NCBI GenBank assembly: GCA_946411635.1
Contig: CAMKES010000001.1
Coordinates: forward strand, 73,810 to 137,809
Length of the DNA: 64,000 nucleotides
Origin: an uncultured Clostridia bacterium
Lineage (GTDB): Bacteria; Bacillota; Clostridia; Christensenellales; CAG-138
Direction of reading: 5' to 3'
Below, in pieces: positions 1-64,000 of this stretch. The position numbers and the translations under genes are program-made. The notes under the pieces are model-generated. The model had not been told where the DNA came from. It saw nothing but the letters and a program-made list of their open reading frames with translations, and searched no databases. Within the stretch, counting starts at the first letter, position 1. Each line of letters opens with the position of its first letter.

Positions 1-981
1 ATCCTTGAGTTAGTTCAGAAGAAGGACGCCGCGCCGGACAAGCCGGTGTACGCCGCGAAGTCGCCGATGGAGACCGTCAACGAAGCAGGATTCATTCACT
101 TTGAAGGGTTTTCCGATCGCGGCACCGTGTTCATGCTGTCCGTATCCCGCATGCCGGGCGGGGACAACCATATCGAGTATCGGTATGATCTCGACAGCGC
201 GCACTTTCTGGATCTGCAGATCTACTCGATCGGCGGAAACCTGTTCGACGAATGGCTGCCCGCCATCGAACGCGGCGAGATCAAGCTGATCCCGCCCGAG
301 CGCTCGGAGCAGGACGCACGGGCGTATGCCGAGAAGCTGATCGAAAACCTCGGGCTTTCCGATACGTTCACCTGCGTGCGTACGCGCCTTGCGCCGCTTG
401 CCGAAAACGGCGAGCTTACGACCGATATGCAGATCAACGGCTGTCCCGCCTGCTGGGAGGTGATCTTCACGCGCCGGGTCAACGGTGTCAACGTGACCTA
501 CACGGACGACGACTTTTCCAACGACATGGACGGCGACTGGGAGGACAGCACGAGCTATGCCGCGCAGTGGAGCTATGAACGGATCAACGTCTATGTGGAC
601 GACGGGGGATTGAACGGCATGTTTGCACACGGACCGTACGAGGTGCTTGAAATCACGACGCCCGCCGCGAAGATCCTGTCGCTCGACGAGGTGCTGCCGA
701 TCTTTGACCGCATGATGACGTACAAGTACACGGAATATGAGAATCGGAGTATGAATCTCCGGGAAGATCCCTCCGTCACGGTGACGGAGATCCGGCTCGG
801 GCTCACCCGCGTGCGGGAAAAGAACAACCTTGGGACGGCATACCTCGTGCCGACGTACACGTTCTTCGGCGTGACCGACGAAAACCCGAACTACCCGCCG
901 CACGGCTGCGCGGGCACGGAAGCGGTGCTCGTCATCAACGCGATCGACGGCACAACGATTGATCTCGGAAAAGGCTATTGA
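1..981 (+). CDS. DUF6034-like protein, 5'-partial (frame open from window start)
   Basis: Frame 1 is open from base 1 to TGA at 979-981. C-terminus ...LVPTYTFFG...VLVINAIDGTTIDLGKGY matches the paralogs at 3097 and 4531. Confidence 0.75.
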   Translation: MLELVQKKDAAPDKPVYAAKSPMETVNEAGFIHFEGFSDRGTVFMLSVSRMPGGDNHIEYRYDLDSAHFLDLQIYSIGGNLFDEWLPAIERGEIKLIPPERSEQDARAYAEKLIENLGLSDTFTCVRTRLAPLAENGELTTDMQINGCPACWEVIFTRRVNGVNVTYTDDDFSNDMDGDWEDSTSYAAQWSYERINVYVDDGGLNGMFAHGPYEVLEITTPAAKILSLDEVLPIFDRMMTYKYTEYENRSMNLREDPSVTVTEIRLGLTRVREKNNLGTAYLVPTYTFFGVTDENPNYPPHGCAGTEAVLVINAIDGTTIDLGKGY

Positions 982-997
982 GGGGAGGAAAAACAAA

Positions 998-1636
998 ATG
1001 ACAAACGCAATTGAAGTACACGATCTGGTAAAGGTATTCGGACAGGACACGGTTCTGAAGGGCGTCAACCGCAACTTTGAAGCGGGCAAGATCCACGGTG
1101 TCGTCGGCAACAACGGCTCCGGCAAGACGGTCATGTTCAAGTGCATCTGCGGCTTTCTGCAGCCGACGAAGGGCAAGGTCTTCGTCAACGGCAAGCAGAT
1201 CGGCAAGGACGTCGACTTTCCGGAAGACATCGGGCTGATCATCGAGACGCCGGGCTTTCTGCCGCAGCTTTCGGGGCTCAAGAACCTCGAGATCCTTGCG
1301 TCGCTGAAACGCAGGATCAACCTGAAGCAGATCGCCGACACGATCCGCCGCGTGGGGCTGGATCCGATGAGCTCTAAACCCGTCGGAAAGTATTCCCTCG
1401 GTATGCGGCAGCGGCTCGGCATCGCGCAGGCGATCATGGAAAGCCCGTCGCTGCTGATCCTCGACGAGCCGATGAACGGCCTCGACAAGCACGGCGTCGC
1501 CGAGATGCGCGACCTCTTTAAATCGCTTGCCACCGACGGCCGGACGATCCTGCTTGCGAGCCACAACATCGCGGACATCGAAGCACTGTGCGACACGGTC
1601 TGCGAAATGGACGCAGGCGTGATGACGATGCTTTGA
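998..1636 (+). CDS. ABC transporter ATP-binding protein
   Basis: GGAGG RBS before ATG 998. Walker A GNNGSGKT, signature YSLGMRQR, Walker B LILDEP, H-loop LASH. Confidence 0.93.
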   Translation: MTNAIEVHDLVKVFGQDTVLKGVNRNFEAGKIHGVVGNNGSGKTVMFKCICGFLQPTKGKVFVNGKQIGKDVDFPEDIGLIIETPGFLPQLSGLKNLEILASLKRRINLKQIADTIRRVGLDPMSSKPVGKYSLGMRQRLGIAQAIMESPSLLILDEPMNGLDKHGVAEMRDLFKSLATDGRTILLASHNIADIEALCDTVCEMDAGVMTML

Positions 1637-1718
1637 CGGAAAACCGTTTTCGCATCCCAAAACGAACACCATTTGAAACCCGATTACAACAGTTTGAACT
1701 ACATCAAGGAGGACACCC

Positions 1719-3086
1719 ATGAAACGTTTTGTAACCTGGCTGCTGATTGCCATTCTGACGCTGATGCCGCTGACGGCCTTTGCCGAGGGCGAGGACACGG
1801 GCGATGCGCTCTCGGTGGACGAAGCGCACGTCTACTCGGATATGGACAGGAGCATCTCCGAGGGATACCACCCGCGCGTCTCTTCGACGGCGGTGCACTT
1901 CCGCCTGCCGCTGATCGGTGAAACGGACGGAAGCCCCGTCGAGGTCACGGCGAAGCTCCCGACCGACGGCCCGTTTACGGTGGACGAGATCCGGTTTACC
2001 GTTCCGCAGCAGACGTTCGAGTTCAAAAACACCAAGAACGAAAAGGAGACCGTCAAGGCGTACGTCATCGAGCAGTCGATCCCGCTGAAGCAGATGTTTT
2101 TCAACGGCACGTATTCCGTCCGCTTCGTCGTGTCGTACCGGACCGCGGCGGGCGAACCGAAGGAACAGACCTTCGTGCAGCAGACCGTGATGAAGAACGG
2201 CAAGACGGAGGATCAGGTGCGGCATCAGGATCCGATCCGCAAGCCGGTCCTGGTCATCCGCGAGGACGCGATCACGCCGACGGAGGTCGTCGGCAACGAC
2301 CGCGTAACGGTCAGGTTGAAGATCGAAAACGTCGGCCAGAAGGAGGCGCGCAACATCCGCATCAACGCCGCGCCGCAGGACGGCGACCTCGTGCTCACGG
2401 GCGATCTGAACGGGTATTTCATCGAGTGCCTCAACGCCAACGAAACGATCGAGGCGGAGTTTACGCTCCGCGTCGCAAGCCATGCGCTGGAGGGCGACCA
2501 TCTCGTGCAGATCAACATCTCCTATGAGGGCCAGTACGAGGGCGATTATTCGGAAACCGCGCTGTACTGCGTGCATGCCGCGCAGCCGGTGGAGCTCGCG
2601 TTCGACGCGGTCGAACTGCCCGAGAGCATGACGAGCGGCGACACCTTCACGCAGATCATCTACGTTTACAATCCCTCGTGCGCGACGGCGTACAACGTGC
2701 GCGGCGTTCTGACGATGGACGGACTCATCTGCTCGTCGGCGTTCCTCGGCACCATCGCACCGCAGGGCGAAGCGACCAAGGAGCTTTCGGTCTTCATCAC
2801 GACGCTTTCGGGCAGCCAGAAGTACGGCGAAACGTGGGGCAATTTCGAACTGCATTTTGAGGACGAGAACGGCGAGGAGCACGTTCTGTATCAGGACCTG
2901 AAGGGAACGATCCAGGAGCCGGAAAAGATCACGGACGAGGAGAAGGCACGGCAGGAGCAGGAGCAGAGGGAACAGCAGACGCTGTCGCAGTGGTGGATCT
3001 CGCTGCTCGTCGCGATCGCTGTGATCATCATTCTGATCGCCGTCATCGTCATTGCTCGCTTCGGCCGCATGCTGCGCATGAAGTGA
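1719..3086 (+). CDS. Secreted, C-terminally membrane-anchored Ig-like (CARDB/COG1361-like) protein
   Basis: AAGGAGG RBS and N-terminal signal peptide. Ig-like segments (VTVRLKIENVGQKEARNIRI; YVYNPSCATAYNV). C-terminal TM helix with basic tail. Confidence 0.7.
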   Translation: MKRFVTWLLIAILTLMPLTAFAEGEDTGDALSVDEAHVYSDMDRSISEGYHPRVSSTAVHFRLPLIGETDGSPVEVTAKLPTDGPFTVDEIRFTVPQQTFEFKNTKNEKETVKAYVIEQSIPLKQMFFNGTYSVRFVVSYRTAAGEPKEQTFVQQTVMKNGKTEDQVRHQDPIRKPVLVIREDAITPTEVVGNDRVTVRLKIENVGQKEARNIRINAAPQDGDLVLTGDLNGYFIECLNANETIEAEFTLRVASHALEGDHLVQINISYEGQYEGDYSETALYCVHAAQPVELAFDAVELPESMTSGDTFTQIIYVYNPSCATAYNVRGVLTMDGLICSSAFLGTIAPQGEATKELSVFITTLSGSQKYGETWGNFELHFEDENGEEHVLYQDLKGTIQEPEKITDEEKARQEQEQREQQTLSQWWISLLVAIAVIIILIAVIVIARFGRMLRMK

Positions 3087-3096
3087 GGGGGATTCC

Positions 3097-4521
3097 ATGA
3101 AACGATTGTTGATTGCCCTTTTATCTCTTGTTCTGCTCGCGGCCTGCCAGCCCACGCCGGAGGAGGACGCGGTGAAGCAAAAAGATACCGTTGCAATGGT
3201 CGACACCGTGCTCGAGGCGAGCGCGAACGATTCGGACGGTGCAAAAAATGCTGTGAAGGATCAGATGCCGGGCCGGCTCGTCTGGGATTACCGCACCGAA
3301 ACGCGGCAGGTCCCTGTGAACGGCGATGTGCCGATCCGCATTATGACGGACAGCACGTTTCCGCTGCTGCGCTGTGAGCGGAGGCAGTTTTCCGCCGAGG
3401 AGAAGATTGCGATTGCAAAAGCGCTGCTCGGCACGGATAAGGTATATGCCTGGCAGTATCAGTTGACGAAAGAGGATCTGGAACGGGAAATAGAGGACGC
3501 GCTTCGCGAGATTTCGCCGGAAGAGAAAGCGGAAACCATGAAGGATTTCGGCATGACCGAGGCGGACTGGGACGCGCTTATGGAAAAGCGGCAGGAGCGT
3601 CTGGTCTCCCTGCAGGAGAAATATCGAAACCTCGAGGATGGCATTCCGCTCGTCCTTTCCGAATGGGACGGTATGATCGAGGGCGGAGGGCAGCTGTTCC
3701 TTGTCGGCGCACCCGATCAGACGGACGAGTATCTGAAATACAGCCACGTAGCACATTTTGAGGGACCGGAGGATCCGAAGGACGTTTCGGTCTCATTTAT
3801 GCGGAAAGGCGAATGGGATCGAATGCCGAAGTCGGAAGCGGAGGGAGAACTGCTCGGGAATCCGGTCGTGACGCGAATTGAGACGGACGCATATAACGTG
3901 CCGATCGAAGGGACAAATCTCGTACCCGCCGTGCTGATCGCAAAGATGCAGCAGATCCTTGCGCCGTTCGGCAGCTTTACCGTGGCGGACGTGTTCTCGG
4001 TAAAAGAATACGACGGAGTGCGCTGCCGCATCAGCATGACGCCGTTGTATTACGGCGATGCAGCGGCGACGTTTCTGACGCTCTCCTCTCGAGGCAAGGA
4101 TGAGGAAGAATCGCATGGCTATCGGCTCTGGCCGAGAGAGACCGTTGTTGCAACTTGGGACGAGAACGGATTGTGCGATTTCGACTGGAACTTTCCGCTG
4201 CGGGTGACGGAAGTCGTTTCGGACAACTGCCCGCTGCTGCCGTTTGACGAGATCGAATCGATTGCAAAACAGCAGATCAATCGCGTATATGCGACGGAAT
4301 ACTGGTCGGACGCGTCGATCACGATTACAGGCGTCACGCTGGGACTCGTCCGCATCGCCGAGCCGTATCAGATGGATCAGGCGCTGCTTGTGCCGGTCTG
4401 GTGCTTCTTCGGCACGGTGGAAAAGCCGGGCTTTTCCACGTGGAATTACGGCGCAGACGAACCGCTTCTGATGATCAACGCGATCGACGGCACGATCATC
4501 GACCCGGAAGCGGGCTATTGA
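3097..4521 (+). CDS. DUF6034-like lipoprotein
   Basis: Lipobox LAAC followed by QPTPEE. C-terminus LLVPVWCFFG...LLMINAIDGTIIDPEAGY. Confidence 0.8.
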   Translation: MKRLLIALLSLVLLAACQPTPEEDAVKQKDTVAMVDTVLEASANDSDGAKNAVKDQMPGRLVWDYRTETRQVPVNGDVPIRIMTDSTFPLLRCERRQFSAEEKIAIAKALLGTDKVYAWQYQLTKEDLEREIEDALREISPEEKAETMKDFGMTEADWDALMEKRQERLVSLQEKYRNLEDGIPLVLSEWDGMIEGGGQLFLVGAPDQTDEYLKYSHVAHFEGPEDPKDVSVSFMRKGEWDRMPKSEAEGELLGNPVVTRIETDAYNVPIEGTNLVPAVLIAKMQQILAPFGSFTVADVFSVKEYDGVRCRISMTPLYYGDAAATFLTLSSRGKDEEESHGYRLWPRETVVATWDENGLCDFDWNFPLRVTEVVSDNCPLLPFDEIESIAKQQINRVYATEYWSDASITITGVTLGLVRIAEPYQMDQALLVPVWCFFGTVEKPGFSTWNYGADEPLLMINAIDGTIIDPEAGY

Positions 4522-4530
4522 GGAGAAAAT

Positions 4531-5976
4531 ATGAAACGAATCATCATTGCATTGCTTGCGCTGCTTCTGCTTCTTGCGTGTCAGCCCACGCCGGAGGAGG
4601 AGATCGTCGTCAACAAGCAGGACGAGACTCTGGAGCAGAAGCTGCACGCGACGCCGATCCCGGCAACGGCGGAAACGGCAGAACCCGGTGCGGATGCCGT
4701 GCAGACGGGCGAACCGGAAGCACGGCGCGGGCAGACGTTCCCGGCGCATTGGAACGACACGGTCGCCGTTACGGACCGGCTTACCGTCACGATCGACGCG
4801 CCGATCGTCACGCGGGCGGACGGGGTGTACCCGGTTTACCGCACGAGAGAACGAGACTTCACGGATGCGGAAGTGCTTTCGATCCTGAACGTGCTGCTGC
4901 CGAAGCCGGTGAAGCGCTTGTCCGGTGCGGAAACGAAGGAAATGATCGCCGTACAGATCGAGAATTTCAACGAGGAAGCGGCGCGCTGGCAGGAATGGCG
5001 CGCAAGGGGCTGTCCGGAGGACGCGCGTCCGGACGGCGAGGAACTGACGGATGAAATGATCGAGGTCATTCTGAACGAGTATGCGGAGCAGCTTCGCCTT
5101 GCGCCCGAGCGGGACGAGGAGCAGCCGGTTTCGGCGTTCGATCCGTCGCTCCCGCGCGCGGCCTACAGACTGGAAAACGGAAAGACCGCGATCGTCGTTG
5201 CGTCGGACCGGACGCTTGCCTTCAGTATCGGAAGCGGCATCCTCTATACGCAGGCGGAATACGAGCGCGATCTGCAGTTTCCCGCCGAGGCGGAGTACGA
5301 CGTCAACGCCTGGAAGCCGGTCACGCTGTCACGCGAAGCGGCGGAAAAGACGCTTTGGGAAACGCTCGATCGGGTCGACGTTGCGGGCTTTGCGATCGTT
5401 TCCGCACAGGGCGCAAACATGATCGGAACCGACGGACGGTCGTCCGAGGCAAGCGGCTGGCTGTTCACGCTGGCGCGTGATTACGGCGGATACCCGCTCG
5501 CGCATCAGGCGCAGGCGGACGGACGGATCAAGTATGCCGAGGGCGACGGATTTGAGGCGAACGCGCCGATCCCGAAGGAGGAGATCCGGGTCATGATCTC
5601 GGAGGACGGCGTGGTGGATTTTACCTACGGCGGCGTCAAGCAGATCGTTCGCATTGAAAACGAAAACGTCGAACTGCTGCCGTTCGAGGAGATTCGGCAG
5701 CGAGCGATCAACGGCCTGAAATACGGCTTTGCCGGATACGGCGTCGGCGAGAACTATACCGCCGATTTCACCGTCTTCAAAGCGGTCCTGACGGTCTATA
5801 CGCTTCGGATCCGCAACGAAGACGATTATTACGAAATGCCCTGCTGGCTGCTGCTGTTCGAGCACACGCTTTCATCCGGTGACTACACGGTCGGGGAAGC
5901 GCTTGGCAAGCAGTATCGCGCGCTGGTCATCAACGCCGTCGACGGCAGCATCGTAAACCCGAAGCTGGGATACTGA
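4531..5976 (+). CDS. DUF6034-like lipoprotein
   Basis: Lipobox LLAC followed by QPTPEEEIVVNK. C-terminus ALVINAVDGSIVNPKLGY. Confidence 0.8.
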   Translation: MKRIIIALLALLLLLACQPTPEEEIVVNKQDETLEQKLHATPIPATAETAEPGADAVQTGEPEARRGQTFPAHWNDTVAVTDRLTVTIDAPIVTRADGVYPVYRTRERDFTDAEVLSILNVLLPKPVKRLSGAETKEMIAVQIENFNEEAARWQEWRARGCPEDARPDGEELTDEMIEVILNEYAEQLRLAPERDEEQPVSAFDPSLPRAAYRLENGKTAIVVASDRTLAFSIGSGILYTQAEYERDLQFPAEAEYDVNAWKPVTLSREAAEKTLWETLDRVDVAGFAIVSAQGANMIGTDGRSSEASGWLFTLARDYGGYPLAHQAQADGRIKYAEGDGFEANAPIPKEEIRVMISEDGVVDFTYGGVKQIVRIENENVELLPFEEIRQRAINGLKYGFAGYGVGENYTADFTVFKAVLTVYTLRIRNEDDYYEMPCWLLLFEHTLSSGDYTVGEALGKQYRALVINAVDGSIVNPKLGY

Positions 5977-6030
5977 ACGCCGCGGGAACATTCCGGCGGA
6001 TTCTCCTGTCGGAGAATCTCAGATAGAACA

Positions 6031-6146
6031 GTGCGCCGAGGCCGGCGCCCCCTACGGATAACTGTTCAAACATGATAGCTTTGTCCGCATCTCATGCACA
6101 GGATTCTTAACAACATTTGCAGGGGAGGCCGACCCCGGCCTCCCGC
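6031..6146. repeat. Pair of oppositely oriented GTAG-type REP-like palindromes
   Basis: Minus strand 6031-6055 reads GTAGGGGGCGCCGGCCTCGGCGCAC. Plus strand 6119-6146 reads GCAGGGGAGGCCGACCCCGGCCTCCCGC. Both are G(T/C)AGGG followed by a GC hairpin. Confidence 0.45.
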
Positions 6147-6161
6147 AGGAAAGGAGAACCC

Positions 6162-6200
6162 ATGAAACGAATCATCATTGTATTGCTTGCGCTGGCGTGA
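6162..6200 (+). pseudogene. Stub of a further DUF6034-like lipoprotein gene (signal peptide start only)
   Basis: AAGGAG RBS, then ATGAAACGAATCATCATTGTATTGCTTGCGCTG, 32/33 nt identical to the start of the gene at 4531. Stops after 12 codons (MKRIIIVLLALA*). Confidence 0.75.
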
Positions 6201-6748
6201 TCCTCTGCGCATGCATGGGCGTTCGCCCAATGGAACTCGAAAACGTCGGCAAACCCGGAACCAGTATCGATTGGGAGAACCGTTTGATCAAAGGGATCGG
6301 CGTCAAGACGAAAACCGGAAGAAATAGAGAAGTTGTGATCCCGGAAGAAGTCATGGATATCGCAAAAAGATTTCTATCTCCGGTAAACCAGTTCGCGGCT
6401 GTTACGAGGACCTGTTGGCAGAACCGCCTGGACAAGCTGTTGGATCACATGGATATGCCAAGACGAACCGTCGGCGCAGGGAGGTCCACGTATATGACGC
6501 GGCTATATCGGAACGGCGTCAAGGAACGTGACGCACAAAAGCTGGTTGGTCATGTCGTAGGCAGCTCGACGCTCGCAACAAATTACTTAAAACTGGATAA
6601 CGAATCGTTGAGAAAGGAAGTCGATCGAGTCATCACCTTCGGAAAGAAAAACGAAGAGGAAACAGAATCGATTGATGACACTATAAAGATAGCCCGAGAG
6701 AAGCTTGGCGATGAAAAGCTGATAAAGATTCTTCTTGCACAGATGTAA
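6197..6748 (+). pseudogene. Tyrosine recombinase/integrase, C-terminal catalytic-domain remnant
   Basis: GVRPMEL (Arg I), KTKTG (Lys), GAGRSTY (degenerate HxxR), LVGH, TNYL (Tyr). No N-terminal domains and no RBS of its own. Visibly AT-richer than the flanks and points toward a tRNA 3' end. Confidence 0.75.
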
Positions 6749-6939
6749 AAGAAAACGGTGACATCGGTAGGGAACTCGTCGTTGGGGCGTCAGAGGCAAT
6801 CCGTTGCGCAATGGAAAGAATCAAAAAAACCGAAAATGGAGGAGGAAACGTGAGAAAAAAAGTATCATTTCCGGGCCGGCGAAAAGAAGACAAGAACGTG
6901 TTTGTGCCGGCTACTCCACTTCCACTACACTTTGAATAT

Positions 6940-6967
6940 GAAAAAAGCCCCAAATCTGGGGCTTCTT
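6940..6967 (-). terminator. Intrinsic terminator of tRNA-Glu
   Basis: AAGCCCCA-aatc-TGGGGCTT hairpin followed by a U-tract on the minus strand. Confidence 0.7.
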
Positions 6968-7043
6968 TGGTACCCGGTACGGGAGTCGAACCCGTGTTAC
7001 CGCCGTGAGAGGGCGGTGTCCTAGGCCACTAGACGAACCGAGC
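6968..7043 (-). tRNA. tRNA-Glu (CTC)
   Basis: Reverse complement GCTCGGTTCGTCTAGTGGCCTAGGACACCGCCCTCTCACGGCGGTAACACGGGTTCGACTCCCGTACCGGGTACCA: cloverleaf, anticodon CTC, encoded CCA. Confidence 0.96.
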
Positions 7044-7054
7044 ACGCAAGAGAT

Positions 7055-7083
7055 ATAATACCGAAGATTGTCGGTTTTGTCAA
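7055..7083 (-). promoter_or_regulatory. Sigma-70/A-type promoter of tRNA-Glu
   Basis: TTGACA-17 nt-TATTAT on the minus strand just upstream of the tRNA. Confidence 0.75.
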
Positions 7084-7119
7084 TGCTTTTTTTGCATTTT
7101 TGCAAAAAGAATTGCGGCG

Positions 7120-7788
7120 TCATTCGATGCGCCAGTCGATCGGTGCCTGACTGGTTTTTTCCAGCCAGGCGTTCGCCTTCGAGAAGTGCCTGCAGCCGAA
7201 GAAGCCGTTGTACGCGGACAGCGGGCTCGGATGCGGCGCCTCGAGCTTGACGTGGATCGGGTTCGTGACGATCTTCGCCTTGTTGCGCGCGTTCGCGCCC
7301 CACAGCAGAAAGACGACGGGCGTCCGCTTTTCGTTCAGCAGCTCAATCACGCGGTCGGTGAACGGCTCCCAGCCTTTGCCCTTATGCGAATTCGGCTGAT
7401 GCGCGCGCACGGTCAGCACGGTGTTCAGAAGAAGCACGCCCTGACGCGCCCAGGCGGTCAATTCTCCGTTTTTCGGTTCCGGCAAGCCGAGATCCTCATG
7501 CAGCTCGTGAAAGATGTTTTTGAGCGAAGGAGGCGGCTCTACGCCCTTCTGCACGGAGAAGCAGAGCCCGTGCGCCTGACCGGGACCGTGATACGGGTCC
7601 TGCCCGAGGATGACGACGCGCGTATCCCGAAAACTCGTGTACTTCAGCGCGTTGAAGATGTCGTACATGCCGGGATAGATCGTGTGCGTGCGGTATTCCT
7701 CGGCGAGGAAGCGCCGCAGCGCCTGATACTGCTCCGAGGCAAAGTAATCGGCAAGCAGTTCGTCCCAGTCGTTCCCGATATGTACCAT
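7120..7788 (-). CDS. ung: Uracil-DNA glycosylase (family 1)
   Basis: GQDPYH, GLCFSV, PPSLKNI, GVLLLN and HPSPLS motifs. GGAGG RBS before ATG 7788. Confidence 0.97.
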
Positions 7789-7865
7789 ACGCACCTCCGC
7801 ATTTTTTTACAGTATACACCAAAGCGCGCTTGCGCACAAGAGGCGGCGCGTGGTATACTGCAGGT

Positions 7866-8423
7866 ATGGAATTCATCGAAGCATTGAAACTTTACATCCC
7901 GCGCGACGCGCAGGAGGAAACGGACAAGGCGGTCATGCTCGACTGTCTCAGCCGCTTTCCGGACGTGTATGAGCGGAGCAATCTGCTGTTCCACGTGACG
8001 GCGTCCGCATGGATCACGAACGAATCGCGCGACCGCGTGCTGATGGTTTATCACAACATCTACGATTCGTGGGCGTGGACGGGCGGACACGCGGACGGCG
8101 ATCGGGATCTTCTGAACGTTGCCCTGAAGGAGGCGAGGGAGGAGACGGGGCTGCTCTCGGTGCGGCCGGCGTCGGAGCGGCTTCTTTCGATCGAAACGCT
8201 GACCGTCAATCCGCATCGGAAACGCGGGAAGTTCGTTCCGGCGCATCTGCATCTGAACGGCACGTATCTGCTGATCGCGGACGACGCGGAGCCGCTTCGC
8301 GTGAAGGCGGACGAGAACAGCGCGGTCGCGTGGTTTTCGCCGGAGGAGGCGATCAAAGCCTGCTCGGAGCCCTGGATGCGGCCGGTCTATCAACGGCTGA
8401 ACGACCGTATGAAATCGTTCTGA
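7866..8423 (+). CDS. NUDIX hydrolase
   Basis: Nudix box GGHADGDRDLLNVALKEAREETGL and HVTASAW. Confidence 0.9.
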   Translation: MEFIEALKLYIPRDAQEETDKAVMLDCLSRFPDVYERSNLLFHVTASAWITNESRDRVLMVYHNIYDSWAWTGGHADGDRDLLNVALKEAREETGLLSVRPASERLLSIETLTVNPHRKRGKFVPAHLHLNGTYLLIADDAEPLRVKADENSAVAWFSPEEAIKACSEPWMRPVYQRLNDRMKSF

Positions 8424-8429
8424 TATCGG

Positions 8430-8494
8430 AAAGCCGCGTATAAAGCGGCTTTTTTCGTACAAGAAAAGAGGATCGCACGAGGCGATCCTCTTTT
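8430..8494. terminator. Two hairpin terminators between convergent genes
   Basis: AAAGCCGC-gtataaa-GCGGCTTTTTT and AAAAGAGGATCGC-acgag-GCGATCCTCTTTT. Confidence 0.7.
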
Positions 8495-8511
8495 ATGTTC
8501 AGTAAGGAGTG

Positions 8512-11500
8512 TCAGTCTTCGACGGGAAGCGAAGCGATCAGCTTGACGACGTAGCGGAGGACCAATGCCGCGTCTTCCGCGTCGACCTTCAGATCGCAGT
8601 TCACGTCGGCGTTGAGCGCGCCCTGTGCGGAGAGTTCCGCAAGACCGACGACGGAGCGGAGGATCATTGCCGCGTCAGCCGCAGTGACCTTGCCGTCGCA
8701 GTTCGCATCGCCCCAAACGATCACGGGGAACGTGATGCTGCCGTCCACGGTTTCGGCTTCGAGCTCATAGACCGAGCCGCCGTAGAGGACGGACGCCGCA
8801 CTGACGGTATTCAGTGCGTTCGTGGTGAACGCGATGTCGACCGTCTTGCCGTTCGCATCCGCAGAGGCTTCGAAGTAGATCGACAGGACGACGTCGCCGT
8901 TCTTGATCGTGATTTCCTCATCATCCGCCCACACCGCCATGATCTTGCCGGTCTTCTCGCCGACGGTCCAGTCGATGAGACCTTCCGCCTTCGCAAAGGT
9001 CAGCAGATTCGCGTCGAATGCGAGGAAGATCTGCGCGCTGTTGATCATCAGACCGCCTTCGGGTGCGTCGGCGACCTTGATGTCGTAGCGATACAGCTTC
9101 TTGCCGTCTTCAATGACCGTGACGTCGGCTGCGAGCACGTCTTCACCGACGAACGAGAACGTCTTGGGCGCCGAGAAGGTGATGCTGCCGTCTTCGGTGT
9201 TGATCGGATCCGCTTCGACGACGGTGCCGTCGCTTACGTAGGAGAAGCCGGTCTTTGCGCCGTTCGCGCCTTCTGCGAAGACGATGTCGATCTTGGTGCC
9301 GTCCGCAACGGGCTTAATGAGCTCGAAGTAGATGGACACGACAACCGTTTCGTCATCGAGCTTCACGCCGTCGCCGTTGGACGCCCACGCGAAGGAGATG
9401 AGGCCGTTGTCTTCGTTGATGCCGGTGCTGCCTTCGAGCACGGACTTGGCTTCGACGAACTTCAGAGCGGTGTTGTCAAACTGCAGATATGCCTGCAGAC
9501 CGACCACTTCGAGTCTCGGGTTGACGTCCTTGACCTTGACGTCGTAACGATAGATGGTCTTGCCGTCCTCGGTGTATTCCGCAACGTCGTTCGCTTCAAC
9601 GTCCTCGCCGTAGAAGACCGGGGTGGGTCTCTCGGTGACGATCTTGATGCGGCCTTCGCCCTTCGGATCGACGTAGCCGGTGACGACGTGCTTGCCGTCT
9701 TCTTCAGGCATCGACTGGATGTAGTCGATCAGGACCTGGTTGTCGAGCTTGCCGGAATCCTCAAGGATCGTGATGTTCGAACCGAACATCGCGAAGCCGT
9801 CGCCCATATCCTTCAGCATGTAGTTGTGGGATGCGAGCGTGTACTTCTTCTCAAGATCGAGCGGTTCGTATTCGCCGGTCGTCTTGTTCAGGACCTTCAC
9901 GTTCTTGACGCGATACTCGTCAAGACCCGCCGTGCCCTGCCACATCTTGTCGGAACCGACAACGCAGTTCGGATCGAGGTAGGTGTGGATCTCATAGGTC
10001 AGACCCGCGACCTGCAGGAAGCCGCCGTTCTCGCTCGGGCAGACGCGCGCGCCCATTTCGAGTGCGTCGAGGATCTGCTGACCCGTGACCTCCGCGAGCA
10101 CCGCGGTGTTGCCGAACGGATGGACGTTGATGATCTGCTGGAAGGTGATGTCGCCCGTCGGGATGTTCGCACGGACGCCGCCGCCGTTGACAAACGCGAT
10201 GTCAGCGTCGAACATGTAGCGGTACGCGTCGGCGCACAGGTCGCCGAGGTTGGTTTCCGCGTTGCGGACCGCACGTGCGCCGGTATCCGGATCGTTGACC
10301 GTCAGGTCATGATCGGTGTACGCAACGACGGAGTTGAGCAGCGCTTCGAACTCTGCTTCGATCGCCGAGATGACCGCGTCGACTTCCGGATCGTCCTTGA
10401 CCTTCTCGGAAGCAGGCAGCAGTTCGAGGCTCATCGTGCCGTCCGCCTTGATCGTCAGCTTGCCGACGTTCGCGAGCTTCGTGCCGGTCTGGCCGTGGAG
10501 AACGTCCTTGTTGTCCTTATCCTTGACCGTCGTGTTGATGACGGAATGGCTGTGACCGTCGATGAACGCGTCGACGCCGGTGACGTTCGCGATGACTTCG
10601 GGAGCGGTCCACGGCTGAGACTGTTCGTCGATGCCCATGTGGCCGACGATGATGACGTAATCCGCGCCTTCGGCCTTCGCCGCGTCGATCGCAGCCTGCG
10701 CCGCGGTGTAGACGCCTGCGCCGGTGGTATCCTGGCAGAAGCCGTAGATGTATTCGCCCGCATCGTTCATGAAGTAGGTCGGGGTGGACTTGGTGATCGA
10801 TTCGGGGGTGGAGAGACCGACGAACGCGATCTTCTTGCCGTTCGCTTCGATGATCTTATACGCGTCGAGCTTCGCCTCGTTCGTTTCGAGATCCATGAAG
10901 TTCGCGGAGAGATACGGATAGTTCGCCTTTTCGATCAGCGTGAACAGCTGGTCCATGCCGTAGTCGAACTCGTGGTTGCCGAGGGTCGCGAGGTCGTAAC
11001 CGACGGCGTTCATGATGTCGATGATCGCATCGCCCTTGGTGAGCGAGCCGATCGGGCCGCCCTGGATGTGGTCGCCCGCGTCAACGAGGATGACTTCGTT
11101 GCCGTGCTTTTCGAGCGTCTTCTTGAGGTCTGCAACGCCTGCGTAGCCCCAGCCGTCACGGATGCCGCAGTGCACGTCATTCGTGAACAGAACGATCGTG
11201 TCGCCGGTGGGTTCCGCTTCGGTGACGATCTTGATGCGGCCTTCGCCCTTCGGATCGGTGTAGCCGGTGACGACGTGCTTGCCGTCCGCTTCGGGCATCG
11301 ACTGGATGTAGTCGATCAGGACCTGGTTGTCGAGCTTGCCGGAATCCTCAAGGATCGTGATGTTCGAACCGAACATCGCGAAGCCGTCGCCCATATCCTT
11401 CAGCATGTAGTTGTGGGATGCGAGCGTGTACTTCTTCGCAAGATCGAGCGGCTCGTATTCGCCGGTCGTCTTGTTCAGGATCTTAACGTTCTTGACACGG

Positions 11501-13893
11501 TATTCACCGCCGACCACTGCCGGACCCTGCCAGACCTTCGAGTCGTCGATCACGACGTTCGCGTCGAGGTAGGTGTGGATCTCATAGGTCAGACCCGCAA
11601 CCTGCAGGAAGCCGCCGTTCTCGCTCGGGCAGACGCGCGCGCCCATTTCGAGTGCGTCGAGGATCTGCTGACCCGTGACCTCCGCGAGCACCGCGGTGTT
11701 GCCGAACGGATGGACGTTGATGATCTGCTGGAACGTGATGTCGCCTTCCGCGATATCTGCACGGACGCCGCCGCCGTTGACGAACGCAACGTCCGCGTCA
11801 AACATATAGCGGTATGCGTCGGCGCACAGGTCGCCCAGGTTGGTTTCCGCGCTGCGGACCGCACGCGCGCCGGTATCCGGATTCTTGATGGTGAGAACGT
11901 GATCCGTGTATGCAACGACGCTGTTGAGCAGCTCGTTGAATTCCGCCTCGATCGCCGCGATGACGGCATCGACTTCCGGATCGTCCTTGACCTTCTCGGA
12001 GGCGGGGAGGATCTCGATGGTCATCGTGCCGTCCGCCTTGATCGTCAGCTTGCCGACGTTCGCGAGCTTCGTGCCGGTCTGGCCGTGGAGAACGTCCTTG
12101 TTGTCCTTATCCTTGACCGTCGTGTTGATGACGGAATGGCTGTGACCGTCGATGAACGCGTCGACGCCGGTGACGTTCGCGATGACTTCGGGAGCGGTCC
12201 ACGGCTGAGACTGTTCGTCGATGCCCATGTGGCCGACGATGATGACGTAGTCCGCACCCGCTGCCTTTGCCGCGTCGATCGCGTTCTGTGCCGCGGTGTA
12301 GACGCCTGCGCCGGTATCATCCTGGCAGAAGCCGTAGATGTACTCGGTGCGTTCTTCATTCATGAAGTACGCGGGGGTGGACTTGGTGATCGATTCGGGA
12401 GTGGAAAGACCGACGAACGCGATCTTCTTGCCGTTTGCTTCGATGATCTTGTACGCATCGAATACCGGGGTGTTCGTGGTGAGATCCATGAAGTTCGCGG
12501 AAACGTACGGATAGTTCGCACGGACCGCGAGGACGTCGAGGAACTGGGTCATGCCGTAGTCGAACTCATGGTTGCCGGGGATCGCGAGATCGTAACCGAC
12601 GGCGTTCATGATGTCGATGATCGCGGTGCCCTGCGTGAGCGAGCCGATCGGGCCGCCCTGGCTGTGGTCGCCCGCGTCAACGAGGATGACTTCGTTGCCT
12701 TCCGCTTCGAGCGTCTTCTTCAGGTCTGCAACGCCTGCGTAGCCCCAGCCGTCGCGGATACCGCAGTGCACGTCGTTCGTGAACAGAACGATCGTATCGC
12801 CGGTGGTGGGCGTCGGGGGAACTTCATCCGTTACTTTGAAGAAACGGAACGTGAACAGCGCCGGAGTCGTATCGATGCCCTGGTTATATGCGCTGAAGTT
12901 GCTGCTTCTTGTGTACCATTCGATGTAGTAACCTTCGCGACCGACGTTTCCGATTTTATAACCTTCACCGAAGGTTTCGATCGTCCAGTCCTTGTTTGTG
13001 CTGTCATACGGCATGCTGGTGTAGGAATCACCCATGGAGAGGAACTTGCCGTTCTGAGAGAAACGGTAGTAGCCATCTTCTGTAACAGTGACGTCCCAAA
13101 TGATGTTATCGGTAACATCGGTAAGCTTGTCATCAGCAGGCGTCATTGCAACACCGGCATTGTAGTAACCGCTGGTTTCGCAGCCGTCCATTGCCATGTT
13201 GTATTGCGTATTGTGAATAACAATCTTGTCGCCGTCTGCCGGAAGCGACGTCATAAGAACTGCCGTCTTGCCTTCAGGCTCGGGTGTGGGCGTCGGATCG
13301 GATGTGGGTGTCGGTTCGACGGTACCGCCGGCATTCTTTTTATACAGATTGGGCAGCAGATACGTAGAAGCACCACTATTGACAGTAGTGGTCTTATAGT
13401 ATCTGAAACGCTCCCCGTTGGACCCGGAAGTGCTATTATACACGAACTGCGTGGTGGGAGTTGTCCCGGAACCGTCATCATAACCGATGACAAAAGTGTC
13501 GGTGTTGAGCGCAATAGTGATCGTATTAACAGCTTCCGCGGTATCTAAATCGAGGCCATTTTTATTATTTGTACCGTGCATGTACTTGGACTGGCTCGTT
13601 TTTAAAGTATAACCACCGTCTACCACTGTGATAACGATCTCGCTGGAAGCAAAATCACCGCTAATCACGCCATCGGTAATGGTTGCATCCGTGTAATTAT
13701 GGTAATCGCCGGAAGCACCATTAAAGACGTGATTGCCCTGCACAATCAGATAGGATCCGTCCGTAACGTCGCTCATCTTGGTGACCTTGGTGTAGGTTAC
13801 CGTATCTTCAGCGACGGCAGGGCTGAGCTTGACCGCGGGGAGCAGCACAAGCATCATCAGAACTGCCAGGACCAGAGAAATGGTTTTTCTCAT
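8512..13893 (-). CDS. Secreted multidomain protein: N-terminal beta-rich domains, 2x 5'-nucleotidase (metallophosphoesterase + C-terminal domain), 2x cohesin-like, C-terminal dockerin
   Basis: Signal peptide. Two sets of TNDVH/DAGD/GNHEFD/DGHSH plus ETNLGD/NGGGVR/PFGN motifs. Two ~145-aa domains with cohesin hallmarks (YDVKV, LQFD..L.F, FAWA, SIYFE, DGSITF). Duplicated Ca-binding dockerin repeat GDANCDGKVTAADA...ADVNCDLKVDAEDA. Confidence 0.88.
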   Translation of the reverse strand: MRKTISLVLAVLMMLVLLPAVKLSPAVAEDTVTYTKVTKMSDVTDGSYLIVQGNHVFNGASGDYHNYTDATITDGVISGDFASSEIVITVVDGGYTLKTSQSKYMHGTNNKNGLDLDTAEAVNTITIALNTDTFVIGYDDGSGTTPTTQFVYNSTSGSNGERFRYYKTTTVNSGASTYLLPNLYKKNAGGTVEPTPTSDPTPTPEPEGKTAVLMTSLPADGDKIVIHNTQYNMAMDGCETSGYYNAGVAMTPADDKLTDVTDNIIWDVTVTEDGYYRFSQNGKFLSMGDSYTSMPYDSTNKDWTIETFGEGYKIGNVGREGYYIEWYTRSSNFSAYNQGIDTTPALFTFRFFKVTDEVPPTPTTGDTIVLFTNDVHCGIRDGWGYAGVADLKKTLEAEGNEVILVDAGDHSQGGPIGSLTQGTAIIDIMNAVGYDLAIPGNHEFDYGMTQFLDVLAVRANYPYVSANFMDLTTNTPVFDAYKIIEANGKKIAFVGLSTPESITKSTPAYFMNEERTEYIYGFCQDDTGAGVYTAAQNAIDAAKAAGADYVIIVGHMGIDEQSQPWTAPEVIANVTGVDAFIDGHSHSVINTTVKDKDNKDVLHGQTGTKLANVGKLTIKADGTMTIEILPASEKVKDDPEVDAVIAAIEAEFNELLNSVVAYTDHVLTIKNPDTGARAVRSAETNLGDLCADAYRYMFDADVAFVNGGGVRADIAEGDITFQQIINVHPFGNTAVLAEVTGQQILDALEMGARVCPSENGGFLQVAGLTYEIHTYLDANVVIDDSKVWQGPAVVGGEYRVKNVKILNKTTGEYEPLDLAKKYTLASHNYMLKDMGDGFAMFGSNITILEDSGKLDNQVLIDYIQSMPEADGKHVVTGYTDPKGEGRIKIVTEAEPTGDTIVLFTNDVHCGIRDGWGYAGVADLKKTLEKHGNEVILVDAGDHIQGGPIGSLTKGDAIIDIMNAVGYDLATLGNHEFDYGMDQLFTLIEKANYPYLSANFMDLETNEAKLDAYKIIEANGKKIAFVGLSTPESITKSTPTYFMNDAGEYIYGFCQDTTGAGVYTAAQAAIDAAKAEGADYVIIVGHMGIDEQSQPWTAPEVIANVTGVDAFIDGHSHSVINTTVKDKDNKDVLHGQTGTKLANVGKLTIKADGTMSLELLPASEKVKDDPEVDAVISAIEAEFEALLNSVVAYTDHDLTVNDPDTGARAVRNAETNLGDLCADAYRYMFDADIAFVNGGGVRANIPTGDITFQQIINVHPFGNTAVLAEVTGQQILDALEMGARVCPSENGGFLQVAGLTYEIHTYLDPNCVVGSDKMWQGTAGLDEYRVKNVKVLNKTTGEYEPLDLEKKYTLASHNYMLKDMGDGFAMFGSNITILEDSGKLDNQVLIDYIQSMPEEDGKHVVTGYVDPKGEGRIKIVTERPTPVFYGEDVEANDVAEYTEDGKTIYRYDVKVKDVNPRLEVVGLQAYLQFDNTALKFVEAKSVLEGSTGINEDNGLISFAWASNGDGVKLDDETVVVSIYFELIKPVADGTKIDIVFAEGANGAKTGFSYVSDGTVVEADPINTEDGSITFSAPKTFSFVGEDVLAADVTVIEDGKKLYRYDIKVADAPEGGLMINSAQIFLAFDANLLTFAKAEGLIDWTVGEKTGKIMAVWADDEEITIKNGDVVLSIYFEASADANGKTVDIAFTTNALNTVSAASVLYGGSVYELEAETVDGSITFPVIVWGDANCDGKVTAADAAMILRSVVGLAELSAQGALNADVNCDLKVDAEDAALVLRYVVKLIASLPVED
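9630..12805. repeat. ~1.59-kb intragenic tandem duplication (5'-nucleotidase module)
   Basis: CGGTGACGATCTTGATGCGGCCTTCGCCCTTCGGATCG occurs at 9633 and 11220. Long identical stretches recur about 1590 bp apart. Confidence 0.93.
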
Positions 13894-13975
13894 GTTTCGT
13901 TTCTTCCTCCTTACTTATTTGAACTTCATCCGAATATATATCGAACGATATATACCCAAAGTTCTATACGCAATC

Positions 13976-14004
13976 ATTATAAAGGAAACGATGTCAAATA
14001 GCAA
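13976..14004 (-). promoter_or_regulatory. Putative sigma-A promoter of the nucleotidase-cohesin-dockerin gene
   Basis: TTGCTA-17 nt-TATAAT on the minus strand. Confidence 0.55.
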
Positions 14005-14125
14005 GACTTTCGTGAAAGAAATGTGAAGAAAAAATGAACCGCGCGTGTACGCGGAACAACGAAAAAACGGCGTGCGGTTTACGAAAAAAGATCCCCCGAA
14101 AACAGAGGGATCTTTCGCTGTTTTT

Positions 14126-15784
14126 TCAGAAGAGACCGCTGATATTGCCGGTTTCGTCGACGTCGATCTGCTCGGCGGCGGGGGCCTTCGGCAGTCCCGG
14201 CATGGTCATGATCGAGCCGGTCTGCGCAATGACGAAGCCCGCGCCCGCCGCGACGCGCAGTTTTCGCACCGTGATGCGGAAGCCCGCGGGCACGCCGCGC
14301 TTCTTGGGATCGTCGGAAAAACTGTACTGCGTCTTCGCAACGCACACCGGGAGTTTTCCGAAGCCGAGCGCTTTCAGCCGGTTCAGTTCCGCGTGCGCGT
14401 TCTCGGTGAAGACCACGCCGTCCGCGTGATAAACGCGCCGCGCGATCGACGTGAGGTTTTCTTCGATCGTGGAATCCGGCGAGTAGCAGAAGCGGAACCG
14501 GTTTTTGCGTTCGCACAGCGCGATCACCTGTTCGGCGAGCGCGACGCCGCCTTCGCCGCCCTTTGCCCAGACCTCGGAGATCACGGTCTCGAGCCCGTGC
14601 GAGGCGCAGAGCTCGTGCAGCAGCGAAAGCTCCGCTTCGGTGTCGGACGGGAAGCGGTTGATCGCGACGACGCAGGGGAGACCGAACACGTTCCGGAGAT
14701 TGTCCGCGTGCCGCAGAAGGTTCGGGAATCCCGCGATCAGCGCGGCGATGTTTTCCGCCGTGAGCGCGTCCTTTTCCACGCCGCCGTGGTACTTCAGCGC
14801 GCGCACCGTCGCGACGAGTACGACGGCCGACGGACGCAGTCCGGCCATGCGGCATTTGATGTCGAAAAACTTCTCCGCGCCGAGGTCCGCGCCGAAGCCG
14901 GCCTCCGTCACGGTATAGTCGGAAAGTTTCAGGGCAAGCTTCGTCGCGATCACGCTGTTGCAGCCGTGCGCGATGTTTGCGAACGGTCCGCCGTGGATCA
15001 GCACCGGCGTATGCTCGAGCGTCTGAACGAGGTTCGGGCGGATCGCGTCCTTCAGAAGCGCCGCCATCGCGCCGTGCGCCTTCAGATCCTTTGCGGTGAT
15101 CGGGCGGTCGTCCGCCGTATAGCCGACGATCACGCGTCCGAGCCGCTCCTTGAGATCCTTCAGATCGGACGCGAGGCAGAGGATCGCCATGACCTCGCTC
15201 GCGACCGTGATGTCGAACCCGTCTGCGCGCGGCACGCCGTTCGCCTTGCCGCCGAGTCCCACGGTGACGCTTCTGAGCGCCCGGTCGTTCATGTCCACGC
15301 AGCGTTTCCAGACGATCTTATCAAGCGCGAATCCGAGCTCGTTGCCCTGGTGGATATGATTGTCGATCATGGCGGCAAGCAGATTGTTCGCCGCGCCGAT
15401 CGCATGGAAATCGCCGGTAAAGTGCAGGTTGATGTCCTCCATCGGCACGACCTGCGAATAGCCGCCGCCCGCCGCGCCGCCCTTGATGCCGAATACGGGA
15501 CCGAGGCTCGGTTCCCGCAGCGCCGCGACGGCGCGTTTGCCGAGCAGATGCAGCGCGTCCGCAAGTCCGATCGTCGTGGTCGTCTTGCCCTCGCCGGCGG
15601 GCGTCGGGGTGATCGCCGTCACGAGGATCAGCTTGCCGTCCCCGCCTTCGATGCCCTTCGGATCGATCTTCGCTTTATACTTGCCGTACGGCTCGACGGC
15701 GTCCGCGGGAATGCCGGCGGAAGCCGCGATCTCGGTGATGGGAAGCAGCGTCGCCCGCTGCGCGATCTCGATATCGGTGAACAT
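14126..15784 (-). CDS. fhs: Formate--tetrahydrofolate ligase
   Basis: [51 protein letters not shown] and MTMPGL motifs. Confidence 0.97.
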
Positions 15785-15941
15785 AAAACCCTCCTTCAGG
15801 TCCGAGCAGAATCATAGCAGAAACCGCCGCGTCTGTAAAGAGCAAAACCGTCGAAAAAAGGGTGGAAATCGCGCGGCGCGTATGGTATACTGTATACGGA
15901 CGGATTTGTGCCGTTCAAGAACCGATCGAAAGGATCCCACC

Positions 15942-17045
15942 ATGAAAAGCATCAAAAAAATCGTTCTGACGGGCGGTCCCGCGGGCGGCAAAACGACGCT
16001 GACCTCGCGTCTCGTCAAGGAGCTTTCCAGCATCGGCTATCGCGTGTTCATCGTGCCCGAGGCGGCGACCGAGCTCATCTCGCAGTTCGGCATCAAGCCG
16101 TTCGGCAACTGCCTTTCCATGTTCGAGTTTCAGCATTTCGTCGTGTCCTCGCAGCTGCATAAGGAAAAGATCGCGACGGAGGCGGCCGAGCTCGTTCCGG
16201 AGGAAAAGGTGCTGATCATCTGCGACCGCGGCGTGATCGACAACAAGGCGTATGTTTCGCAGAAGGAATTCACGCAGGTCATCGCGCGCTTCGGCCTGAC
16301 CGAAAAGGAACTGCTGGAATCCTACGATGCGGTCATCCATCTCGTGTCCTCGTCGAAGGGCGCGGAGTTCGCGTATAACTACGACAACGCCGCGCGGTAC
16401 GAAACGCTCGAGCAGGCGAGGGAGAAGGAGGACGCGACGCTGATGTGCTGGCGCAATCACAAGCACCGCGTCGTGATCGGCAACTCGTACAATTTCGAGA
16501 ACAAGATCCGCAAGGCGATGAACGAGGTCTACACGATCCTCGGCGAGATCCCGCCCGCTCAGCTGGAGCGCAAGTTCCTCGTCGAGTACGTCGACGAGAA
16601 CGACCTTGCCGCGTACGATCCGGTCGAGCAGAACATCACGCAGACCTACCTCAAGGAGCGCGCGAAGGGCACGGAGCGCCGCACGCGCAAGGTGGTCTCG
16701 AACAATGCGATCTCGTATTTTTACAGCGAAAAACGCCCGATCTCGCCGATCGAGCGCATCGAAAACGAGCGGTTGCTTTCCGAGAAGGAATACATCCGCA
16801 AGAACGCCGAGGTCGACCCGGAATTCGGCTCCGTTACGAAGCGCCGCTTCTGCTTCGTTTACAACGGCCGCTACTGCACGGTCGACACGTATCCGACCAA
16901 CGCGAACTGCGCGATCCTCGACGTTCAGCTCAACGACAAGGACGAGCAGGTCGACCTGCCGCCGGAGATCCGCGTGATCAAGGAGGTCACGGGCGACGTG
17001 AATTATCAGGGACACATGATCTCAAAGAGCCTCGCGCAGCTTTGA
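15942..17045 (+). CDS. P-loop kinase (AAA_28/NadR-like)-CYTH fusion protein
   Basis: N-terminal LTGGPAGGKTT, VPEAAT, ICDRG. C-terminal CYTH-like LERKFLV...ITQTYL...EVTGD. Confidence 0.8.
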   Translation: MKSIKKIVLTGGPAGGKTTLTSRLVKELSSIGYRVFIVPEAATELISQFGIKPFGNCLSMFEFQHFVVSSQLHKEKIATEAAELVPEEKVLIICDRGVIDNKAYVSQKEFTQVIARFGLTEKELLESYDAVIHLVSSSKGAEFAYNYDNAARYETLEQAREKEDATLMCWRNHKHRVVIGNSYNFENKIRKAMNEVYTILGEIPPAQLERKFLVEYVDENDLAAYDPVEQNITQTYLKERAKGTERRTRKVVSNNAISYFYSEKRPISPIERIENERLLSEKEYIRKNAEVDPEFGSVTKRRFCFVYNGRYCTVDTYPTNANCAILDVQLNDKDEQVDLPPEIRVIKEVTGDVNYQGHMISKSLAQL

Positions 17046-17127
17046 GCAAAAGAAAGCAGGACCCGCTTCGGCGGGTCTTTTTTCGTACAAAAAAACGAGG
17101 CGCATGCGCGCCCCGTCTGCGGGTTCG

Positions 17128-17676
17128 TTATTGCTGATCCGGCTTGACGGATTCCGCGGCCTGCTGGACGGCGTTCTGCGCGCCGTTCTGGACGGCCTCC
17201 TGCTGCTTCTGCAGAGCCAGCTCCGCTTCGCGCTGCGCGGCTTCCGCGCGCGCCTTTGCTCTCGCTTCCTGCTTTTCGGCTTCGAGACGCGCTTTTTCCG
17301 CCTTCTCAAGACCGAACAGACGCGCGTTGATCGCGTTCAGCTCTTCCACGTAGTCGGGCGCGCCGAGCGTGATCGCCTTCTTGGCCTTCTTCGTGAGGGA
17401 CTTGACGTACAGACCCATCACGACGCCGCCCGCGATCAGGATCGCGGCGGGAATGAGGTTGATGATCCAGCGGCTGTCCGCACCGCCCGTGATGCAGGCG
17501 ATCAGGTAGGTGATCAGCGCAAGCGCGGCGGCACAGACGATCAGGATCCAGTAATCCTTGGTGATCTTGTCGAGCTTCGCGTAGGTCTCGACCTGGGTGC
17601 GCGTCGTTTCCGGCATGGCTTTCAGGAAGCCTTTTTTACGTTCTTTGGTTTGCAGAATTTGATCTTTCAGTTCCAT
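17128..17676 (-). CDS. Hypothetical membrane protein (2 TM plus coiled-coil tail)
   Basis: GGGAGG RBS, two hydrophobic helices, Ala/Gln/Glu-rich C-terminus. Confidence 0.7.
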   Translation of the reverse strand: MELKDQILQTKERKKGFLKAMPETTRTQVETYAKLDKITKDYWILIVCAAALALITYLIACITGGADSRWIINLIPAAILIAGGVVMGLYVKSLTKKAKKAITLGAPDYVEELNAINARLFGLEKAEKARLEAEKQEARAKARAEAAQREAELALQKQQEAVQNGAQNAVQQAAESVKPDQQ

Positions 17677-17774
17677 GGAAACTCCTCCCTGATTTCATAT
17701 ATTCTTTTCAATACCTATTATAGCGGGTATTTCCGCAAATGTCAAAGCGTTTGCGGCGCCGTTCGCGCTTTTTT

Positions 17775-19058
17775 TTACGCGTTTCCGCGAAGCAGGCGTT
17801 CGAGTGCGGCGATGCGCAGGCACAGGCAGAACACGTCGATCGCGACCGTCAGCTCTTCGACCGGCGGCAGCGTCGGCGCGATGCGGATGTTGCTGTCGAA
17901 CGGATCCTGGCCGTACGGATAGGTCGCGCCGGCGGGGGTCATCGTGACGCCCGCTTCCTTCACGAGCTGCAGCGCGCGCTTTGCGGTCTGCGGCATGGCG
18001 TACAGGCTCACGAAATAGCCGCCCTTCGGACGGTTGTAGTGCCCGATCCCGCGCGAAACGATCTCGCGGTCGAGCGCGTCGCACACGGCGGCAAACCGCG
18101 GCTTGAGGATCTCCGCGTGCCGTTTCATCAGGGCAAGCGTCGTTTCCTTGTCCTTCAGGAAGCGCACATGACGCAGCTGGTTCACCTTGTCGAAGCTGAT
18201 GATCTGCACGCCGAGCGTCTTCTGGAAGTACGCGAGGTTCGCTTCGCTTGCGCACATGCACGAGATGCCCGCGCCGGGGAAGGTGACCTTCGAGGTGGAC
18301 GCAAATTCATAGACCATGTCCGCGTTGCCGTATTCGGCGCAGAGCCTGAGGATATCGGGGAAGGGAACGTAGTCGCCGTCGAACTCGTGGATGCAGTATG
18401 CGTTGTCCCACATCAGCGCGAAATCCGGCGCGGCGGGCTTCATCGAGGCGAGCGCGTGGATGATGCGGTTCGAGTAGATGATGCCGTCGGGATTTGAATA
18501 CTTCGGCACGCACCAGATGCCGAGAACGGAGGGATCCTTGATCCACTGCAGCACGGCGTCCATGTCGGGACCTTCGTCCGTCATCGCGATCGGGATCAGC
18601 TCCATGCCGAAGAATTCCGTGATGCGGAAGTGCCGGTCGTAGCCGGGCGCGGGGCAGAGGAAGCGTACCTTGCCGCGCTTGGACCACGGTTCGGGGCTCT
18701 TGAGAAGTCCGTGTGTGAACGCGGTGGAGATCAGGTTGTACATCAGCTGCAGCGAAGCGCTGCCGCCGACGATGACCTCGGAGGGCTTCACGTCGAGCAG
18801 CTCCGCGAACAGCTTCCTTGCCGAAGGAATGCCGAACAGGTTGCCGTAGTTGCATACGTCGAGCGCGTCGTCATAGCAGTCTTCGCGATCGGAAAGGACC
18901 TTCAGCATATCGTTGGAAAGGTCGAGCTGCGTCTTGCCGGGTTTGCCGCGCGACATGTCGAGCTTCAGCCCCTTCGCTTTGACGGCTTCATAGGCTTCAG
19001 TCACGGTTCTGAGCTCCGTTTCGAGAGCGGTCTTGTCCAACTGGGAATACGGGATCAT
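17775..19058 (-). CDS. PLP-dependent class I-type aminotransferase
   Basis: LDMSRGKP, PGYDRHF, VPKYSNPDG, WDNAY, FASTSKVTFPGAG (PLP Lys) and NIRIAPT. Confidence 0.9.
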   Translation of the reverse strand: MIPYSQLDKTALETELRTVTEAYEAVKAKGLKLDMSRGKPGKTQLDLSNDMLKVLSDREDCYDDALDVCNYGNLFGIPSARKLFAELLDVKPSEVIVGGSASLQLMYNLISTAFTHGLLKSPEPWSKRGKVRFLCPAPGYDRHFRITEFFGMELIPIAMTDEGPDMDAVLQWIKDPSVLGIWCVPKYSNPDGIIYSNRIIHALASMKPAAPDFALMWDNAYCIHEFDGDYVPFPDILRLCAEYGNADMVYEFASTSKVTFPGAGISCMCASEANLAYFQKTLGVQIISFDKVNQLRHVRFLKDKETTLALMKRHAEILKPRFAAVCDALDREIVSRGIGHYNRPKGGYFVSLYAMPQTAKRALQLVKEAGVTMTPAGATYPYGQDPFDSNIRIAPTLPPVEELTVAIDVFCLCLRIAALERLLRGNA

Positions 19059-19206
19059 AAACGTCTCCTTTCGACTTCTTATATCTCGATTATAGCATGA
19101 ACGGCCGGAAAGTCAAATGATATAAAACCGGACAAAAGTTCGGTTGACGCGCCGTCTGAACCATGATACAATCGGCATAATCAAACAAAGAAAGAAGGAA
19201 CTGTCT

Positions 19207-19758
19207 GTGAATACACTGAAAACACTGCAGACGCTTGCAAAGATCGGAAGGATCCTGAGCACGGTCGTTTACGTCGTCTGCATCGTCGGCGGCTGCCTGT
19301 GCGTTGCGGGGATCATCTCCCTGCTCGTCATTCCCGAAGGATTTACGATCGGCAGCGTCACGATCGCCTCTCTGATCTTCGAAAAAGCCGGCTGGAGCAT
19401 GACGACCTGCTATGCGGCAGCGGCGATCGGCATCGTCCTCTGCGCGGGCGAAGCCGTGATCGCGAAGTTCGCGGAACGCTATTTCAAAAACGAACTCTCC
19501 GCCGGAACGCCGTTTACGTTTGACGGCGCGAAGGAACTGATGCGGCTCGGCATCCTTACGATGAGCATATCGGTCGGCACGGCGATCATCGCCGGCATCA
19601 TTTACTGGATCTTCCGGTTCGCCGCAAAGGACATGAACGAACTCGATTTTGATCTCGGCGGCTCGGTCATCATCGGCGTCATGCTGGTCGTCGGAAGCCT
19701 TCTGTGCCGTCACGGCGCGGAGGTCTCGGAAAAAACGGAGGAGCGGGAAGCGGCGTAA
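19207..19758 (+). CDS. Membrane protein (DUF2975-like)
   Basis: AAGGA RBS with GTG start. Four hydrophobic segments and GTPFT..GAKELMRLG. Confidence 0.65.
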   Translation: MNTLKTLQTLAKIGRILSTVVYVVCIVGGCLCVAGIISLLVIPEGFTIGSVTIASLIFEKAGWSMTTCYAAAAIGIVLCAGEAVIAKFAERYFKNELSAGTPFTFDGAKELMRLGILTMSISVGTAIIAGIIYWIFRFAAKDMNELDFDLGGSVIIGVMLVVGSLLCRHGAEVSEKTEEREAA

Positions 19759-19807
19759 CGGTTTTTCCGCAAACAAAAAAGGACGGGTCCGCCGTCCTTT
19801 TTTTCGT

Positions 19808-20254
19808 TCATTCGTTCAGCGCTTCTTCGAGGATCCTTGCCGCGCTCTGCACGAAACCCATGCACGGGCGGGAATGGAAAAACTTCGCGTCGCGCGGGGT
19901 GGGAGAGGGATCGTTCTGCTCGTTTTTCCGGAGCTCCAGAAGCTCGCGGCAGACGATCGCGCCGTTTTCCTCGCGGAACTTCGCGGCAAGCGCCTGCACG
20001 TTCGCGTAGTGCGCCTTCTTCGCGTCCGGATCCTTGAGATCGTCGTAGCCCTTCAGAAGCCCATACACCATCATCATGCCGGACACGGCGCCGCAGACCT
20101 CGCGGAGCCTGCCGATGCCGCCGCCGAACGACGAGGCGAGCCTTGCGGCCGTCTTTTCGTCCATGCCGAGCTCGTCCTTGAACGCGAGCACGACCGCCTG
20201 GGCGCAGTTCGCGCCCTCGGTGAAATACTGCAGTGCTTTTTCTTCGTGCGTCAT
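19808..20254 (-). CDS. C_GCAxxG_C_C family putative redox-active protein
   Basis: NCAQAV, FGGGIG, VCGAVSG, CRELL and a terminal Cys. Start overlaps the upstream stop (ATGA). Confidence 0.88.
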   Translation of the reverse strand: MTHEEKALQYFTEGANCAQAVVLAFKDELGMDEKTAARLASSFGGGIGRLREVCGAVSGMMMVYGLLKGYDDLKDPDAKKAHYANVQALAAKFREENGAIVCRELLELRKNEQNDPSPTPRDAKFFHSRPCMGFVQSAARILEEALNE

Positions 20255-21075
20255 AACGATTCGATCTTTCTGCTGAGTTCGTTCAGCCAGTCGCCCTCGT
20301 ACAGCTCGATGAGACCCGCGTCGCACGCGGCGGCAAGCTTCGGGTTGATCGGGATGCGGCAGACGGTCTTGATGCCGTTCTCTTCCGCGGCCTTCTCGAT
20401 GTGGCTGTCGCCGAACAGGCTGTGGCGCTTTCCGCAGTCGGGGCACTCGAAATAGCTGTAGTTTTCGACGACGCCGAGCACGGGGATGTTCATCATGTTC
20501 GCCATGTTGACCGCCTTCTGCACGACCATGCCGACCAGCTCCTGCGGGGAGGTGACGACGACCGCGCCGTCGATCGGAAGCGACTGGAACACGGTCAGCG
20601 GCACGTCGCCCGTTCCCGGAGGCATGTCGATGAACATGACGTCGACGTCCTTCCAGATGACGTCGGTCCAGAACTGCTTGACGGTCCCGGCGATGATCGG
20701 TCCGCGCCAGACCACGGGATCGGTCTCGTGCTCGAGCAGCAGGTTGATCGACATCATGTCGACGCCGAGCTTCGACGTGACGGGGAAGATGCCGATATCG
20801 CTGCCGGTCGCCTTTTCGTGGACGCCGAACGCGTTCGGGATCGACGGACCGGTGATGTCCGCGTCGAGGATCGCGACATGATCGCCGCTGCGCATCGCAT
20901 TGACCGCGAGCAGCGAGGTGACCAGCGATTTGCCGACGCCGCCCTTGCCGGACAGCACGGCGATGACCTTCTTCACAGAGGAGAAGTTGTTGAGCTTTGC
21001 GCGGAAATCGTTTTCCTCGGTACGCTCGGAGCAGTTCTGCGCGCAGCTGCTGCAGTCATGGTTGCATTCGCTCAT
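20251..21075 (-). CDS. Mrp/NBP35 (ApbC) Fe-S cluster carrier ATPase
   Basis: N-terminal CNHDCSSC, SGKGGVGKS, DADITGPS, DMPPGTGD and CPDC. Confidence 0.93.
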   Translation of the reverse strand: MSECNHDCSSCAQNCSERTEENDFRAKLNNFSSVKKVIAVLSGKGGVGKSLVTSLLAVNAMRSGDHVAILDADITGPSIPNAFGVHEKATGSDIGIFPVTSKLGVDMMSINLLLEHETDPVVWRGPIIAGTVKQFWTDVIWKDVDVMFIDMPPGTGDVPLTVFQSLPIDGAVVVTSPQELVGMVVQKAVNMANMMNIPVLGVVENYSYFECPDCGKRHSLFGDSHIEKAAEENGIKTVCRIPINPKLAAACDAGLIELYEGDWLNELSRKIESL

Positions 21076-21099
21076 GAATGGGATTCCTTTCCGGCGGCC

Positions 21100-22356
21100 T
21101 TATGCTTTGGACGCCTTTGGTTTTTTACCGGTTTTCGGGATCTCGCCCGCGGCGGTCAGCGCGATCTTCGTGAGGACCGGACCGACCAGCTCATAGACGA
21201 GGGTCGCAAACAGCACGATCGCCACGATCTGCGACGAGATGCCGGCGGCGTGCAGTTCGGGGTTTGCCGCAACGGACTGCGCCATACCGATGGCGACGCC
21301 CGCCTGCGGAAGAAGCGTGATGCCGAGGTAATTCCGAACGGTGCGCTCGGACTTCGAAAGCATCGCGCCGAAGAACGCGCCGAAATACTTGCCGAGCGAA
21401 CGCGCGGCGAGGTATACGACGCCCATCACGCCGACGAGCGGCAGGATCGTGAGGTCCAGCTCCGCGCCGGACAGCACGAAAAACAGCATGAACAGCGGAG
21501 GCGTCCACTGCTCGCTTCCGTCGAGGATCTCGACCGCGTCTTTGCGCAGGTTCGCGAACAGCGCGCCGATCATCATGCAGACGAGCAGCGAGCTCAGATC
21601 CAGCAGCATCGAAAACGCGACGCCGAGCATGACCGCCGTGATCATCAGGCACAGGCGGTTTGCACGCGAATGGAAGAACCGCATGCACAGGGCGAGGATC
21701 GCGCCGAGGACCGCGCCGATGCCGATCGACATCACGATCTCCAGAAGCGGCTTTAAGAGCGCTTCGTTCGCGGTGATCGCCGCGCCGGTGCTCATCGATT
21801 TCGCCAGCGAGAAGCAGACCGAGAAGATCATCAGGCCGATCGCGTCGTCGAACGCGACGACCGGCAGCAGCGTGTCGGTCACGGGGCCCTTTGCGCGGTA
21901 CTGGCGGACGACCATCAGCGTCGCAGCGGGCGCCGTCGCCGCCGCGATCGCGCCGAGCAGCAGCGCCATTGCGATGCGGTGCGTGTCGCTCTCGTTCGGG
22001 ATCAAAAGCAGCGCGCCGATCACGAACAGAACGGTTGTGATCGCCTGCACGAGCGTGATAATCATGACGCGCATGCCGAGCTTCTTAATATAGGACAGCT
22101 TGAACTCGCCGCCGATCGAGAACGCGATAAAGCCGAGCGCGACGTTCGTGACGATCGAAAGCGAACCGGTGGATTCCCGGTTCAGCAGACAGACGCCGTC
22201 GCCGAAAATCAGCGGCAGCAGGTACGGTCCGATCAGAAGACCGGCGAACAGATAGCCGGTGACGTTGGGCAGATGCAGGATTTTCATGAGGCGCGAAAGG
22301 GCAAGCCCACCGATCATGGCAAGCCCGAGCGCAAGCAGCGCGGGGAGGGTCGGCAT
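21100..22356 (-). CDS. Cation:proton antiporter (CPA2-like)
   Basis: About 12 TM segments with ATAPAAT, VAFDD and LLPQAGVAIG motifs. Confidence 0.9.
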   Translation of the reverse strand: MPTLPALLALGLAMIGGLALSRLMKILHLPNVTGYLFAGLLIGPYLLPLIFGDGVCLLNRESTGSLSIVTNVALGFIAFSIGGEFKLSYIKKLGMRVMIITLVQAITTVLFVIGALLLIPNESDTHRIAMALLLGAIAAATAPAATLMVVRQYRAKGPVTDTLLPVVAFDDAIGLMIFSVCFSLAKSMSTGAAITANEALLKPLLEIVMSIGIGAVLGAILALCMRFFHSRANRLCLMITAVMLGVAFSMLLDLSSLLVCMMIGALFANLRKDAVEILDGSEQWTPPLFMLFFVLSGAELDLTILPLVGVMGVVYLAARSLGKYFGAFFGAMLSKSERTVRNYLGITLLPQAGVAIGMAQSVAANPELHAAGISSQIVAIVLFATLVYELVGPVLTKIALTAAGEIPKTGKKPKASKA

Positions 22357-22362
22357 GGATGA

Positions 22363-22695
22363 TTATTCCTCGATTCCCTCGTACGACGTGATCGGGATCG
22401 TGAACATGACCCCTTTTCTGCCGAGTCCGTTCGTGTTGCGGCGAACGACGCGCTTCGCGTGTTCGATCTGATCGTCGTTCAGCAGCAGAAAAGCCGTATG
22501 GCTCGGTTCGAAATCGTGACGGACCAGCTTGGAAACGCCCGCAAAGATCGGTGCGGCGTTGATATCGCTTTCCAGAAGGGCATGCTTCAGACTCGTGCTG
22601 TCAAACACGATGCCGTTCATGCCGTGCGCCCGAAGCCCCTCGAGCGTATTCAAAAACTCGTCACACTTGTCGATGGTGATGACCAGTAACTGCAT
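22363..22695 (-). CDS. Small P-II-like protein
   Basis: 110 aa. MQLLVITI...GVMFTIPI pattern of P-II-fold proteins, directly upstream of the antiporter. Confidence 0.55.
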   Translation of the reverse strand: MQLLVITIDKCDEFLNTLEGLRAHGMNGIVFDSTSLKHALLESDINAAPIFAGVSKLVRHDFEPSHTAFLLLNDDQIEHAKRVVRRNTNGLGRKGVMFTIPITSYEGIEE

Positions 22696-22755
22696 TTTCG
22701 TTCCCCTTTCGAATTCGCTTCACAAACAATCATTATAGCCGACTTTTCCGGAAAG

Positions 22756-23472
22756 TCAATCCAAAAGAAAGGATAACGCTTCGCCGATCTTTTCATGCAC
22801 GCAGAGCGTCGCCTCCCGGTCGCGGGGCGTGGGGGAAAGGTTGATGACGATCAGCGTTTTTCCCCGGAAATAGTCGATCAGGCCCGCCGCGGGATAGACC
22901 GCGAGCGACGTGCCGCCGACGATCATCGTATCGGCCTCGCGGATCGAGCGGATCGCGTCGGTCACGACCGAGTTGTCGAGCCCTTCGCCGTACAGAACGA
23001 CGTCCGGCTTGATGATCCCGCCGCATTCGCAGGTCGGCACGCCCTGCATCGCCATGATCTGATCGAGCGAATAGAATCTGCGGCATTTCGTGCAGTGATT
23101 CCGGTAGACGCTTCCGTGCAGCTCGCAAACGTGCCGGCTGCCCGCCGCCTGATGCAGTCCGTCGATATTCTGCGTCACGACGGCGTTCAGTTTGCCCGCG
23201 CGTTCCAGCTCGGCAAGCGCAAGATGCGCCTTGTTCGGCTTCGCGCCGGGATAGATCAGAAACTTTTTGTAGTAGTCGAAGAAGATCTCCGGATAGTCCT
23301 CGAAAAAGTCGATCGACAGCAGCGTTTCCGGCGGCACGCCGTATGCGCGGACCGCCTTGAAGACGCCGTCGCTCGAGCGGAAATCCGGGATGCCGCTTTC
23401 GGTGCTGAGTCCCGCTCCGCCCAGGAACACGATTGTTTTCGCCTGTTCGATGTACGTTTGAAGCGTTTTCAT
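22756..23472 (-). CDS. cobB: NAD-dependent protein deacylase (Sir2/CobB family)
   Basis: GAGLSTESGIPDFR, TQNIDGLH, ELHGS, Zn-binding CxxC..CxC, KPDVVLYGE and GTSLAVYPAA. Confidence 0.93.
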   Translation of the reverse strand: MKTLQTYIEQAKTIVFLGGAGLSTESGIPDFRSSDGVFKAVRAYGVPPETLLSIDFFEDYPEIFFDYYKKFLIYPGAKPNKAHLALAELERAGKLNAVVTQNIDGLHQAAGSRHVCELHGSVYRNHCTKCRRFYSLDQIMAMQGVPTCECGGIIKPDVVLYGEGLDNSVVTDAIRSIREADTMIVGGTSLAVYPAAGLIDYFRGKTLIVINLSPTPRDREATLCVHEKIGEALSFLLD

Positions 23473-23532
23473 TTTTCGATCCTCCGGTTTGCTTTCGTTG
23501 ATATTTCGTCGATAATCTGTTATACTCGCGGT

Positions 23533-24720
23533 ATGAACGACCAGAGACTTCCGTTCCATACGCGGCCGATGGCGGGCGCGGCGCTCGGCGCGGTCCTCGC
23601 GGCGATCCTCGGATCGCTTGCGCCGGACCGGGTCCTTCTGTCCGTCTGCGCGCTGCTCGTGCCGGTCTCGGCGTTTCTGTTTTACCGGCGCAGCGCGTTC
23701 TTCCTGCTGCCGCTGACCGCGTTTCTCGTGCTCGCGCGCATCGTGCTTCTTCCGACCTCGATGCCGGACGGACCGGTCGCGTCGTTCCTTGAGACCCTGC
23801 GCGAAAGCCTGCGCGGCAGCGCGGACGCCCTGTTCGGCGACGAGTCCGCGGCGGCAAGGGGGATGCTGCTCGGCGATCCGGCGGCCATGACGGCGCTCGA
23901 ACGCTCGCAGTACGCGAAGAGCGGACTCATCCATCTGTTCGCCGTTTCGGGACTGCACGTCACGCTTCTCACCGGCATGCTCGGCAACGTCGTCCGGACC
24001 GATAAAAAGTGGCTTTCGCTTTCGCTGCTTTCGCTGTTTCTGCTGTTCTTCTGCGCGGTCACCGGCTTTTCCGCGTCGGTGCTGCGCGCCGCGTTCGCGC
24101 TGATCGGGCTGCAGATCTGCAAGGCGTGCGAGCGGAAGCCGGACATGCCCACGATCGTGTGCTTCTCGATGGCGATGACGCTTCTCTGCGCGCCGTTCGA
24201 TCTGTTCCGCATCGGCTTCGGACTGAGCTTTGCGGCGATGACCGGAATGGTCCTGTTCGCAAAGCAGTTCCGCAAACCGCTTCCGTACGCGATCCGCAGC
24301 TCGCGTATCGCGATCGCTCTGTCCGGCGCGATTTCCGCGACGGTCGCGATGCTGCCGCTCACGGCGTACCGGTTCGGATCTCTCGCGTGGATCTCGATCC
24401 CGCTTTCGATCCTTCTGATCCCGACGATGCCGGTGATCCTTCTGTTCGGATTTCTGTCCGTCCTGCTGTACGGCGTGCTGCCGGGCGTCGCGGCCGTGCT
24501 GTCGTATCCGGCGTACGGCGCGATCCGTCTGATCTCGCTGACCGCGAAGGCGCTTGACGTGCCGGCGCTCCGGCTTCCCGCGCCGCATCCCGTACTGATC
24601 GCGCTCTGGTATCTTGCGCTGCTGCTGTGCTCGCGCCTGTTCCTGCCGAATCGAAAGCGTCCGCCGTGGATCGGTCTCGGACTGCTGACGGCCGCGATCC
24701 TTCTCTGGTTCCTCGTTTGA
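23533..24720 (+). CDS. comEC: ComEC/Rec2 family protein (Competence domain only)
   Basis: GMLLGD, SGLIHLFAVSGLHV, SASVLRA and GFGLSFAA motifs in a multi-TM protein. Confidence 0.85.
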   Translation: MNDQRLPFHTRPMAGAALGAVLAAILGSLAPDRVLLSVCALLVPVSAFLFYRRSAFFLLPLTAFLVLARIVLLPTSMPDGPVASFLETLRESLRGSADALFGDESAAARGMLLGDPAAMTALERSQYAKSGLIHLFAVSGLHVTLLTGMLGNVVRTDKKWLSLSLLSLFLLFFCAVTGFSASVLRAAFALIGLQICKACERKPDMPTIVCFSMAMTLLCAPFDLFRIGFGLSFAAMTGMVLFAKQFRKPLPYAIRSSRIAIALSGAISATVAMLPLTAYRFGSLAWISIPLSILLIPTMPVILLFGFLSVLLYGVLPGVAAVLSYPAYGAIRLISLTAKALDVPALRLPAPHPVLIALWYLALLLCSRLFLPNRKRPPWIGLGLLTAAILLWFLV

Positions 24721-24772
24721 CAAAAAAAGAAAAAAGCGGGCAGATGATCGGAATCATCTGCCCGCTGCGTCA

Positions 24773-26020
24773 TTACTTACGCAGGAAGGCGGGAATGTCC
24801 AGCTTGTTCGCGGGGCGCTCACTGTAGTCCTTGCGGACGTTCGCGGAGGGATCGCGGTACAGCGGCTGCTCCGGCTGTTTCGGCTGCTGCGGTTCGCCGT
24901 TCATCACGGGATCGGGCGCCTTTTCGGGCTCGGCGTACGCGCGGGCGGAGAAGGCGTTCTGCGCCGATGCGGGCGCGGTGTTCGTGTTGAATCCGCCGAA
25001 CGGACGGGAATCCGTGAAGCTGCGCCTCGCGGGTGCGCCGCCCATCTGCAGGTCGGACTTGGTTTCTTCCGGACGGTCGAAGCCGGTCGCGATGACGGTG
25101 ATGCGGAGCGCGTCGCCCATGCTCTCGTCGATGTCCGCGCCGAAGATGATGTTCGCTTCGGGATCCGCGTTCTCGGCGATGATCTCGGCCGCCTCGTTGA
25201 CCTCGAGCAGCGACAGATCGCTGCCGCCGGTGATGTTCATCAGGATGCCCTTCGCGCCCTTGATGGAGGTCTCGAGCAGCGGGCTCTCAACGGCCTGACG
25301 GGCCGCTTCGCTTGCGCGGTTTTCGCCGCAGGCGGAACCGATGCCCATATGCGCCATGCCCTTTTCCTTCATGATCGTCTTGACGTCCGCAAAGTCGAGG
25401 TTGATCATCGCGGGAACGGCGATCAGGTCGGAAATGCCCTGGATGCCCTGACGGAGCACGTCGTCCGCAACGCGCAGCGCGTCGGGAAGGCTGGACTTGC
25501 CGACCAGAGAGATCAGCTTGTCGTTCGGGATCGTGATCAGCGTGTCGACCGCGGGCTTCAGGGTCTGGATGCCCTGTTCGGCGTTGCGCATGCGGACGCG
25601 GCCCTCAAAGGTGAACGGCTTCGTGACGACGCCGACGGTGAGGATGCCGAGTTCCTTCGCGCATTCCGCGATGACGGACGCCGCGCCGGTGCCCGTGCCG
25701 CCGCCCATACCGGCGGTGATGAAAATCATATCGCTGCCCTTGAGCGCTTCGATGATCAGATCACGGCTCTCGTCCGCCGCCTTGCGGCCGATCTCGGGAT
25801 CCGCGCCTGCGCCGAGGCCCTTGGTCAGCTTTTCGCCGATCTGGATCTTTTTCTGCCCTGCGGAAAGCTGCAGAGCCTGTTTATCGGTATTGACGGCGAT
25901 AAATTCCACGCCCTGCAGTCCGTACTGAACCATACGGTTGACTGCGTTGCAGCCCGCACCGCCGACGCCGACGACACGGATCTGAGCAAAGTTGGTGGTG
26001 TCTGCATTGGTTTCGAACAT
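24773..26020 (-). CDS. ftsZ: Cell division protein FtsZ
   Basis: [23 protein letters not shown] tubulin motif, NLDFADV and C-terminal LDIPAFLRK. Confidence 0.98.
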
Positions 26021-26041
26021 GGATGGTAGTTCCCCCTTTGT

Positions 26042-27235
26042 TTATTTCATGAAGAAGTCCTTCAATTTTTGCAGAAAGCGTTTCTCGTCCTGCTTTTCCT
26101 GCGCGGGACGCTCCTCGGCGCGGTTCGCGCGGAGGACGAAGTTCAGCGCGCCGAACGCGCTGCAGTAGTTCGGCGAGGACAGCCGCGGCGTCCACGGCAT
26201 ATCCCGCTTGATCGGAAAGCCCAGCTCCTTCTTGAGAAACTCGAGCGATCCGCGCATCATCAGAAGACCGCCGCCGGAAAGGTACACGGTCGGGCGCGAT
26301 TCCAGATTGACCTGCATCCGGTCCAGCTCCTCGCGGATGTGCGCGGCAAGATCGGAGGCGCGCGCCTCGATGATGTAGGCGATCGTGCGGTTTTCCACGC
26401 GCTTCGACGCGGACTCGGAACGAAGGATCTCCGTCTTGTCGCCGTAATCGAGCGAGAACACGAACCGGCGCTTCGCCTGCTCGGCGGACTGCTGCGTCAC
26501 GTCAAGGCCGAACGCAAGGTCCGACGCGAACTGGTAACCGCCCATCGGGATCGTCGCGATCGCGGTGAGCGCGGCGTTTTCGATCACGCAGATATCCGTC
26601 TGCCGGTATCCGACGTCGATCAGAACGGCGGGGCGTACGCGTTCCTCTTCCGGGATCAGCATCGTCGCTTCGCCGAGCGCGGCGCTGATGCACATCGAGA
26701 TCTCGACGCCGAGATCGTCCAGCGCGTTCTGAACCGTTTCGATGTATTCCTCGCGCACGAACATATGCGCGATCAGCCCGGAGATCTCCTCGGTCACGAT
26801 GCCCTGCGGCATCTCGGAGGAGGATACGCCGTCGACCAGGAAGAATACGGGCGTGCTGTGCATCAGCACGTAACCCGCGGGCGTCTCGATCTTGCGGAAC
26901 GAGAGTTCGATCAGCCGGTCGACGTCGGCGGGATCGACGATGCGGGCGTGCTCGCCCAGCGTCATCGTCTGGTCGGAAAGCACCAGTTTCGAGAACGAAG
27001 CCGGCACGGTCAGCGCAACGTCGCGGATACGGGTGCGCGATTCCTGCTCCGCCTTCTGGATCGCGTCCAGAATCGCGTCGTGCAGACTCTGCTTGTCCGG
27101 AAACGTATCAAGAAGAAATCCGTCGCAACCGGAAACACCGGCACCGTGTACGACGATGCCGCCCTTATCCAAAACGCTTCCCGAAAGGCAAACGACCTTC
27201 GAGCTGCCGATGTCCAATATCGCTGCAGGCTTCAT
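26042..27235 (-). CDS. ftsA: Cell division protein FtsA
   Basis: LDIGSSKV, IDVG, IIEAR, LSGGG and amphipathic C-terminus FLQKLKDFF. Immediately upstream of ftsZ. Confidence 0.9.
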   Translation of the reverse strand: MKPAAILDIGSSKVVCLSGSVLDKGGIVVHGAGVSGCDGFLLDTFPDKQSLHDAILDAIQKAEQESRTRIRDVALTVPASFSKLVLSDQTMTLGEHARIVDPADVDRLIELSFRKIETPAGYVLMHSTPVFFLVDGVSSSEMPQGIVTEEISGLIAHMFVREEYIETVQNALDDLGVEISMCISAALGEATMLIPEEERVRPAVLIDVGYRQTDICVIENAALTAIATIPMGGYQFASDLAFGLDVTQQSAEQAKRRFVFSLDYGDKTEILRSESASKRVENRTIAYIIEARASDLAAHIREELDRMQVNLESRPTVYLSGGGLLMMRGSLEFLKKELGFPIKRDMPWTPRLSSPNYCSAFGALNFVLRANRAEERPAQEKQDEKRFLQKLKDFFMK

Positions 27236-27429
27236 GCCAATCCTCCGCAAAGATACATATATTATAGCAAAGGATTCAAAAAGTCGCAACTGCTTTTCCG
27301 TCGGATTCGTGTCCGTTTTGAAAATTTTAACACGCAAATGTAACGGAAATGTGTTATTTTCAAGACAAATGCGGGGATGAAACGGGAAAAAATCTTGTTT
27401 TCCCGTCGGAAGAACGGTACAATACGGGT

Positions 27430-28146
27430 ATGTGGGTACTCGATCTTGATCTGGATTTCTTTCTGAACGCCTGCTGCCCGCTCGCGGCGAAGGGCGAACG
27501 GCCCGATCCCGCCTGCGCCGCGCCATGGAACGCCGATGCGGTCGCGGCGTTTCTGGAGAACGGACTGGGGCTCGACGCGTCGCGCCCGATTCCCGGCCGC
27601 ATCACCGAAACGCACGACGGCGCGCTCGCGTTCTGGAAGGCGCGCATGGACGCCGGACAGCTTGAAAAGCCGTTTTCGGTCGTACACGTCGACGCGCATG
27701 CGGACCTCGGGATCGGAAGACCCGGTCCCGGATTCGTGCTGAACAACGTGCTGGGCATCCCGCCCGCGGAGCGCGGCGGCTTTGCGCGTTATTACGAGCA
27801 GAAGCAGCTCGACGAAGCGAACTATCTGCTGTTTGCGCTGGCGTTCCGCTGGATCGACGCGCTCACGCTTGTGCGTGCGCCGTTTTCGAAGCCCGATCTG
27901 CCGCCGTTTTGCGTGCGCGAAGGGGAAGGGTATCGGCCGATCCGGCTCAGGTCGTTCGTTTCCGCGCTGTTCGAGGGGCGCTACGGGCCGGAGCCGGAGA
28001 TCCCGCTGACCGTATACGGCGATCCGGCGGCGGTCCGCATCCGCGAGCCATTCGCCTGCGTGAATCTTGCGATCTCGCCGCGCTACGCGCCGAAGGCGGC
28101 GGACGCGCTCGTTCCCGTCTTCGAACGGTACATGACGCCCGTATAG
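27430..28146 (+). CDS. UPF0489-like protein
   Basis: VLDLDLDFF, VVHVDAHADLG and AISPRYAP motifs. Confidence 0.7.
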   Translation: MWVLDLDLDFFLNACCPLAAKGERPDPACAAPWNADAVAAFLENGLGLDASRPIPGRITETHDGALAFWKARMDAGQLEKPFSVVHVDAHADLGIGRPGPGFVLNNVLGIPPAERGGFARYYEQKQLDEANYLLFALAFRWIDALTLVRAPFSKPDLPPFCVREGEGYRPIRLRSFVSALFEGRYGPEPEIPLTVYGDPAAVRIREPFACVNLAISPRYAPKAADALVPVFERYMTPV

Positions 28147-28253
28147 AGGCTCCGTTTTCCGCTTGCCGGTATCGGCTGCATCCGAACAAAAAAGCAGACG
28201 CCTGTTCGCGTCTGCTTTTTGCTTTTCAGGGAAGGTCCGTTATCCGCGCGGGG

Positions 28254-31200
28254 TCATGCGTCGGGCAGCGCGGGGATCAGCTTGACGACGTAGCGCAGGA
28301 TCGCCGCGGCGTCCTCTGCGTCGATCGCGCCGTCGCCGGTCACTTCCGCGTTGAGGACGCCCTCCGCGGAGAGCGTGCTCAGACCGACGAGGGAGCGGAG
28401 GATCATCGCCGCGTCCGCAGCGGTGACCTTGCCGCTGCAGTTTGCGTCGCCGGGCAGGATCGCCGCGATCGCAACGTCCTTTGTCTGGACGGTGAAGTGT
28501 TCGTCCCGGAACGTCGCCGTATAGCGTCCCGAACCGGGCGTGCCGATCGCGGGCGCGGTCACGACCTCATATTCGGCGTCGACCGTTTCGGAGATCGTAT
28601 GACTGCCGTCGTTCGCGCAGACGACCGAGGCCGTGACCCGATAACCGGTTTCGGTCTCCTCCCACGTATAGGCGGGGTCGCCGTAATGATGTCCGAGCGC
28701 TTCGACCGTGCGCGTTTCCTCCGCGTTGCAGCGCGCGCACCTGCGCGTTTCAACGCCGGTTTCGGTGCAGGTCGGCGGGGTCGTGACGGTCCACGCGCCC
28801 CAGTCGTGTCCCAACGCGGGGATGCGGGTATCGGCAAGCGTGATCTCGTTCGCGCCCTGTTCGTCCGAGAAATATCTGCCGCAGCGGGAGCAGTACCAGT
28901 ACTCGGTATTGCCGTCCTCGGTGCAGGTCGGCGCAGCCGCAGCCGTGTGGACGAGGACGTGCACGTGCTCCCCGGAGGGTTCGGTCGTGTAGTACGTCGC
29001 GTCGCCCGCGGTCGCCTTCCAGAAGCGGATGAAGAGCGCCGAGGAGTTGTTGCTGCTGCCCGCCCAGAAATACGGGCCGTCGATGTACATCGCGATCATC
29101 GGATAGTTGCCGCCCTTGGCGTAGGTCGCGCTGCTGGCGTTCGACTTCGTGCCGGGCGTCCAGTCGCAGTAACCGGTACTGTAGGTCCGGTAGCCCGCCA
29201 GATAGCCGCCGGTGTTCTCGCCCAGATACGTGCCCGTCGCATCGTTCTGTATGGAGTAGTAGTTACCGTGCGGTTCCATGGTAAACACGTAGGCGTCCGA
29301 AACGTCGGACAGCGTCGTGCCGTTCAGAACGGCGCCGGTCACCGCATACTGGTCGCAGTTATAGGTGCCTTCGATCGCCGTGCCGTCGGAGCTGACCGAT
29401 ACGCCTTTCATCACGTACATGGGACTCGACGAGGAATTTGCGGTCCGGTAGGTAATGACGTATTTGCCGGACCAGTCGGACGGCGCGGAGGAGACCAGCT
29501 CGTAAACCGGCGCGCCGACGCCCTGTTCCACACGGGAATAGACGGCGTACAGCGTGACGTCGGCGGTGACCGTGTAGGCCGCGCCCGGTTCGGCGTATAC
29601 CGGTTTGCGGTCCGTTTCATCGGGGATCGCCGTATCCGTCCAGCCGATGAACGTCCAGCCGTCGGGATTGACGCTTACGGACGAGGGCAGCGTGATCGCA
29701 TCGCCGTGCAGCGCGGTCGTCTGTCCCTGCGCGGTGCCGGATGCGGTAAAGCACACGGTATAACGGGGCTTCGGCGCAAAGATGACCCTGATCGTGCAGT
29801 CGCTTTCCGGCGTTACGCGGATGATGTTGCCGCGGATAACGGCGGTCGCGGTGCCGCTGACGACTTCATAATCGGCGGCGTAGTAGCCGGCGGCGGGCGC
29901 CGCCGTGATCTTCGTGTCTTCGACCGACACGGTGCCCCACGCCTCGTTGTTGGAGATCGCGGTGACGGTATAGGGCGAGGCGAGCCGGATGCCGATATAA
30001 ACGAGATTCGGGTCCGCGTCGGACGGCGGATTGAACACGCCGTCGACCGGCTTCACGGTGATCGCGCCGCCGCCCTTGACGACGCAGGTGGAACCGGTAA
30101 ACACGACGGGGGACAGCAGATCCCACGGATTCTGCACGTTGTTGTACTGCGAAGGATTGTAGCCGTCCTGCACCTTGAACCCGTAAATGCCGCCGTACTG
30201 ATCCTGCGCGGCGTTGGCGGTAACGGCGACGCGGAAGTCTCTGACCAGCTCCGCGCAGTTCACGCCGGTCGCGTTGGTGATCGCCGTGGTCTCGCTGGAC
30301 GTGAAATGGTCCGAGATCTGCCGGTAGATCGTGTTGCCGAACCGGGAGAACAGGTACTGCGCAAAGAAGGACACCTGCGCGTACAGCGCCAGCACGTCGT
30401 CGATGCCGTTGCTCCAATTGTACATGGAATAGCCGTTGTGCAGGTTGAAGCTGCTCTGATATGCAAATTCCGCGGGCGGATTCAGCCAGTCGCCGTTGGT
30501 GGAGTAGTAATAGTTTTCCCAGGACTGGATGCGGCTGACGACGGAGCTGCCGGGGTAGCAGATCTCCTCCGCGGCGGCGGAGAAGCACTCGTTGAGCCAG
30601 GTCGCCATGCCGCTGGTGTTGGAGTAATTGATCAGATGCTGATACTCGTGCACCATGGTGCTGTACGTATCTTTCATCCGCTTATAGACGTTGCCGCTGT
30701 TGGGATTCTTGTAATAGACGCCGGGATAGGTGTCGATGTTCAGAATGGGCAGGTCGTTGTAGTACAGATCGTACGCGTAGAAGAAGCCCGCGACGTACCC
30801 GCCGGAGCCGTTCCAGCCCTCGTCGATGTTGTAGTACAGTATGTGGAGCTTGCCGTCGCCGGAGCCGGTTTCGTGGTCGCCGAAAGAGGACTGCATCAGA
30901 TCGAACTTGGAGTCGAACTCATCCGCCGCCATCTTGGCGTAGCTCGAATCGATCTCATCCAGCGGATAGGTATTGTTTGCGGAGGACGTCGGCGTCCAGA
31001 TATAGCAGTGCTCGCCCACGTAAAGGCACTCGAATTCCATGCTGTCGCTTCCGGTCGGGGAATACTGCCCGAGGATCTCGAAGGTCTTTGTGTCGCCGAC
31101 GGCGTAGGACGTCGCCTTCAGGAGCGACGGATCGCGCCGCGTTCCGGCGTTCTCCGGCCTGTCAAGCAGCGAATCGACGTCGATCTTCCAGATCGGCAGG

Positions 31201-31514
31201 TCCGTGTTCGCCGCGTGCCGGTTTCCGGGATCCGGCGCGACGACCGGTTCGACGGTCGTTTCGATGAGGCCCGTCAGGTTGCCGACGGAATAGGATGAGG
31301 AGGCGGTCGTGGAGGGATTGTAGATCACGACGTAATCGCCCTCGTAGCCGTCGGTCGGATCGTTGTCAATGATGACGGAATTGTGTACGCCGCGCACGGC
31401 GGAAGCCTCACCGGAGGCCGTCTCGGGCGCCTGCGGCGCGTCCGCAGCCGCGGCGGGCAGCAGCGAGAGAACCATAAGAAGGCTCAGAACGACACAAAAC
31501 AGTTTCTTTTTCAT
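28254..31514 (-). CDS. Secreted zinc metallopeptidase (M30/hyicolysin-like) with repeat domains and C-terminal dockerin
   Basis: Signal peptide. HEYQH...WLNE zincin motif. InlB/Flg_new-like segment (GWTFIGW...TLYAVY) and PTCTEDG/PTCTETG repeats. Dockerin GDANCSGKVTAADA...AEVTGDGAIDAEDA. Confidence 0.82.
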   Translation of the reverse strand: MKKKLFCVVLSLLMVLSLLPAAAADAPQAPETASGEASAVRGVHNSVIIDNDPTDGYEGDYVVIYNPSTTASSSYSVGNLTGLIETTVEPVVAPDPGNRHAANTDLPIWKIDVDSLLDRPENAGTRRDPSLLKATSYAVGDTKTFEILGQYSPTGSDSMEFECLYVGEHCYIWTPTSSANNTYPLDEIDSSYAKMAADEFDSKFDLMQSSFGDHETGSGDGKLHILYYNIDEGWNGSGGYVAGFFYAYDLYYNDLPILNIDTYPGVYYKNPNSGNVYKRMKDTYSTMVHEYQHLINYSNTSGMATWLNECFSAAAEEICYPGSSVVSRIQSWENYYYSTNGDWLNPPAEFAYQSSFNLHNGYSMYNWSNGIDDVLALYAQVSFFAQYLFSRFGNTIYRQISDHFTSSETTAITNATGVNCAELVRDFRVAVTANAAQDQYGGIYGFKVQDGYNPSQYNNVQNPWDLLSPVVFTGSTCVVKGGGAITVKPVDGVFNPPSDADPNLVYIGIRLASPYTVTAISNNEAWGTVSVEDTKITAAPAAGYYAADYEVVSGTATAVIRGNIIRVTPESDCTIRVIFAPKPRYTVCFTASGTAQGQTTALHGDAITLPSSVSVNPDGWTFIGWTDTAIPDETDRKPVYAEPGAAYTVTADVTLYAVYSRVEQGVGAPVYELVSSAPSDWSGKYVITYRTANSSSSPMYVMKGVSVSSDGTAIEGTYNCDQYAVTGAVLNGTTLSDVSDAYVFTMEPHGNYYSIQNDATGTYLGENTGGYLAGYRTYSTGYCDWTPGTKSNASSATYAKGGNYPMIAMYIDGPYFWAGSSNNSSALFIRFWKATAGDATYYTTEPSGEHVHVLVHTAAAAPTCTEDGNTEYWYCSRCGRYFSDEQGANEITLADTRIPALGHDWGAWTVTTPPTCTETGVETRRCARCNAEETRTVEALGHHYGDPAYTWEETETGYRVTASVVCANDGSHTISETVDAEYEVVTAPAIGTPGSGRYTATFRDEHFTVQTKDVAIAAILPGDANCSGKVTAADAAMILRSLVGLSTLSAEGVLNAEVTGDGAIDAEDAAAILRYVVKLIPALPDA

Positions 31515-31736
31515 GGGAGTCCTTTCCTGTCAGCCTTTCTGACAAACCGTCATATCCGAGGATACCGTTCGAGTTATTTTTATTATACCTGTTTGTTCCG
31601 CCGGAAACAAGCATGCCGTTCGTTTTTCTTTCCGGATCCGGCCCCGTTCCGTACGCGCGGCGCGCACTTGTCACTTGTACGGCGGACGAATCTGTGTTAT
31701 ACTGACTTGAAAGAGTTCCGGGGGAATACGAACGAC

Positions 31737-32693
31737 ATGAAATGGCTGGAGATCACGGTCTATACGACCGACGAAGGAATCGATACCGTCTGCGCCGCGC
31801 TGAACGGCGCGGGGATCATGGGACTGTCCATCGAGGAGAGCCGCGAAAAGGCGTACGCGTTTTTGCGCGAAGCCGCGATCTTCTGGGACTTCGCCGACAT
31901 GGACAGGATCGGCACGGACACGCCCTGCGTCAAGGGCTACGTTGCCGACTGCCCCGAAAACCTGCCGACCGTCGAGGCGGCGAAGGCCGCGATCGAACGG
32001 CTCAAAACGATGGAGCATGCCGCGGATCTCGGAACGCTTCTGACCACGGTGGTCACCGTCGACGACGAGGACTGGGCGAACAACTGGAAACAGTACTATA
32101 AGCCGCTTCCGATCGGAAGCCGGCTGCTCGTGCTGCCCTCGTGGGAGGCGCGTCCCGAAACGGACCGCATCGTTCTGAAGCTCGACCCCGGCATGGCGTT
32201 CGGCACCGGCGCGCATCACACGACGCGCATGTGTCTCGAATTTCTCGAAAAGACCGTGAAGCCGGGCGATACGATGCTCGATCTCGGGTGCGGCAGCGGC
32301 ATCCTTTCGATCGCGGCGCGGCTGCTCGGCGCGGCGAAGGCGACCGCGGTGGACATCGATCCGATCGCGGAGTCGATCGCCTATGAGAACGCCGAAATGA
32401 ACGGCATCGGACGCGACGGCTACGAGGTCCTGATCGGCAACGTGCTGTCCGATACGCGCCTGCAGAAACAGATCGCGGGGCGGTATCCGGTCGTCGCGGC
32501 GAACATCGTCGCGGACGTGATCATCGCGCTCGCGCCGATCGCGCGTCCGCTCGTCGCCCCGGGCGGCGTATTTCTCGTATCCGGCATCATCGACGAGCGC
32601 GTCGACGAGGTCGTAAACGCCCTGAACAAGAGCGGCTTCACCGTTTCGGAGCACAGCCGCGCGGAGGGCTGGAACGCCTTCCTCTGCCGATAA
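31737..32693 (+). CDS. prmA: Ribosomal protein L11 methyltransferase
   Basis: DWANNWKQY, LDPGMAFGTGAH, LDLGCGSGILSI and VAANI. Confidence 0.95.
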   Translation: MKWLEITVYTTDEGIDTVCAALNGAGIMGLSIEESREKAYAFLREAAIFWDFADMDRIGTDTPCVKGYVADCPENLPTVEAAKAAIERLKTMEHAADLGTLLTTVVTVDDEDWANNWKQYYKPLPIGSRLLVLPSWEARPETDRIVLKLDPGMAFGTGAHHTTRMCLEFLEKTVKPGDTMLDLGCGSGILSIAARLLGAAKATAVDIDPIAESIAYENAEMNGIGRDGYEVLIGNVLSDTRLQKQIAGRYPVVAANIVADVIIALAPIARPLVAPGGVFLVSGIIDERVDEVVNALNKSGFTVSEHSRAEGWNAFLCR

Positions 32694-32694
32694 C

Positions 32695-33411
32695 ATGCAT
32701 CGCTTTTTTACGAATGAAATACAAAACGGAACCGCGACCGTGCGGGGAGAGGACGTAAAGCACATCGCGAAGGTCCTGCGTCTTCGCGCGGGCGACGCCG
32801 TGCAGCTTTGCGACGGCGCGGGGAACGAGTGCGACGCCGTGATCGCGTCCGTCGCGCCCGACGCGGTCACGTTCGACACGCAGCCGTGGAGCCGCGCGAA
32901 GACCGAATCCGAAACGCGCGTCACGCTGTTTCAGTGCCTGCCGAAGGCCGGCAAGATGGAAACGATCATTCAGAAATGCGTCGAGCTCGGCGCATCGGCG
33001 TTCGTGCCCGTGCAGTCGGAGCGCTGCGTCGTCGTGCTGAAGCCGCCGTACGCGGGACGCATCGAGCGCTGGCAGCGCGTGAGCGAGGAGGCGGCGAAGC
33101 AGAGTCGCCGCGGCGTGATCCCGACGGTCTTTGAACCGGTCGCGCTGGACAGGCTTTCCTTTGCGGAGTTCGACGCCGTGTTCGCCGCGTACGAAAACGA
33201 GCGCACGGTCTCGCTGAAAACGGCGCTCCGGACGCATCCCGGCAAACGGATCGCGATCGTCGTCGGCCCCGAGGGCGGATTCTCCGAAGCGGAGATCGGA
33301 ACGCTCGTTCGCAAGGGCGCCGTTTCCGTTTCGCTCGGACCGCGCATCCTTCGCACCGAGACCGCGGGCATGGCGATGACGGCGCAGATCCTGTACGAGG
33401 TGGAGCCGTGA
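32695..33411 (+). CDS. rsmE: 16S rRNA m3U1498 methyltransferase
   Basis: HIAKVLR, QKCVELG, EAAKQS, VGPEGGF and LGPRILRTETA. Confidence 0.96.
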   Translation: MHRFFTNEIQNGTATVRGEDVKHIAKVLRLRAGDAVQLCDGAGNECDAVIASVAPDAVTFDTQPWSRAKTESETRVTLFQCLPKAGKMETIIQKCVELGASAFVPVQSERCVVVLKPPYAGRIERWQRVSEEAAKQSRRGVIPTVFEPVALDRLSFAEFDAVFAAYENERTVSLKTALRTHPGKRIAIVVGPEGGFSEAEIGTLVRKGAVSVSLGPRILRTETAGMAMTAQILYEVEP

Positions 33412-34676
33412 GAGTCGCATTTTACACGCTCGGCTGCAAGGTCAATCATTACGAAACGCAGGCGATGGAGGAGCTGTTCCGCGCCGCGGGACACACCGTC
33501 GTTCCGTTCGAGGACGTCGCGGACGCGTACGTGGTCAATACCTGTACGGTCACGCAGATGAGCGACAAGAAATCGCGTCAGATCCTTTCGCAGGCGCACC
33601 GCAGAAATCCGAACGCGCCGATCGCGGCGGTCGGCTGCTACGCCGAGGTCGCAAAGGACGCGGTCGCCGCGCTTCCGGGCGTATCGCTCGTGCTCGGCAC
33701 CGAGGGACGGAAGGATATCGTGCGGCTCGTCGAGCGCGCCGCCGTCGGGGGAACGGTCGAAGCGGACTATCCCGCGCCGTTCGAACGCCGCGCGTTCGAG
33801 GAGCTTTCCGCGCAGTCGGACAGCCGCACCCGCGCCACGCTCAAGGTGCAGGACGGCTGCGTGAGCTTCTGCAGCTACTGCATCATTCCGTACGCGCGCG
33901 GCGCGCTGCGCTCGCGCACGCTCGAGAGCACGAAGGCGGAACTGATCGCGCTTGCCGAAAACGGGTACCGCGAGGTCGTTCTGACCGGCATCCAGCTTTC
34001 GGCATACGGCGCGGACCTGTCGGATCATCCGGAGCTTGCGGACCTGATCGCGCTTGCGGACGCGATCCCGGGCCTTGAGCGCCTGCGCCTCGGTTCGCTG
34101 GAGCCGCGGGTCATCACCGACCGGTTCCTGACGGTCGCGGCGAACAGCCGCACGCTGTGCCGGCAGTTCCATCTGTCGCTGCAGAGCGGCTCCGACACGG
34201 TGCTTGCCCGCATGAATCGCCGCTACACGACGGCGGAATACCGCGACGCGGTCGCGCGCATCCGCGCGTGCATGCCGGACGCGGCGATCACCACGGACAT
34301 CATCGCGGGTTTCGTCGGAGAGACGGAGGAGGAGCACGAAGAAACGCTGCGCTTCGTCGAGGAGATCGGCTTTGCGCGCATCCACGTGTTCCCGTACTCG
34401 CGCCGCAAGGGCACGAAGGCGGACGCGATGGAGGGACATCTGCCGCGCGCGCGGAAGGAAGCGCGCACCCGCGAGCTGATCGCGCTCGGCGAACGCCTCG
34501 AAGCGGCGTTTGTCGACCGGCAGATCGGGAAAACGGTCTCCGTCATCATGGAGGACGACGGCACGGGCTATACCGGAAACTACGTTCGCGTGCGCTGCGG
34601 CGCGGCGTGCGGCGAAACGGTCAACGTGAAAATCACCGGCCGCGACGGAACGGTCGCGCTCGGCATCATCGAATAG
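33408..34676 (+). CDS. mtaB: tRNA t6A37 methylthiotransferase (radical SAM)
   Basis: TLGCKVN, NTCTVT and CxxxCxxC (CVSFCSYC). Conserved prmA-rsmE-mtaB order. Confidence 0.93.
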   Translation: MRVAFYTLGCKVNHYETQAMEELFRAAGHTVVPFEDVADAYVVNTCTVTQMSDKKSRQILSQAHRRNPNAPIAAVGCYAEVAKDAVAALPGVSLVLGTEGRKDIVRLVERAAVGGTVEADYPAPFERRAFEELSAQSDSRTRATLKVQDGCVSFCSYCIIPYARGALRSRTLESTKAELIALAENGYREVVLTGIQLSAYGADLSDHPELADLIALADAIPGLERLRLGSLEPRVITDRFLTVAANSRTLCRQFHLSLQSGSDTVLARMNRRYTTAEYRDAVARIRACMPDAAITTDIIAGFVGETEEEHEETLRFVEEIGFARIHVFPYSRRKGTKADAMEGHLPRARKEARTRELIALGERLEAAFVDRQIGKTVSVIMEDDGTGYTGNYVRVRCGAACGETVNVKITGRDGTVALGIIE

Positions 34677-34688
34677 GAGGAAACGAAA

Positions 34689-35024
34689 ATGTGTCTGTTC
34701 TGTAAGATCGCGGCGGGCGAGATCCCGTCGAAAAAAGCGTACGAGGACGAAAGCGTTTACGCGTTTTACGACATCGCGCCGCAGGCGCCGGTGCACGTCC
34801 TCGTGATCCCGAAAACCCACATCGAAAGCGCGCAGGCGCTGACGCGCGAGGACGACGCGCTTCTGGGACATATGTTCGAAGTCGCGCGTACCCTCGCATC
34901 GGAAAACGGACTTGACAAAACGGGCTATCGCCTGATCACAAACGTCGGCGCGGACGCGGGACAGAGCGTACCGCATCTGCATCTGCATCTGATCGGCGGC
35001 AAAACGCTGAAGTGGGACAACTGA
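34689..35024 (+). CDS. Histidine triad (HIT/Hint) nucleotide-binding protein
   Basis: CLFCKI and HLHLH motifs. Confidence 0.95.
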   Translation: MCLFCKIAAGEIPSKKAYEDESVYAFYDIAPQAPVHVLVIPKTHIESAQALTREDDALLGHMFEVARTLASENGLDKTGYRLITNVGADAGQSVPHLHLHLIGGKTLKWDN

Positions 35025-35028
35025 ACGG

Positions 35029-35057
35029 TTGCATTTTCGACGCGATTCGCGTATAAT
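35029..35057 (+). promoter_or_regulatory. Putative sigma-A promoter of murC
   Basis: TTGCAT-17 nt-TATAAT. Confidence 0.65.
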
Positions 35058-35087
35058 GAACCGGATTCAAAGCAGTGGGGAGTAGCT

Positions 35088-36452
35088 ATGACGGCATCAT
35101 TGGACGAGGCAAAACGGATTCATTGCATCGGGATCGGCGGCTGCAGCATGAGCGGCATCGCGCGGATCCTGAAGGCGCAGGGGCATGAGGTCACGGGAAG
35201 CGACCGCGGCACGACGCAGTTCACCGACCGGCTGGAACGCGACGGCATCAAGGTGTATTACGGGCACAAAGCCGAACAGGCGAAGGACGCCGATCTGATC
35301 GTCTATTCCGCGGCGATCAAGCCGGACAACGTCGAGCGCGTTTACGCGCGCGAGCACGGCATTCCGGAACTCGAACGCAGCGTTGCGCTCGGGCAGCTTT
35401 CCGCGCGGTTTCACGAGGTCGTCGCCGTTGCGGGCTGCCACGGAAAGACCACGATCACGTCCATGCTCGCGTTCGTCAACGAGATCGCGGATCTCGACGC
35501 GACGGTGCACGTCGGCGGGTTCATGGATCTGCTGGGCGGCGGCGTGCGGCTCGGCAAGAGCGATCTGTTCATCACCGAAGCCTGCGAATATGTCGAGAGC
35601 TTTCTGACGCTCAAGCCCACGATCGCGATCATCAACAACATCGACAACGATCATCTCGACTATTTCGGCGACATGGACCACATCGTCGCCGCGTTCCGCA
35701 AATTCCTCGCGCTCGTTCCGGAGGACGGGCACGTGCTCGCCTGCACCGACGACGCGTACGTACGCGGTCTTCTGCCGGAGATCCGGCGTCCGGTCGTCAC
35801 CTACGGGCTTTCCGAGGGCGACGTGCACGCCGACGCGATCGAATACGACGCGCTCGGACATCCGTCGTTCGACCTTTACGATCATGGCGAAAAGATCGGC
35901 CGCGTGACGCTGCGCGTGCCCGGCCGGCACAACGTGATCAACGCGCTTGCGGTTTACGCCGCGTCGAAGCTCTGCGGCGTGTCGTTCGGCGACTACGCCG
36001 AGGCGATGGAGCGCTTCCGCAACACGAGCCGCCGCTTCGAACTGCTCGGCGAAAAGAACGGCGTCAGGATCTTTCACGACTACGGGCATCATCCGAACGA
36101 GATCAGAGAGACGCTTGCCGCCGCGACGCACGTGCCGCACGGCAGGATCTTCTGCGTGTTCCAGTGCAACAGCTACACCCGCGCGCGCACGCTGTTCTGC
36201 GAGAACGTCACGTGCTTCAGGGACGCGGACGAGGTCCTCGTGCCGGACATCTATCCGGGCCGCGAGGTCGACACCGGCGTCGTGCATGCGCGCGACATGG
36301 TCGACGGCATCAACCGCGAATCGCATAACGCGAAGTATCTCGGCACGTTCGAGAATATCGCGGCGTATCTCGACGAACACGCGAAGGCGGGGGATATCGT
36401 CATCACGGTCGGCAGCGGCGACGTATACCGTCAGTCGCAGAAGCTGCTGTAA
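35088..36452 (+). CDS. murC: UDP-N-acetylmuramate--L-alanine ligase
   Basis: IGIGGCSMSG, AGCHGKTT, EACEY, NIDNDHLD and DYGHHP. Confidence 0.94.
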   Translation: MTASLDEAKRIHCIGIGGCSMSGIARILKAQGHEVTGSDRGTTQFTDRLERDGIKVYYGHKAEQAKDADLIVYSAAIKPDNVERVYAREHGIPELERSVALGQLSARFHEVVAVAGCHGKTTITSMLAFVNEIADLDATVHVGGFMDLLGGGVRLGKSDLFITEACEYVESFLTLKPTIAIINNIDNDHLDYFGDMDHIVAAFRKFLALVPEDGHVLACTDDAYVRGLLPEIRRPVVTYGLSEGDVHADAIEYDALGHPSFDLYDHGEKIGRVTLRVPGRHNVINALAVYAASKLCGVSFGDYAEAMERFRNTSRRFELLGEKNGVRIFHDYGHHPNEIRETLAAATHVPHGRIFCVFQCNSYTRARTLFCENVTCFRDADEVLVPDIYPGREVDTGVVHARDMVDGINRESHNAKYLGTFENIAAYLDEHAKAGDIVITVGSGDVYRQSQKLL

Positions 36453-36528
36453 AACGAAACGCATCGGGCGGCCGGAAGGGGCCGCCTTTTCTGTTTCGAA
36501 GATATATGAAAAAAACAAAAATCGGGGG

Positions 36529-36557
36529 TTGACAATTCGACGGGGAAGGACTAAAAT
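36529..36557 (+). promoter_or_regulatory. Sigma-A promoter of tRNA-Arg
   Basis: TTGACA-17 nt-TAAAAT. Confidence 0.78.
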
Positions 36558-36579
36558 AATCAAGCACGAAAAAGTGTAT

Positions 36580-36655
36580 GCGCTTGTAGCTCAGTGGATA
36601 GAGTGCCCGGCTACGAACCGGTAGGTCGCAGGTTCGAATCCTGCCAGGCGCGCCA
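36580..36655 (+). tRNA. tRNA-Arg (ACG)
   Basis: GCGCTTGTAGCTCAGTGGATAGAGTGCCCGGCTACGAACCGGTAGGTCGCAGGTTCGAATCCTGCCAGGCGCGCCA: cloverleaf, anticodon ACG, encoded CCA. Confidence 0.96.
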
Positions 36656-36901
36656 CGTCGCCGCGAACGTCGAATCGTTCGCGGCGACATTTCTCTTTTT
36701 GGAGAAAATGTCATCGCTCATCCTCTTCGCCATAGCGCCTCTCCGCAAAAGGAGGCTTCCCCTTGAGGGGAAGCTGTCGGCAAAGCTGACGGATGAGGTG
36801 TTTTGCGCTGCGCGCCGCTCATCTTTTCCGCAAAAATCCTGCTTGTCGGCAAGTCTGTTGTCACAGCCGCCGCGAACGTCGAACCGTTCGCGGCTTTTTT
36901 T
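36656..36901. repeat. tRNA-downstream palindromic repeat array
   Basis: Hairpin GCCGCGAACG-tcgaa(t/c)-CGTTCGCGGC at ~36660 and ~36869. Repeated CGCTCATC...TCCGCAAAA. Internal palindrome GCTTCCCC-ttga-GGGGAAGC. Confidence 0.75.
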
Positions 36902-36943
36902 GACGGAAAGCGCCGTTTGTTTTCACAGTAATTACAGTTTCAT

Positions 36944-37168
36944 TACAACTGCATCGATAAAACGCGCGAGGAAAGAGCGGACGACTACGCGCCGGACTGG
37001 GACTATGAATGCGTGATCGCAGCGGTCTCGCCGGACGGCGTGCTGCTCTCGCTCAACTGGCGCGGCTCGGCAAAGGTGACGGAGACGGTCGCAAAGACGA
37101 CGACGCTGCTGTCCTATGAGGAGATCTCGGATATTTTCCGGCAGCAGATGAACCGCAGCAAAGGATAG
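36944..37168 (+). pseudogene. Internal fragment of a DUF6034-like lipoprotein gene
   Basis: Start-less frame translating ...DDYAPDWDYECVIAAVSPDGVLLSLNWRGSAKVTETVAKTTTLLSYEEISDIFRQQMNR. It aligns by eye to YRLWPRETVVATWDENGLCDFDWNFPLRVTEVVSDNCPLLPFDEIESIAKQQINR of the 3097 protein. Confidence 0.75.
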
Positions 37169-37231
37169 TGAAGTTCAAGCCGCAGGCAAAAGAAAAAAGC
37201 CCCGCAAACGCGGGGCTTTTGTGCGGATGGA

Positions 37232-38050
37232 TTACCAGCCGTAGGAGCTGTAAGCGGCTCTCAAAGCCGACTTGATGCTCGCGCCGACGCCGGCCTGCAT
37301 GAACAGGTAAGCGACCAGCACGACGAGGAACGCGACGACCAGGAACGTAAGGATGAAGACCAGGAACTTGACTTCGCCCTTTTCGGAATTCTTCCGGACT
37401 GCGAAGTAGAGCAGGAAGACCTGCATCAGCAGCGCCGCCGCGAGGAACGGGATGATGAGGACGCCCCAGAGGAGACCGAGCAGCATGTTGAGAACGCAGA
37501 CGATCGTGACCGGGATCGTGGAATACGCAACGGTGTTCAGCGCGCCGATGACAGGCTGATTGCCGCGGTGGAAGATCTTTTCAAGAAGCAGATATGCGCC
37601 GAAAACGATCGCATTTGCAAGGATCGAAACCAGCAGACCGAACAGCAGGAAGAATCCGAAGTTGAACATCTGACCCATTCCGGAAGCGCCCATAACGGAG
37701 GCATACTCCGATACGCTTGCACCGGCTGCGCTGGCGATCGGCCCGAGAATGAGACCGAAAACGCTCAGAACGAACTGGCCGGGATTCAGCGCGAACGAAA
37801 GCGCAAAGAACAGGACGTTTGCACCGAGCAGGATCGACCATTCATGCGTCTTGCTTTCGCCGACGATGGAAAGACCGGCTTCGGGCTTCGGCGAGAAGAA
37901 CGCCTTGATCGCGTTCAGAAGGTTCGTAAAGATCTGGGGCGTGGGCTGCGCGGTCTTCTGGACCGGCGCCTTGCCCGCAACGGGCGCGCCGCAGTTTCTG
38001 CAGAACGTGGAATCGTCCGGGATCTGGGATCCGCATTTTTGACAGAACAT
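37232..38050 (-). CDS. Zinc-ribbon domain membrane protein (Yip1-like TM region)
   Basis: N-terminal FCQKCG...FCRNCG followed by five or more TM segments. Confidence 0.8.
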   Translation of the reverse strand: MFCQKCGSQIPDDSTFCRNCGAPVAGKAPVQKTAQPTPQIFTNLLNAIKAFFSPKPEAGLSIVGESKTHEWSILLGANVLFFALSFALNPGQFVLSVFGLILGPIASAAGASVSEYASVMGASGMGQMFNFGFFLLFGLLVSILANAIVFGAYLLLEKIFHRGNQPVIGALNTVAYSTIPVTIVCVLNMLLGLLWGVLIIPFLAAALLMQVFLLYFAVRKNSEKGEVKFLVFILTFLVVAFLVVLVAYLFMQAGVGASIKSALRAAYSSYGW

Positions 38051-38326
38051 ATCATTTCTCCTTATCGTCAAATACTCGCGGACCGATACCCCGTCCGCTA
38101 TGAAAATATTATATCATGCGTTTTTCTTCGATGCAACAGAAAAAAAGAGAATCGCACGAAATCCGATGCGCTTTTCGACGGAAAAACGACTTTTGCCCGG
38201 GCGCGGCGCTAAAATTCGTAATTTCGTAACAATCCGTTCGATTTTTTTTTGCAAATTCGGGTTATAATGAAGAAAAATAATAGGATGCGCGGAACGTGTC
38301 CTTTTTTCGGAACGGGAGGAAACGGT

Positions 38327-38641
38327 ATGCATATTGCTCTTGGTATTATTATGATCCTGATCGCGCTGGTTCTCGGCTTTTTCGGTTACATGATCGCCAT
38401 GCGCGGCAAATACGCACTGATCACCAACTACGTCATGGAGCGTCACGCCGGCAAGGTTGACAGCGCGTATGCGCAGCGCGTCGGCTGGATCGAGCTGTTC
38501 GGAGCGGTCTATTTCCTGCTGTTCGGCATTCTTGCGCTGTGCTTATCGGACCCCTTTGCGCTGGCGGTGTTCATCATCGGCATCGTACTGTTCGCCGCGG
38601 CGGCGATTCTGAACTTCCTGCTCGGCAAGCGCATGAACTGA
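38327..38641 (+). CDS. Small membrane protein (DUF3784-like)
   Basis: GGGAGG RBS, three hydrophobic helices and GKYALITNY. Confidence 0.65.
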   Translation: MHIALGIIMILIALVLGFFGYMIAMRGKYALITNYVMERHAGKVDSAYAQRVGWIELFGAVYFLLFGILALCLSDPFALAVFIIGIVLFAAAAILNFLLGKRMN

Positions 38642-38777
38642 TTCGGGCCCTTCGTTTCGGAGACGTTTATTCGGCGTCTCCGTTTTTTTGTTGCCGCAGA
38701 GGAAAAATATCGCGGATCCCGAAAGAAAACGCTTGCTTTTTGAGAGACGCGATGATACAATACCCCCGAAAAAAGAA

Positions 38778-38876
38778 TAGCCTTATCAAGAGTGACGGAG
38801 GGACGGGCCCTGTGAAGTCCGGCAACCTGCAGACGCAAGGTGCCAATTCCCGCAGCGTAAGCTGAAAGATGAGATG
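38778..38876 (+). promoter_or_regulatory. SAM-I (S-box) riboswitch
   Basis: CTTATCAAGAG...GAGGGACGGGCCC.GTGAA...GGCAACC...AAGGTGCCAATTCC...GAAAGATGAG. Followed by terminator AAAGCTCA-tctcgg-TGAGCTTTTTT and located upstream of metK. Confidence 0.96.
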
Positions 38877-38933
38877 CATAAAAGCTCATCTCGGTGAGCT
38901 TTTTTGTTTGTCGGTAAGGCGGAAAGAGGAGTT

Positions 38934-40124
38934 ATGAGAAAATCGTATTTCACCAGTGAATCGGTCACGATCGGGCATCCCGACAAGATCTGCGACCAGA
39001 TCAGCGACGCCGTGCTCGACGCGATCATCGAACAGGACCCCAACGCGCGCGTTGCGTGCGAGACCGCCTGCACGACCGGCCTTGTGCTCGTCATGGGCGA
39101 GATCACCACGGAATGCTACGTGGACATCCAGAGCATCGTCAGAAAGACTGTCTGCGACATCGGCTACAACCGCGCGAAGTTCGGCTTTGACGGCAGCACC
39201 TGCGGCGTGATCGTGGCGCTCGACGCGCAGTCGGACGACATTGCGCTCGGCGTCGACCGTTCGCTCGAAAGCAGGCAGGGGCTCGACGCGGATCCCATGG
39301 ACACCGGCGCGGGCGATCAGGGCATGATGTTCGGCTACGCCTGCGACGAAACGCCGATCCTGATGCCGCTGCCGATCGACCTTGCGCACGCGCTCACGCG
39401 CAAGCTCACGAAGGTCCGGCAGAACGGTACGCTTCCGTATCTGCGCCCCGACGGCAAAGCGCAGGTGACCGTCGAGTATGACGGCGACAGTCCCGTGCAT
39501 ATCGATACCGTCGTTCTGTCCACACAGCACGACGAGCACGTCACGCACGAACAGCTCGAGCGCGATATGCTCGAATTCGTCATCCGTCCCGCGCTGCCCG
39601 CGGCGATGTTCGACGAAAAGACGCGCGTGCTCGTGAACCCGACCGGCCGCTTCGTCATCGGCGGACCGCAGGGCGACTCGGGGCTCACCGGCCGCAAGAT
39701 CATCGTCGACACCTACGGCGGCTATGCCCGTCACGGCGGCGGCGCGTTCTCCGGCAAGGATCCGACGAAGGTCGACCGCAGCGCGTGCTACATGGCGCGC
39801 TACGCCGCGAAGAACGTCGTTGCGGCAAAGCTCGCGCGCCGCTGCGAGCTGCAGGTCGCGTATGCGATCGGCGTCGCGAAGCCGGTCTCCGTCCGCGTCG
39901 ATACCTTCGGCACCGGCGTCGTTCCGGACGAAGTGCTTGAGCAGGCGGTCAAAGCGGTGTTCGATTTCCGGCCGAAGGCGATCATCGAATCGCTGGACCT
40001 GCGCCGTCCGATCTATCAGCAGACCGCAAAGAACGGGCACTTCGGCAATCCCGACTTCCCGTGGGAAAAGACCGACCGCGCGGACGCGCTGCTTTCCGCC
40101 GTCGAACGCCTCAAAAACGCGTAA
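38934..40124 (+). CDS. metK: S-adenosylmethionine synthetase
   Basis: FTSESV..GHPDK, GAGDQG and GGGAFSGKD. Confidence 0.98.
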
Positions 40125-40262
40125 GCGCGGCGAAAAGAGACGGTCGTGACGCGCATCCCGTGTCATCCTGAGTCGATTATCGACGAATGATCTTGAAAAA
40201 ACGCTTTGATTGCATCGGCGCAAAAAAACAGCCCCGTATCGCGCGGGGCTGTTTTGCGTTCA

Positions 40263-41315
40263 TTACGGTTTGCAGTGACCGCAGGGAGAGTAGCCGCTGT
40301 CGATCAAAGCGCTTCGGGTTCCTTCGTACGTTGCTTTATTCTTGTCGGCGATTCTCTTAACGTCTTTACAAGACGGATTATGGAACTTATGCGTCGATGT
40401 GTTGAGAATATAGACCTTTGTCTTCTCATTCGTTTTGACGTTCGACCATTTTCCGTAATATTTTGTCCCTTCGAAAACGTGATAGGATCGGACTCGGACA
40501 TAATAGATTGTATTATCGTTCAGACCCGTGATTGTTTTCTGATCCGTTTTCGGATCTGAAATGGTGACCGTATTGACGTTCTTTGTAAATGCCGAATCCG
40601 TTGCGGTCTGCAGCTGATATCCGGTAAAATGCGAACTCGCGCTCCATTTGGCAGTTAATTTCTTCGATCCGGGGGTAACGGAGATCAACTCGCGCGTAGT
40701 AATGCGTACGGTTGTTTTTAACGGACCGACGAGCCCCAGATTATAATTATCCATCGGGTCGTCATAATATGCTTTTATTCCATATTGATACCGCGTTCCC
40801 GCATATACCTTCGTATCGGTCCACGATGTTGAAGTCGTATTGTTCCACCGAAGAAAATCGGTCCATCCGTTCGTTGCACTGCTCCAGGCACGACGATAAA
40901 TAACATATCCCCGGGCGCCCTTTACGGAAGACCATTTGATTTGAATCCCATTATCCGTGTTCTCAACGCTGGTTGAAGCAGTAGGAGGCAGATAGATTTT
41001 GAACCACAGGGTCTTTTTTTTGCCGGTTTCCTTGACGGTTACATCAACCAACGCGTTCCCGGGATACGTATTGTTCCGATATGACAGCGTATACTCCGAA
41101 GCATTCAACAACCGACCGTTGTACGATACGATGACAGGCGGAGTCAGACTCGACCCGGTATAGACGACGTAAGGGGTTGTTCCTTTATATTTGACATATG
41201 CCGGATCAAATGATACGGAGACAGTATCCGTTGCAGCGGCGTCTGCCGTAGTCGGATGCACGATCACGGCCGAAACCAGCAAAATCAACAAAAGAACAGA
41301 CAACGCTTTTTTCAT
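40263..41315 (-). CDS. Secreted FN3-module protein with C-terminal Ada-type Zn-binding-like motif
   Basis: Signal peptide and FN3 segments (YQYGIKAY; YYVRVRSY...GKWS). C-terminal YILNTSTHKFH.PSC...GYSPCGHCKP. AT-richer than neighbours. Confidence 0.75.
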   Translation of the reverse strand: MKKALSVLLLILLVSAVIVHPTTADAAATDTVSVSFDPAYVKYKGTTPYVVYTGSSLTPPVIVSYNGRLLNASEYTLSYRNNTYPGNALVDVTVKETGKKKTLWFKIYLPPTASTSVENTDNGIQIKWSSVKGARGYVIYRRAWSSATNGWTDFLRWNNTTSTSWTDTKVYAGTRYQYGIKAYYDDPMDNYNLGLVGPLKTTVRITTRELISVTPGSKKLTAKWSASSHFTGYQLQTATDSAFTKNVNTVTISDPKTDQKTITGLNDNTIYYVRVRSYHVFEGTKYYGKWSNVKTNEKTKVYILNTSTHKFHNPSCKDVKRIADKNKATYEGTRSALIDSGYSPCGHCKP

Positions 41316-41327
41316 GGTATAAACCCC

Positions 41328-44300
41328 TTATTTCGTCTTCGCGTAGATCACGTTCGACCAGCCGCCGTAATAGGTCGTGCTCTGGAACACGTGATACGAG
41401 CGTACGCGCACGTAGTAAGTCGTCTTTGCCTTCAGGTCCTTGATGACGCGCTGCGTCGTCTTCGGATTGGAGATCGTGATCGTCTTCAGACCCGCGCTGA
41501 ACGAGGCGTTCGTCGCGTACTGCACCTGATAGCCGGTGAACTTCGAGCTCGCTTCCCACTTGACGGTCAGCTGCTTCGTGCCGGGCGTCACGGAAATGAG
41601 CTTGCGCGTGGTGATGCGCACGGTCGTCTTGAGCGGGCCGACCATACCGAGGTTATAGTTGTCCATCGCGCCGCCGATCGTTGCGCCTGTGACCGGGTCG
41701 GTCCGCTGCGTGAAGTACGCCTTCACGCCGTACTGATAGCGCGTGCCGGCATAGACCTTGGTGTCGGTCCAGCTCGTTGCCGTCGTGTTGTTCCAGCGCT
41801 CGAACGACGTCCAGCCGGAGGAGGAGAGGTTCCACGCGCGGCGGTAGATGACGTAGCCCGCGGCGCCGGGGACCGCTTTCCAGCTGATCTTGACGCCGTC
41901 GTTCACGTTCGCGACCGTCGTGGTCGTCGTGGGCGGCATATAGATCTTGAAGAACACGCGGTTCTCGCTGCCCGTCGCTTTCATGGTGACCACGGCGTAG
42001 CCGGTTCCGGGCTGCTCGTTTTCGAGGTACGAGACCGTGTAATCCGAGGCCGGGATCAGGTTGCTGTCCTTGTCCCGGACGATAACGCCGGGCGCAGCGG
42101 GCGAGCCGTCGAACACGACGTACGGGGTCGTGCCTTTGAACTCCACGTCGTCGGGATCCATCGCGACGGTAAACGAATCGTCCGCGATCGTGAATGCCGG
42201 GCTGGATGCATACAGATAGCAGAAATCGAACCCGGTTGTCGTATAGTCGTCCGCCGTCCAGGTCTGCCCGTCGACGACGACCGTCGGCCCGTCGGCAATA
42301 ACGTATTCCTCGCCGCCGTCGTCGATGCGGATCTGACAGGAGAACCGCCACGTACCGGGCGTGAACGTGTCGCTATAGAAAGCATGAACCCACTCATCGC
42401 CGTCTTTATAATACCAGCCGCCCATGCCGGTTTCAAAATACGACGGAAGGCCCTCCGAAACGGTGAACTCCGGATGTTCGATCGTATTCCCGGCGACCGC
42501 CATTGTCTTCATATCGCTCGATGCAACGATCTTCGAGATCTGGGTTTTATCCTCTTTCCTTTTCGCGGTCTTGTAGACGCCGATCTCGATCTCCGCGTAG
42601 TCCCCGGCGTCGTCCGTCACGCGTACGACAAGATTGCTGTTTTTTCCGGTTTGATAGGGCGTTCCGCTGATCGTGCCGTCCGCGGAGACGTCGACCCAAT
42701 CGGGGCCGGAGGTTTTGCTGAACGTATAGGGCGGCGTGCCGCCGTCAACCGATCCTGCGACGGAGAAGGGCGTGATCGGCTCATTGACGTAGTTGTAATC
42801 GATATAGTAAGAACTGAGTTTGTTGAAGATCAGTTCGCCGCCTCCGGTGATCGTGTATACAGGGCTGGTAGCGTAGGTATAGCAGTAGGTGTCGGAGATA
42901 CTGGCATGGCCGGTTCCGCTCCACTCGACGCCGTTGACCTTAACGGTCGGGCGGTAGGAGAACGAATACCGGTCGCCGCCGTCGTCGATGCGGATCTGGC
43001 AGGAAAACCGCCATTCGCCGGCAGTGAACTGTCCGGAGGAGATGCGGGTCCACTCGCCGTCGATCAGCTTGGACCAGCCGCCCATGCCGGTTTCAAAGTA
43101 TCCGGGTTCACCGCCCGTGACCGTGAACTCCGGCGCCTTGATATCATCGCCGTAGACGGGGACTTCGTCGATATTTGAATTCGCGGTCAGCGTATCGATG
43201 ACCTCGTGCGGATGGTCGGAATCGAAGATCTTGAAATGATGATACGCTTCGCCGCAATACCGGTTGATGCCGTAAACGTAGATATCGCCGTATCCGGGCT
43301 CAACATTGTTGTAATAGCTGACGACGTAATCCGTTCCTTCGGCCAGCAGTTCACCGTTACAGACGATCTGAAGATTGGACTGTGTGAGCGGAGAACCGGT
43401 GTAGTTCATCGGCTCGACGCCGAGAAACTCCGCCTGATAGAGGTCCTCCTTGCTCATGATCTTATAGGAGACCCAGACGTGCTCGATGCCGTCCTCGTCG
43501 AGATACGGCGCTTCGATGATCGTATCGTCGTCGCCGTTGACGGTGAACTGCTGGTCCTCGTGCCAATGACAGCCGGGCGCGAGACCGACGTCGAAGGTGA
43601 TGTAGTACGGATCCATCGGGACGAGATATTCCTCGCTCTCGTTCAGATACCAGGGCTCGCCCGGATCGTCCGAAAAACCGGTGTAGCCGGAATCGGTATC
43701 CACGTACCAGCCCTCCGACGCGTCTCCGGAATACGCGTCAAAATAGCTTGGGCCGCGTCTCGACCGGATCGAGTTCAGGAACGACTGATACGCTTCCGCG
43801 CCTGTCATCCGGTCGGAGACCAGGGGAAAATCGGCGGTGGAATAATGCAGATCGATGGTTTCCGGCGTCGTGCCGAGATAGAAGCTTGTGCCGTAGTTGA
43901 TGCGATCGTTGCTTCGTGAAAACGCCGTGAACGGCCTCCCGCCGAGGCTAATCTCATAAAGAGATCCGCCGTATGAAAAATAGGTCTCGTAATCGATCTG
44001 GTAATCCGAGCTCATGGTTTGCACGCTTACGACGAGCGTCCATACGCCCTCCGTGAACGAGTGACCGGAATAGTAGGTTTCATTGGTCGTCTCGTTGTAC
44101 CAGTACGTCTGGACCTTCAGCGCGGACGTGTATCCGGTCGGGATCGTGCTGGTGACCTTGATGTAAGGCTCGTTCGGATAGAACAGCGGATCGCCGACGA
44201 CCGGCGTGGGAATGTCCTCGCTGATCGACAGCGTGAACGCCTGAATGGTCGTTTCCGCTTTGGCCGTTTCGACCGCGGGCATCAGCACGAGAAGCATCAG

Positions 44301-44333
44301 AACGGAAAGAAGAACGGAAAGGGTGCGTTTCAA
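41328..44333 (-). CDS. Large secreted Ig/FN3-domain surface protein
   Basis: AAGGAGG RBS with TTG start and a signal peptide. Duplicated domain (PEFTV...YFETGMGGW...WRFSCQIRIDDGG), He_PIG-like GPDWVDVSADGTISGTP, and C-terminal FN3 module. Confidence 0.78.
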   Translation of the reverse strand: MKRTLSVLLSVLMLLVLMPAVETAKAETTIQAFTLSISEDIPTPVVGDPLFYPNEPYIKVTSTIPTGYTSALKVQTYWYNETTNETYYSGHSFTEGVWTLVVSVQTMSSDYQIDYETYFSYGGSLYEISLGGRPFTAFSRSNDRINYGTSFYLGTTPETIDLHYSTADFPLVSDRMTGAEAYQSFLNSIRSRRGPSYFDAYSGDASEGWYVDTDSGYTGFSDDPGEPWYLNESEEYLVPMDPYYITFDVGLAPGCHWHEDQQFTVNGDDDTIIEAPYLDEDGIEHVWVSYKIMSKEDLYQAEFLGVEPMNYTGSPLTQSNLQIVCNGELLAEGTDYVVSYYNNVEPGYGDIYVYGINRYCGEAYHHFKIFDSDHPHEVIDTLTANSNIDEVPVYGDDIKAPEFTVTGGEPGYFETGMGGWSKLIDGEWTRISSGQFTAGEWRFSCQIRIDDGGDRYSFSYRPTVKVNGVEWSGTGHASISDTYCYTYATSPVYTITGGGELIFNKLSSYYIDYNYVNEPITPFSVAGSVDGGTPPYTFSKTSGPDWVDVSADGTISGTPYQTGKNSNLVVRVTDDAGDYAEIEIGVYKTAKRKEDKTQISKIVASSDMKTMAVAGNTIEHPEFTVSEGLPSYFETGMGGWYYKDGDEWVHAFYSDTFTPGTWRFSCQIRIDDGGEEYVIADGPTVVVDGQTWTADDYTTTGFDFCYLYASSPAFTIADDSFTVAMDPDDVEFKGTTPYVVFDGSPAAPGVIVRDKDSNLIPASDYTVSYLENEQPGTGYAVVTMKATGSENRVFFKIYMPPTTTTTVANVNDGVKISWKAVPGAAGYVIYRRAWNLSSSGWTSFERWNNTTATSWTDTKVYAGTRYQYGVKAYFTQRTDPVTGATIGGAMDNYNLGMVGPLKTTVRITTRKLISVTPGTKQLTVKWEASSKFTGYQVQYATNASFSAGLKTITISNPKTTQRVIKDLKAKTTYYVRVRSYHVFQSTTYYGGWSNVIYAKTK

Positions 44334-44459
44334 ATCGAAAACCTCCTTACTCCGCGAACGAACGTTCGCATTTATATACACAATACAGTATATATTATCA
44401 AAGAAACGATTGCAAGCGGAAAACAAAAAAAGTCCCCTCGAAAGGGGACGGATGCGGCG

Positions 44460-45782
44460 TTACAGCGCCTTGATCGCGTCGACAACCGCCTTGAGATGCA
44501 TGCCGTACGAGGCTTTGACGAGCACCGTGTCGCCGTCCTGCAAAAGCGCCGGAAGCCGTTCGATCAGCGCGTCGGCGGTTTCATACGCGTCCTGCGGATC
44601 GAACGCGGCGTTTTTTGCGAGCGATCCGACGGTGATCATGCGATCGATCCCGCAGCGCTTCGCGTACGCGCCGATGCGCGCGTGGAAGACGGGCGCGTCC
44701 GGTCCGAGCTCCAGCATGTCGCCGAAGATGCAGACCTTCCGTCCGCCCGCCGTTTTGAGCACGTCGAGCGCCGCCTCCATCGAGGTCGGATTGCAGTTGT
44801 AGGAGCCGTCGATGAGCGTGAACCGCGCGGTCCGCACGACGCCCGCGCGGCCCTCGTCGGGACGGAACGCCTCGAGCGCGAACAGCGCGTTTTCATCGGG
44901 CACGCCGAGCGTATGCGCGACGAGCAGCGCGGCGAGCGCGTTCAGCACCATATGCTTTCCCGCGACGGAAAGCCGGACCGGAAGGCGCTTTCCGAACAGC
45001 TCGGCGGTAAACGAGAGACCGTCCAGCCCGTGCTCGCAAAGGTCGACGGCGCGCGCCGTTACGCCCTCGGAGAAGCCGTACGTCAGCGCGTTCGGGATCG
45101 TGCGCAGATACTCGTCGTCGCCGTTCGCGACGATCGTCCCGCCGGGGCGCATGTGCCGGAGCATTTCGGTCTTGCCGCGGAAGATCCCCTCGCGCGAGCC
45201 GAAAAACTCGATGTGCGCTTCGCCGATGTTCGTGAACAGGCAGATCGTGGGCTGGGCGACGCGCGCGATCGCGTCGATCTCGCCGAAGTGGTTCGTGCCG
45301 AGCTCCATGACGGAGACCTGATGCGTTTCGTTGATCGCGAGCACCGTGGTCGGCACGCCGGTCTGGTTGTTCAGATTCCCGACGGTCGCGTGCGTGCGGA
45401 ACGTCGTTTCGAGCACCGCCTTGACCATCTGCTTCGTCGTGGTCTTGCCGACGCTGCCGGTGATGCACACGACGGGAATGTCGAACCGCTCGCGGTGCAG
45501 CTTTGCGGCGTTCTGATACGCAAGCACGGTGTCGTTCACGCGGATGTGCGGCGTGGGCACTTCGGTGTCCGAAATGCTCAAAACCGCGCCCTTTTCCATC
45601 GCGTCCGGAATGAACCGGTGTCCGTCGAACGTGCCGCCGCGGATCGCCACGTAGCCCATGCCGGGCGTAAGCGTACGCGTGTCGATGGTGAGCCCGTGCA
45701 CGACGGGGTCGCCGAAGCCGGACGGCGCATACAGCGTGCCGCCCGTGGCGTCAAGCAGTTCCCGGATCGTAAAATCAGCCAT
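44460..45782 (-). CDS. murF: UDP-MurNAc-tripeptide--D-Ala-D-Ala ligase
   Basis: ITGSVGKTTTK, GNLNN, MELG, YNCNP.SM, GDMLELG and LVKAS. Confidence 0.93.
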   Translation of the reverse strand: MADFTIRELLDATGGTLYAPSGFGDPVVHGLTIDTRTLTPGMGYVAIRGGTFDGHRFIPDAMEKGAVLSISDTEVPTPHIRVNDTVLAYQNAAKLHRERFDIPVVCITGSVGKTTTKQMVKAVLETTFRTHATVGNLNNQTGVPTTVLAINETHQVSVMELGTNHFGEIDAIARVAQPTICLFTNIGEAHIEFFGSREGIFRGKTEMLRHMRPGGTIVANGDDEYLRTIPNALTYGFSEGVTARAVDLCEHGLDGLSFTAELFGKRLPVRLSVAGKHMVLNALAALLVAHTLGVPDENALFALEAFRPDEGRAGVVRTARFTLIDGSYNCNPTSMEAALDVLKTAGGRKVCIFGDMLELGPDAPVFHARIGAYAKRCGIDRMITVGSLAKNAAFDPQDAYETADALIERLPALLQDGDTVLVKASYGMHLKAVVDAIKAL

Positions 45783-46812
45783 GGTTTTTTTCGAGCGACA
45801 GACGGATGATCGTGTCGCAGAGCTGTTCGTAGGAATATCCGACGACCGCCGCCTCCTGCGGGAGCAGGGAGGTCGGCGTCATGCCGGGCAGCGTGTTCGC
45901 TTCGAGACAGTACGCGTCGCCGGTTTCCGTCAGCAGGAAATCGATGCGTCCGTACACCGAGAGCCCGAGCAGCCGGAAGACCGAAAGCGCGATGCGCTGC
46001 AGCTTCTCCGTCGCTTCATCGGGGATCTCGGCGGGCGTGACCTCGCGCGCGGCGCCTGCCTGATACTTGTTTTTGTAATCGTAAAAGCCGTGGAGCGGAA
46101 TGATCTCGATCGGCGGCAGCGCCGCTTCTCCGAGGATCCCGCAGGACAGCTCGCGTCCCTTGACGTATTCCTCGACGAGGATCGTGTTTTCCATGGAGAA
46201 CGCGAGCTTCAGCGCGTCGTACAGATCCCTGCGCTCGGTCACGACGGACACGCCGATCGACGAACCGCCGTTGCAGGGCTTCACGACGCAGGGGAGCGGA
46301 AGCGAATCGGGGTCGAACGGCTCGCCCGCGCGCAGCAGAACGCCGCGCGGCGTCAGGATCCCGGCGGACTCGAACATCTGCTTGCTGATCCATTTGTCCA
46401 TTGCGTTGCGGCAGCCGGCCGCGCCGGAGCCCGTGTAGCGGATCCCGCGCGAATCAAAGAACGCCTGCAGCTTTCCGTTTTCGCCGCAGTCGCCGTGCAG
46501 CGCCATATAGACGATATCCGCCTGCGCGCACAGCTCCGGCACGTTGAGGCCGATGTATTCATTGAATCCCGTTTTGCGGGAAAGCCGCAGCGCGTCGAGA
46601 TCCGGCTCCGTTTCGCTCACGCGGAACGGGGGAAGCGGCTTTGCGCCTTCAAAGAGATCCGTTTTGCCGTCCCAGTCGGGCAGACCGAAGAACAGATCCA
46701 CCAGGATCGCCTTGTGCCCGAGGGAAAGAAGCGCGTTGCAGGCCATCGTGCCGCTCGAAAACGAAACGTCGCGCTCGGGAGAGAGACCGCCTGCCAAAAC
46801 TACGATTTTCAT
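45775..46812 (-). CDS. ddl: D-alanine--D-alanine ligase
   Basis: GGLSPERDVS, ALHG, GSSIG, FYDYKNKY and LEANTLPGMT. Confidence 0.95.
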   Translation of the reverse strand: MKIVVLAGGLSPERDVSFSSGTMACNALLSLGHKAILVDLFFGLPDWDGKTDLFEGAKPLPPFRVSETEPDLDALRLSRKTGFNEYIGLNVPELCAQADIVYMALHGDCGENGKLQAFFDSRGIRYTGSGAAGCRNAMDKWISKQMFESAGILTPRGVLLRAGEPFDPDSLPLPCVVKPCNGGSSIGVSVVTERRDLYDALKLAFSMENTILVEEYVKGRELSCGILGEAALPPIEIIPLHGFYDYKNKYQAGAAREVTPAEIPDEATEKLQRIALSVFRLLGLSVYGRIDFLLTETGDAYCLEANTLPGMTPTSLLPQEAAVVGYSYEQLCDTIIRLSLEKNHG

Positions 46813-46957
46813 ATGCAATACCTCGCTACGTTACTTTATACCATATTTTTCACGCTATGACAACAGATTCTTGCGTTCCGGGTCAAAAATCGCGCGGATC
46901 CGCGTAAACTGTCGGGGATGCGCCGGGGCACGCCCGGCCGTCCGGAAAGGAGAGACC

Positions 46958-48640
46958 GTGAAACGGATCGTGATCATTCTGCTTGCCGCGCTGCTTGCAT
47001 GCTGCGGATGCGGCGCGCCGCATTCGCCCGAACCGGAGGCGCCCGAACACACCGCTCTGTCGTTTTCCGAGCTTCCTGAGCCGCCCGGGGACGCGGCGCT
47101 GACCGTGCTTCGCGCAAAGGAACTGCTGCTCCGGATCGAAAACGGCGAGCTTTCCGGCGAGGCGGCGCTGGCTAAGCTCGAGACCGCGCAGAGCGTCGCG
47201 CGATCGCTTGAGACCGCGGCGGCCGTCGCCTACGTGCGGTACAGCCTCGACGTGACCGACGAAGCGCGCCGCACGGCGTACGAAACGCTGGAGGGGCAGC
47301 TGTACGAACTCGGCTGCGTACTGAACGACGCGGCGCTTCTTCTGACAAAGGATCCGGCGCTTTCGGACCGGTTCGACGCGGAAACGGCGGAACGGCTCGT
47401 CCGCGCGGACGCGCTTTCCGATCTGTCCGTCTCGTCGCTCGCCGAACGGGAGCGCGCGCTCGTCGGCGCGTACGATACGCTGGAATCGCGGCTCCGTGTC
47501 CCGTACAAGGACCGCGAATGGACGGGGGACGCGATCCTGAACGACCCGACGCTTTCCGAAGAGGATTTCAACGCGCTGTACGAGGCGTATCTGTCCGCCT
47601 TCAACGCGGAGGCCGGCGCGATCTTTCTTGAACTGATCGACGTGCGGACGCGCACGGCGCGGGCGCTCGGCTTCGATTCGTACGTCGATTACGTCTCCGC
47701 GTGCCGGGAACGCGATTACGCGCCGGAGGAGGCCGCGGCGTTCTGCGAACGCGTCAAACGCGTCGCCGTTCCGGTCTTTCTCCGGTGCAGGAACGATTTT
47801 TACGCGGCGGTCGCGCGGCTGTACGGAGCCGTTTTCGAGCGGGAGCCGACGTTTGCGCGCGTCGGGGAAGCCGTCGCCTCGATCGTTCCGGCGTTCTTCG
47901 AACCGTGGGATTACATGCTTTCGCACGGCATGTACGACGCCGGCACGAACGAAACGCGCATGGGCGGGAGCTTTACGACGTATTTTCCGGATTACGGCGC
48001 GCCGTTTCTGTTCACGGCATGGTCGAACGGATTCGAAATGCCGCCGACGCTGATCCACGAGTTCGGGCACTTCGCCGCGTTCTACCGCAACGGCGAAACG
48101 CTGCGCGGCGAGGCGTCGCCGGACCTTGCCGAAATCGATTCGCAGGGGCTTGAACTGCTGACCGTTTTGCGATATGATACGATATACGGGGAATGGGAAG
48201 ACGCGGCGCGGACCGCGGAACTGTATCTGTCGCTGTACACGCTCGTCTGCGGCTGCCTGGAAGACGAATTTCAGCGGTTTGCCTACGCGGCGGAGGATCC
48301 GACCGTCGAAGCGCTGAACGCGGAATACGGGCGTCTGATCGGCGAATACGGCCTTGTCGGGCTCGGCGCGGAGGCGCGGAGCTGGACGCAGATCCCGCAG
48401 ACGTTCCGTTCGCCGCTGTATGAGATCGGCTATGCGGCCGCCATGAGCGCCGCGATGGAACTGTATCGCGCCGGACGGACCGATGCCGCCGCCGCGGCCG
48501 ACGCATATCTGTCGATCGTCGACCGAAGGGCGGGAAGCACGTTTCGAAAAACGCTCCTTCGGACGGGGCTGACCGATCCGTTCGGATCCGAATGGGAGGA
48601 ACGCTTTTCCGAGACGCTCGACGCGATTTTTCCCCGATAG
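46958..48640 (+). CDS. M3-family (oligoendopeptidase F-like) metallopeptidase lipoprotein
   Basis: AAGGAG RBS with GTG start and a lipoprotein signal. ARALGFDSY, TLIHEFGH and LAEIDSQGLE. Confidence 0.82.
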   Translation: MKRIVIILLAALLACCGCGAPHSPEPEAPEHTALSFSELPEPPGDAALTVLRAKELLLRIENGELSGEAALAKLETAQSVARSLETAAAVAYVRYSLDVTDEARRTAYETLEGQLYELGCVLNDAALLLTKDPALSDRFDAETAERLVRADALSDLSVSSLAERERALVGAYDTLESRLRVPYKDREWTGDAILNDPTLSEEDFNALYEAYLSAFNAEAGAIFLELIDVRTRTARALGFDSYVDYVSACRERDYAPEEAAAFCERVKRVAVPVFLRCRNDFYAAVARLYGAVFEREPTFARVGEAVASIVPAFFEPWDYMLSHGMYDAGTNETRMGGSFTTYFPDYGAPFLFTAWSNGFEMPPTLIHEFGHFAAFYRNGETLRGEASPDLAEIDSQGLELLTVLRYDTIYGEWEDAARTAELYLSLYTLVCGCLEDEFQRFAYAAEDPTVEALNAEYGRLIGEYGLVGLGAEARSWTQIPQTFRSPLYEIGYAAAMSAAMELYRAGRTDAAAAADAYLSIVDRRAGSTFRKTLLRTGLTDPFGSEWEERFSETLDAIFPR

Positions 48641-48646
48641 AGGATT

Positions 48647-49066
48647 ATGGAACACGAACCGAAGAAAAACCGAATCCGGATCAATCTGCTGCTTGCCCTG
48701 GGCGCGCTGCTGTTTGCCGCGGCGACGATCGTCCTGTGGTTTCTGCTGCGTCCGAAGCCCGGCGCGGGCGGCAGCTTCGTGATCCGGTACGGAAACGGCG
48801 AAACGCTGACGGTTCCGGCGGACGAAACGCGCACGGTCGTGATCCGTGACGGGAAGCTCGTCGACGAGGCGACGGGCGAGGGCGACGAAAACGTGATCCG
48901 CATCGAGAACGGCTCCGCGCGCATGGAACGCGCGAACTGCCGGCATGAGGACTGCGTGCAGCAGGGCGTTTTGAACGCGGAAACCGCGGTCACGCGGCCG
49001 CTCGGGGCGTGGATCATCTGTGCGCCGCACCGCGTGTATATCGAGTACGTGGGGGACGGCGCATGA
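48647..49066 (+). CDS. NusG domain II-containing membrane-anchored protein
   Basis: N-terminal TM and ENVIRIENG...ANC...CV.QG...IICAPHRV. Confidence 0.88.
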   Translation: MEHEPKKNRIRINLLLALGALLFAAATIVLWFLLRPKPGAGGSFVIRYGNGETLTVPADETRTVVIRDGKLVDEATGEGDENVIRIENGSARMERANCRHEDCVQQGVLNAETAVTRPLGAWIICAPHRVYIEYVGDGA

Positions 49067-49569
49067 AGATCGGAACGCTGACCCGCATGGCGCTGCTGAC
49101 CGCCGCGGCGCTGATCCTCGGATATCTCGACTCGCTGATCCCGCTCGTGCAGGGCGTTCCCGGCATCAAGCTCGGGCTTTCCAACCTCGCGATTCTGTTC
49201 GCGGTCTTTTATATGCATCCGGGCGAGACGGTTCTCCTGATGCTGCTGAAGGTCGGGCTTTCGTCGCTGCTGTTCGGCAACCTGATCGGCGCGGCATACG
49301 CGCTCGCGGGCGGCGTGCTGTCGGTCGCGGGGATGCTGCTTCTCAAACGCATCCCGGGCGTATCCGTGATCCCGGTCAGCATGATCGGCGGGATCCTGCA
49401 CATGGTGGGGCAGTGCCTCGTCGGATTTATCCTGATCTCCGTGCGGCCCGTGATGGCCTATGCGCCGTGGCTGCTGATCTCCGGAACCGCGACGGGACTG
49501 CTGCTGGGCGTCGCCGCGCGCGGCGTGTTTTACGGACTCGAACGGTATGAAAGGAGGAACGGCGCATGA
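49063..49569 (+). CDS. Gx transporter family (heptaprenyl diphosphate synthase component I-like) membrane protein
   Basis: PGIKLGLSN, ALAGG and S.IGGILH..GQ. Follows the NusG-II gene. Confidence 0.88.
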   Translation: MKIGTLTRMALLTAAALILGYLDSLIPLVQGVPGIKLGLSNLAILFAVFYMHPGETVLLMLLKVGLSSLLFGNLIGAAYALAGGVLSVAGMLLLKRIPGVSVIPVSMIGGILHMVGQCLVGFILISVRPVMAYAPWLLISGTATGLLLGVAARGVFYGLERYERRNGA

Positions 49570-50516
49570 AACGGATCGTTCTGTTCGCGCTTGCGCTGCT
49601 GCTCCTGCCGCTGTTCGGCTGCGGGACGGAAACGCCGCATTCCGCGACGGGCTATGCCTGCGATACGGTCGTGACGATCACGGCGTACGCGCCGCAGGAA
49701 ACGGTTGACGCCGCGCTTTCGATCTGTTCGGACTACGAAAAGGTCCTGAGCAAAACGATCGAGGGCAGCGACGTATGGCGGCTGAACCATGCGAACGGAG
49801 AACCGGTCCCGGTCGATCCGGAAACGGCGGCGCTCCTTTCGTTTGCGGTCGAGATCGGAAGCCTGTCGGACGGCGCGTTCGACGTGACGATCGCCCCGGC
49901 GTCCGCGCTCTGGGACTTTCGCGCGGACGATCCGGTCCTGCCGGATCCGGATGCGCTTCGGGCGGCGTGCGAACGCGTCGATTACCGCAATATCGTGATC
50001 GACGGGAACACGGTCACGCTTCTGAACGGGGCGGAGATCGATCTCGGCGGCGTCGCGAAGGGCTATATCGCCGACCGCGTCTCGGCGTATTTTCAGGCGA
50101 AGGGCGTCGCCTCCGCATGCATCAATATGGGCGGGAACGTCGTCACGATCGGCACGAAACCGAACGGCGATCCGTGGACGGTCGGGATCCGCGATTCGAA
50201 GGGCGCGCCGGACGAGAGCGAGGAGGTCCTTTCGATCGCCGACGGCGCGGTCGTGACCAGCGGAACGTACGAGCGCGGCTTCACGCTCGACGGCGTCCGC
50301 TACCATCACATCCTCGATCCGAAGACCGGCATGCCGGTTTCAAACGGTCTTGCCTCGGTCACCGTCGTCGGTGTGCGCTCCGACCTGTGCGACGCGCTTT
50401 CGACGGCGTGCTTCGTGCTCGGCGAGGAGGCGTCGAAACCGCTTCTGGACCGGTACGGCGTCCGCGCGGTCTTCCTGTACGAAGACGGTTCGCGCGGCGC
50501 GTATCCGGAATCGTAA
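49566..50516 (+). CDS. apbE: FAD:protein FMN transferase lipoprotein
   Basis: Lipobox LFGC, GAFDVT, DLGGVAKGY, NMGGN, VTSGTYER and YHHILDPKTG. Confidence 0.94.
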   Translation: MKRIVLFALALLLLPLFGCGTETPHSATGYACDTVVTITAYAPQETVDAALSICSDYEKVLSKTIEGSDVWRLNHANGEPVPVDPETAALLSFAVEIGSLSDGAFDVTIAPASALWDFRADDPVLPDPDALRAACERVDYRNIVIDGNTVTLLNGAEIDLGGVAKGYIADRVSAYFQAKGVASACINMGGNVVTIGTKPNGDPWTVGIRDSKGAPDESEEVLSIADGAVVTSGTYERGFTLDGVRYHHILDPKTGMPVSNGLASVTVVGVRSDLCDALSTACFVLGEEASKPLLDRYGVRAVFLYEDGSRGAYPES

Positions 50517-50570
50517 AGCAAATACAAAAAAGACCTGTCCAAAGGGACAGGTCTTTGTTTTTTTTCGGGT

Positions 50571-52370
50571 TCAGCTGATCGGCGTGATCGATTCAATACG
50601 CCGCGTTCCGGCGTACAGATACTGCAGATGCGTACGGAACTTCGCCACGAGCGTGCCGCGGTATTTGGCGTCGACCGTCGTGGAATGGATCACGGTGTTG
50701 TCGCCGAGGTAGAGCATCACGTGTCCGACCTTGTTGCGCTTCTCGTTCAGCAGCACGATGATGTCGCCGCGCTGATGCGTCTTGAGCGCTTCGCGGTCCC
50801 TGCGCGGGATGCCCGGATCGACGAACGTGATGCGGCGCGTTTCGCTGACCAGCGTTTCGATCCCGCCGAATTCGGACGCCGTCATATCGAGCGAAAGCTC
50901 GTTGCGGAAGCCGCGGCGGTATCCGAGGCTGCGGAATGCCCAGTTGAGAATGCCGGAGCAGTCGTAGGACGCGTCGCCGATCCGCTTGCCGTTGCTGTAC
51001 GGCGTGCCGAGACGGTCGTAGACCATGGAGATGACGACCTCGATCAGATGCGCCTTCTCGTCGGTGACGGAGGGGAAGATGCGCCGTCCGCATTCGAAAG
51101 CGTTCGCCGCGGTCTCGTCGATCTCAACGATCGCGCCCGCGCCGTTTTCGACGGTCAGCATGCGCCCGTCGCCGAGATACAGACCGCAGCCCGTCACGTC
51201 GCCGGAGAACCGTCCGTGAATGACGACCTCGACGTCCGGAACGATCGCGTTGCCTTTTCCGGCCGTGTCCGAGAAGAACACGAGATCACCGGGCTCAAGC
51301 GCGTCGTACGAATCGATATACGCCCATTCGGTCTCGCTGCCGTCGAGCGTCACGAGGTCGCCTGCGCTGTTGAACAGCTTGAACGCCAGCGAATTGTACA
51401 CCGGTGCGATATACAGCTTTTTCGGGTACAGCGTTTCGTTGTCGAGAGGCTTCTGATAGAAGCGGTAATACGCCTCGTTGAAATGCAGACCTTCCGAACG
51501 CAGCAGATCGAACAGCAGGGAAGCCGCGTCGGTGTATTTGACGCCGACGAACGTCTCCGCGTCGGAAACGAGCGCCTCGCGCGAGAACGTGTTTTCCGGC
51601 GTTTCGCAGGATTGCCGCAGATACGTGTCGAACGTCTCGCGGGAAACGAACTGGATCTGACCGAGCTGTACGTAGCCGGTTTCTCCCTCGGGCGTCAGAA
51701 CGGCGGCGAACCGCTCGTCGACGCCGAGCACGCGGACCGGCTCGTAGTTGGCGTGCGCGGCGATCGCGGAATCGATGTCGCGCATGGAATACAGAATGCC
51801 GTGCGGCCGCACGAGGATCGCGTAGGGGCTTTCCGGCGCGGTGAGCTGCGTTTCCTTTACGGAGCGGCTTTCAAGGTATCCTTCCGCATCGGCGCCGATG
51901 GCGCGAACGTGACAGTACGCGCCGTCGTCGGTCTTGCCGAGCAGGATCCATTCGTAATGATAGATCCCGTCCATCGGCTTGAACGGCATGAACCGCTCGG
52001 CTTTCGCATCCGCGCGGCGAAGCAGGTACTGCCTGAGACCGTGCGTGTAAACGGTTTCGATCGTCTCGTCGAGCAAAAGATTCCGCTGCTTTTCGGAGAG
52101 CGCGGTCTCGCTGACCGGCACGGGCGTCGGCGTGGGTTCCGGCGTGGGCTCCGGCGTGGGCGTCGGCACGGGCGTGGGCGTCGGTACGGGCGGCGGCGTT
52201 GCGGGCACGGGCGTCGGCGCAACGACGATCGGATCGTCGTCGCCGCTCGCCGGCGTTGCAGCCTCAACGGTCGCTTCTGGCGTTTCGGCCGGCACGGAGG
52301 GCTCGCTCTGCGCTCCCGCGCACGCGCACAGGAAAACGAGCAGGATCGGAATCAATAACAGTTTCTTCAT
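50571..52370 (-). CDS. NlpC/P60 cell-wall peptidase lipoprotein with Pro/Thr linker and SH3-like segments
   Basis: Lipobox CAC and PTPTP linker. C-terminal LGTPY...YDCSG...GD...GHVMLYLGD..VIHST. Confidence 0.85.
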   Translation of the reverse strand: MKKLLLIPILLVFLCACAGAQSEPSVPAETPEATVEAATPASGDDDPIVVAPTPVPATPPPVPTPTPVPTPTPEPTPEPTPTPVPVSETALSEKQRNLLLDETIETVYTHGLRQYLLRRADAKAERFMPFKPMDGIYHYEWILLGKTDDGAYCHVRAIGADAEGYLESRSVKETQLTAPESPYAILVRPHGILYSMRDIDSAIAAHANYEPVRVLGVDERFAAVLTPEGETGYVQLGQIQFVSRETFDTYLRQSCETPENTFSREALVSDAETFVGVKYTDAASLLFDLLRSEGLHFNEAYYRFYQKPLDNETLYPKKLYIAPVYNSLAFKLFNSAGDLVTLDGSETEWAYIDSYDALEPGDLVFFSDTAGKGNAIVPDVEVVIHGRFSGDVTGCGLYLGDGRMLTVENGAGAIVEIDETAANAFECGRRIFPSVTDEKAHLIEVVISMVYDRLGTPYSNGKRIGDASYDCSGILNWAFRSLGYRRGFRNELSLDMTASEFGGIETLVSETRRITFVDPGIPRRDREALKTHQRGDIIVLLNEKRNKVGHVMLYLGDNTVIHSTTVDAKYRGTLVAKFRTHLQYLYAGTRRIESITPIS

Positions 52371-52485
52371 GGCAATCAGTTTAGCGGGGATCGGTGCAAA
52401 AGTCAATCGCGCAGATGTAAAATATTGTCGAACTCTTTACAATTTTTACCGCGTACGCTACAATACGGTCACGGAGGAAACGCGC

Positions 52486-52689
52486 ATGAAACAGGAACAC
52501 ATCGACCGCATCAACGCGCTTGCGAAAAAGGCGAAGACGGAGGGGCTGACGCCCGAGGAGACGGAGGAGCGCGACGCGCTTCGGAAGGCCTATATCGCGG
52601 ACTTCCGGAAATCCCTTGAGGCGCATCTGGAAAACACCTACGTCGTCGACGCCGAGGGCAACAAGACCAAGCTGCAGAAAAAGCGCTGA
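52486..52689 (+). CDS. DUF896 (UPF0291/YnzC-like) protein
   Basis: IDRINALAKKAKTEGLTPEE..ER..LRKAYI and GGAGG RBS. Confidence 0.92.
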   Translation: MKQEHIDRINALAKKAKTEGLTPEETEERDALRKAYIADFRKSLEAHLENTYVVDAEGNKTKLQKKR

Positions 52690-52732
52690 ACGCGCATCGA
52701 TCGGGAGACGGAGCGATCCGCCTCCCGTTTTT

Positions 52733-53294
52733 TCAATATCCCGCTTGTATGATCGAGCCGTCGACGGCGTTGATCAGAAGCGCCTGCGGCGGCGTGTCCG
52801 GATCGTCGCGGAAGCTGAGGATTCCGTGACCGTATATCCGTTGAGATCTGCGCGGCTCACATCGAAATACCGCGCATCCTCGCCTTCGCATGCGATGCTG
52901 ACGATCGCCGTACTGCCGTCCGACATCGTATAGCGCGCGCCGAGGTCGTTGACCGGCACGGAGCCGAAATCGGAGACCGGCTCCGGATCATGTGCATCCG
53001 GCGCGTTCCGGATCTGCTCCGCATACCACGCCGCCTCCGCCTTGTACTGCGCTTCGGAAAGGGATCCGATCTCGGCGGTCAGCTCGCCGTTTTTACGCAT
53101 CTCGTCCATGGATTCGTTGTAATCGTCGATCCGTGCCTGAAATTCACGCTTCCAGTCGTCCTTCGTGGTCTCGAGATGAACGCGGCTTACCGGCGTGCCG
53201 AGCAGAGCGGAGAGCAGCCCTGCCGTACCTACGGCGTGGGCTGGCATGCCGCAAGCATAATAAGGGAGAGGCACAGAATGATGATTCGTTTCAT
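52733..53294 (-). pseudogene. Internally deleted, frameshifted DUF6034-like lipoprotein pseudogene
   Basis: AAGGAGG plus MKRIIILCLSLIMLAACQPTP, then TAG at 53229-53231. Middle segment (YAEQIRNAP...EPVSDF) resembles the 4531 protein. Ends in another frame with ALLINAVDGSIIQAGY*. Confidence 0.85.
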
Positions 53295-53464
53295 TAGATC
53301 CTCCTTTCGGACGGCAGACCCGTCCCGACAGGAAAAGCGTAGCAGGAAAATGCGTCCAAAATGTCAAATTCCTGCATCATGGATGTCATATCGCTGTTAA
53401 ATCATTTTTACGAAAAAAACGGTGCGGCCCCATTCGGGACCGCACCGTTTCGGTTTGCGATTTC

Positions 53465-56400
53465 TTAATATGCGTTCGTAAGCGTGAACATGTCGTTGCC
53501 CTTCTTCGCCTCGTCGTAGAACTCTCTGTCGTAGACGGGGGAGTAGGTGGTGACGGCGATGTCGCGCGTATCCGGATCGAAGCGGAGGATCCGCATGAAG
53601 CCGAGGCCGTTCTCCTCGTCCGCGGCGTAGTTGAACGCCAGGACGTTGACCGTGCGCCCGTCATACTGCATTTCGGTACGGACCGTGCCGGACGTGCAGC
53701 TCGAAAGGATCAGGCGAACGCCCGCGTTCTTCTTTACGATCTCTTCCTCGATCAGCTTGCCGAATTCGGTCAGGCTGCCCGCTTCGTCCACGTAGTCGTT
53801 CACGAACAGGATCGTGCTGTACTTCGCGGGATCGACCGCTGCGATCTGCGCGTTCACGAAGTCGATCCGCTTCTGCTGGTCTTCGCGCTCCTCGTCGGTT
53901 TCGGCAAGCTTATGGAAGCCGATGCCGATCGTGAGGATCCCGTGCTCCGCAAAGCGGCGGACCCAGATCTCTCCGTCGCCGAAGACCGCCTGCGGATGCA
54001 GCAGACCGCGCGCCGCGAACGGACCGTAATCCATCGCGTCGCCGTCCACGTCGATTGTACCGGCAATACCGAAGTACTTGCTTCTGAGCTTGCCGAGAAG
54101 CTCAACGGCCTTTGCTTCGATATCCGCGTCGTTGAACGTGCCGGCCGTGCTGCCGGTGGTGAACGCCGCAATGACGTTCGCGTCCGATGCGCAGCCGAGG
54201 ATCCAGTCGACCATCGCCGCGAGCGCGTCGGTGCGCGCGCCTTCCTTCGCGATCTTCGCATCGGAGAACCAGACGATCTCAAACTCGCCCGGCTTCGTAA
54301 TGCGGAGCATGCCCGGAACGTATACGACGATGTAGTTGCCCTGCGTTTCTTCGCCGCTCGGCGTGATCGGGTATTCGCCGATCTTTTCGCCGGGCTCGCG
54401 CTCGAGCGTGTAGTCCACGGTGTCGCCGCTCAGAAGGCCGCTGACCGTTGCCGTAAGCTCCGGATCCTTCGATCCGAACTTCTTGACCTTGCTGTCCGCC
54501 CTGACCGTAACGATCCGCGGCGTGACCTCCAGCGTGCCCTCGTCGAGCGTGATGTCGTAGTTGTCGGCGCCCGTCGGGAAGAGAACGTCGATCGCGTTGA
54601 CGGCCGTTCCGACGTCCGTCACGGAGCCGAGTGCGCGCACGACCGGTTCGTCGCCCTTTGCAAAGCCCATGCCGAGGATCTGTACGACCGGCTTTTCGAG
54701 CGCGGTTCCGTCATAGACCTTCGTCGCGCTTTCGCTCTTCAGGATGACGGGGCGCTTGCTGATCGTAAGCTCGCCGTCGGTGACGAGGAACGTGACGGTC
54801 TTGAAGTTCGGGTTCGTGTTCTCGAACTGATCTTCGGCAAGACCCATTTCGTAAACGCCCGCGTTGATCGCTTCGACCTTTGCGGTTCCGCTGAAGGCGA
54901 AGTCGCTTTCCTTGTAGAGCGGGTTCTCGATCTCAACGTCGTAGCCTTCCGCCGCGAACGTCCGGTTGTCGAATACGTACGACGCCTTATGGCCGGTGAT
55001 CGTGACGGTCGTTTCGATCGGCAGGATCTCCTGATAGCCGTCGGTGACGAGGAACGTGACGGTCTTGAAGTTCGGGTTCGTGTTTGCGAACTGATCTTCG
55101 GCGAGGCCCATCATCGTCTTGCCCGCATCGGTGCGTTCGGCTTTCGCCGTACCGGAGAACGTGAAGTACGATTCCTTGTACAGCGGATTGCTGATCTTGA
55201 CGTCATAGCCGGTGACCTTGTGCTCGGTTCCGTCATAGTCGACCGTGTCGGTGTGACCGGTGATCGTGACGGTCGTTTCGATCGGCAGGATCTCCTGATA
55301 GCCGTCGGTGACGAGGAACGTGACGGTCTTGAAGTTCGGGTTCGTGTTTGCGAACTGATCTTCGGCGAGGCCCATCATCGTCTTGCCCGCATCGGTGCGT
55401 TCGGCTTTCGCCGTACCGGAGAACGTGAAGTACGATTCCTTGTACAGCGGATTGCTGATCTTGACGTCATAGCCGGTGACCTTGTGCTCGGTTCCGTCAT
55501 AGTCGACCGTGTCGGTGTGACCGGTGATCGTGACGGTCGTTTCGATCGGCAGGATCTCCTGATAGCCGTCGGTGACGAGGAACGTGACGGTCTTGAAGTT
55601 CGGGTTCGTGTTTGCGAACTGATCTTCGGCGAGGCCCATCATCGTCTTGCCCGCATCGGTGCGTTCGGCTTTCGCCGTACCGGAGAACGTGAAGTACGAT
55701 TCCTTGTACAGCGGATTGCTGATCTCAACGTCGTAGCCTTTGACCTCATGCTTCGTTCCGTCGTAAGGGCTCGTATTGAAATGACCGGTGATCGTAACGA
55801 CGACGTCGCCCGCGGGGGTAACCGTCAGCGTGCCTTCCTTGGTGGTGATATCGTAGTTCTCCGCAAGCGTGGTCTCGTTCAGCGCGTAGGTGAACGTGTT
55901 CTTGCTGCTGCCGACGTTCGTCTGCGAACCCGTGACGTTGTACGTCGCGCCTTCGCCTTCGACGAAGCCGTCGCCGGTGACCGTGACCGTGTCGTTCGTC
56001 AGCGGCGTGCTGTCGTATACCTTCGTGTCGTCCGCGGAGGTCATCGTGATCGTCCGCTTCTTGATCGAGAGCGTGCCGTACTCGGTTTCGATCTCCGGAT
56101 ACTGCGCCGTCACGTCGTCGCCCGCCGCATTCGTCAGCGCCTGGCTGAACGTGTTGTTCTCTGCCGCGCTGTCGCCGTAGTTTCTGACGCCGTCTTCGGT
56201 CGGCGTGATCGTGATCTTGTCGCCCGTCGGGAGCGTGAAGACCTTGCCGTCCGAACCCGCATCCGCTTCCAGCGTTACGGTCTTGGTCGTCACGGTCGTG
56301 ACGTTCTGTTCTTCTTCCTCGTCATAGCTCGTCGTCGATTCCGCAGCCGTGTATTCGACCGTATAGACTTCTTCCTTATGAAGCTTTCCGTCGTACGTCC

Positions 56401-59400
56401 ATTCCTTCGTCGCGGACGTGATCTTGATCGCCGGACGGAAGGTGTTCGTGAACACGACGCTCTCGTGGCCCGCCAGCGTTCCGTCCTTCGCCAGCGAAGA
56501 ACCGTTCGTTCCGGTGTTCTCTTCGCTCGTCGACGGAATGTATCCCGGCGTTCCGCTTTCCGTGATGCTGTACGTCGTGCCGTATCTCAGCGGAGAGATG
56601 ACGACCTTTTCGCCGTGCTTCAGCGTGAACGAAAGCGTGAATTCCGCTTTGCCGCTGCCGCCCTGCGCCGTCAGATACGACCACATTTCGCTGCCGATCC
56701 GGTCGCGCTCTGCCGCGGTCAGAAGATCCTCGGTCCCGCTCGCCGTCACTTTATTGACGTGGAAATGGAGCATGAAGTCCGAAATGTCGTCAAACCCGTC
56801 GATGTGCGGCGTGCCGATCGTCACGGTATAGAGGAAGTCCAGCTCCGTGCTGCCGCCGACAACGTTCTTTTCGATCTCCAGGCTGCATTTGTGCGTGTTC
56901 GTGATCGTATAGCCCGTGATGAAGGTCTCGTATCCGGACACGGCGTCCTCTTGGACGTAGTAGGAAATCTCTTCGTTGACGCCGTCTGTCGCTGGTTCCG
57001 CATATTTCGGCGCCGTGAAGGTGTGCTTCCAGTCGTCGGCCGCAGTAACCTCCGCAGCGTCGACCTCCGTGCCGTGCGCGAACAGATGTACCATGATGCT
57101 TGCCGGACGGTTGGCTTCGCCGCTGTCCTCCCAGATCTTCGTCACCGGGATCTCGACCGTTGTGTTCGTGACCTTCAGCTTGCCTTCCTTGGTCGTGATC
57201 GTGTAGTTGTCCGCTTTGGTGTTGCCGTTCAGCGTGTAGGTGAACGTATTGCTGCTTTCGCCGATCACCGTCTGCGAACCCGTGACGTTGTACGTCGCGC
57301 CTTCGCCTTCAACGAAGCCGTCGCCGGTGACCGTGACTGTGTCGTTCGTCAGCGGCGTGCCGTCGTAGATCTTTTCGTCGCTCGCGCTGGTCAGGGTGAC
57401 TGCGCGCGGCGTGATCTTCAGTTTTCCGGGGATCGTCGTGACCTTGAAGCGTGCGGTCACGTCGGTGCCGCTCGAATCCGTCACCTGCGCGGTGCCGGTC
57501 ACGTTGACGGGGTATTCGCCTGCGTCCTTTCCGGTGTTCTGCGCAACGATGCCGGTAACGGTATACGTTTCGCCGCCGACCGTGAATTTCAGTTCATTGC
57601 CTTCGACCGTAAAGACGGTGCCGTCGACCCGGATCTCCTTGAAGCCCTTGACCGTCTGCTCTTCGCCGTTATAGAGATACGTGCCGCTGTTCGCGACGAT
57701 CTCAACGGCCTTCTGCTCGATCAGGATCGCGTAGACGATGTTCTCGTCGTCCTCGTTCTCAACGTCGACGATCACCTTGCCGAGCGCGTTCGTGTCGGAC
57801 GTGCTGCTGCTCCTGCTCCAGCCGGCGAAGTAATATCCGTTCGGGACCGTGATGCCGAACTCTGCATGGAAGGAATACGCGGAGAGATCGGACAGATCGA
57901 ACGATTCGTTGTTGAGGATCGGCGTTTCGGTATTGGTCCATGCGGAGGGGGAGGGGTTCCATTCGATGCCGGTCTTGTCGTCGGGACGGATCGCAAAGGT
58001 GATCTTCGTCTCGGGATAGTCCGTCGCATACTGCGCGAGCAGACGCACTTCGTATTCCGAACCGGAATCGGGGCGCGAAAGGAACTCGTTTTTGATCTGA
58101 AGCTCCGAGCCGGGCTGATACAGCTTGTTGCTCGTGTCGTTCTTGATCTTCCATCCGATGAACTTCAGCGAACCCTTCTGAAGGTTGCTTCCGCCCATGA
58201 TGCAGGCGTAGCTTCCGAGACGGTATTCGTTGTCGTCGATCGGGACCGTGCCCGTGCCGCCGTTTGCGTCGTAAACGACCTTGTATCCTTCCGTGGAGGA
58301 ATACACGGCGATCAGCGTGAGCGTTCTGGTTTCGGCGTCATAACCGGGCATCGATTCGAGCGCTTCGTCGTTGAATATCGTTCCGAAATAGAACGGGGTC
58401 CTTCCGTCGGCAAGCCGCCAGCCGATGAAGGTCTCGCCTTCCTTCTGCGGATCGGCCGAAGGCTTGGCGATCTGCTCGCCGGAGGTGACGCTCACGGACG
58501 GTTCGCCGGAGAAGGTTCCGCCTTTCGGATCGAATACGACGGTATACGTGACCGGCGACCAGACGCCGTTGAAGGACGCGTCGTAGCACGGGAAAACGTA
58601 TTTTCCGGTAAAGTCCTTGATCAGTTCGCCGGAATTCGACATCCATCCGTTGAACAGATACGTAACGCCGGCCTGCGAACGTGTCGATTCGTCGGCGACC
58701 AGCGTCGCCTTCGTATACTGATGCAGTCCGAGCGCGTCGTTGAACGGAACGTTCTCAAGCATCTCCGGCTCCATGCCGAGTCCCGGATAGTAGGACAGCT
58801 TCACCTCGTTCCGATGGTGGAAGAGATGGAGGACGTCGTGACGGCTGACTTTCTGCAGCTGAGATCTGCTCACGTAGTACGGATTGCCTTCGGTGTTTGT
58901 CGGGTTGACGGTAAACGTATCGTCCTTCTCAAGGATGATATGATCGTTCCCCAGAACGGTAAAACCGTCGTGTCCGTAGGAAACGGAGAAGGTGTTCGGA
59001 TTGTTGTTGACGGAGCCGATGTGGCAGATTTCAAGATAGTATTCCTGTCCGTCGGGAGAGGGGGCGTTCGAGGAATAATCCGCCCAGGTCTGCTTCAGCT
59101 CGCCGTTTCTCTTGAGCTCAGCCTGATCGGCCGTGCTGAGGACGGGGTACCACATATAGATCTTGTAGGACCAGAAGCTTTCGCCCAGTTCGACCTTCTG
59201 CAGGGTGACCGTGACGGTTTTACCCGCAAAATTCGAGCTGTAGTTGCCGCGGTAATGCGGATTGTAGGTATCGGGATGGCAGGTGGTGGTCTTCCATCCG
59301 TTCGTGACCTTCCACTGATACTTGTACGTTTTGTCGCCCTCCGTGAACGTGCCGAGCCGGATCGGATCGGCAAGCGTTACTACCGTACCGGAGGTTTTGC

Positions 59401-61225
59401 TGATATCGGTGGTCCAGACGTTGTTCCAGAAACCGGCGGACATATAGGTCATGTCGTCGACGTCGTACTGCGGCGCGTCGTCGCCGGTGTACGCCTTCAC
59501 GATGTCTTCGGTATAGCCGTTTTCGGTTTTATAATACAGATGATCCGGGTCCTGGAAGACGATCGGACAGCGCGGAAGATTGAAGAACAGACGGACGACC
59601 GTGGAGCCGTCGCCCATCACGAGGATCGTTGCCGTCGATCCCTCGTACAGGTCGGATTTGGAGGTGTTGTAGGACCAGGGCGCGGCATAGGTGCCGTTCC
59701 GGTACGTCGGATTGTCGCCGTTCGCGTCAAAATGGATCTCGTCTTCCACAAGGCCCATGTCAAAGGAGACGTTCTTCAGAACGGTTTTTACGTCGCTGAA
59801 CGACAGCGCCGTTCCGGCATAAGCCATGCTGCCGGCATTGTGGGTGCTGTCTACCAGGATCGTTCCGGTGAGGTAGTATTTGCCCTGTTCGAGATAGGAG
59901 GTGGACTCGACGTACAGCTCCACACGGAAACCGACTTTATCGGCAACGACCCACTTCGCGTAAATGCTCGTGTCCGCTTCCAGCGCGCTTCCGAACGTGA
60001 ACGCATTGTTCGTTTCGACTGCGCCGTCCATCAGATACCAGCCGTCGAACCGGTAACCGGCAAGCGTCGGCGCTTCGGGCGCGACCGTGGGTTCACCGGC
60101 TTCCACGAAGACGGGCGGGATATAGGAGCTGCCCTTCGTGTTGAAGGTCAGCCAGAAACCGACCTTCGCGATCGGGTACAGATCGACGTTGCCGCTGCCG
60201 TGATCGAGCACCAGCACATCGCCGTCCGCGTATTCCGTGCCGCTCGTTCCCGCGGTTTTCCAACCGAGGATCGTCATCGGCGTGCCGTTGTCCGAGCGCG
60301 GCGTGACGGCGGGGCTGTTCGCGATCAGCGTGGTCGAAACGGTGCCGCCTTCCGCAGGACGTTCGAAGAATCTCGTTTCGAGGATGCTGTCCTCGCCGCC
60401 GTTTTCAAAATCGTGGAAAAATACGAAGATGATGTTGTCTTCGCTGACAAACTTTGCGTAAAGCGTGGCGGGGGAGAGCTCCGCGCCGGTTTTGCCGAAG
60501 CCGTCGAACGCCTCGGTGCACGCTTCGTTCGCATACCAGCCCATAAAGACGTATCCGTCCTTCACGGGGTTTTCCGGCATCTCCAGCACTTCGGTCTTCT
60601 TCAGGATGACCTTCAGATATTCTTCACCGTCCGACAGGAACGTGAAGGTGACGGTCTCCTGATGATCGATAACGGACTGCACGCCGGTCTCCGGACCGAC
60701 GGGTGCGAGATCGACCGGATCGACCGGGCTGATCGGTTCGACGGGATCCTCAGGCTCCGCGGGATCGACGGGTTCCGCCGGTTCAACGGGATCCTCAGGC
60801 TCCGCGGGATCGACGGGTTCCGCCGGTTCAACGGGATCCTCAGGTTCTGCCGGATCGACGGGTTCCGCCGGTTCAACGGGATCCTCAGGTTCTGCCGGAT
60901 CGACGGGCTCCGCCGGTTCAACGGGATCCTCAGGTTCTGCCGGATCGACGGGCTCCGCCGGATCGACGGGCTCCGCGGGATCAACGGGTTCTTCGGGCTC
61001 CGCCGGGTCGGCGGGTTCTTCGGGATCCGCGGGGGCCTCCGGGCCGACCGGATTTTCGTGATCGAATCCTTCGCGGCTGCCGATCGAAACGCCGTTGCCG
61101 CTCGTTTTCTGAATCAGGTCCTTGTCGCGGGCGGAATCCGCCAGCGCGGCTGCAGGCAGAAGCTGCAGGACCATGATCGCCGCGATGAGGATCGCGAGTA
61201 TACGCTTTTTGCCGAAAAGCTTCAT
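53465..61225 (-). CDS. Giant (2586 aa) secreted adhesin-like protein: Pro/Glu/Asp repeats, InlB/Flg_new-like, Cna-B-like and MBG-like repeats, C-terminal degenerate metallophosphoesterase-like domain
   Basis: Signal peptide and GGAGG RBS. GYVFMGWY/GYRFDGWY repeats, VTKIWED...ITNT (Cna-B), and K.YDGT MBG-like repeats. C-terminal G.GFMRILRFD..TYSP. Confidence 0.85.
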   Translation of the reverse strand: MKLFGKKRILAILIAAIMVLQLLPAAALADSARDKDLIQKTSGNGVSIGSREGFDHENPVGPEAPADPEEPADPAEPEEPVDPAEPVDPAEPVDPAEPEDPVEPAEPVDPAEPEDPVEPAEPVDPAEPEDPVEPAEPVDPAEPEDPVEPAEPVDPAEPEDPVEPISPVDPVDLAPVGPETGVQSVIDHQETVTFTFLSDGEEYLKVILKKTEVLEMPENPVKDGYVFMGWYANEACTEAFDGFGKTGAELSPATLYAKFVSEDNIIFVFFHDFENGGEDSILETRFFERPAEGGTVSTTLIANSPAVTPRSDNGTPMTILGWKTAGTSGTEYADGDVLVLDHGSGNVDLYPIAKVGFWLTFNTKGSSYIPPVFVEAGEPTVAPEAPTLAGYRFDGWYLMDGAVETNNAFTFGSALEADTSIYAKWVVADKVGFRVELYVESTSYLEQGKYYLTGTILVDSTHNAGSMAYAGTALSFSDVKTVLKNVSFDMGLVEDEIHFDANGDNPTYRNGTYAAPWSYNTSKSDLYEGSTATILVMGDGSTVVRLFFNLPRCPIVFQDPDHLYYKTENGYTEDIVKAYTGDDAPQYDVDDMTYMSAGFWNNVWTTDISKTSGTVVTLADPIRLGTFTEGDKTYKYQWKVTNGWKTTTCHPDTYNPHYRGNYSSNFAGKTVTVTLQKVELGESFWSYKIYMWYPVLSTADQAELKRNGELKQTWADYSSNAPSPDGQEYYLEICHIGSVNNNPNTFSVSYGHDGFTVLGNDHIILEKDDTFTVNPTNTEGNPYYVSRSQLQKVSRHDVLHLFHHRNEVKLSYYPGLGMEPEMLENVPFNDALGLHQYTKATLVADESTRSQAGVTYLFNGWMSNSGELIKDFTGKYVFPCYDASFNGVWSPVTYTVVFDPKGGTFSGEPSVSVTSGEQIAKPSADPQKEGETFIGWRLADGRTPFYFGTIFNDEALESMPGYDAETRTLTLIAVYSSTEGYKVVYDANGGTGTVPIDDNEYRLGSYACIMGGSNLQKGSLKFIGWKIKNDTSNKLYQPGSELQIKNEFLSRPDSGSEYEVRLLAQYATDYPETKITFAIRPDDKTGIEWNPSPSAWTNTETPILNNESFDLSDLSAYSFHAEFGITVPNGYYFAGWSRSSSTSDTNALGKVIVDVENEDDENIVYAILIEQKAVEIVANSGTYLYNGEEQTVKGFKEIRVDGTVFTVEGNELKFTVGGETYTVTGIVAQNTGKDAGEYPVNVTGTAQVTDSSGTDVTARFKVTTIPGKLKITPRAVTLTSASDEKIYDGTPLTNDTVTVTGDGFVEGEGATYNVTGSQTVIGESSNTFTYTLNGNTKADNYTITTKEGKLKVTNTTVEIPVTKIWEDSGEANRPASIMVHLFAHGTEVDAAEVTAADDWKHTFTAPKYAEPATDGVNEEISYYVQEDAVSGYETFITGYTITNTHKCSLEIEKNVVGGSTELDFLYTVTIGTPHIDGFDDISDFMLHFHVNKVTASGTEDLLTAAERDRIGSEMWSYLTAQGGSGKAEFTLSFTLKHGEKVVISPLRYGTTYSITESGTPGYIPSTSEENTGTNGSSLAKDGTLAGHESVVFTNTFRPAIKITSATKEWTYDGKLHKEEVYTVEYTAAESTTSYDEEEEQNVTTVTTKTVTLEADAGSDGKVFTLPTGDKITITPTEDGVRNYGDSAAENNTFSQALTNAAGDDVTAQYPEIETEYGTLSIKKRTITMTSADDTKVYDSTPLTNDTVTVTGDGFVEGEGATYNVTGSQTNVGSSKNTFTYALNETTLAENYDITTKEGTLTVTPAGDVVVTITGHFNTSPYDGTKHEVKGYDVEISNPLYKESYFTFSGTAKAERTDAGKTMMGLAEDQFANTNPNFKTVTFLVTDGYQEILPIETTVTITGHTDTVDYDGTEHKVTGYDVKISNPLYKESYFTFSGTAKAERTDAGKTMMGLAEDQFANTNPNFKTVTFLVTDGYQEILPIETTVTITGHTDTVDYDGTEHKVTGYDVKISNPLYKESYFTFSGTAKAERTDAGKTMMGLAEDQFANTNPNFKTVTFLVTDGYQEILPIETTVTITGHKASYVFDNRTFAAEGYDVEIENPLYKESDFAFSGTAKVEAINAGVYEMGLAEDQFENTNPNFKTVTFLVTDGELTISKRPVILKSESATKVYDGTALEKPVVQILGMGFAKGDEPVVRALGSVTDVGTAVNAIDVLFPTGADNYDITLDEGTLEVTPRIVTVRADSKVKKFGSKDPELTATVSGLLSGDTVDYTLEREPGEKIGEYPITPSGEETQGNYIVVYVPGMLRITKPGEFEIVWFSDAKIAKEGARTDALAAMVDWILGCASDANVIAAFTTGSTAGTFNDADIEAKAVELLGKLRSKYFGIAGTIDVDGDAMDYGPFAARGLLHPQAVFGDGEIWVRRFAEHGILTIGIGFHKLAETDEEREDQQKRIDFVNAQIAAVDPAKYSTILFVNDYVDEAGSLTEFGKLIEEEIVKKNAGVRLILSSCTSGTVRTEMQYDGRTVNVLAFNYAADEENGLGFMRILRFDPDTRDIAVTTYSPVYDREFYDEAKKGNDMFTLTNAY
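54770..55800. repeat. 264-bp intragenic tandem repeat, 4 units
   Basis: CCGGTGATCGT recurs at 54993, 55257, 55521 and 55785. Central copies appear identical. Confidence 0.93.
60735..60965. repeat. 45-bp intragenic tandem repeat (PAEPEDPVEPAEPVD), 5 units
   Basis: ACGGGATCCTCAGG at 60741, 60786, 60831, 60876 and 60921. Confidence 0.93.
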
Positions 61226-61483
61226 TATTCTTCCTCCGTAAACAGTCAGGTCTATACCGTCCGCGCGCGGACGGACAACCGCAGCCGAATAACCGGCGCA
61301 GCGTCCGGACAGAGCGTTTTCCCGCGGAGAGACCCGTCAAAAGGTCCGAAGCCGGCAGGAGAACAAATTTCTCGGTTTTGTTCGATTATTCGGCGCGCTT
61401 TGTACAATTCTCTGCATACGGTTTTTCGATCGAAGTCCGAAAGACAGGACAAAAAACGGCTCGTGGTCCCGTATGCACCGAAC

Positions 61484-61513
61484 ATTATAATATGGGCAAA
61501 AACGACCTGTCAA
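61484..61513 (-). promoter_or_regulatory. Consensus sigma-A promoter upstream of the giant surface protein
   Basis: TTGACA-18 nt-TATAAT on the minus strand, about 260 bp before the ATG. Confidence 0.65.
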
Positions 61514-61827
61514 CGAAGTATATGATATATTATCAAAGGACGAAAAACGGGCAAAACACGCAAATCGGAATTTTGCCGAAAATCGTTGATTTTACTGGGT
61601 TTTTCGGCGCTTTTTCCGAAAAGTCGGAAACCGGGGAAAAAGGCGGATCTCCGACCGGACGGCAACGGCCGGACCGAATTGCCCGAAACGCGGGAACCGG
61701 CGTCCGGAAACGATGCGAACGGCGCTGCGTCCCGGCCGGACCGCGAAGCGGGATCCGCCGCCCGGTTTTTCGCGGAAATGTACAATCCGAGTCCGCGCTT
61801 TTGTACAGAACAGAGGGGGGTTGCATG

Positions 61828-61862
61828 AAAAAAACAGGATCCTCCGGTTTCGGAGGACCCTG
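61828..61862 (-). terminator. Intrinsic terminator of recA
   Basis: CAGG.TCCTCCG-loop-CGGAGGA.CCTG hairpin followed by a U-tract on the minus strand. Confidence 0.7.
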
Positions 61863-61875
61863 CGTTCCGTATTTC

Positions 61876-62955
61876 TCAGAATTCGGGCGGGGGAACGAGA
61901 TCGTCGTCTCCGCGGAGCGCGGCTTCACGCGCGCGGCGCTTTTCTTCCGCGGCAGCGGCGTCCTTTCTGCGCTGCTCTTCGATCTGCGCCTTGATCGCGT
62001 TTTCGATCTCGTTGCAGACCTCGGGGTTGTCCTTCAGGAACAGACGCGCGTTTTCGCGGCCCTGCGCCATGCGCATCTCGCCGTAGGAGAACCAGGAGCC
62101 GGACTTGATGATGATGCGGCGGTCGATCGCCATATCGAGGATGCAGCCTTCCTTGGAGATGCCCTCGCCGTAGAGCATATCGAACTCCGCGGTGCGGAAC
62201 GGCGGCGCGACCTTGTTCTTGACGATTTTTACGCGCGTACGCGAGCCGACCGCCTCGTTGCCGTTCTTGAGCGTTTCGATGCGGCGGACGTCCATGCGCA
62301 CGGAAGCGTAGAACTTCAGCGCCTTGCCGCCGGTCGTCGTTTCGGGATTGCCGAACATGACGCCGACCTTTTCGCGGAGCTGGTTGATAAAGATCACGAC
62401 GGTGTTGGTCTTTGCGACGCAGCCGGTGAGCTTTCTCAGGGCCTGCGACATCAGCCGCGCCTGAAGGCCCACGTGCGAATCGCCCATGTCGCCCTCGAGC
62501 TCCGCCTTCGGAACGAGCGCTGCGACCGAGTCGATGACGATCACGTCGATGGCGCCGCTTCGTGCGAGCGCTTCCGCAATGTCGAGCGCCTGCTCGCCGG
62601 TGTCCGGCTGGGACACGTAGAGATCCTCGATCTGTACGCCGAGGTGCTCCGCGTAAACGGGATCGAGCGCGTGTTCCGCGTCGATGAACGCCGCGGTGCC
62701 GCCCATCTTCTGCGCCTGTGCGACGATGTGCAGGGCGATGGTGGTTTTGCCGCTGGATTCCGGTCCGAAGATCTCGATGACGCGGCCGCGCGGCACGCCG
62801 CCGACGCCGAGCGCGAGATCCAGGTCAAGGCATCCGGTCGGGATCACGGAAACGGGCACGCGCGACGCGTCGCCCAGCTTCATGATCGCGCCTTTGCCGA
62901 AGTTTTTTTCGATCTGGCTCAGAGCGATCTCCAATGCTTTTTCTTTTTCCAACAT
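61876..62955 (-). CDS. recA: Recombinase A
   Basis: [42 protein letters not shown] and KNKVAPPF. Confidence 0.98.
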
Positions 62956-63009
62956 GTCGTGTTCCTCTCTTTCCACGTCTTGCGTATATAGTAGTATATC
63001 ACATGTCCG

Positions 63010-64000
63010 TTATTTCGTACAGATATTTCTTCGCAGCAGATCGAGCGCGTTGAGCGTCGCGGTATGCCGGATGCGGTCGCGGTCGCCGAACAGGTTCAGC
63101 CGCTTCACGACCGTTCCGTCTCTGCCCGCCAGCGCGACGAACACCGTGCCGACCGGCTTGTCCGGCTCGCCGCCGTCCGGTCCGGCGTATCCCGTGGTGG
63201 ACAGGGCGAAATCCGTTCCGGCGGCCTTTCGGCAGCCCTCGGCCATTTCACGCGCGCATTCCTCCGAAACCGCGCCGACGGTGTCGAGCGTTTCCTTCCG
63301 CACGCCGAGACGGCGCATCTTCGCGTCGTTCGAGTACGTCACGTCGCCCTCGACGAAATACGCGGAGCTGCCGGGATAGTTGATAAACGCGTCGGCGAGC
63401 CTGCCGCCGGTGCAGCTTTCCGCAACGGCGAGCGTTTTGCCCGCGTCGATCAGCGCGTGATGACAGACCTCCGCAAGCTCTCTGCCGTTCGTGTCGTACA
63501 CGACGTCGCCGATCGTCGCTCTGATCTGTGCGATCACGGGCGCAACGAGCGCTTCGCCCTCGGCGTCGTCGCGGCAGCGTGCGGTGACGCGCAGCGTGAC
63601 CTCGCCGGTCTTTGCGTACGGCGCGATCGTCGGGTTCGACTGATGCTTGATCAGCTCGTCAAGCCGGTACGTCACGTCCGACTCGCCCATGCCGAAGATG
63701 CGGACCTCACGCGAATACAGCCGGTGACCGCTCTTCTCGAGCAGGTAGGGAAGCACGTGGTTCAGAAACATCGGACGAAGCTCGCGCGGCGGTCCCGGCA
63801 TCAGGATCGCGGCTTTGCCCTCTGCTTCCATGATGCAGCCGGGCGCGGTCCCGTTCGGATTCGGAAGGATGATCGCGTCCTTCGGGAACATCGCCTGTTT
63901 TTTGTTGTTCGGCGCGACCGTGCGGCCCCGGGATTCAAAATAGGAAACGATCCCGTTCCATTCGTTCTCGAACAGCACGAGCTCTTTGCCGAGCGCTTCC
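63010..64000 (-). CDS. cinA: Competence/damage-inducible protein CinA (NMN deamidase domain), 5'-partial
   Basis: NGTAPG, PGPPRE, AVAESCTGG, GAVS and STTGYAGP. Upstream of recA; the start lies beyond the window. Confidence 0.94.
   Translation of the reverse strand, partial: EALGKELVLFENEWNGIVSYFESRGRTVAPNNKKQAMFPKDAIILPNPNGTAPGCIMEAEGKAAILMPGPPRELRPMFLNHVLPYLLEKSGHRLYSREVRIFGMGESDVTYRLDELIKHQSNPTIAPYAKTGEVTLRVTARCRDDAEGEALVAPVIAQIRATIGDVVYDTNGRELAEVCHHALIDAGKTLAVAESCTGGRLADAFINYPGSSAYFVEGDVTYSNDAKMRRLGVRKETLDTVGAVSEECAREMAEGCRKAAGTDFALSTTGYAGPDGGEPDKPVGTVFVALAGRDGTVVKRLNLFGDRDRIRHTATLNALDLLRRNICTK

What the first reader, a model, noticed from the sequence alone, without database searches (positions are those of the whole stretch)
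8512..13893. Candidate non-cellulosomal scaffoldin: double 5'-nucleotidase + two cohesins + dockerin in one secreted protein
Seen: after two intact 5'-nucleotidase modules come two cohesin-like domains (~9176-9620 and ~8727-9165) and a canonical duplicated dockerin (8512-8720). There is no LPXTG, SLH or CBM. Known: cohesin-dockerin pairs assemble cellulosomes and amylosomes, and proteins with both modules act as adaptor scaffoldins. Inference: this is a catalytic adaptor scaffoldin able to recruit two dockerin enzymes and dock onto another scaffold or polymerise with itself. That would give an extracellular nucleotide- and protein-scavenging complex rather than a polysaccharide-degrading one.
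Basis: partly seen in the sequence, partly recalled or inferred. Interest (0 to 1): 0.85.

Follow-up and report, generated by a model that had tools for sequence, protein, structure and literature searches.

The report
Dockerin-tethered double 5'-nucleotidase carrying two cohesins
A ruminant-gut bacterium encodes a secreted enzyme that removes phosphate from nucleotides and also carries the "plug and socket" modules normally used to build cellulose-degrading complexes, which suggests a surface complex for scavenging nucleic acids and proteins rather than plant fibre.

Summary
Window 8512..13893 (-) is one 1793-aa ORF. Then come two cohesin-fold domains (Pfam weak; AF2 pLDDT 95.5; Z 14-17 to solved cohesins) and a canonical type I dockerin.

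The genome (2.06 Mb) has 13 dockerins in 12 ORFs. They sit on four S8 proteases, Endonuclease I, this nucleotidase, a cyclic-nucleotide phosphodiesterase/3'-nucleotidase-like protein, a PHP metallohydrolase, a SpoIID protein and unknowns. None carries a Pfam glycoside-hydrolase catalytic domain, so this is not a conventional cellulosome.

Cohesin-dockerin binding was not shown. Two findings temper the "scaffoldin" reading. Coh(-Coh)-Doc is a conserved C-terminal cassette on many unrelated proteins of uncultured Clostridia, and the dockerin follows the last cohesin with almost no linker. The cohesins could therefore be structural partners of the dockerin.

The closest known analogue is R. bromii Amy4 (enzyme + cohesin + dockerin, self-binding). 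Verdict: a real, conserved gene that appears in ruminant-gut RNA libraries, and a new variant of a known kind. Interest 0.6.

The parts
13976..14004 (-). promoter-like site (TTGCTA, 17 nt spacer, TATAAT), downstream of two terminator-like hairpins that follow the upstream FTHFS gene; GGAGG lies 12 nt before the ATG
   Evidence: This is a consensus match only: 5 promoter-like sites were found in the region against 2.3 +/- 1.5 in shuffles.
13810..13893 (-). Sec-type signal peptide, residues 1-28 (MRK, hydrophobic core, AVA then EDT)
   Evidence: Read from the translation. No signal-peptide predictor was run.
13333..13797 (-). beta-trefoil domain A (residues about 33-187)
   Evidence: AF2 model m785fd61903df, pLDDT 84.6. 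Double-trefoil chains such as HA33 align across both domains.
12829..13269 (-). beta-trefoil domain B (residues about 209-355), shared with the N-terminus of the dockerin-bearing PHP metallohydrolase L008
   Evidence: Z 16.2, rmsd 2.6, 134 residues aligned to the CBM13-type module of 3vsf_C. Z 16.1 to the ricin-B-like lectin 4izx. phmmer to the L008 ORF gives E 9.7e-15.
11239..12798 (-). 5'-nucleotidase module 1 (Metallophos + 5_nucleotid_C), residues about 366-885
   Evidence: Pfam, NCBIfam. PDB sequence matches: 2z1a at 7e-33, UshA at about 1e-32, CD73 at about 1e-25. The metal and catalytic motifs can be read in the sequence.
9649..11217 (-). 5'-nucleotidase module 2, residues about 893-1415, a tandem duplicate of module 1
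   Evidence: 465 of 525 aligned residues are identical (88.6%). DNA direct repeats with spacing of about 1590 nt are 86-96% identical.
9175..9633 (-). cohesin-fold domain 1 (residues 1421-1573)
   Evidence: Pfam Cohesin 24.4 bits. Z 16-17 to type I cohesins.
8722..9165 (-). cohesin-fold domain 2 (residues 1577-1724), 39% identical to domain 1
   Evidence: Pfam Cohesin 17.3 bits. Z 14.2 to 5n5p_A. Identity 58 of 149.
8512..8721 (-). type I dockerin (Pfam residues 1728-1782) with two Ca-loop/helix repeats, followed by the stop codon
   Evidence: 43.6 bits. PDB dockerin sequence matches such as 4fl4_A at 7.7e-7.
28254..31514 (-). second dockerin protein of the window (1086 aa, Flg_new repeat + C-terminal dockerin 71% identical to the target's); a candidate partner or cargo

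Best explanation
The gene encodes a secreted, modular ecto-5'-nucleotidase. It consists of a signal peptide, two beta-trefoil lectin-fold targeting domains, two near-identical UshA/CD73-type catalytic modules, two cohesins and a C-terminal type I dockerin. Shown: the domains, their folds, intact catalytic motifs and conservation of the architecture in related uncultured Clostridia. Also shown: a genome-wide dockerin set carried by proteases and nucleic-acid or nucleotide hydrolases and not by glycoside hydrolases. Contigs of this gene are present in ruminant-gut RNA libraries. Inferred: the dockerin plugs the enzyme into a cohesin on another surface protein. Candidates are the cohesin proteins L011 and L012 and the giant S8 proteases L005 and L006, which all end in the same C-terminal fn3 module. 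Also inferred: its own two cohesins accept dockerins of other enzymes or of further copies of itself. That would place Endonuclease I, a PHP metallohydrolase, a 2',3'-cyclic-nucleotide phosphodiesterase/3'-nucleotidase-like protein and S8 proteases next to the nucleotidase on the cell surface. Nucleic acids would then be cut to nucleotides and dephosphorylated to nucleosides and phosphate close to the cell's transporters. In this reading it works like R. bromii Amy4, an enzyme that is also a small scaffoldin.
For: Domains.
Cohesin fold: pLDDT 95.5, Z 14-17.
Dockerin: 43.6 bits, and sequence matches to solved dockerins.
Catalytic modules: they match 2z1a, UshA and CD73. The motifs DVH, GDH, GNHEF, GHMG and GHSH, plus the C-domain R..R, GGGVR, PFGN and GDGF, are readable in both copies. 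The mapping of these motifs to UshA residues is recalled.
Dockerin census: 13 dockerins in 12 ORFs. By Pfam and NCBIfam, 4 of 12 are S8 subtilases, 1 is Endonuclease I with a cohesin, 1 is this protein, 1 is cyclic-PDE/3'-NT-like and 1 is a PHP/CehA-McbA metallohydrolase. One has SpoIID + SH3, 1 is a weak HExxH match and 2 are unknown. None of the 12 has a Pfam GH catalytic domain.
CAZymes elsewhere: GH9 was not found, GH5 scored below its cut-off, and none of the 10 GH13 matches lies in a dockerin ORF.
Cohesins elsewhere in the genome: a custom HMM finds 5 domains in 4 ORFs (target x2, L004, L011, L012). Two more weak Pfam hits lie in L005 and L006.
Mutual exclusion: none of the nine proteins with a canonical group-A dockerin (nor L007) carries the C-terminal fn3 module, whereas L005, L006, L011 and L012 all do.
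Conserved architecture: of 109 stored proteins, 18 are NT5-NT5-Coh-Coh-Doc and 13 are NT5-Coh-Coh-Doc.
Precedent: the Amy4 cohesin binds its own and other dockerins in ELISA and pull-down (PMC4611034, passages read).
RNA libraries: error-free contigs in RNA run X1 span 8502-9661 and 12724-13943. In-gene bins have depth 2.7-25.5 and flanking bins 0-2, while DNA run X2 covers all 30 bins. This is only a weak hint of transcription.
Against: No binding was demonstrated.
The cohesins are very divergent. Pfam Cohesin detects only 3 of 42 representatives of this clade at E <= 1e-4. No solved cohesin matches by sequence.
The dockerin follows cohesin 2 after about 4 residues. Of 37 representatives whose match reaches the end of cohesin 2, 33 have just 68-76 residues left.
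The three-domain model has pTM 0.84, which suggests a rigid unit rather than beads on a flexible string.
The target's cohesins are only 17-24% identical to the genome's other cohesins, and they are the only ones of their type in this genome. So no partner is implied by homology.
The genes are scattered, not clustered like sca loci (coordinates).
The anchoring role of the fn3 C-terminal module is a guess.
Substrate specificity (5'-NMP, UDP-sugar, NAD or cyclic nucleotides) cannot be read from sequence.
Confidence: 0.5

Rival explanations
1. Cargo only. The protein is a dockerin-tethered nucleotidase, and its two cohesin-fold domains are structural. They would form a rigid stalk or stabiliser fused to the dockerin, analogous in role to the X-module of X-dockerin dyads. 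They would recruit nothing.
For: The linker between cohesin 2 and the dockerin is almost absent. In 33 of 37 representatives the dockerin directly follows this cohesin type. Coh-Doc and Coh-Coh-Doc occur as a fixed C-terminal cassette on unrelated N-terminal modules: 30 and 17 of 109 stored proteins, besides 31 nucleotidases. The Pfam families among 42 representatives are listed. pTM is 0.84 for three domains, against 0.49 for the two N-terminal trefoils. Pfam cohesin scores are weak.
Against: The fold matches bona fide dockerin-binding type I cohesins at Z 16-17, better than it matches other beta-sandwiches. The same enzyme-Coh-Doc layout in R. bromii Amy4 does bind dockerins. Other dockerins of this genome are preceded by different domains such as cadherin-like or fn3_5, so a cohesin-fold neighbour is not needed for dockerin stability. 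The X-module comparison is recalled, not tested.
Confidence: 0.3
2. Self-assembly only. The dockerin recognises the protein's own cohesins on other copies, giving branched homopolymers of nucleotidase (two sockets per plug). No heterologous enzymes would be recruited.
For: The cohesins and dockerin travel together as one cassette across many proteins, as expected if they co-evolve as a matched pair. Amy4 shows such self-recognition. The target's cohesin type is found only in this protein in this genome.
Against: Nothing here distinguishes self from non-self partners. Four other dockerins of the genome are 60-71% identical to the target's and would probably share its specificity. Amy4 binds other dockerins as well.
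Confidence: 0.12
3. A free secreted or otherwise retained nucleotidase whose cohesin and dockerin modules are evolutionary leftovers with no assembly role.
For: Non-cellulosomal cohesin- and dockerin-like modules of unknown role are widespread (Peer et al. 2009; recalled, paper not held). The genes are not clustered.
Against: The cassette is conserved at 50-75% identity across many assemblies. The Ca-binding loop residues of both dockerin repeats are intact. Cohesins occur in 83 of 101 sampled genomes of the family. Matches to the cassette query, mostly its dockerin part, occur in 48 of 101. This argues for selection on a working system.
Confidence: 0.05

Closest known systems
Ruminococcus bromii Amy4 (amylosome)
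   Same: A secreted enzyme with a catalytic module, a cohesin and a C-terminal dockerin in one chain. It sits in a small-genome gut Firmicute whose other dockerins include peptidases. It is both cargo and mini-scaffoldin (PMC4611034, passages read). One relative of the present cassette, P0045, carries an alpha-amylase module nearest to R. bromii Amy16.
   Different: Here the catalytic part is a duplicated 5'-nucleotidase rather than GH13. There are two cohesins instead of one, plus N-terminal beta-trefoils. Binding is experimentally shown for Amy4 and not shown here. Homology of the Amy4 cohesin itself to these cohesins was not tested.
Adaptor scaffoldins of cellulosomes (R. flavefaciens ScaA/ScaC; A. 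cellulolyticus ScaA, which also carries a GH9)
   Same: Cohesin(s) plus a dockerin in one polypeptide, linking cargo to an anchoring scaffoldin. The fold matches include these proteins' cohesins (3l8q, 5lxv, 4uyp).
   Different: Those systems carry plant-cell-wall CAZymes and have sortase or SLH anchors and sca gene clusters. Details of their domain composition are recalled, not tested. Here no dockerin ORF has a Pfam GH catalytic domain and no SLH was found.
Non-cellulolytic cohesin-dockerin assemblies: Limousia mucinolysome, C. perfringens glycosidase/toxin complexes, Ca. Stygibacter complex, 'planctosome'
   Same: Cohesin-dockerin pairs organise extracellular enzymes for substrates other than cellulose. 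Dockerin-bearing peptidases are part of several of them (PMC12997984, abstract and passages; PMC8542988, passages).
   Different: Those are built around glycoside hydrolases and/or peptidases. None of the texts I read mentions nucleases or nucleotidases (0 occurrences in PMC12997984 and PMC13463774). Their supplementary tables, which list the 'other' dockerin proteins, were not available to me.
Cell-surface nucleotide phosphoesterases: Nt5e (LPXTG ecto-5'-nucleotidase), UshA, and multifunctional PRK09419-type enzymes with tandem modules
   Same: The same catalytic superfamily and extracellular location. The best NCBIfam rows are Nt5e_LPXTG at 404 bits, UshA at 330 bits and PRK09419 forms at 247-314 bits, all below their full-length cut-offs.
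   Different: Attachment would be through a dockerin instead of LPXTG or a periplasmic location. The two modules are near-identical copies rather than different activities. It also carries cohesins and lectin-fold domains.

Membership tests
Cohesin (PF00963; cohesin fold) | Nine-stranded beta-sandwich (jelly-roll) fold of solved cohesins | tested here: met
   AF2 pLDDT 95.5. Domain 1 gives Z 16-17 with rmsd about 2 A over 130-135 residues. Domain 2 gives Z 14.2 to 5n5p_A.
Cohesin (PF00963; cohesin fold) | Pfam model above its gathering score | tested here: inconclusive
   Domain 1 scores 24.4 against 24.1 when scanned alone. Domain 2 scores 17.3, below the cut-off. There is no hit when the whole protein is scanned at E <= 0.1.
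Cohesin (PF00963; cohesin fold) | Binds a dockerin | not testable with these tools
   This needs ELISA, ITC or a validated interaction matrix.
Type I dockerin (PF00404) | Pfam model above the cut-off, and two duplicated Ca-binding loop plus helix segments | tested here: met
   43.6 bits against 22.9. The loops DANCDGKVTAAD and DVNCDLKVDAED are readable. The loop consensus is recalled.
5'-nucleotidase / UshA / CD73 family | Metallophos N-domain plus 5_nucleotid_C domain, with metal-binding and catalytic motifs | tested here: met
   The motifs are present in both copies. The residue roles are recalled from UshA.
5'-nucleotidase / UshA / CD73 family | Hydrolyses 5'-nucleotides | not testable with these tools
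   An enzyme assay is needed. All NCBIfam equivalog cut-offs were missed, so the exact substrate is open.
Adaptor scaffoldin | At least one cohesin and a dockerin in one secreted chain, with partner modules elsewhere in the genome | tested here: met
Adaptor scaffoldin | Bridges cargo to an anchoring scaffoldin by demonstrated cohesin-dockerin pairs | not testable with these tools
   No binding data exist. The anchor is not identified: no SLH, and a candidate C-terminal fn3 module only.
Cellulosome | Dockerins borne mainly by plant-cell-wall glycoside hydrolases | tested here: not met
   None of the 12 dockerin ORFs has a Pfam GH catalytic domain. GH9 was not found and GH5 scored below its cut-off.
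Ricin-B / CBM13-like beta-trefoil | Beta-trefoil fold | tested here: met
   Z 16.2 to 3vsf_C and 16.1 to 4izx for domain B. Double-trefoil alignments cover both domains. The Pfam RicinB_lectin_2 hit is only E 0.067.
Ricin-B / CBM13-like beta-trefoil | Binds carbohydrate | not tested
   The sugar-site residues were not examined. The ligand could be something other than a glycan.

The most novel reading that the evidence does not exclude
Ruminant-gut Clostridia build a cell-surface cohesin-dockerin machine devoted to nucleic acids and proteins. A tandem 5'-nucleotidase is itself the adaptor scaffoldin. It holds Endonuclease I, a PHP phosphoesterase, a cyclic-nucleotide phosphodiesterase/3'-nucleotidase-like enzyme and S8 proteases together. 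The whole assembly hangs on cohesin proteins that are fixed to the cell by a previously unrecognised C-terminal fn3 module.
Probability: 0.3. Interest if true: 0.75.

Novelty: new variant of a known kind. Interest (0 to 1): 0.6.

Why it matters
Cohesin-dockerin assembly is textbook for cellulose. It has recently been extended to starch and mucin, and by genome inference to peptides.

If confirmed, this would be an assembly whose cargo forms a nucleic-acid-to-nucleoside pathway (nuclease, phosphodiesterases, nucleotidase) together with proteases. That would extend the principle to scavenging of microbial debris in the rumen. Turnover of microbial nucleic acids and protein there is, to my recollection, a large nitrogen and phosphorus flux.

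It also shows that a whole clade of cohesins is nearly invisible to Pfam: 3 of 42 representatives are detected. It provides a compact Coh-Coh-Doc cassette that could be used as a self-assembling tag.

None of the four text searches for dockerin together with nucleotidase, nuclease, extracellular DNA, nucleic acid degradation or necromass found such a system in print. Most subscription journals are not held in that library, and supplementary tables were closed.

Tried and rejected
Complex prediction. Coh1-Coh2 (A1 rows, residues 1-305) was run against the protein's own dockerin (306-374). The result was 'no answer': score 0.02 against a mark of 0.32, and the controls were not run. It counts neither for nor against binding.

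Intramolecular contacts. The model's coordinates are not exposed (one search lists no model files). I therefore could not see whether the dockerin packs on cohesin 2. Only the pTM of 0.84 hints at a fixed arrangement.

Anchors. No SLH was found. Two sortase genes exist, but my simple LPXTG-type regular expression found no convincing sorting signal among all ORFs. Its 12 hits all look spurious, and the pattern may be too crude.

Taxonomy. The search for related loci in genome contigs returned only 3 distant dockerin matches: a Ruminococcus sp., an Oscillospiraceae MAG and a Lachnospiraceae MAG. Source names of homologues say only 'Clostridia bacterium'. The family is not named.

Atlas searches gave only leads: trefoil-like at 0.85, and fn3 at 0.98 for the C-terminal module.

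Literature. Searches found no nucleic-acid-directed cohesin-dockerin complex. PMC9765747 (passages) was irrelevant. Peer et al. 2009 is not held.

Read laying. Contigs cannot give transcript ends or levels. The apparent stop of RNA contigs at 8502 and 13943-13950 is not used as evidence of transcript boundaries.

Paper supplements were not consulted. Those of PMC12997984 list 'other' dockerin proteins and could bear on novelty.
Full report
WHAT IS THERE

Window 8512..13893 on the minus strand is a single 1793-aa ORF. A long antisense frame on the plus strand is not considered further; all family matches lie in the minus-strand frame. The gene follows the formate-tetrahydrofolate ligase gene (14126..15784, -). 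Between the two lie two terminator-like hairpins, a promoter-like TTGCTA-17-TATAAT site and a GGAGG 12 nt before the ATG. It therefore probably has its own promoter. The next ORF downstream with a family match encodes a uracil-DNA glycosylase family protein. No other cohesin or dockerin gene is adjacent.

DOMAINS, FROM THE N-TERMINUS

(i) Residues 1-28 read as a Sec signal peptide (by eye).

(ii) Residues about 33-187 and 209-355, separated by a Pro/Thr linker, have no significant Pfam match (RicinB_lectin_2, E 0.067). An AF2 model from a 25-row alignment has pLDDT 84.6 and pTM 0.49, and shows two beta-trefoils.
- Domain B aligns to the CBM13-type module of C. thermocellum 1,3Gal43A (3vsf_C; Z 16.2, rmsd 2.6, 134 residues) and to ricin-B-like lectins (4izx, Z 16.1).
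- Double-trefoil proteins such as HA33 align across both domains.
- Domain B recurs at the N-terminus of another dockerin protein of this genome, the PHP metallohydrolase L008 (E 9.7e-15).
Whether these trefoils bind sugar is untested.

(iii) Two UshA/CD73-type 5'-nucleotidase modules lie at about residues 366-885 and 893-1415.
- They are 465/525 = 88.6% identical. At DNA level they form a tandem repeat of about 1590 nt with 86-96% identity.
- Module 1 matches T. thermophilus 5'-nucleotidase 2z1a (7e-33), E. coli UshA (about 1e-32) and CD73 (about 1e-25).
- The metal-binding and catalytic motifs and the C-domain substrate motifs are present in both copies (residue roles recalled).

(iv) Two cohesin-fold domains and (v) a type I dockerin follow; details are in the observation check. 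The two cohesins are 39% identical to each other.

IS IT A ONE-OFF?

No.
- A search with residues 1400-1793 found 64 proteins.
- An exhaustive profile-free scan of 1.84 billion representatives found only 52 clusters at E <= 0.001. The clade is therefore small but real.
- I classified the 109 stored proteins with HMMs built from this protein's own modules. The result was 18 NT5-NT5-Coh-Coh-Doc (including the target), 13 NT5-Coh-Coh-Doc, 17 Coh-Coh-Doc on other N-terminal parts and 30 Coh-Doc. The remaining 31 were 15 Doc only, 4 Coh, 3 Coh-Coh, 1 Doc-Coh-Doc, 1 Doc-Doc and 7 with none.
- Pfam on 42 representatives shows the other N-terminal parts: MBG_2 in 6, Flg_new in 6, Glug in 3, Calx-beta in 2, and alpha-amylase, CBM26, Cna_B and beta-helix in 1 each. 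The Pfam Cohesin model sees only 3 of the 42.
- Of the 37 representatives whose match reaches the end of cohesin 2, 33 have just 68-76 residues left, which is a dockerin and nothing else. The exceptions are P0071, P0096, P0098 and P0103.
- The conserved unit is therefore a C-terminal Coh(-Coh)-Doc cassette with almost no linker between the last cohesin and the dockerin.

THE GENOME'S SYSTEM

The window lies in a 2.06-Mb, 26-contig genome that is 95.7% complete.

Dockerins. Pfam Dockerin_1 finds 13 matches in 12 ORFs. characterise them:

| ORF | Content |
|---|---|
| L001, L005, L006, L010 | S8 subtilases with a PA domain |
| L004 | Endonuclease I + cohesin + dockerin |
| target | this protein |
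| L007 | N-terminal dockerin + weak 2',3'-cyclic-nucleotide phosphodiesterase/3'-nucleotidase match (48 bits) |
| L008 | CehA/McbA-type PHP metallohydrolase (99 bits against a cut-off of 80) + weak OB-fold hit |
| L009 | SpoIID + SH3 |
| L002 | weak HExxH metalloprotease hit |
| L003, window 28254..31514 | unknown |

None of the 12 has a Pfam glycoside-hydrolase catalytic domain. GH9 was not found, GH5 scored below its cut-off, and the 10 GH13 matches all lie outside the dockerin ORFs. The refutation criterion 'conventional CAZyme cellulosome' is therefore not met.

Dockerin groups.
- A canonical group A has nine members: the target, the second window protein, L001-L004, L008, L009 and the C-terminal dockerin of L010. 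The target is 60-71% identical to five of these (win2, L010 C-terminal, L008, L001, L004).
- A divergent internal type occurs in the S8 proteases L005 and L006, and as the internal dockerin of L010.
- L007 fits neither group.

Cohesins.
- My HMM finds five domains: target x2, L004, L011 and L012.
- Pfam adds weak hits in L005 and L006.
- They form two types. The target's pair is 17-24% identical to the L004/L011/L012 type, whose members are about 34% identical to each other.

Candidate anchor module.
- L005, L006, L011 and L012 all end in the same fn3 module of about 122 aa.
- That module matches 21 ORFs of the genome. In 18 it ends at the very C-terminus and in one more it ends one residue short.
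- Carriers include a GH13 amylase and window ORFs 41328..44426 and 40263..41315.
- None of the group-A dockerin proteins (nor L007) has it.
- This mutual exclusion is what one would expect if the module fixes proteins to the cell and dockerins attach the rest indirectly. That is inference.

WIDER CONTEXT

- In 101 sampled genomes of the same (unnamed) family, Pfam cohesins occur in 83, of which 76 are over the cut-off.
- Matches to the cassette query occur in 48 of the 101, mostly to its dockerin part. A full-length cassette was seen only in the same-genus genome G068: 56% identity in a 1313-aa ORF, consistent with a single-module form.
- Near-identical DNA is held by 14 runs at half or more of the sampled words. 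They are labelled sheep or bovine gut or bovine metagenome, two unspecified gut metagenomes, and one anaerobic digester. In all, 19 runs from 12 studies hold the stretch or part of it.
- Three RNA libraries from three studies hold contigs of the gene. In X1, error-free contigs cover 8502-9661 and 12724-13943. In-gene bins have depth 2.7-25.5 and flanking bins 0-2, while DNA run X2 covers everything. This is a weak hint of expression, because these are contigs and the run was chosen for holding the gene.

HOW IT MOST LIKELY WORKS

Shown: a secreted, conserved enzyme that combines two intact nucleotidase modules, two lectin-fold domains, two cohesin folds and a canonical dockerin. It sits in a genome whose dockerins decorate proteases and nucleic-acid or nucleotide hydrolases.

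Inferred:
- The dockerin ties it to a cohesin of a surface protein.
- Its cohesins accept other dockerins, or its own, as R. bromii Amy4 does (PMC4611034, passages).
- This would co-localise Endonuclease I, phosphodiesterases and the nucleotidase, so that nucleic acids are converted to nucleosides and phosphate at the cell surface.

The main rival is that the cohesin-fold domains are a rigid structural partner of the dockerin. The evidence for it is the zero-length linker, the fixed cassette and the pTM of 0.84. In that case the protein is cargo only. I put 0.5 on the enzyme-scaffoldin reading, 0.3 on cargo-only, 0.12 on self-polymer only and 0.05 on vestigial modules.

COMPARISON WITH WHAT IS KNOWN

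It is not a cellulosome, because the defining CAZyme cargo is absent. It works like an adaptor scaffoldin or Amy4-type enzyme-scaffoldin.

It belongs with the growing set of non-cellulolytic cohesin-dockerin systems:
- the amylosome;
- the Limousia mucinolysome (PMC12997984, abstract and passages);
- the Ca. Stygibacter complex and the 'planctosome' (PMC8542988, passages);
- the C. perfringens complexes mentioned.

A recent AF2 survey makes the same point that sequence models miss many cohesins (PMC13463774, passages).

None of my four searches for dockerin together with nucleotidase, nuclease, extracellular DNA, nucleic acid degradation or necromass found a described system with this cargo. 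Supplements and most subscription journals were not searchable.

VERDICT

This is a new variant of a known kind. Interest is 0.6. The cargo class and the enzyme-as-scaffoldin layout would interest specialists, but the key step, binding, is untested, and a structural role for the cohesins remains a serious alternative.

Noticed in passing
window 41328-44426 (-) and 40263-41315 (-); also G000 loci L005, L006, L011, L012 and about 15 other ORFs: A conserved fn3 module of about 122 aa ('...TTVRITTR...YYVR.RSY...W') matches 21 ORFs of this genome. In 18 it ends at the very C-terminus and in one more it ends one residue short. Carriers include all cohesin-only proteins and a GH13 amylase, and none of the group-A dockerin proteins. 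It is a candidate cell-surface anchoring or sorting module.
   Followed up: partly
window 28254-31514 (-): A second dockerin protein (1086 aa). It has a Flg_new (Listeria-Bacteroides repeat) domain and a C-terminal dockerin 71% identical to the target's. No catalytic domain was found.
   Followed up: partly
L005, L006, L010 (G000 C2:270025-279135, C2:237083-243949, C4:34094-43081): Giant S8 subtilases (2266-3005 aa) carry a divergent internal dockerin-like segment just after the protease domain. It is distinct from the canonical group (23-34% identity). L005 and L006 also have weak cohesin hits and the C-terminal fn3 module.
   Followed up: partly
window 40266-44459 and G000 contig C20:4132-8325: Two neighbouring ORFs (354 and 1043 aa) give identical scores on contig C1 (inside the window) and on contig C20. 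This suggests a duplicated stretch of about 4 kb or a redundant contig in the assembly.
   Followed up: no
window 53465-61225 (-): A 2586-aa surface-protein-like ORF with Flg_new repeats, Cna_B, DUF7601 and an MBG_2 domain. It has no dockerin.
   Followed up: no
G000 C18:3-16508 (-), next to L011 and L012: An open frame of 5502 aa that runs off the contig end lies beside the two tandem cohesin-fn3 genes. Its content was not examined.
   Followed up: no
L008 (G000 C2:342880-348300) and window 12829-13269: The PHP/CehA-McbA metallohydrolase with a dockerin shares the target's second beta-trefoil domain at its N-terminus. This hints that both enzymes are aimed at the same ligand or particle.
   Followed up: partly
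window 4531-5976 (+): An ORF matching DUF6034 over its full length (E 1.9e-26). Its function is unknown.
   Followed up: no
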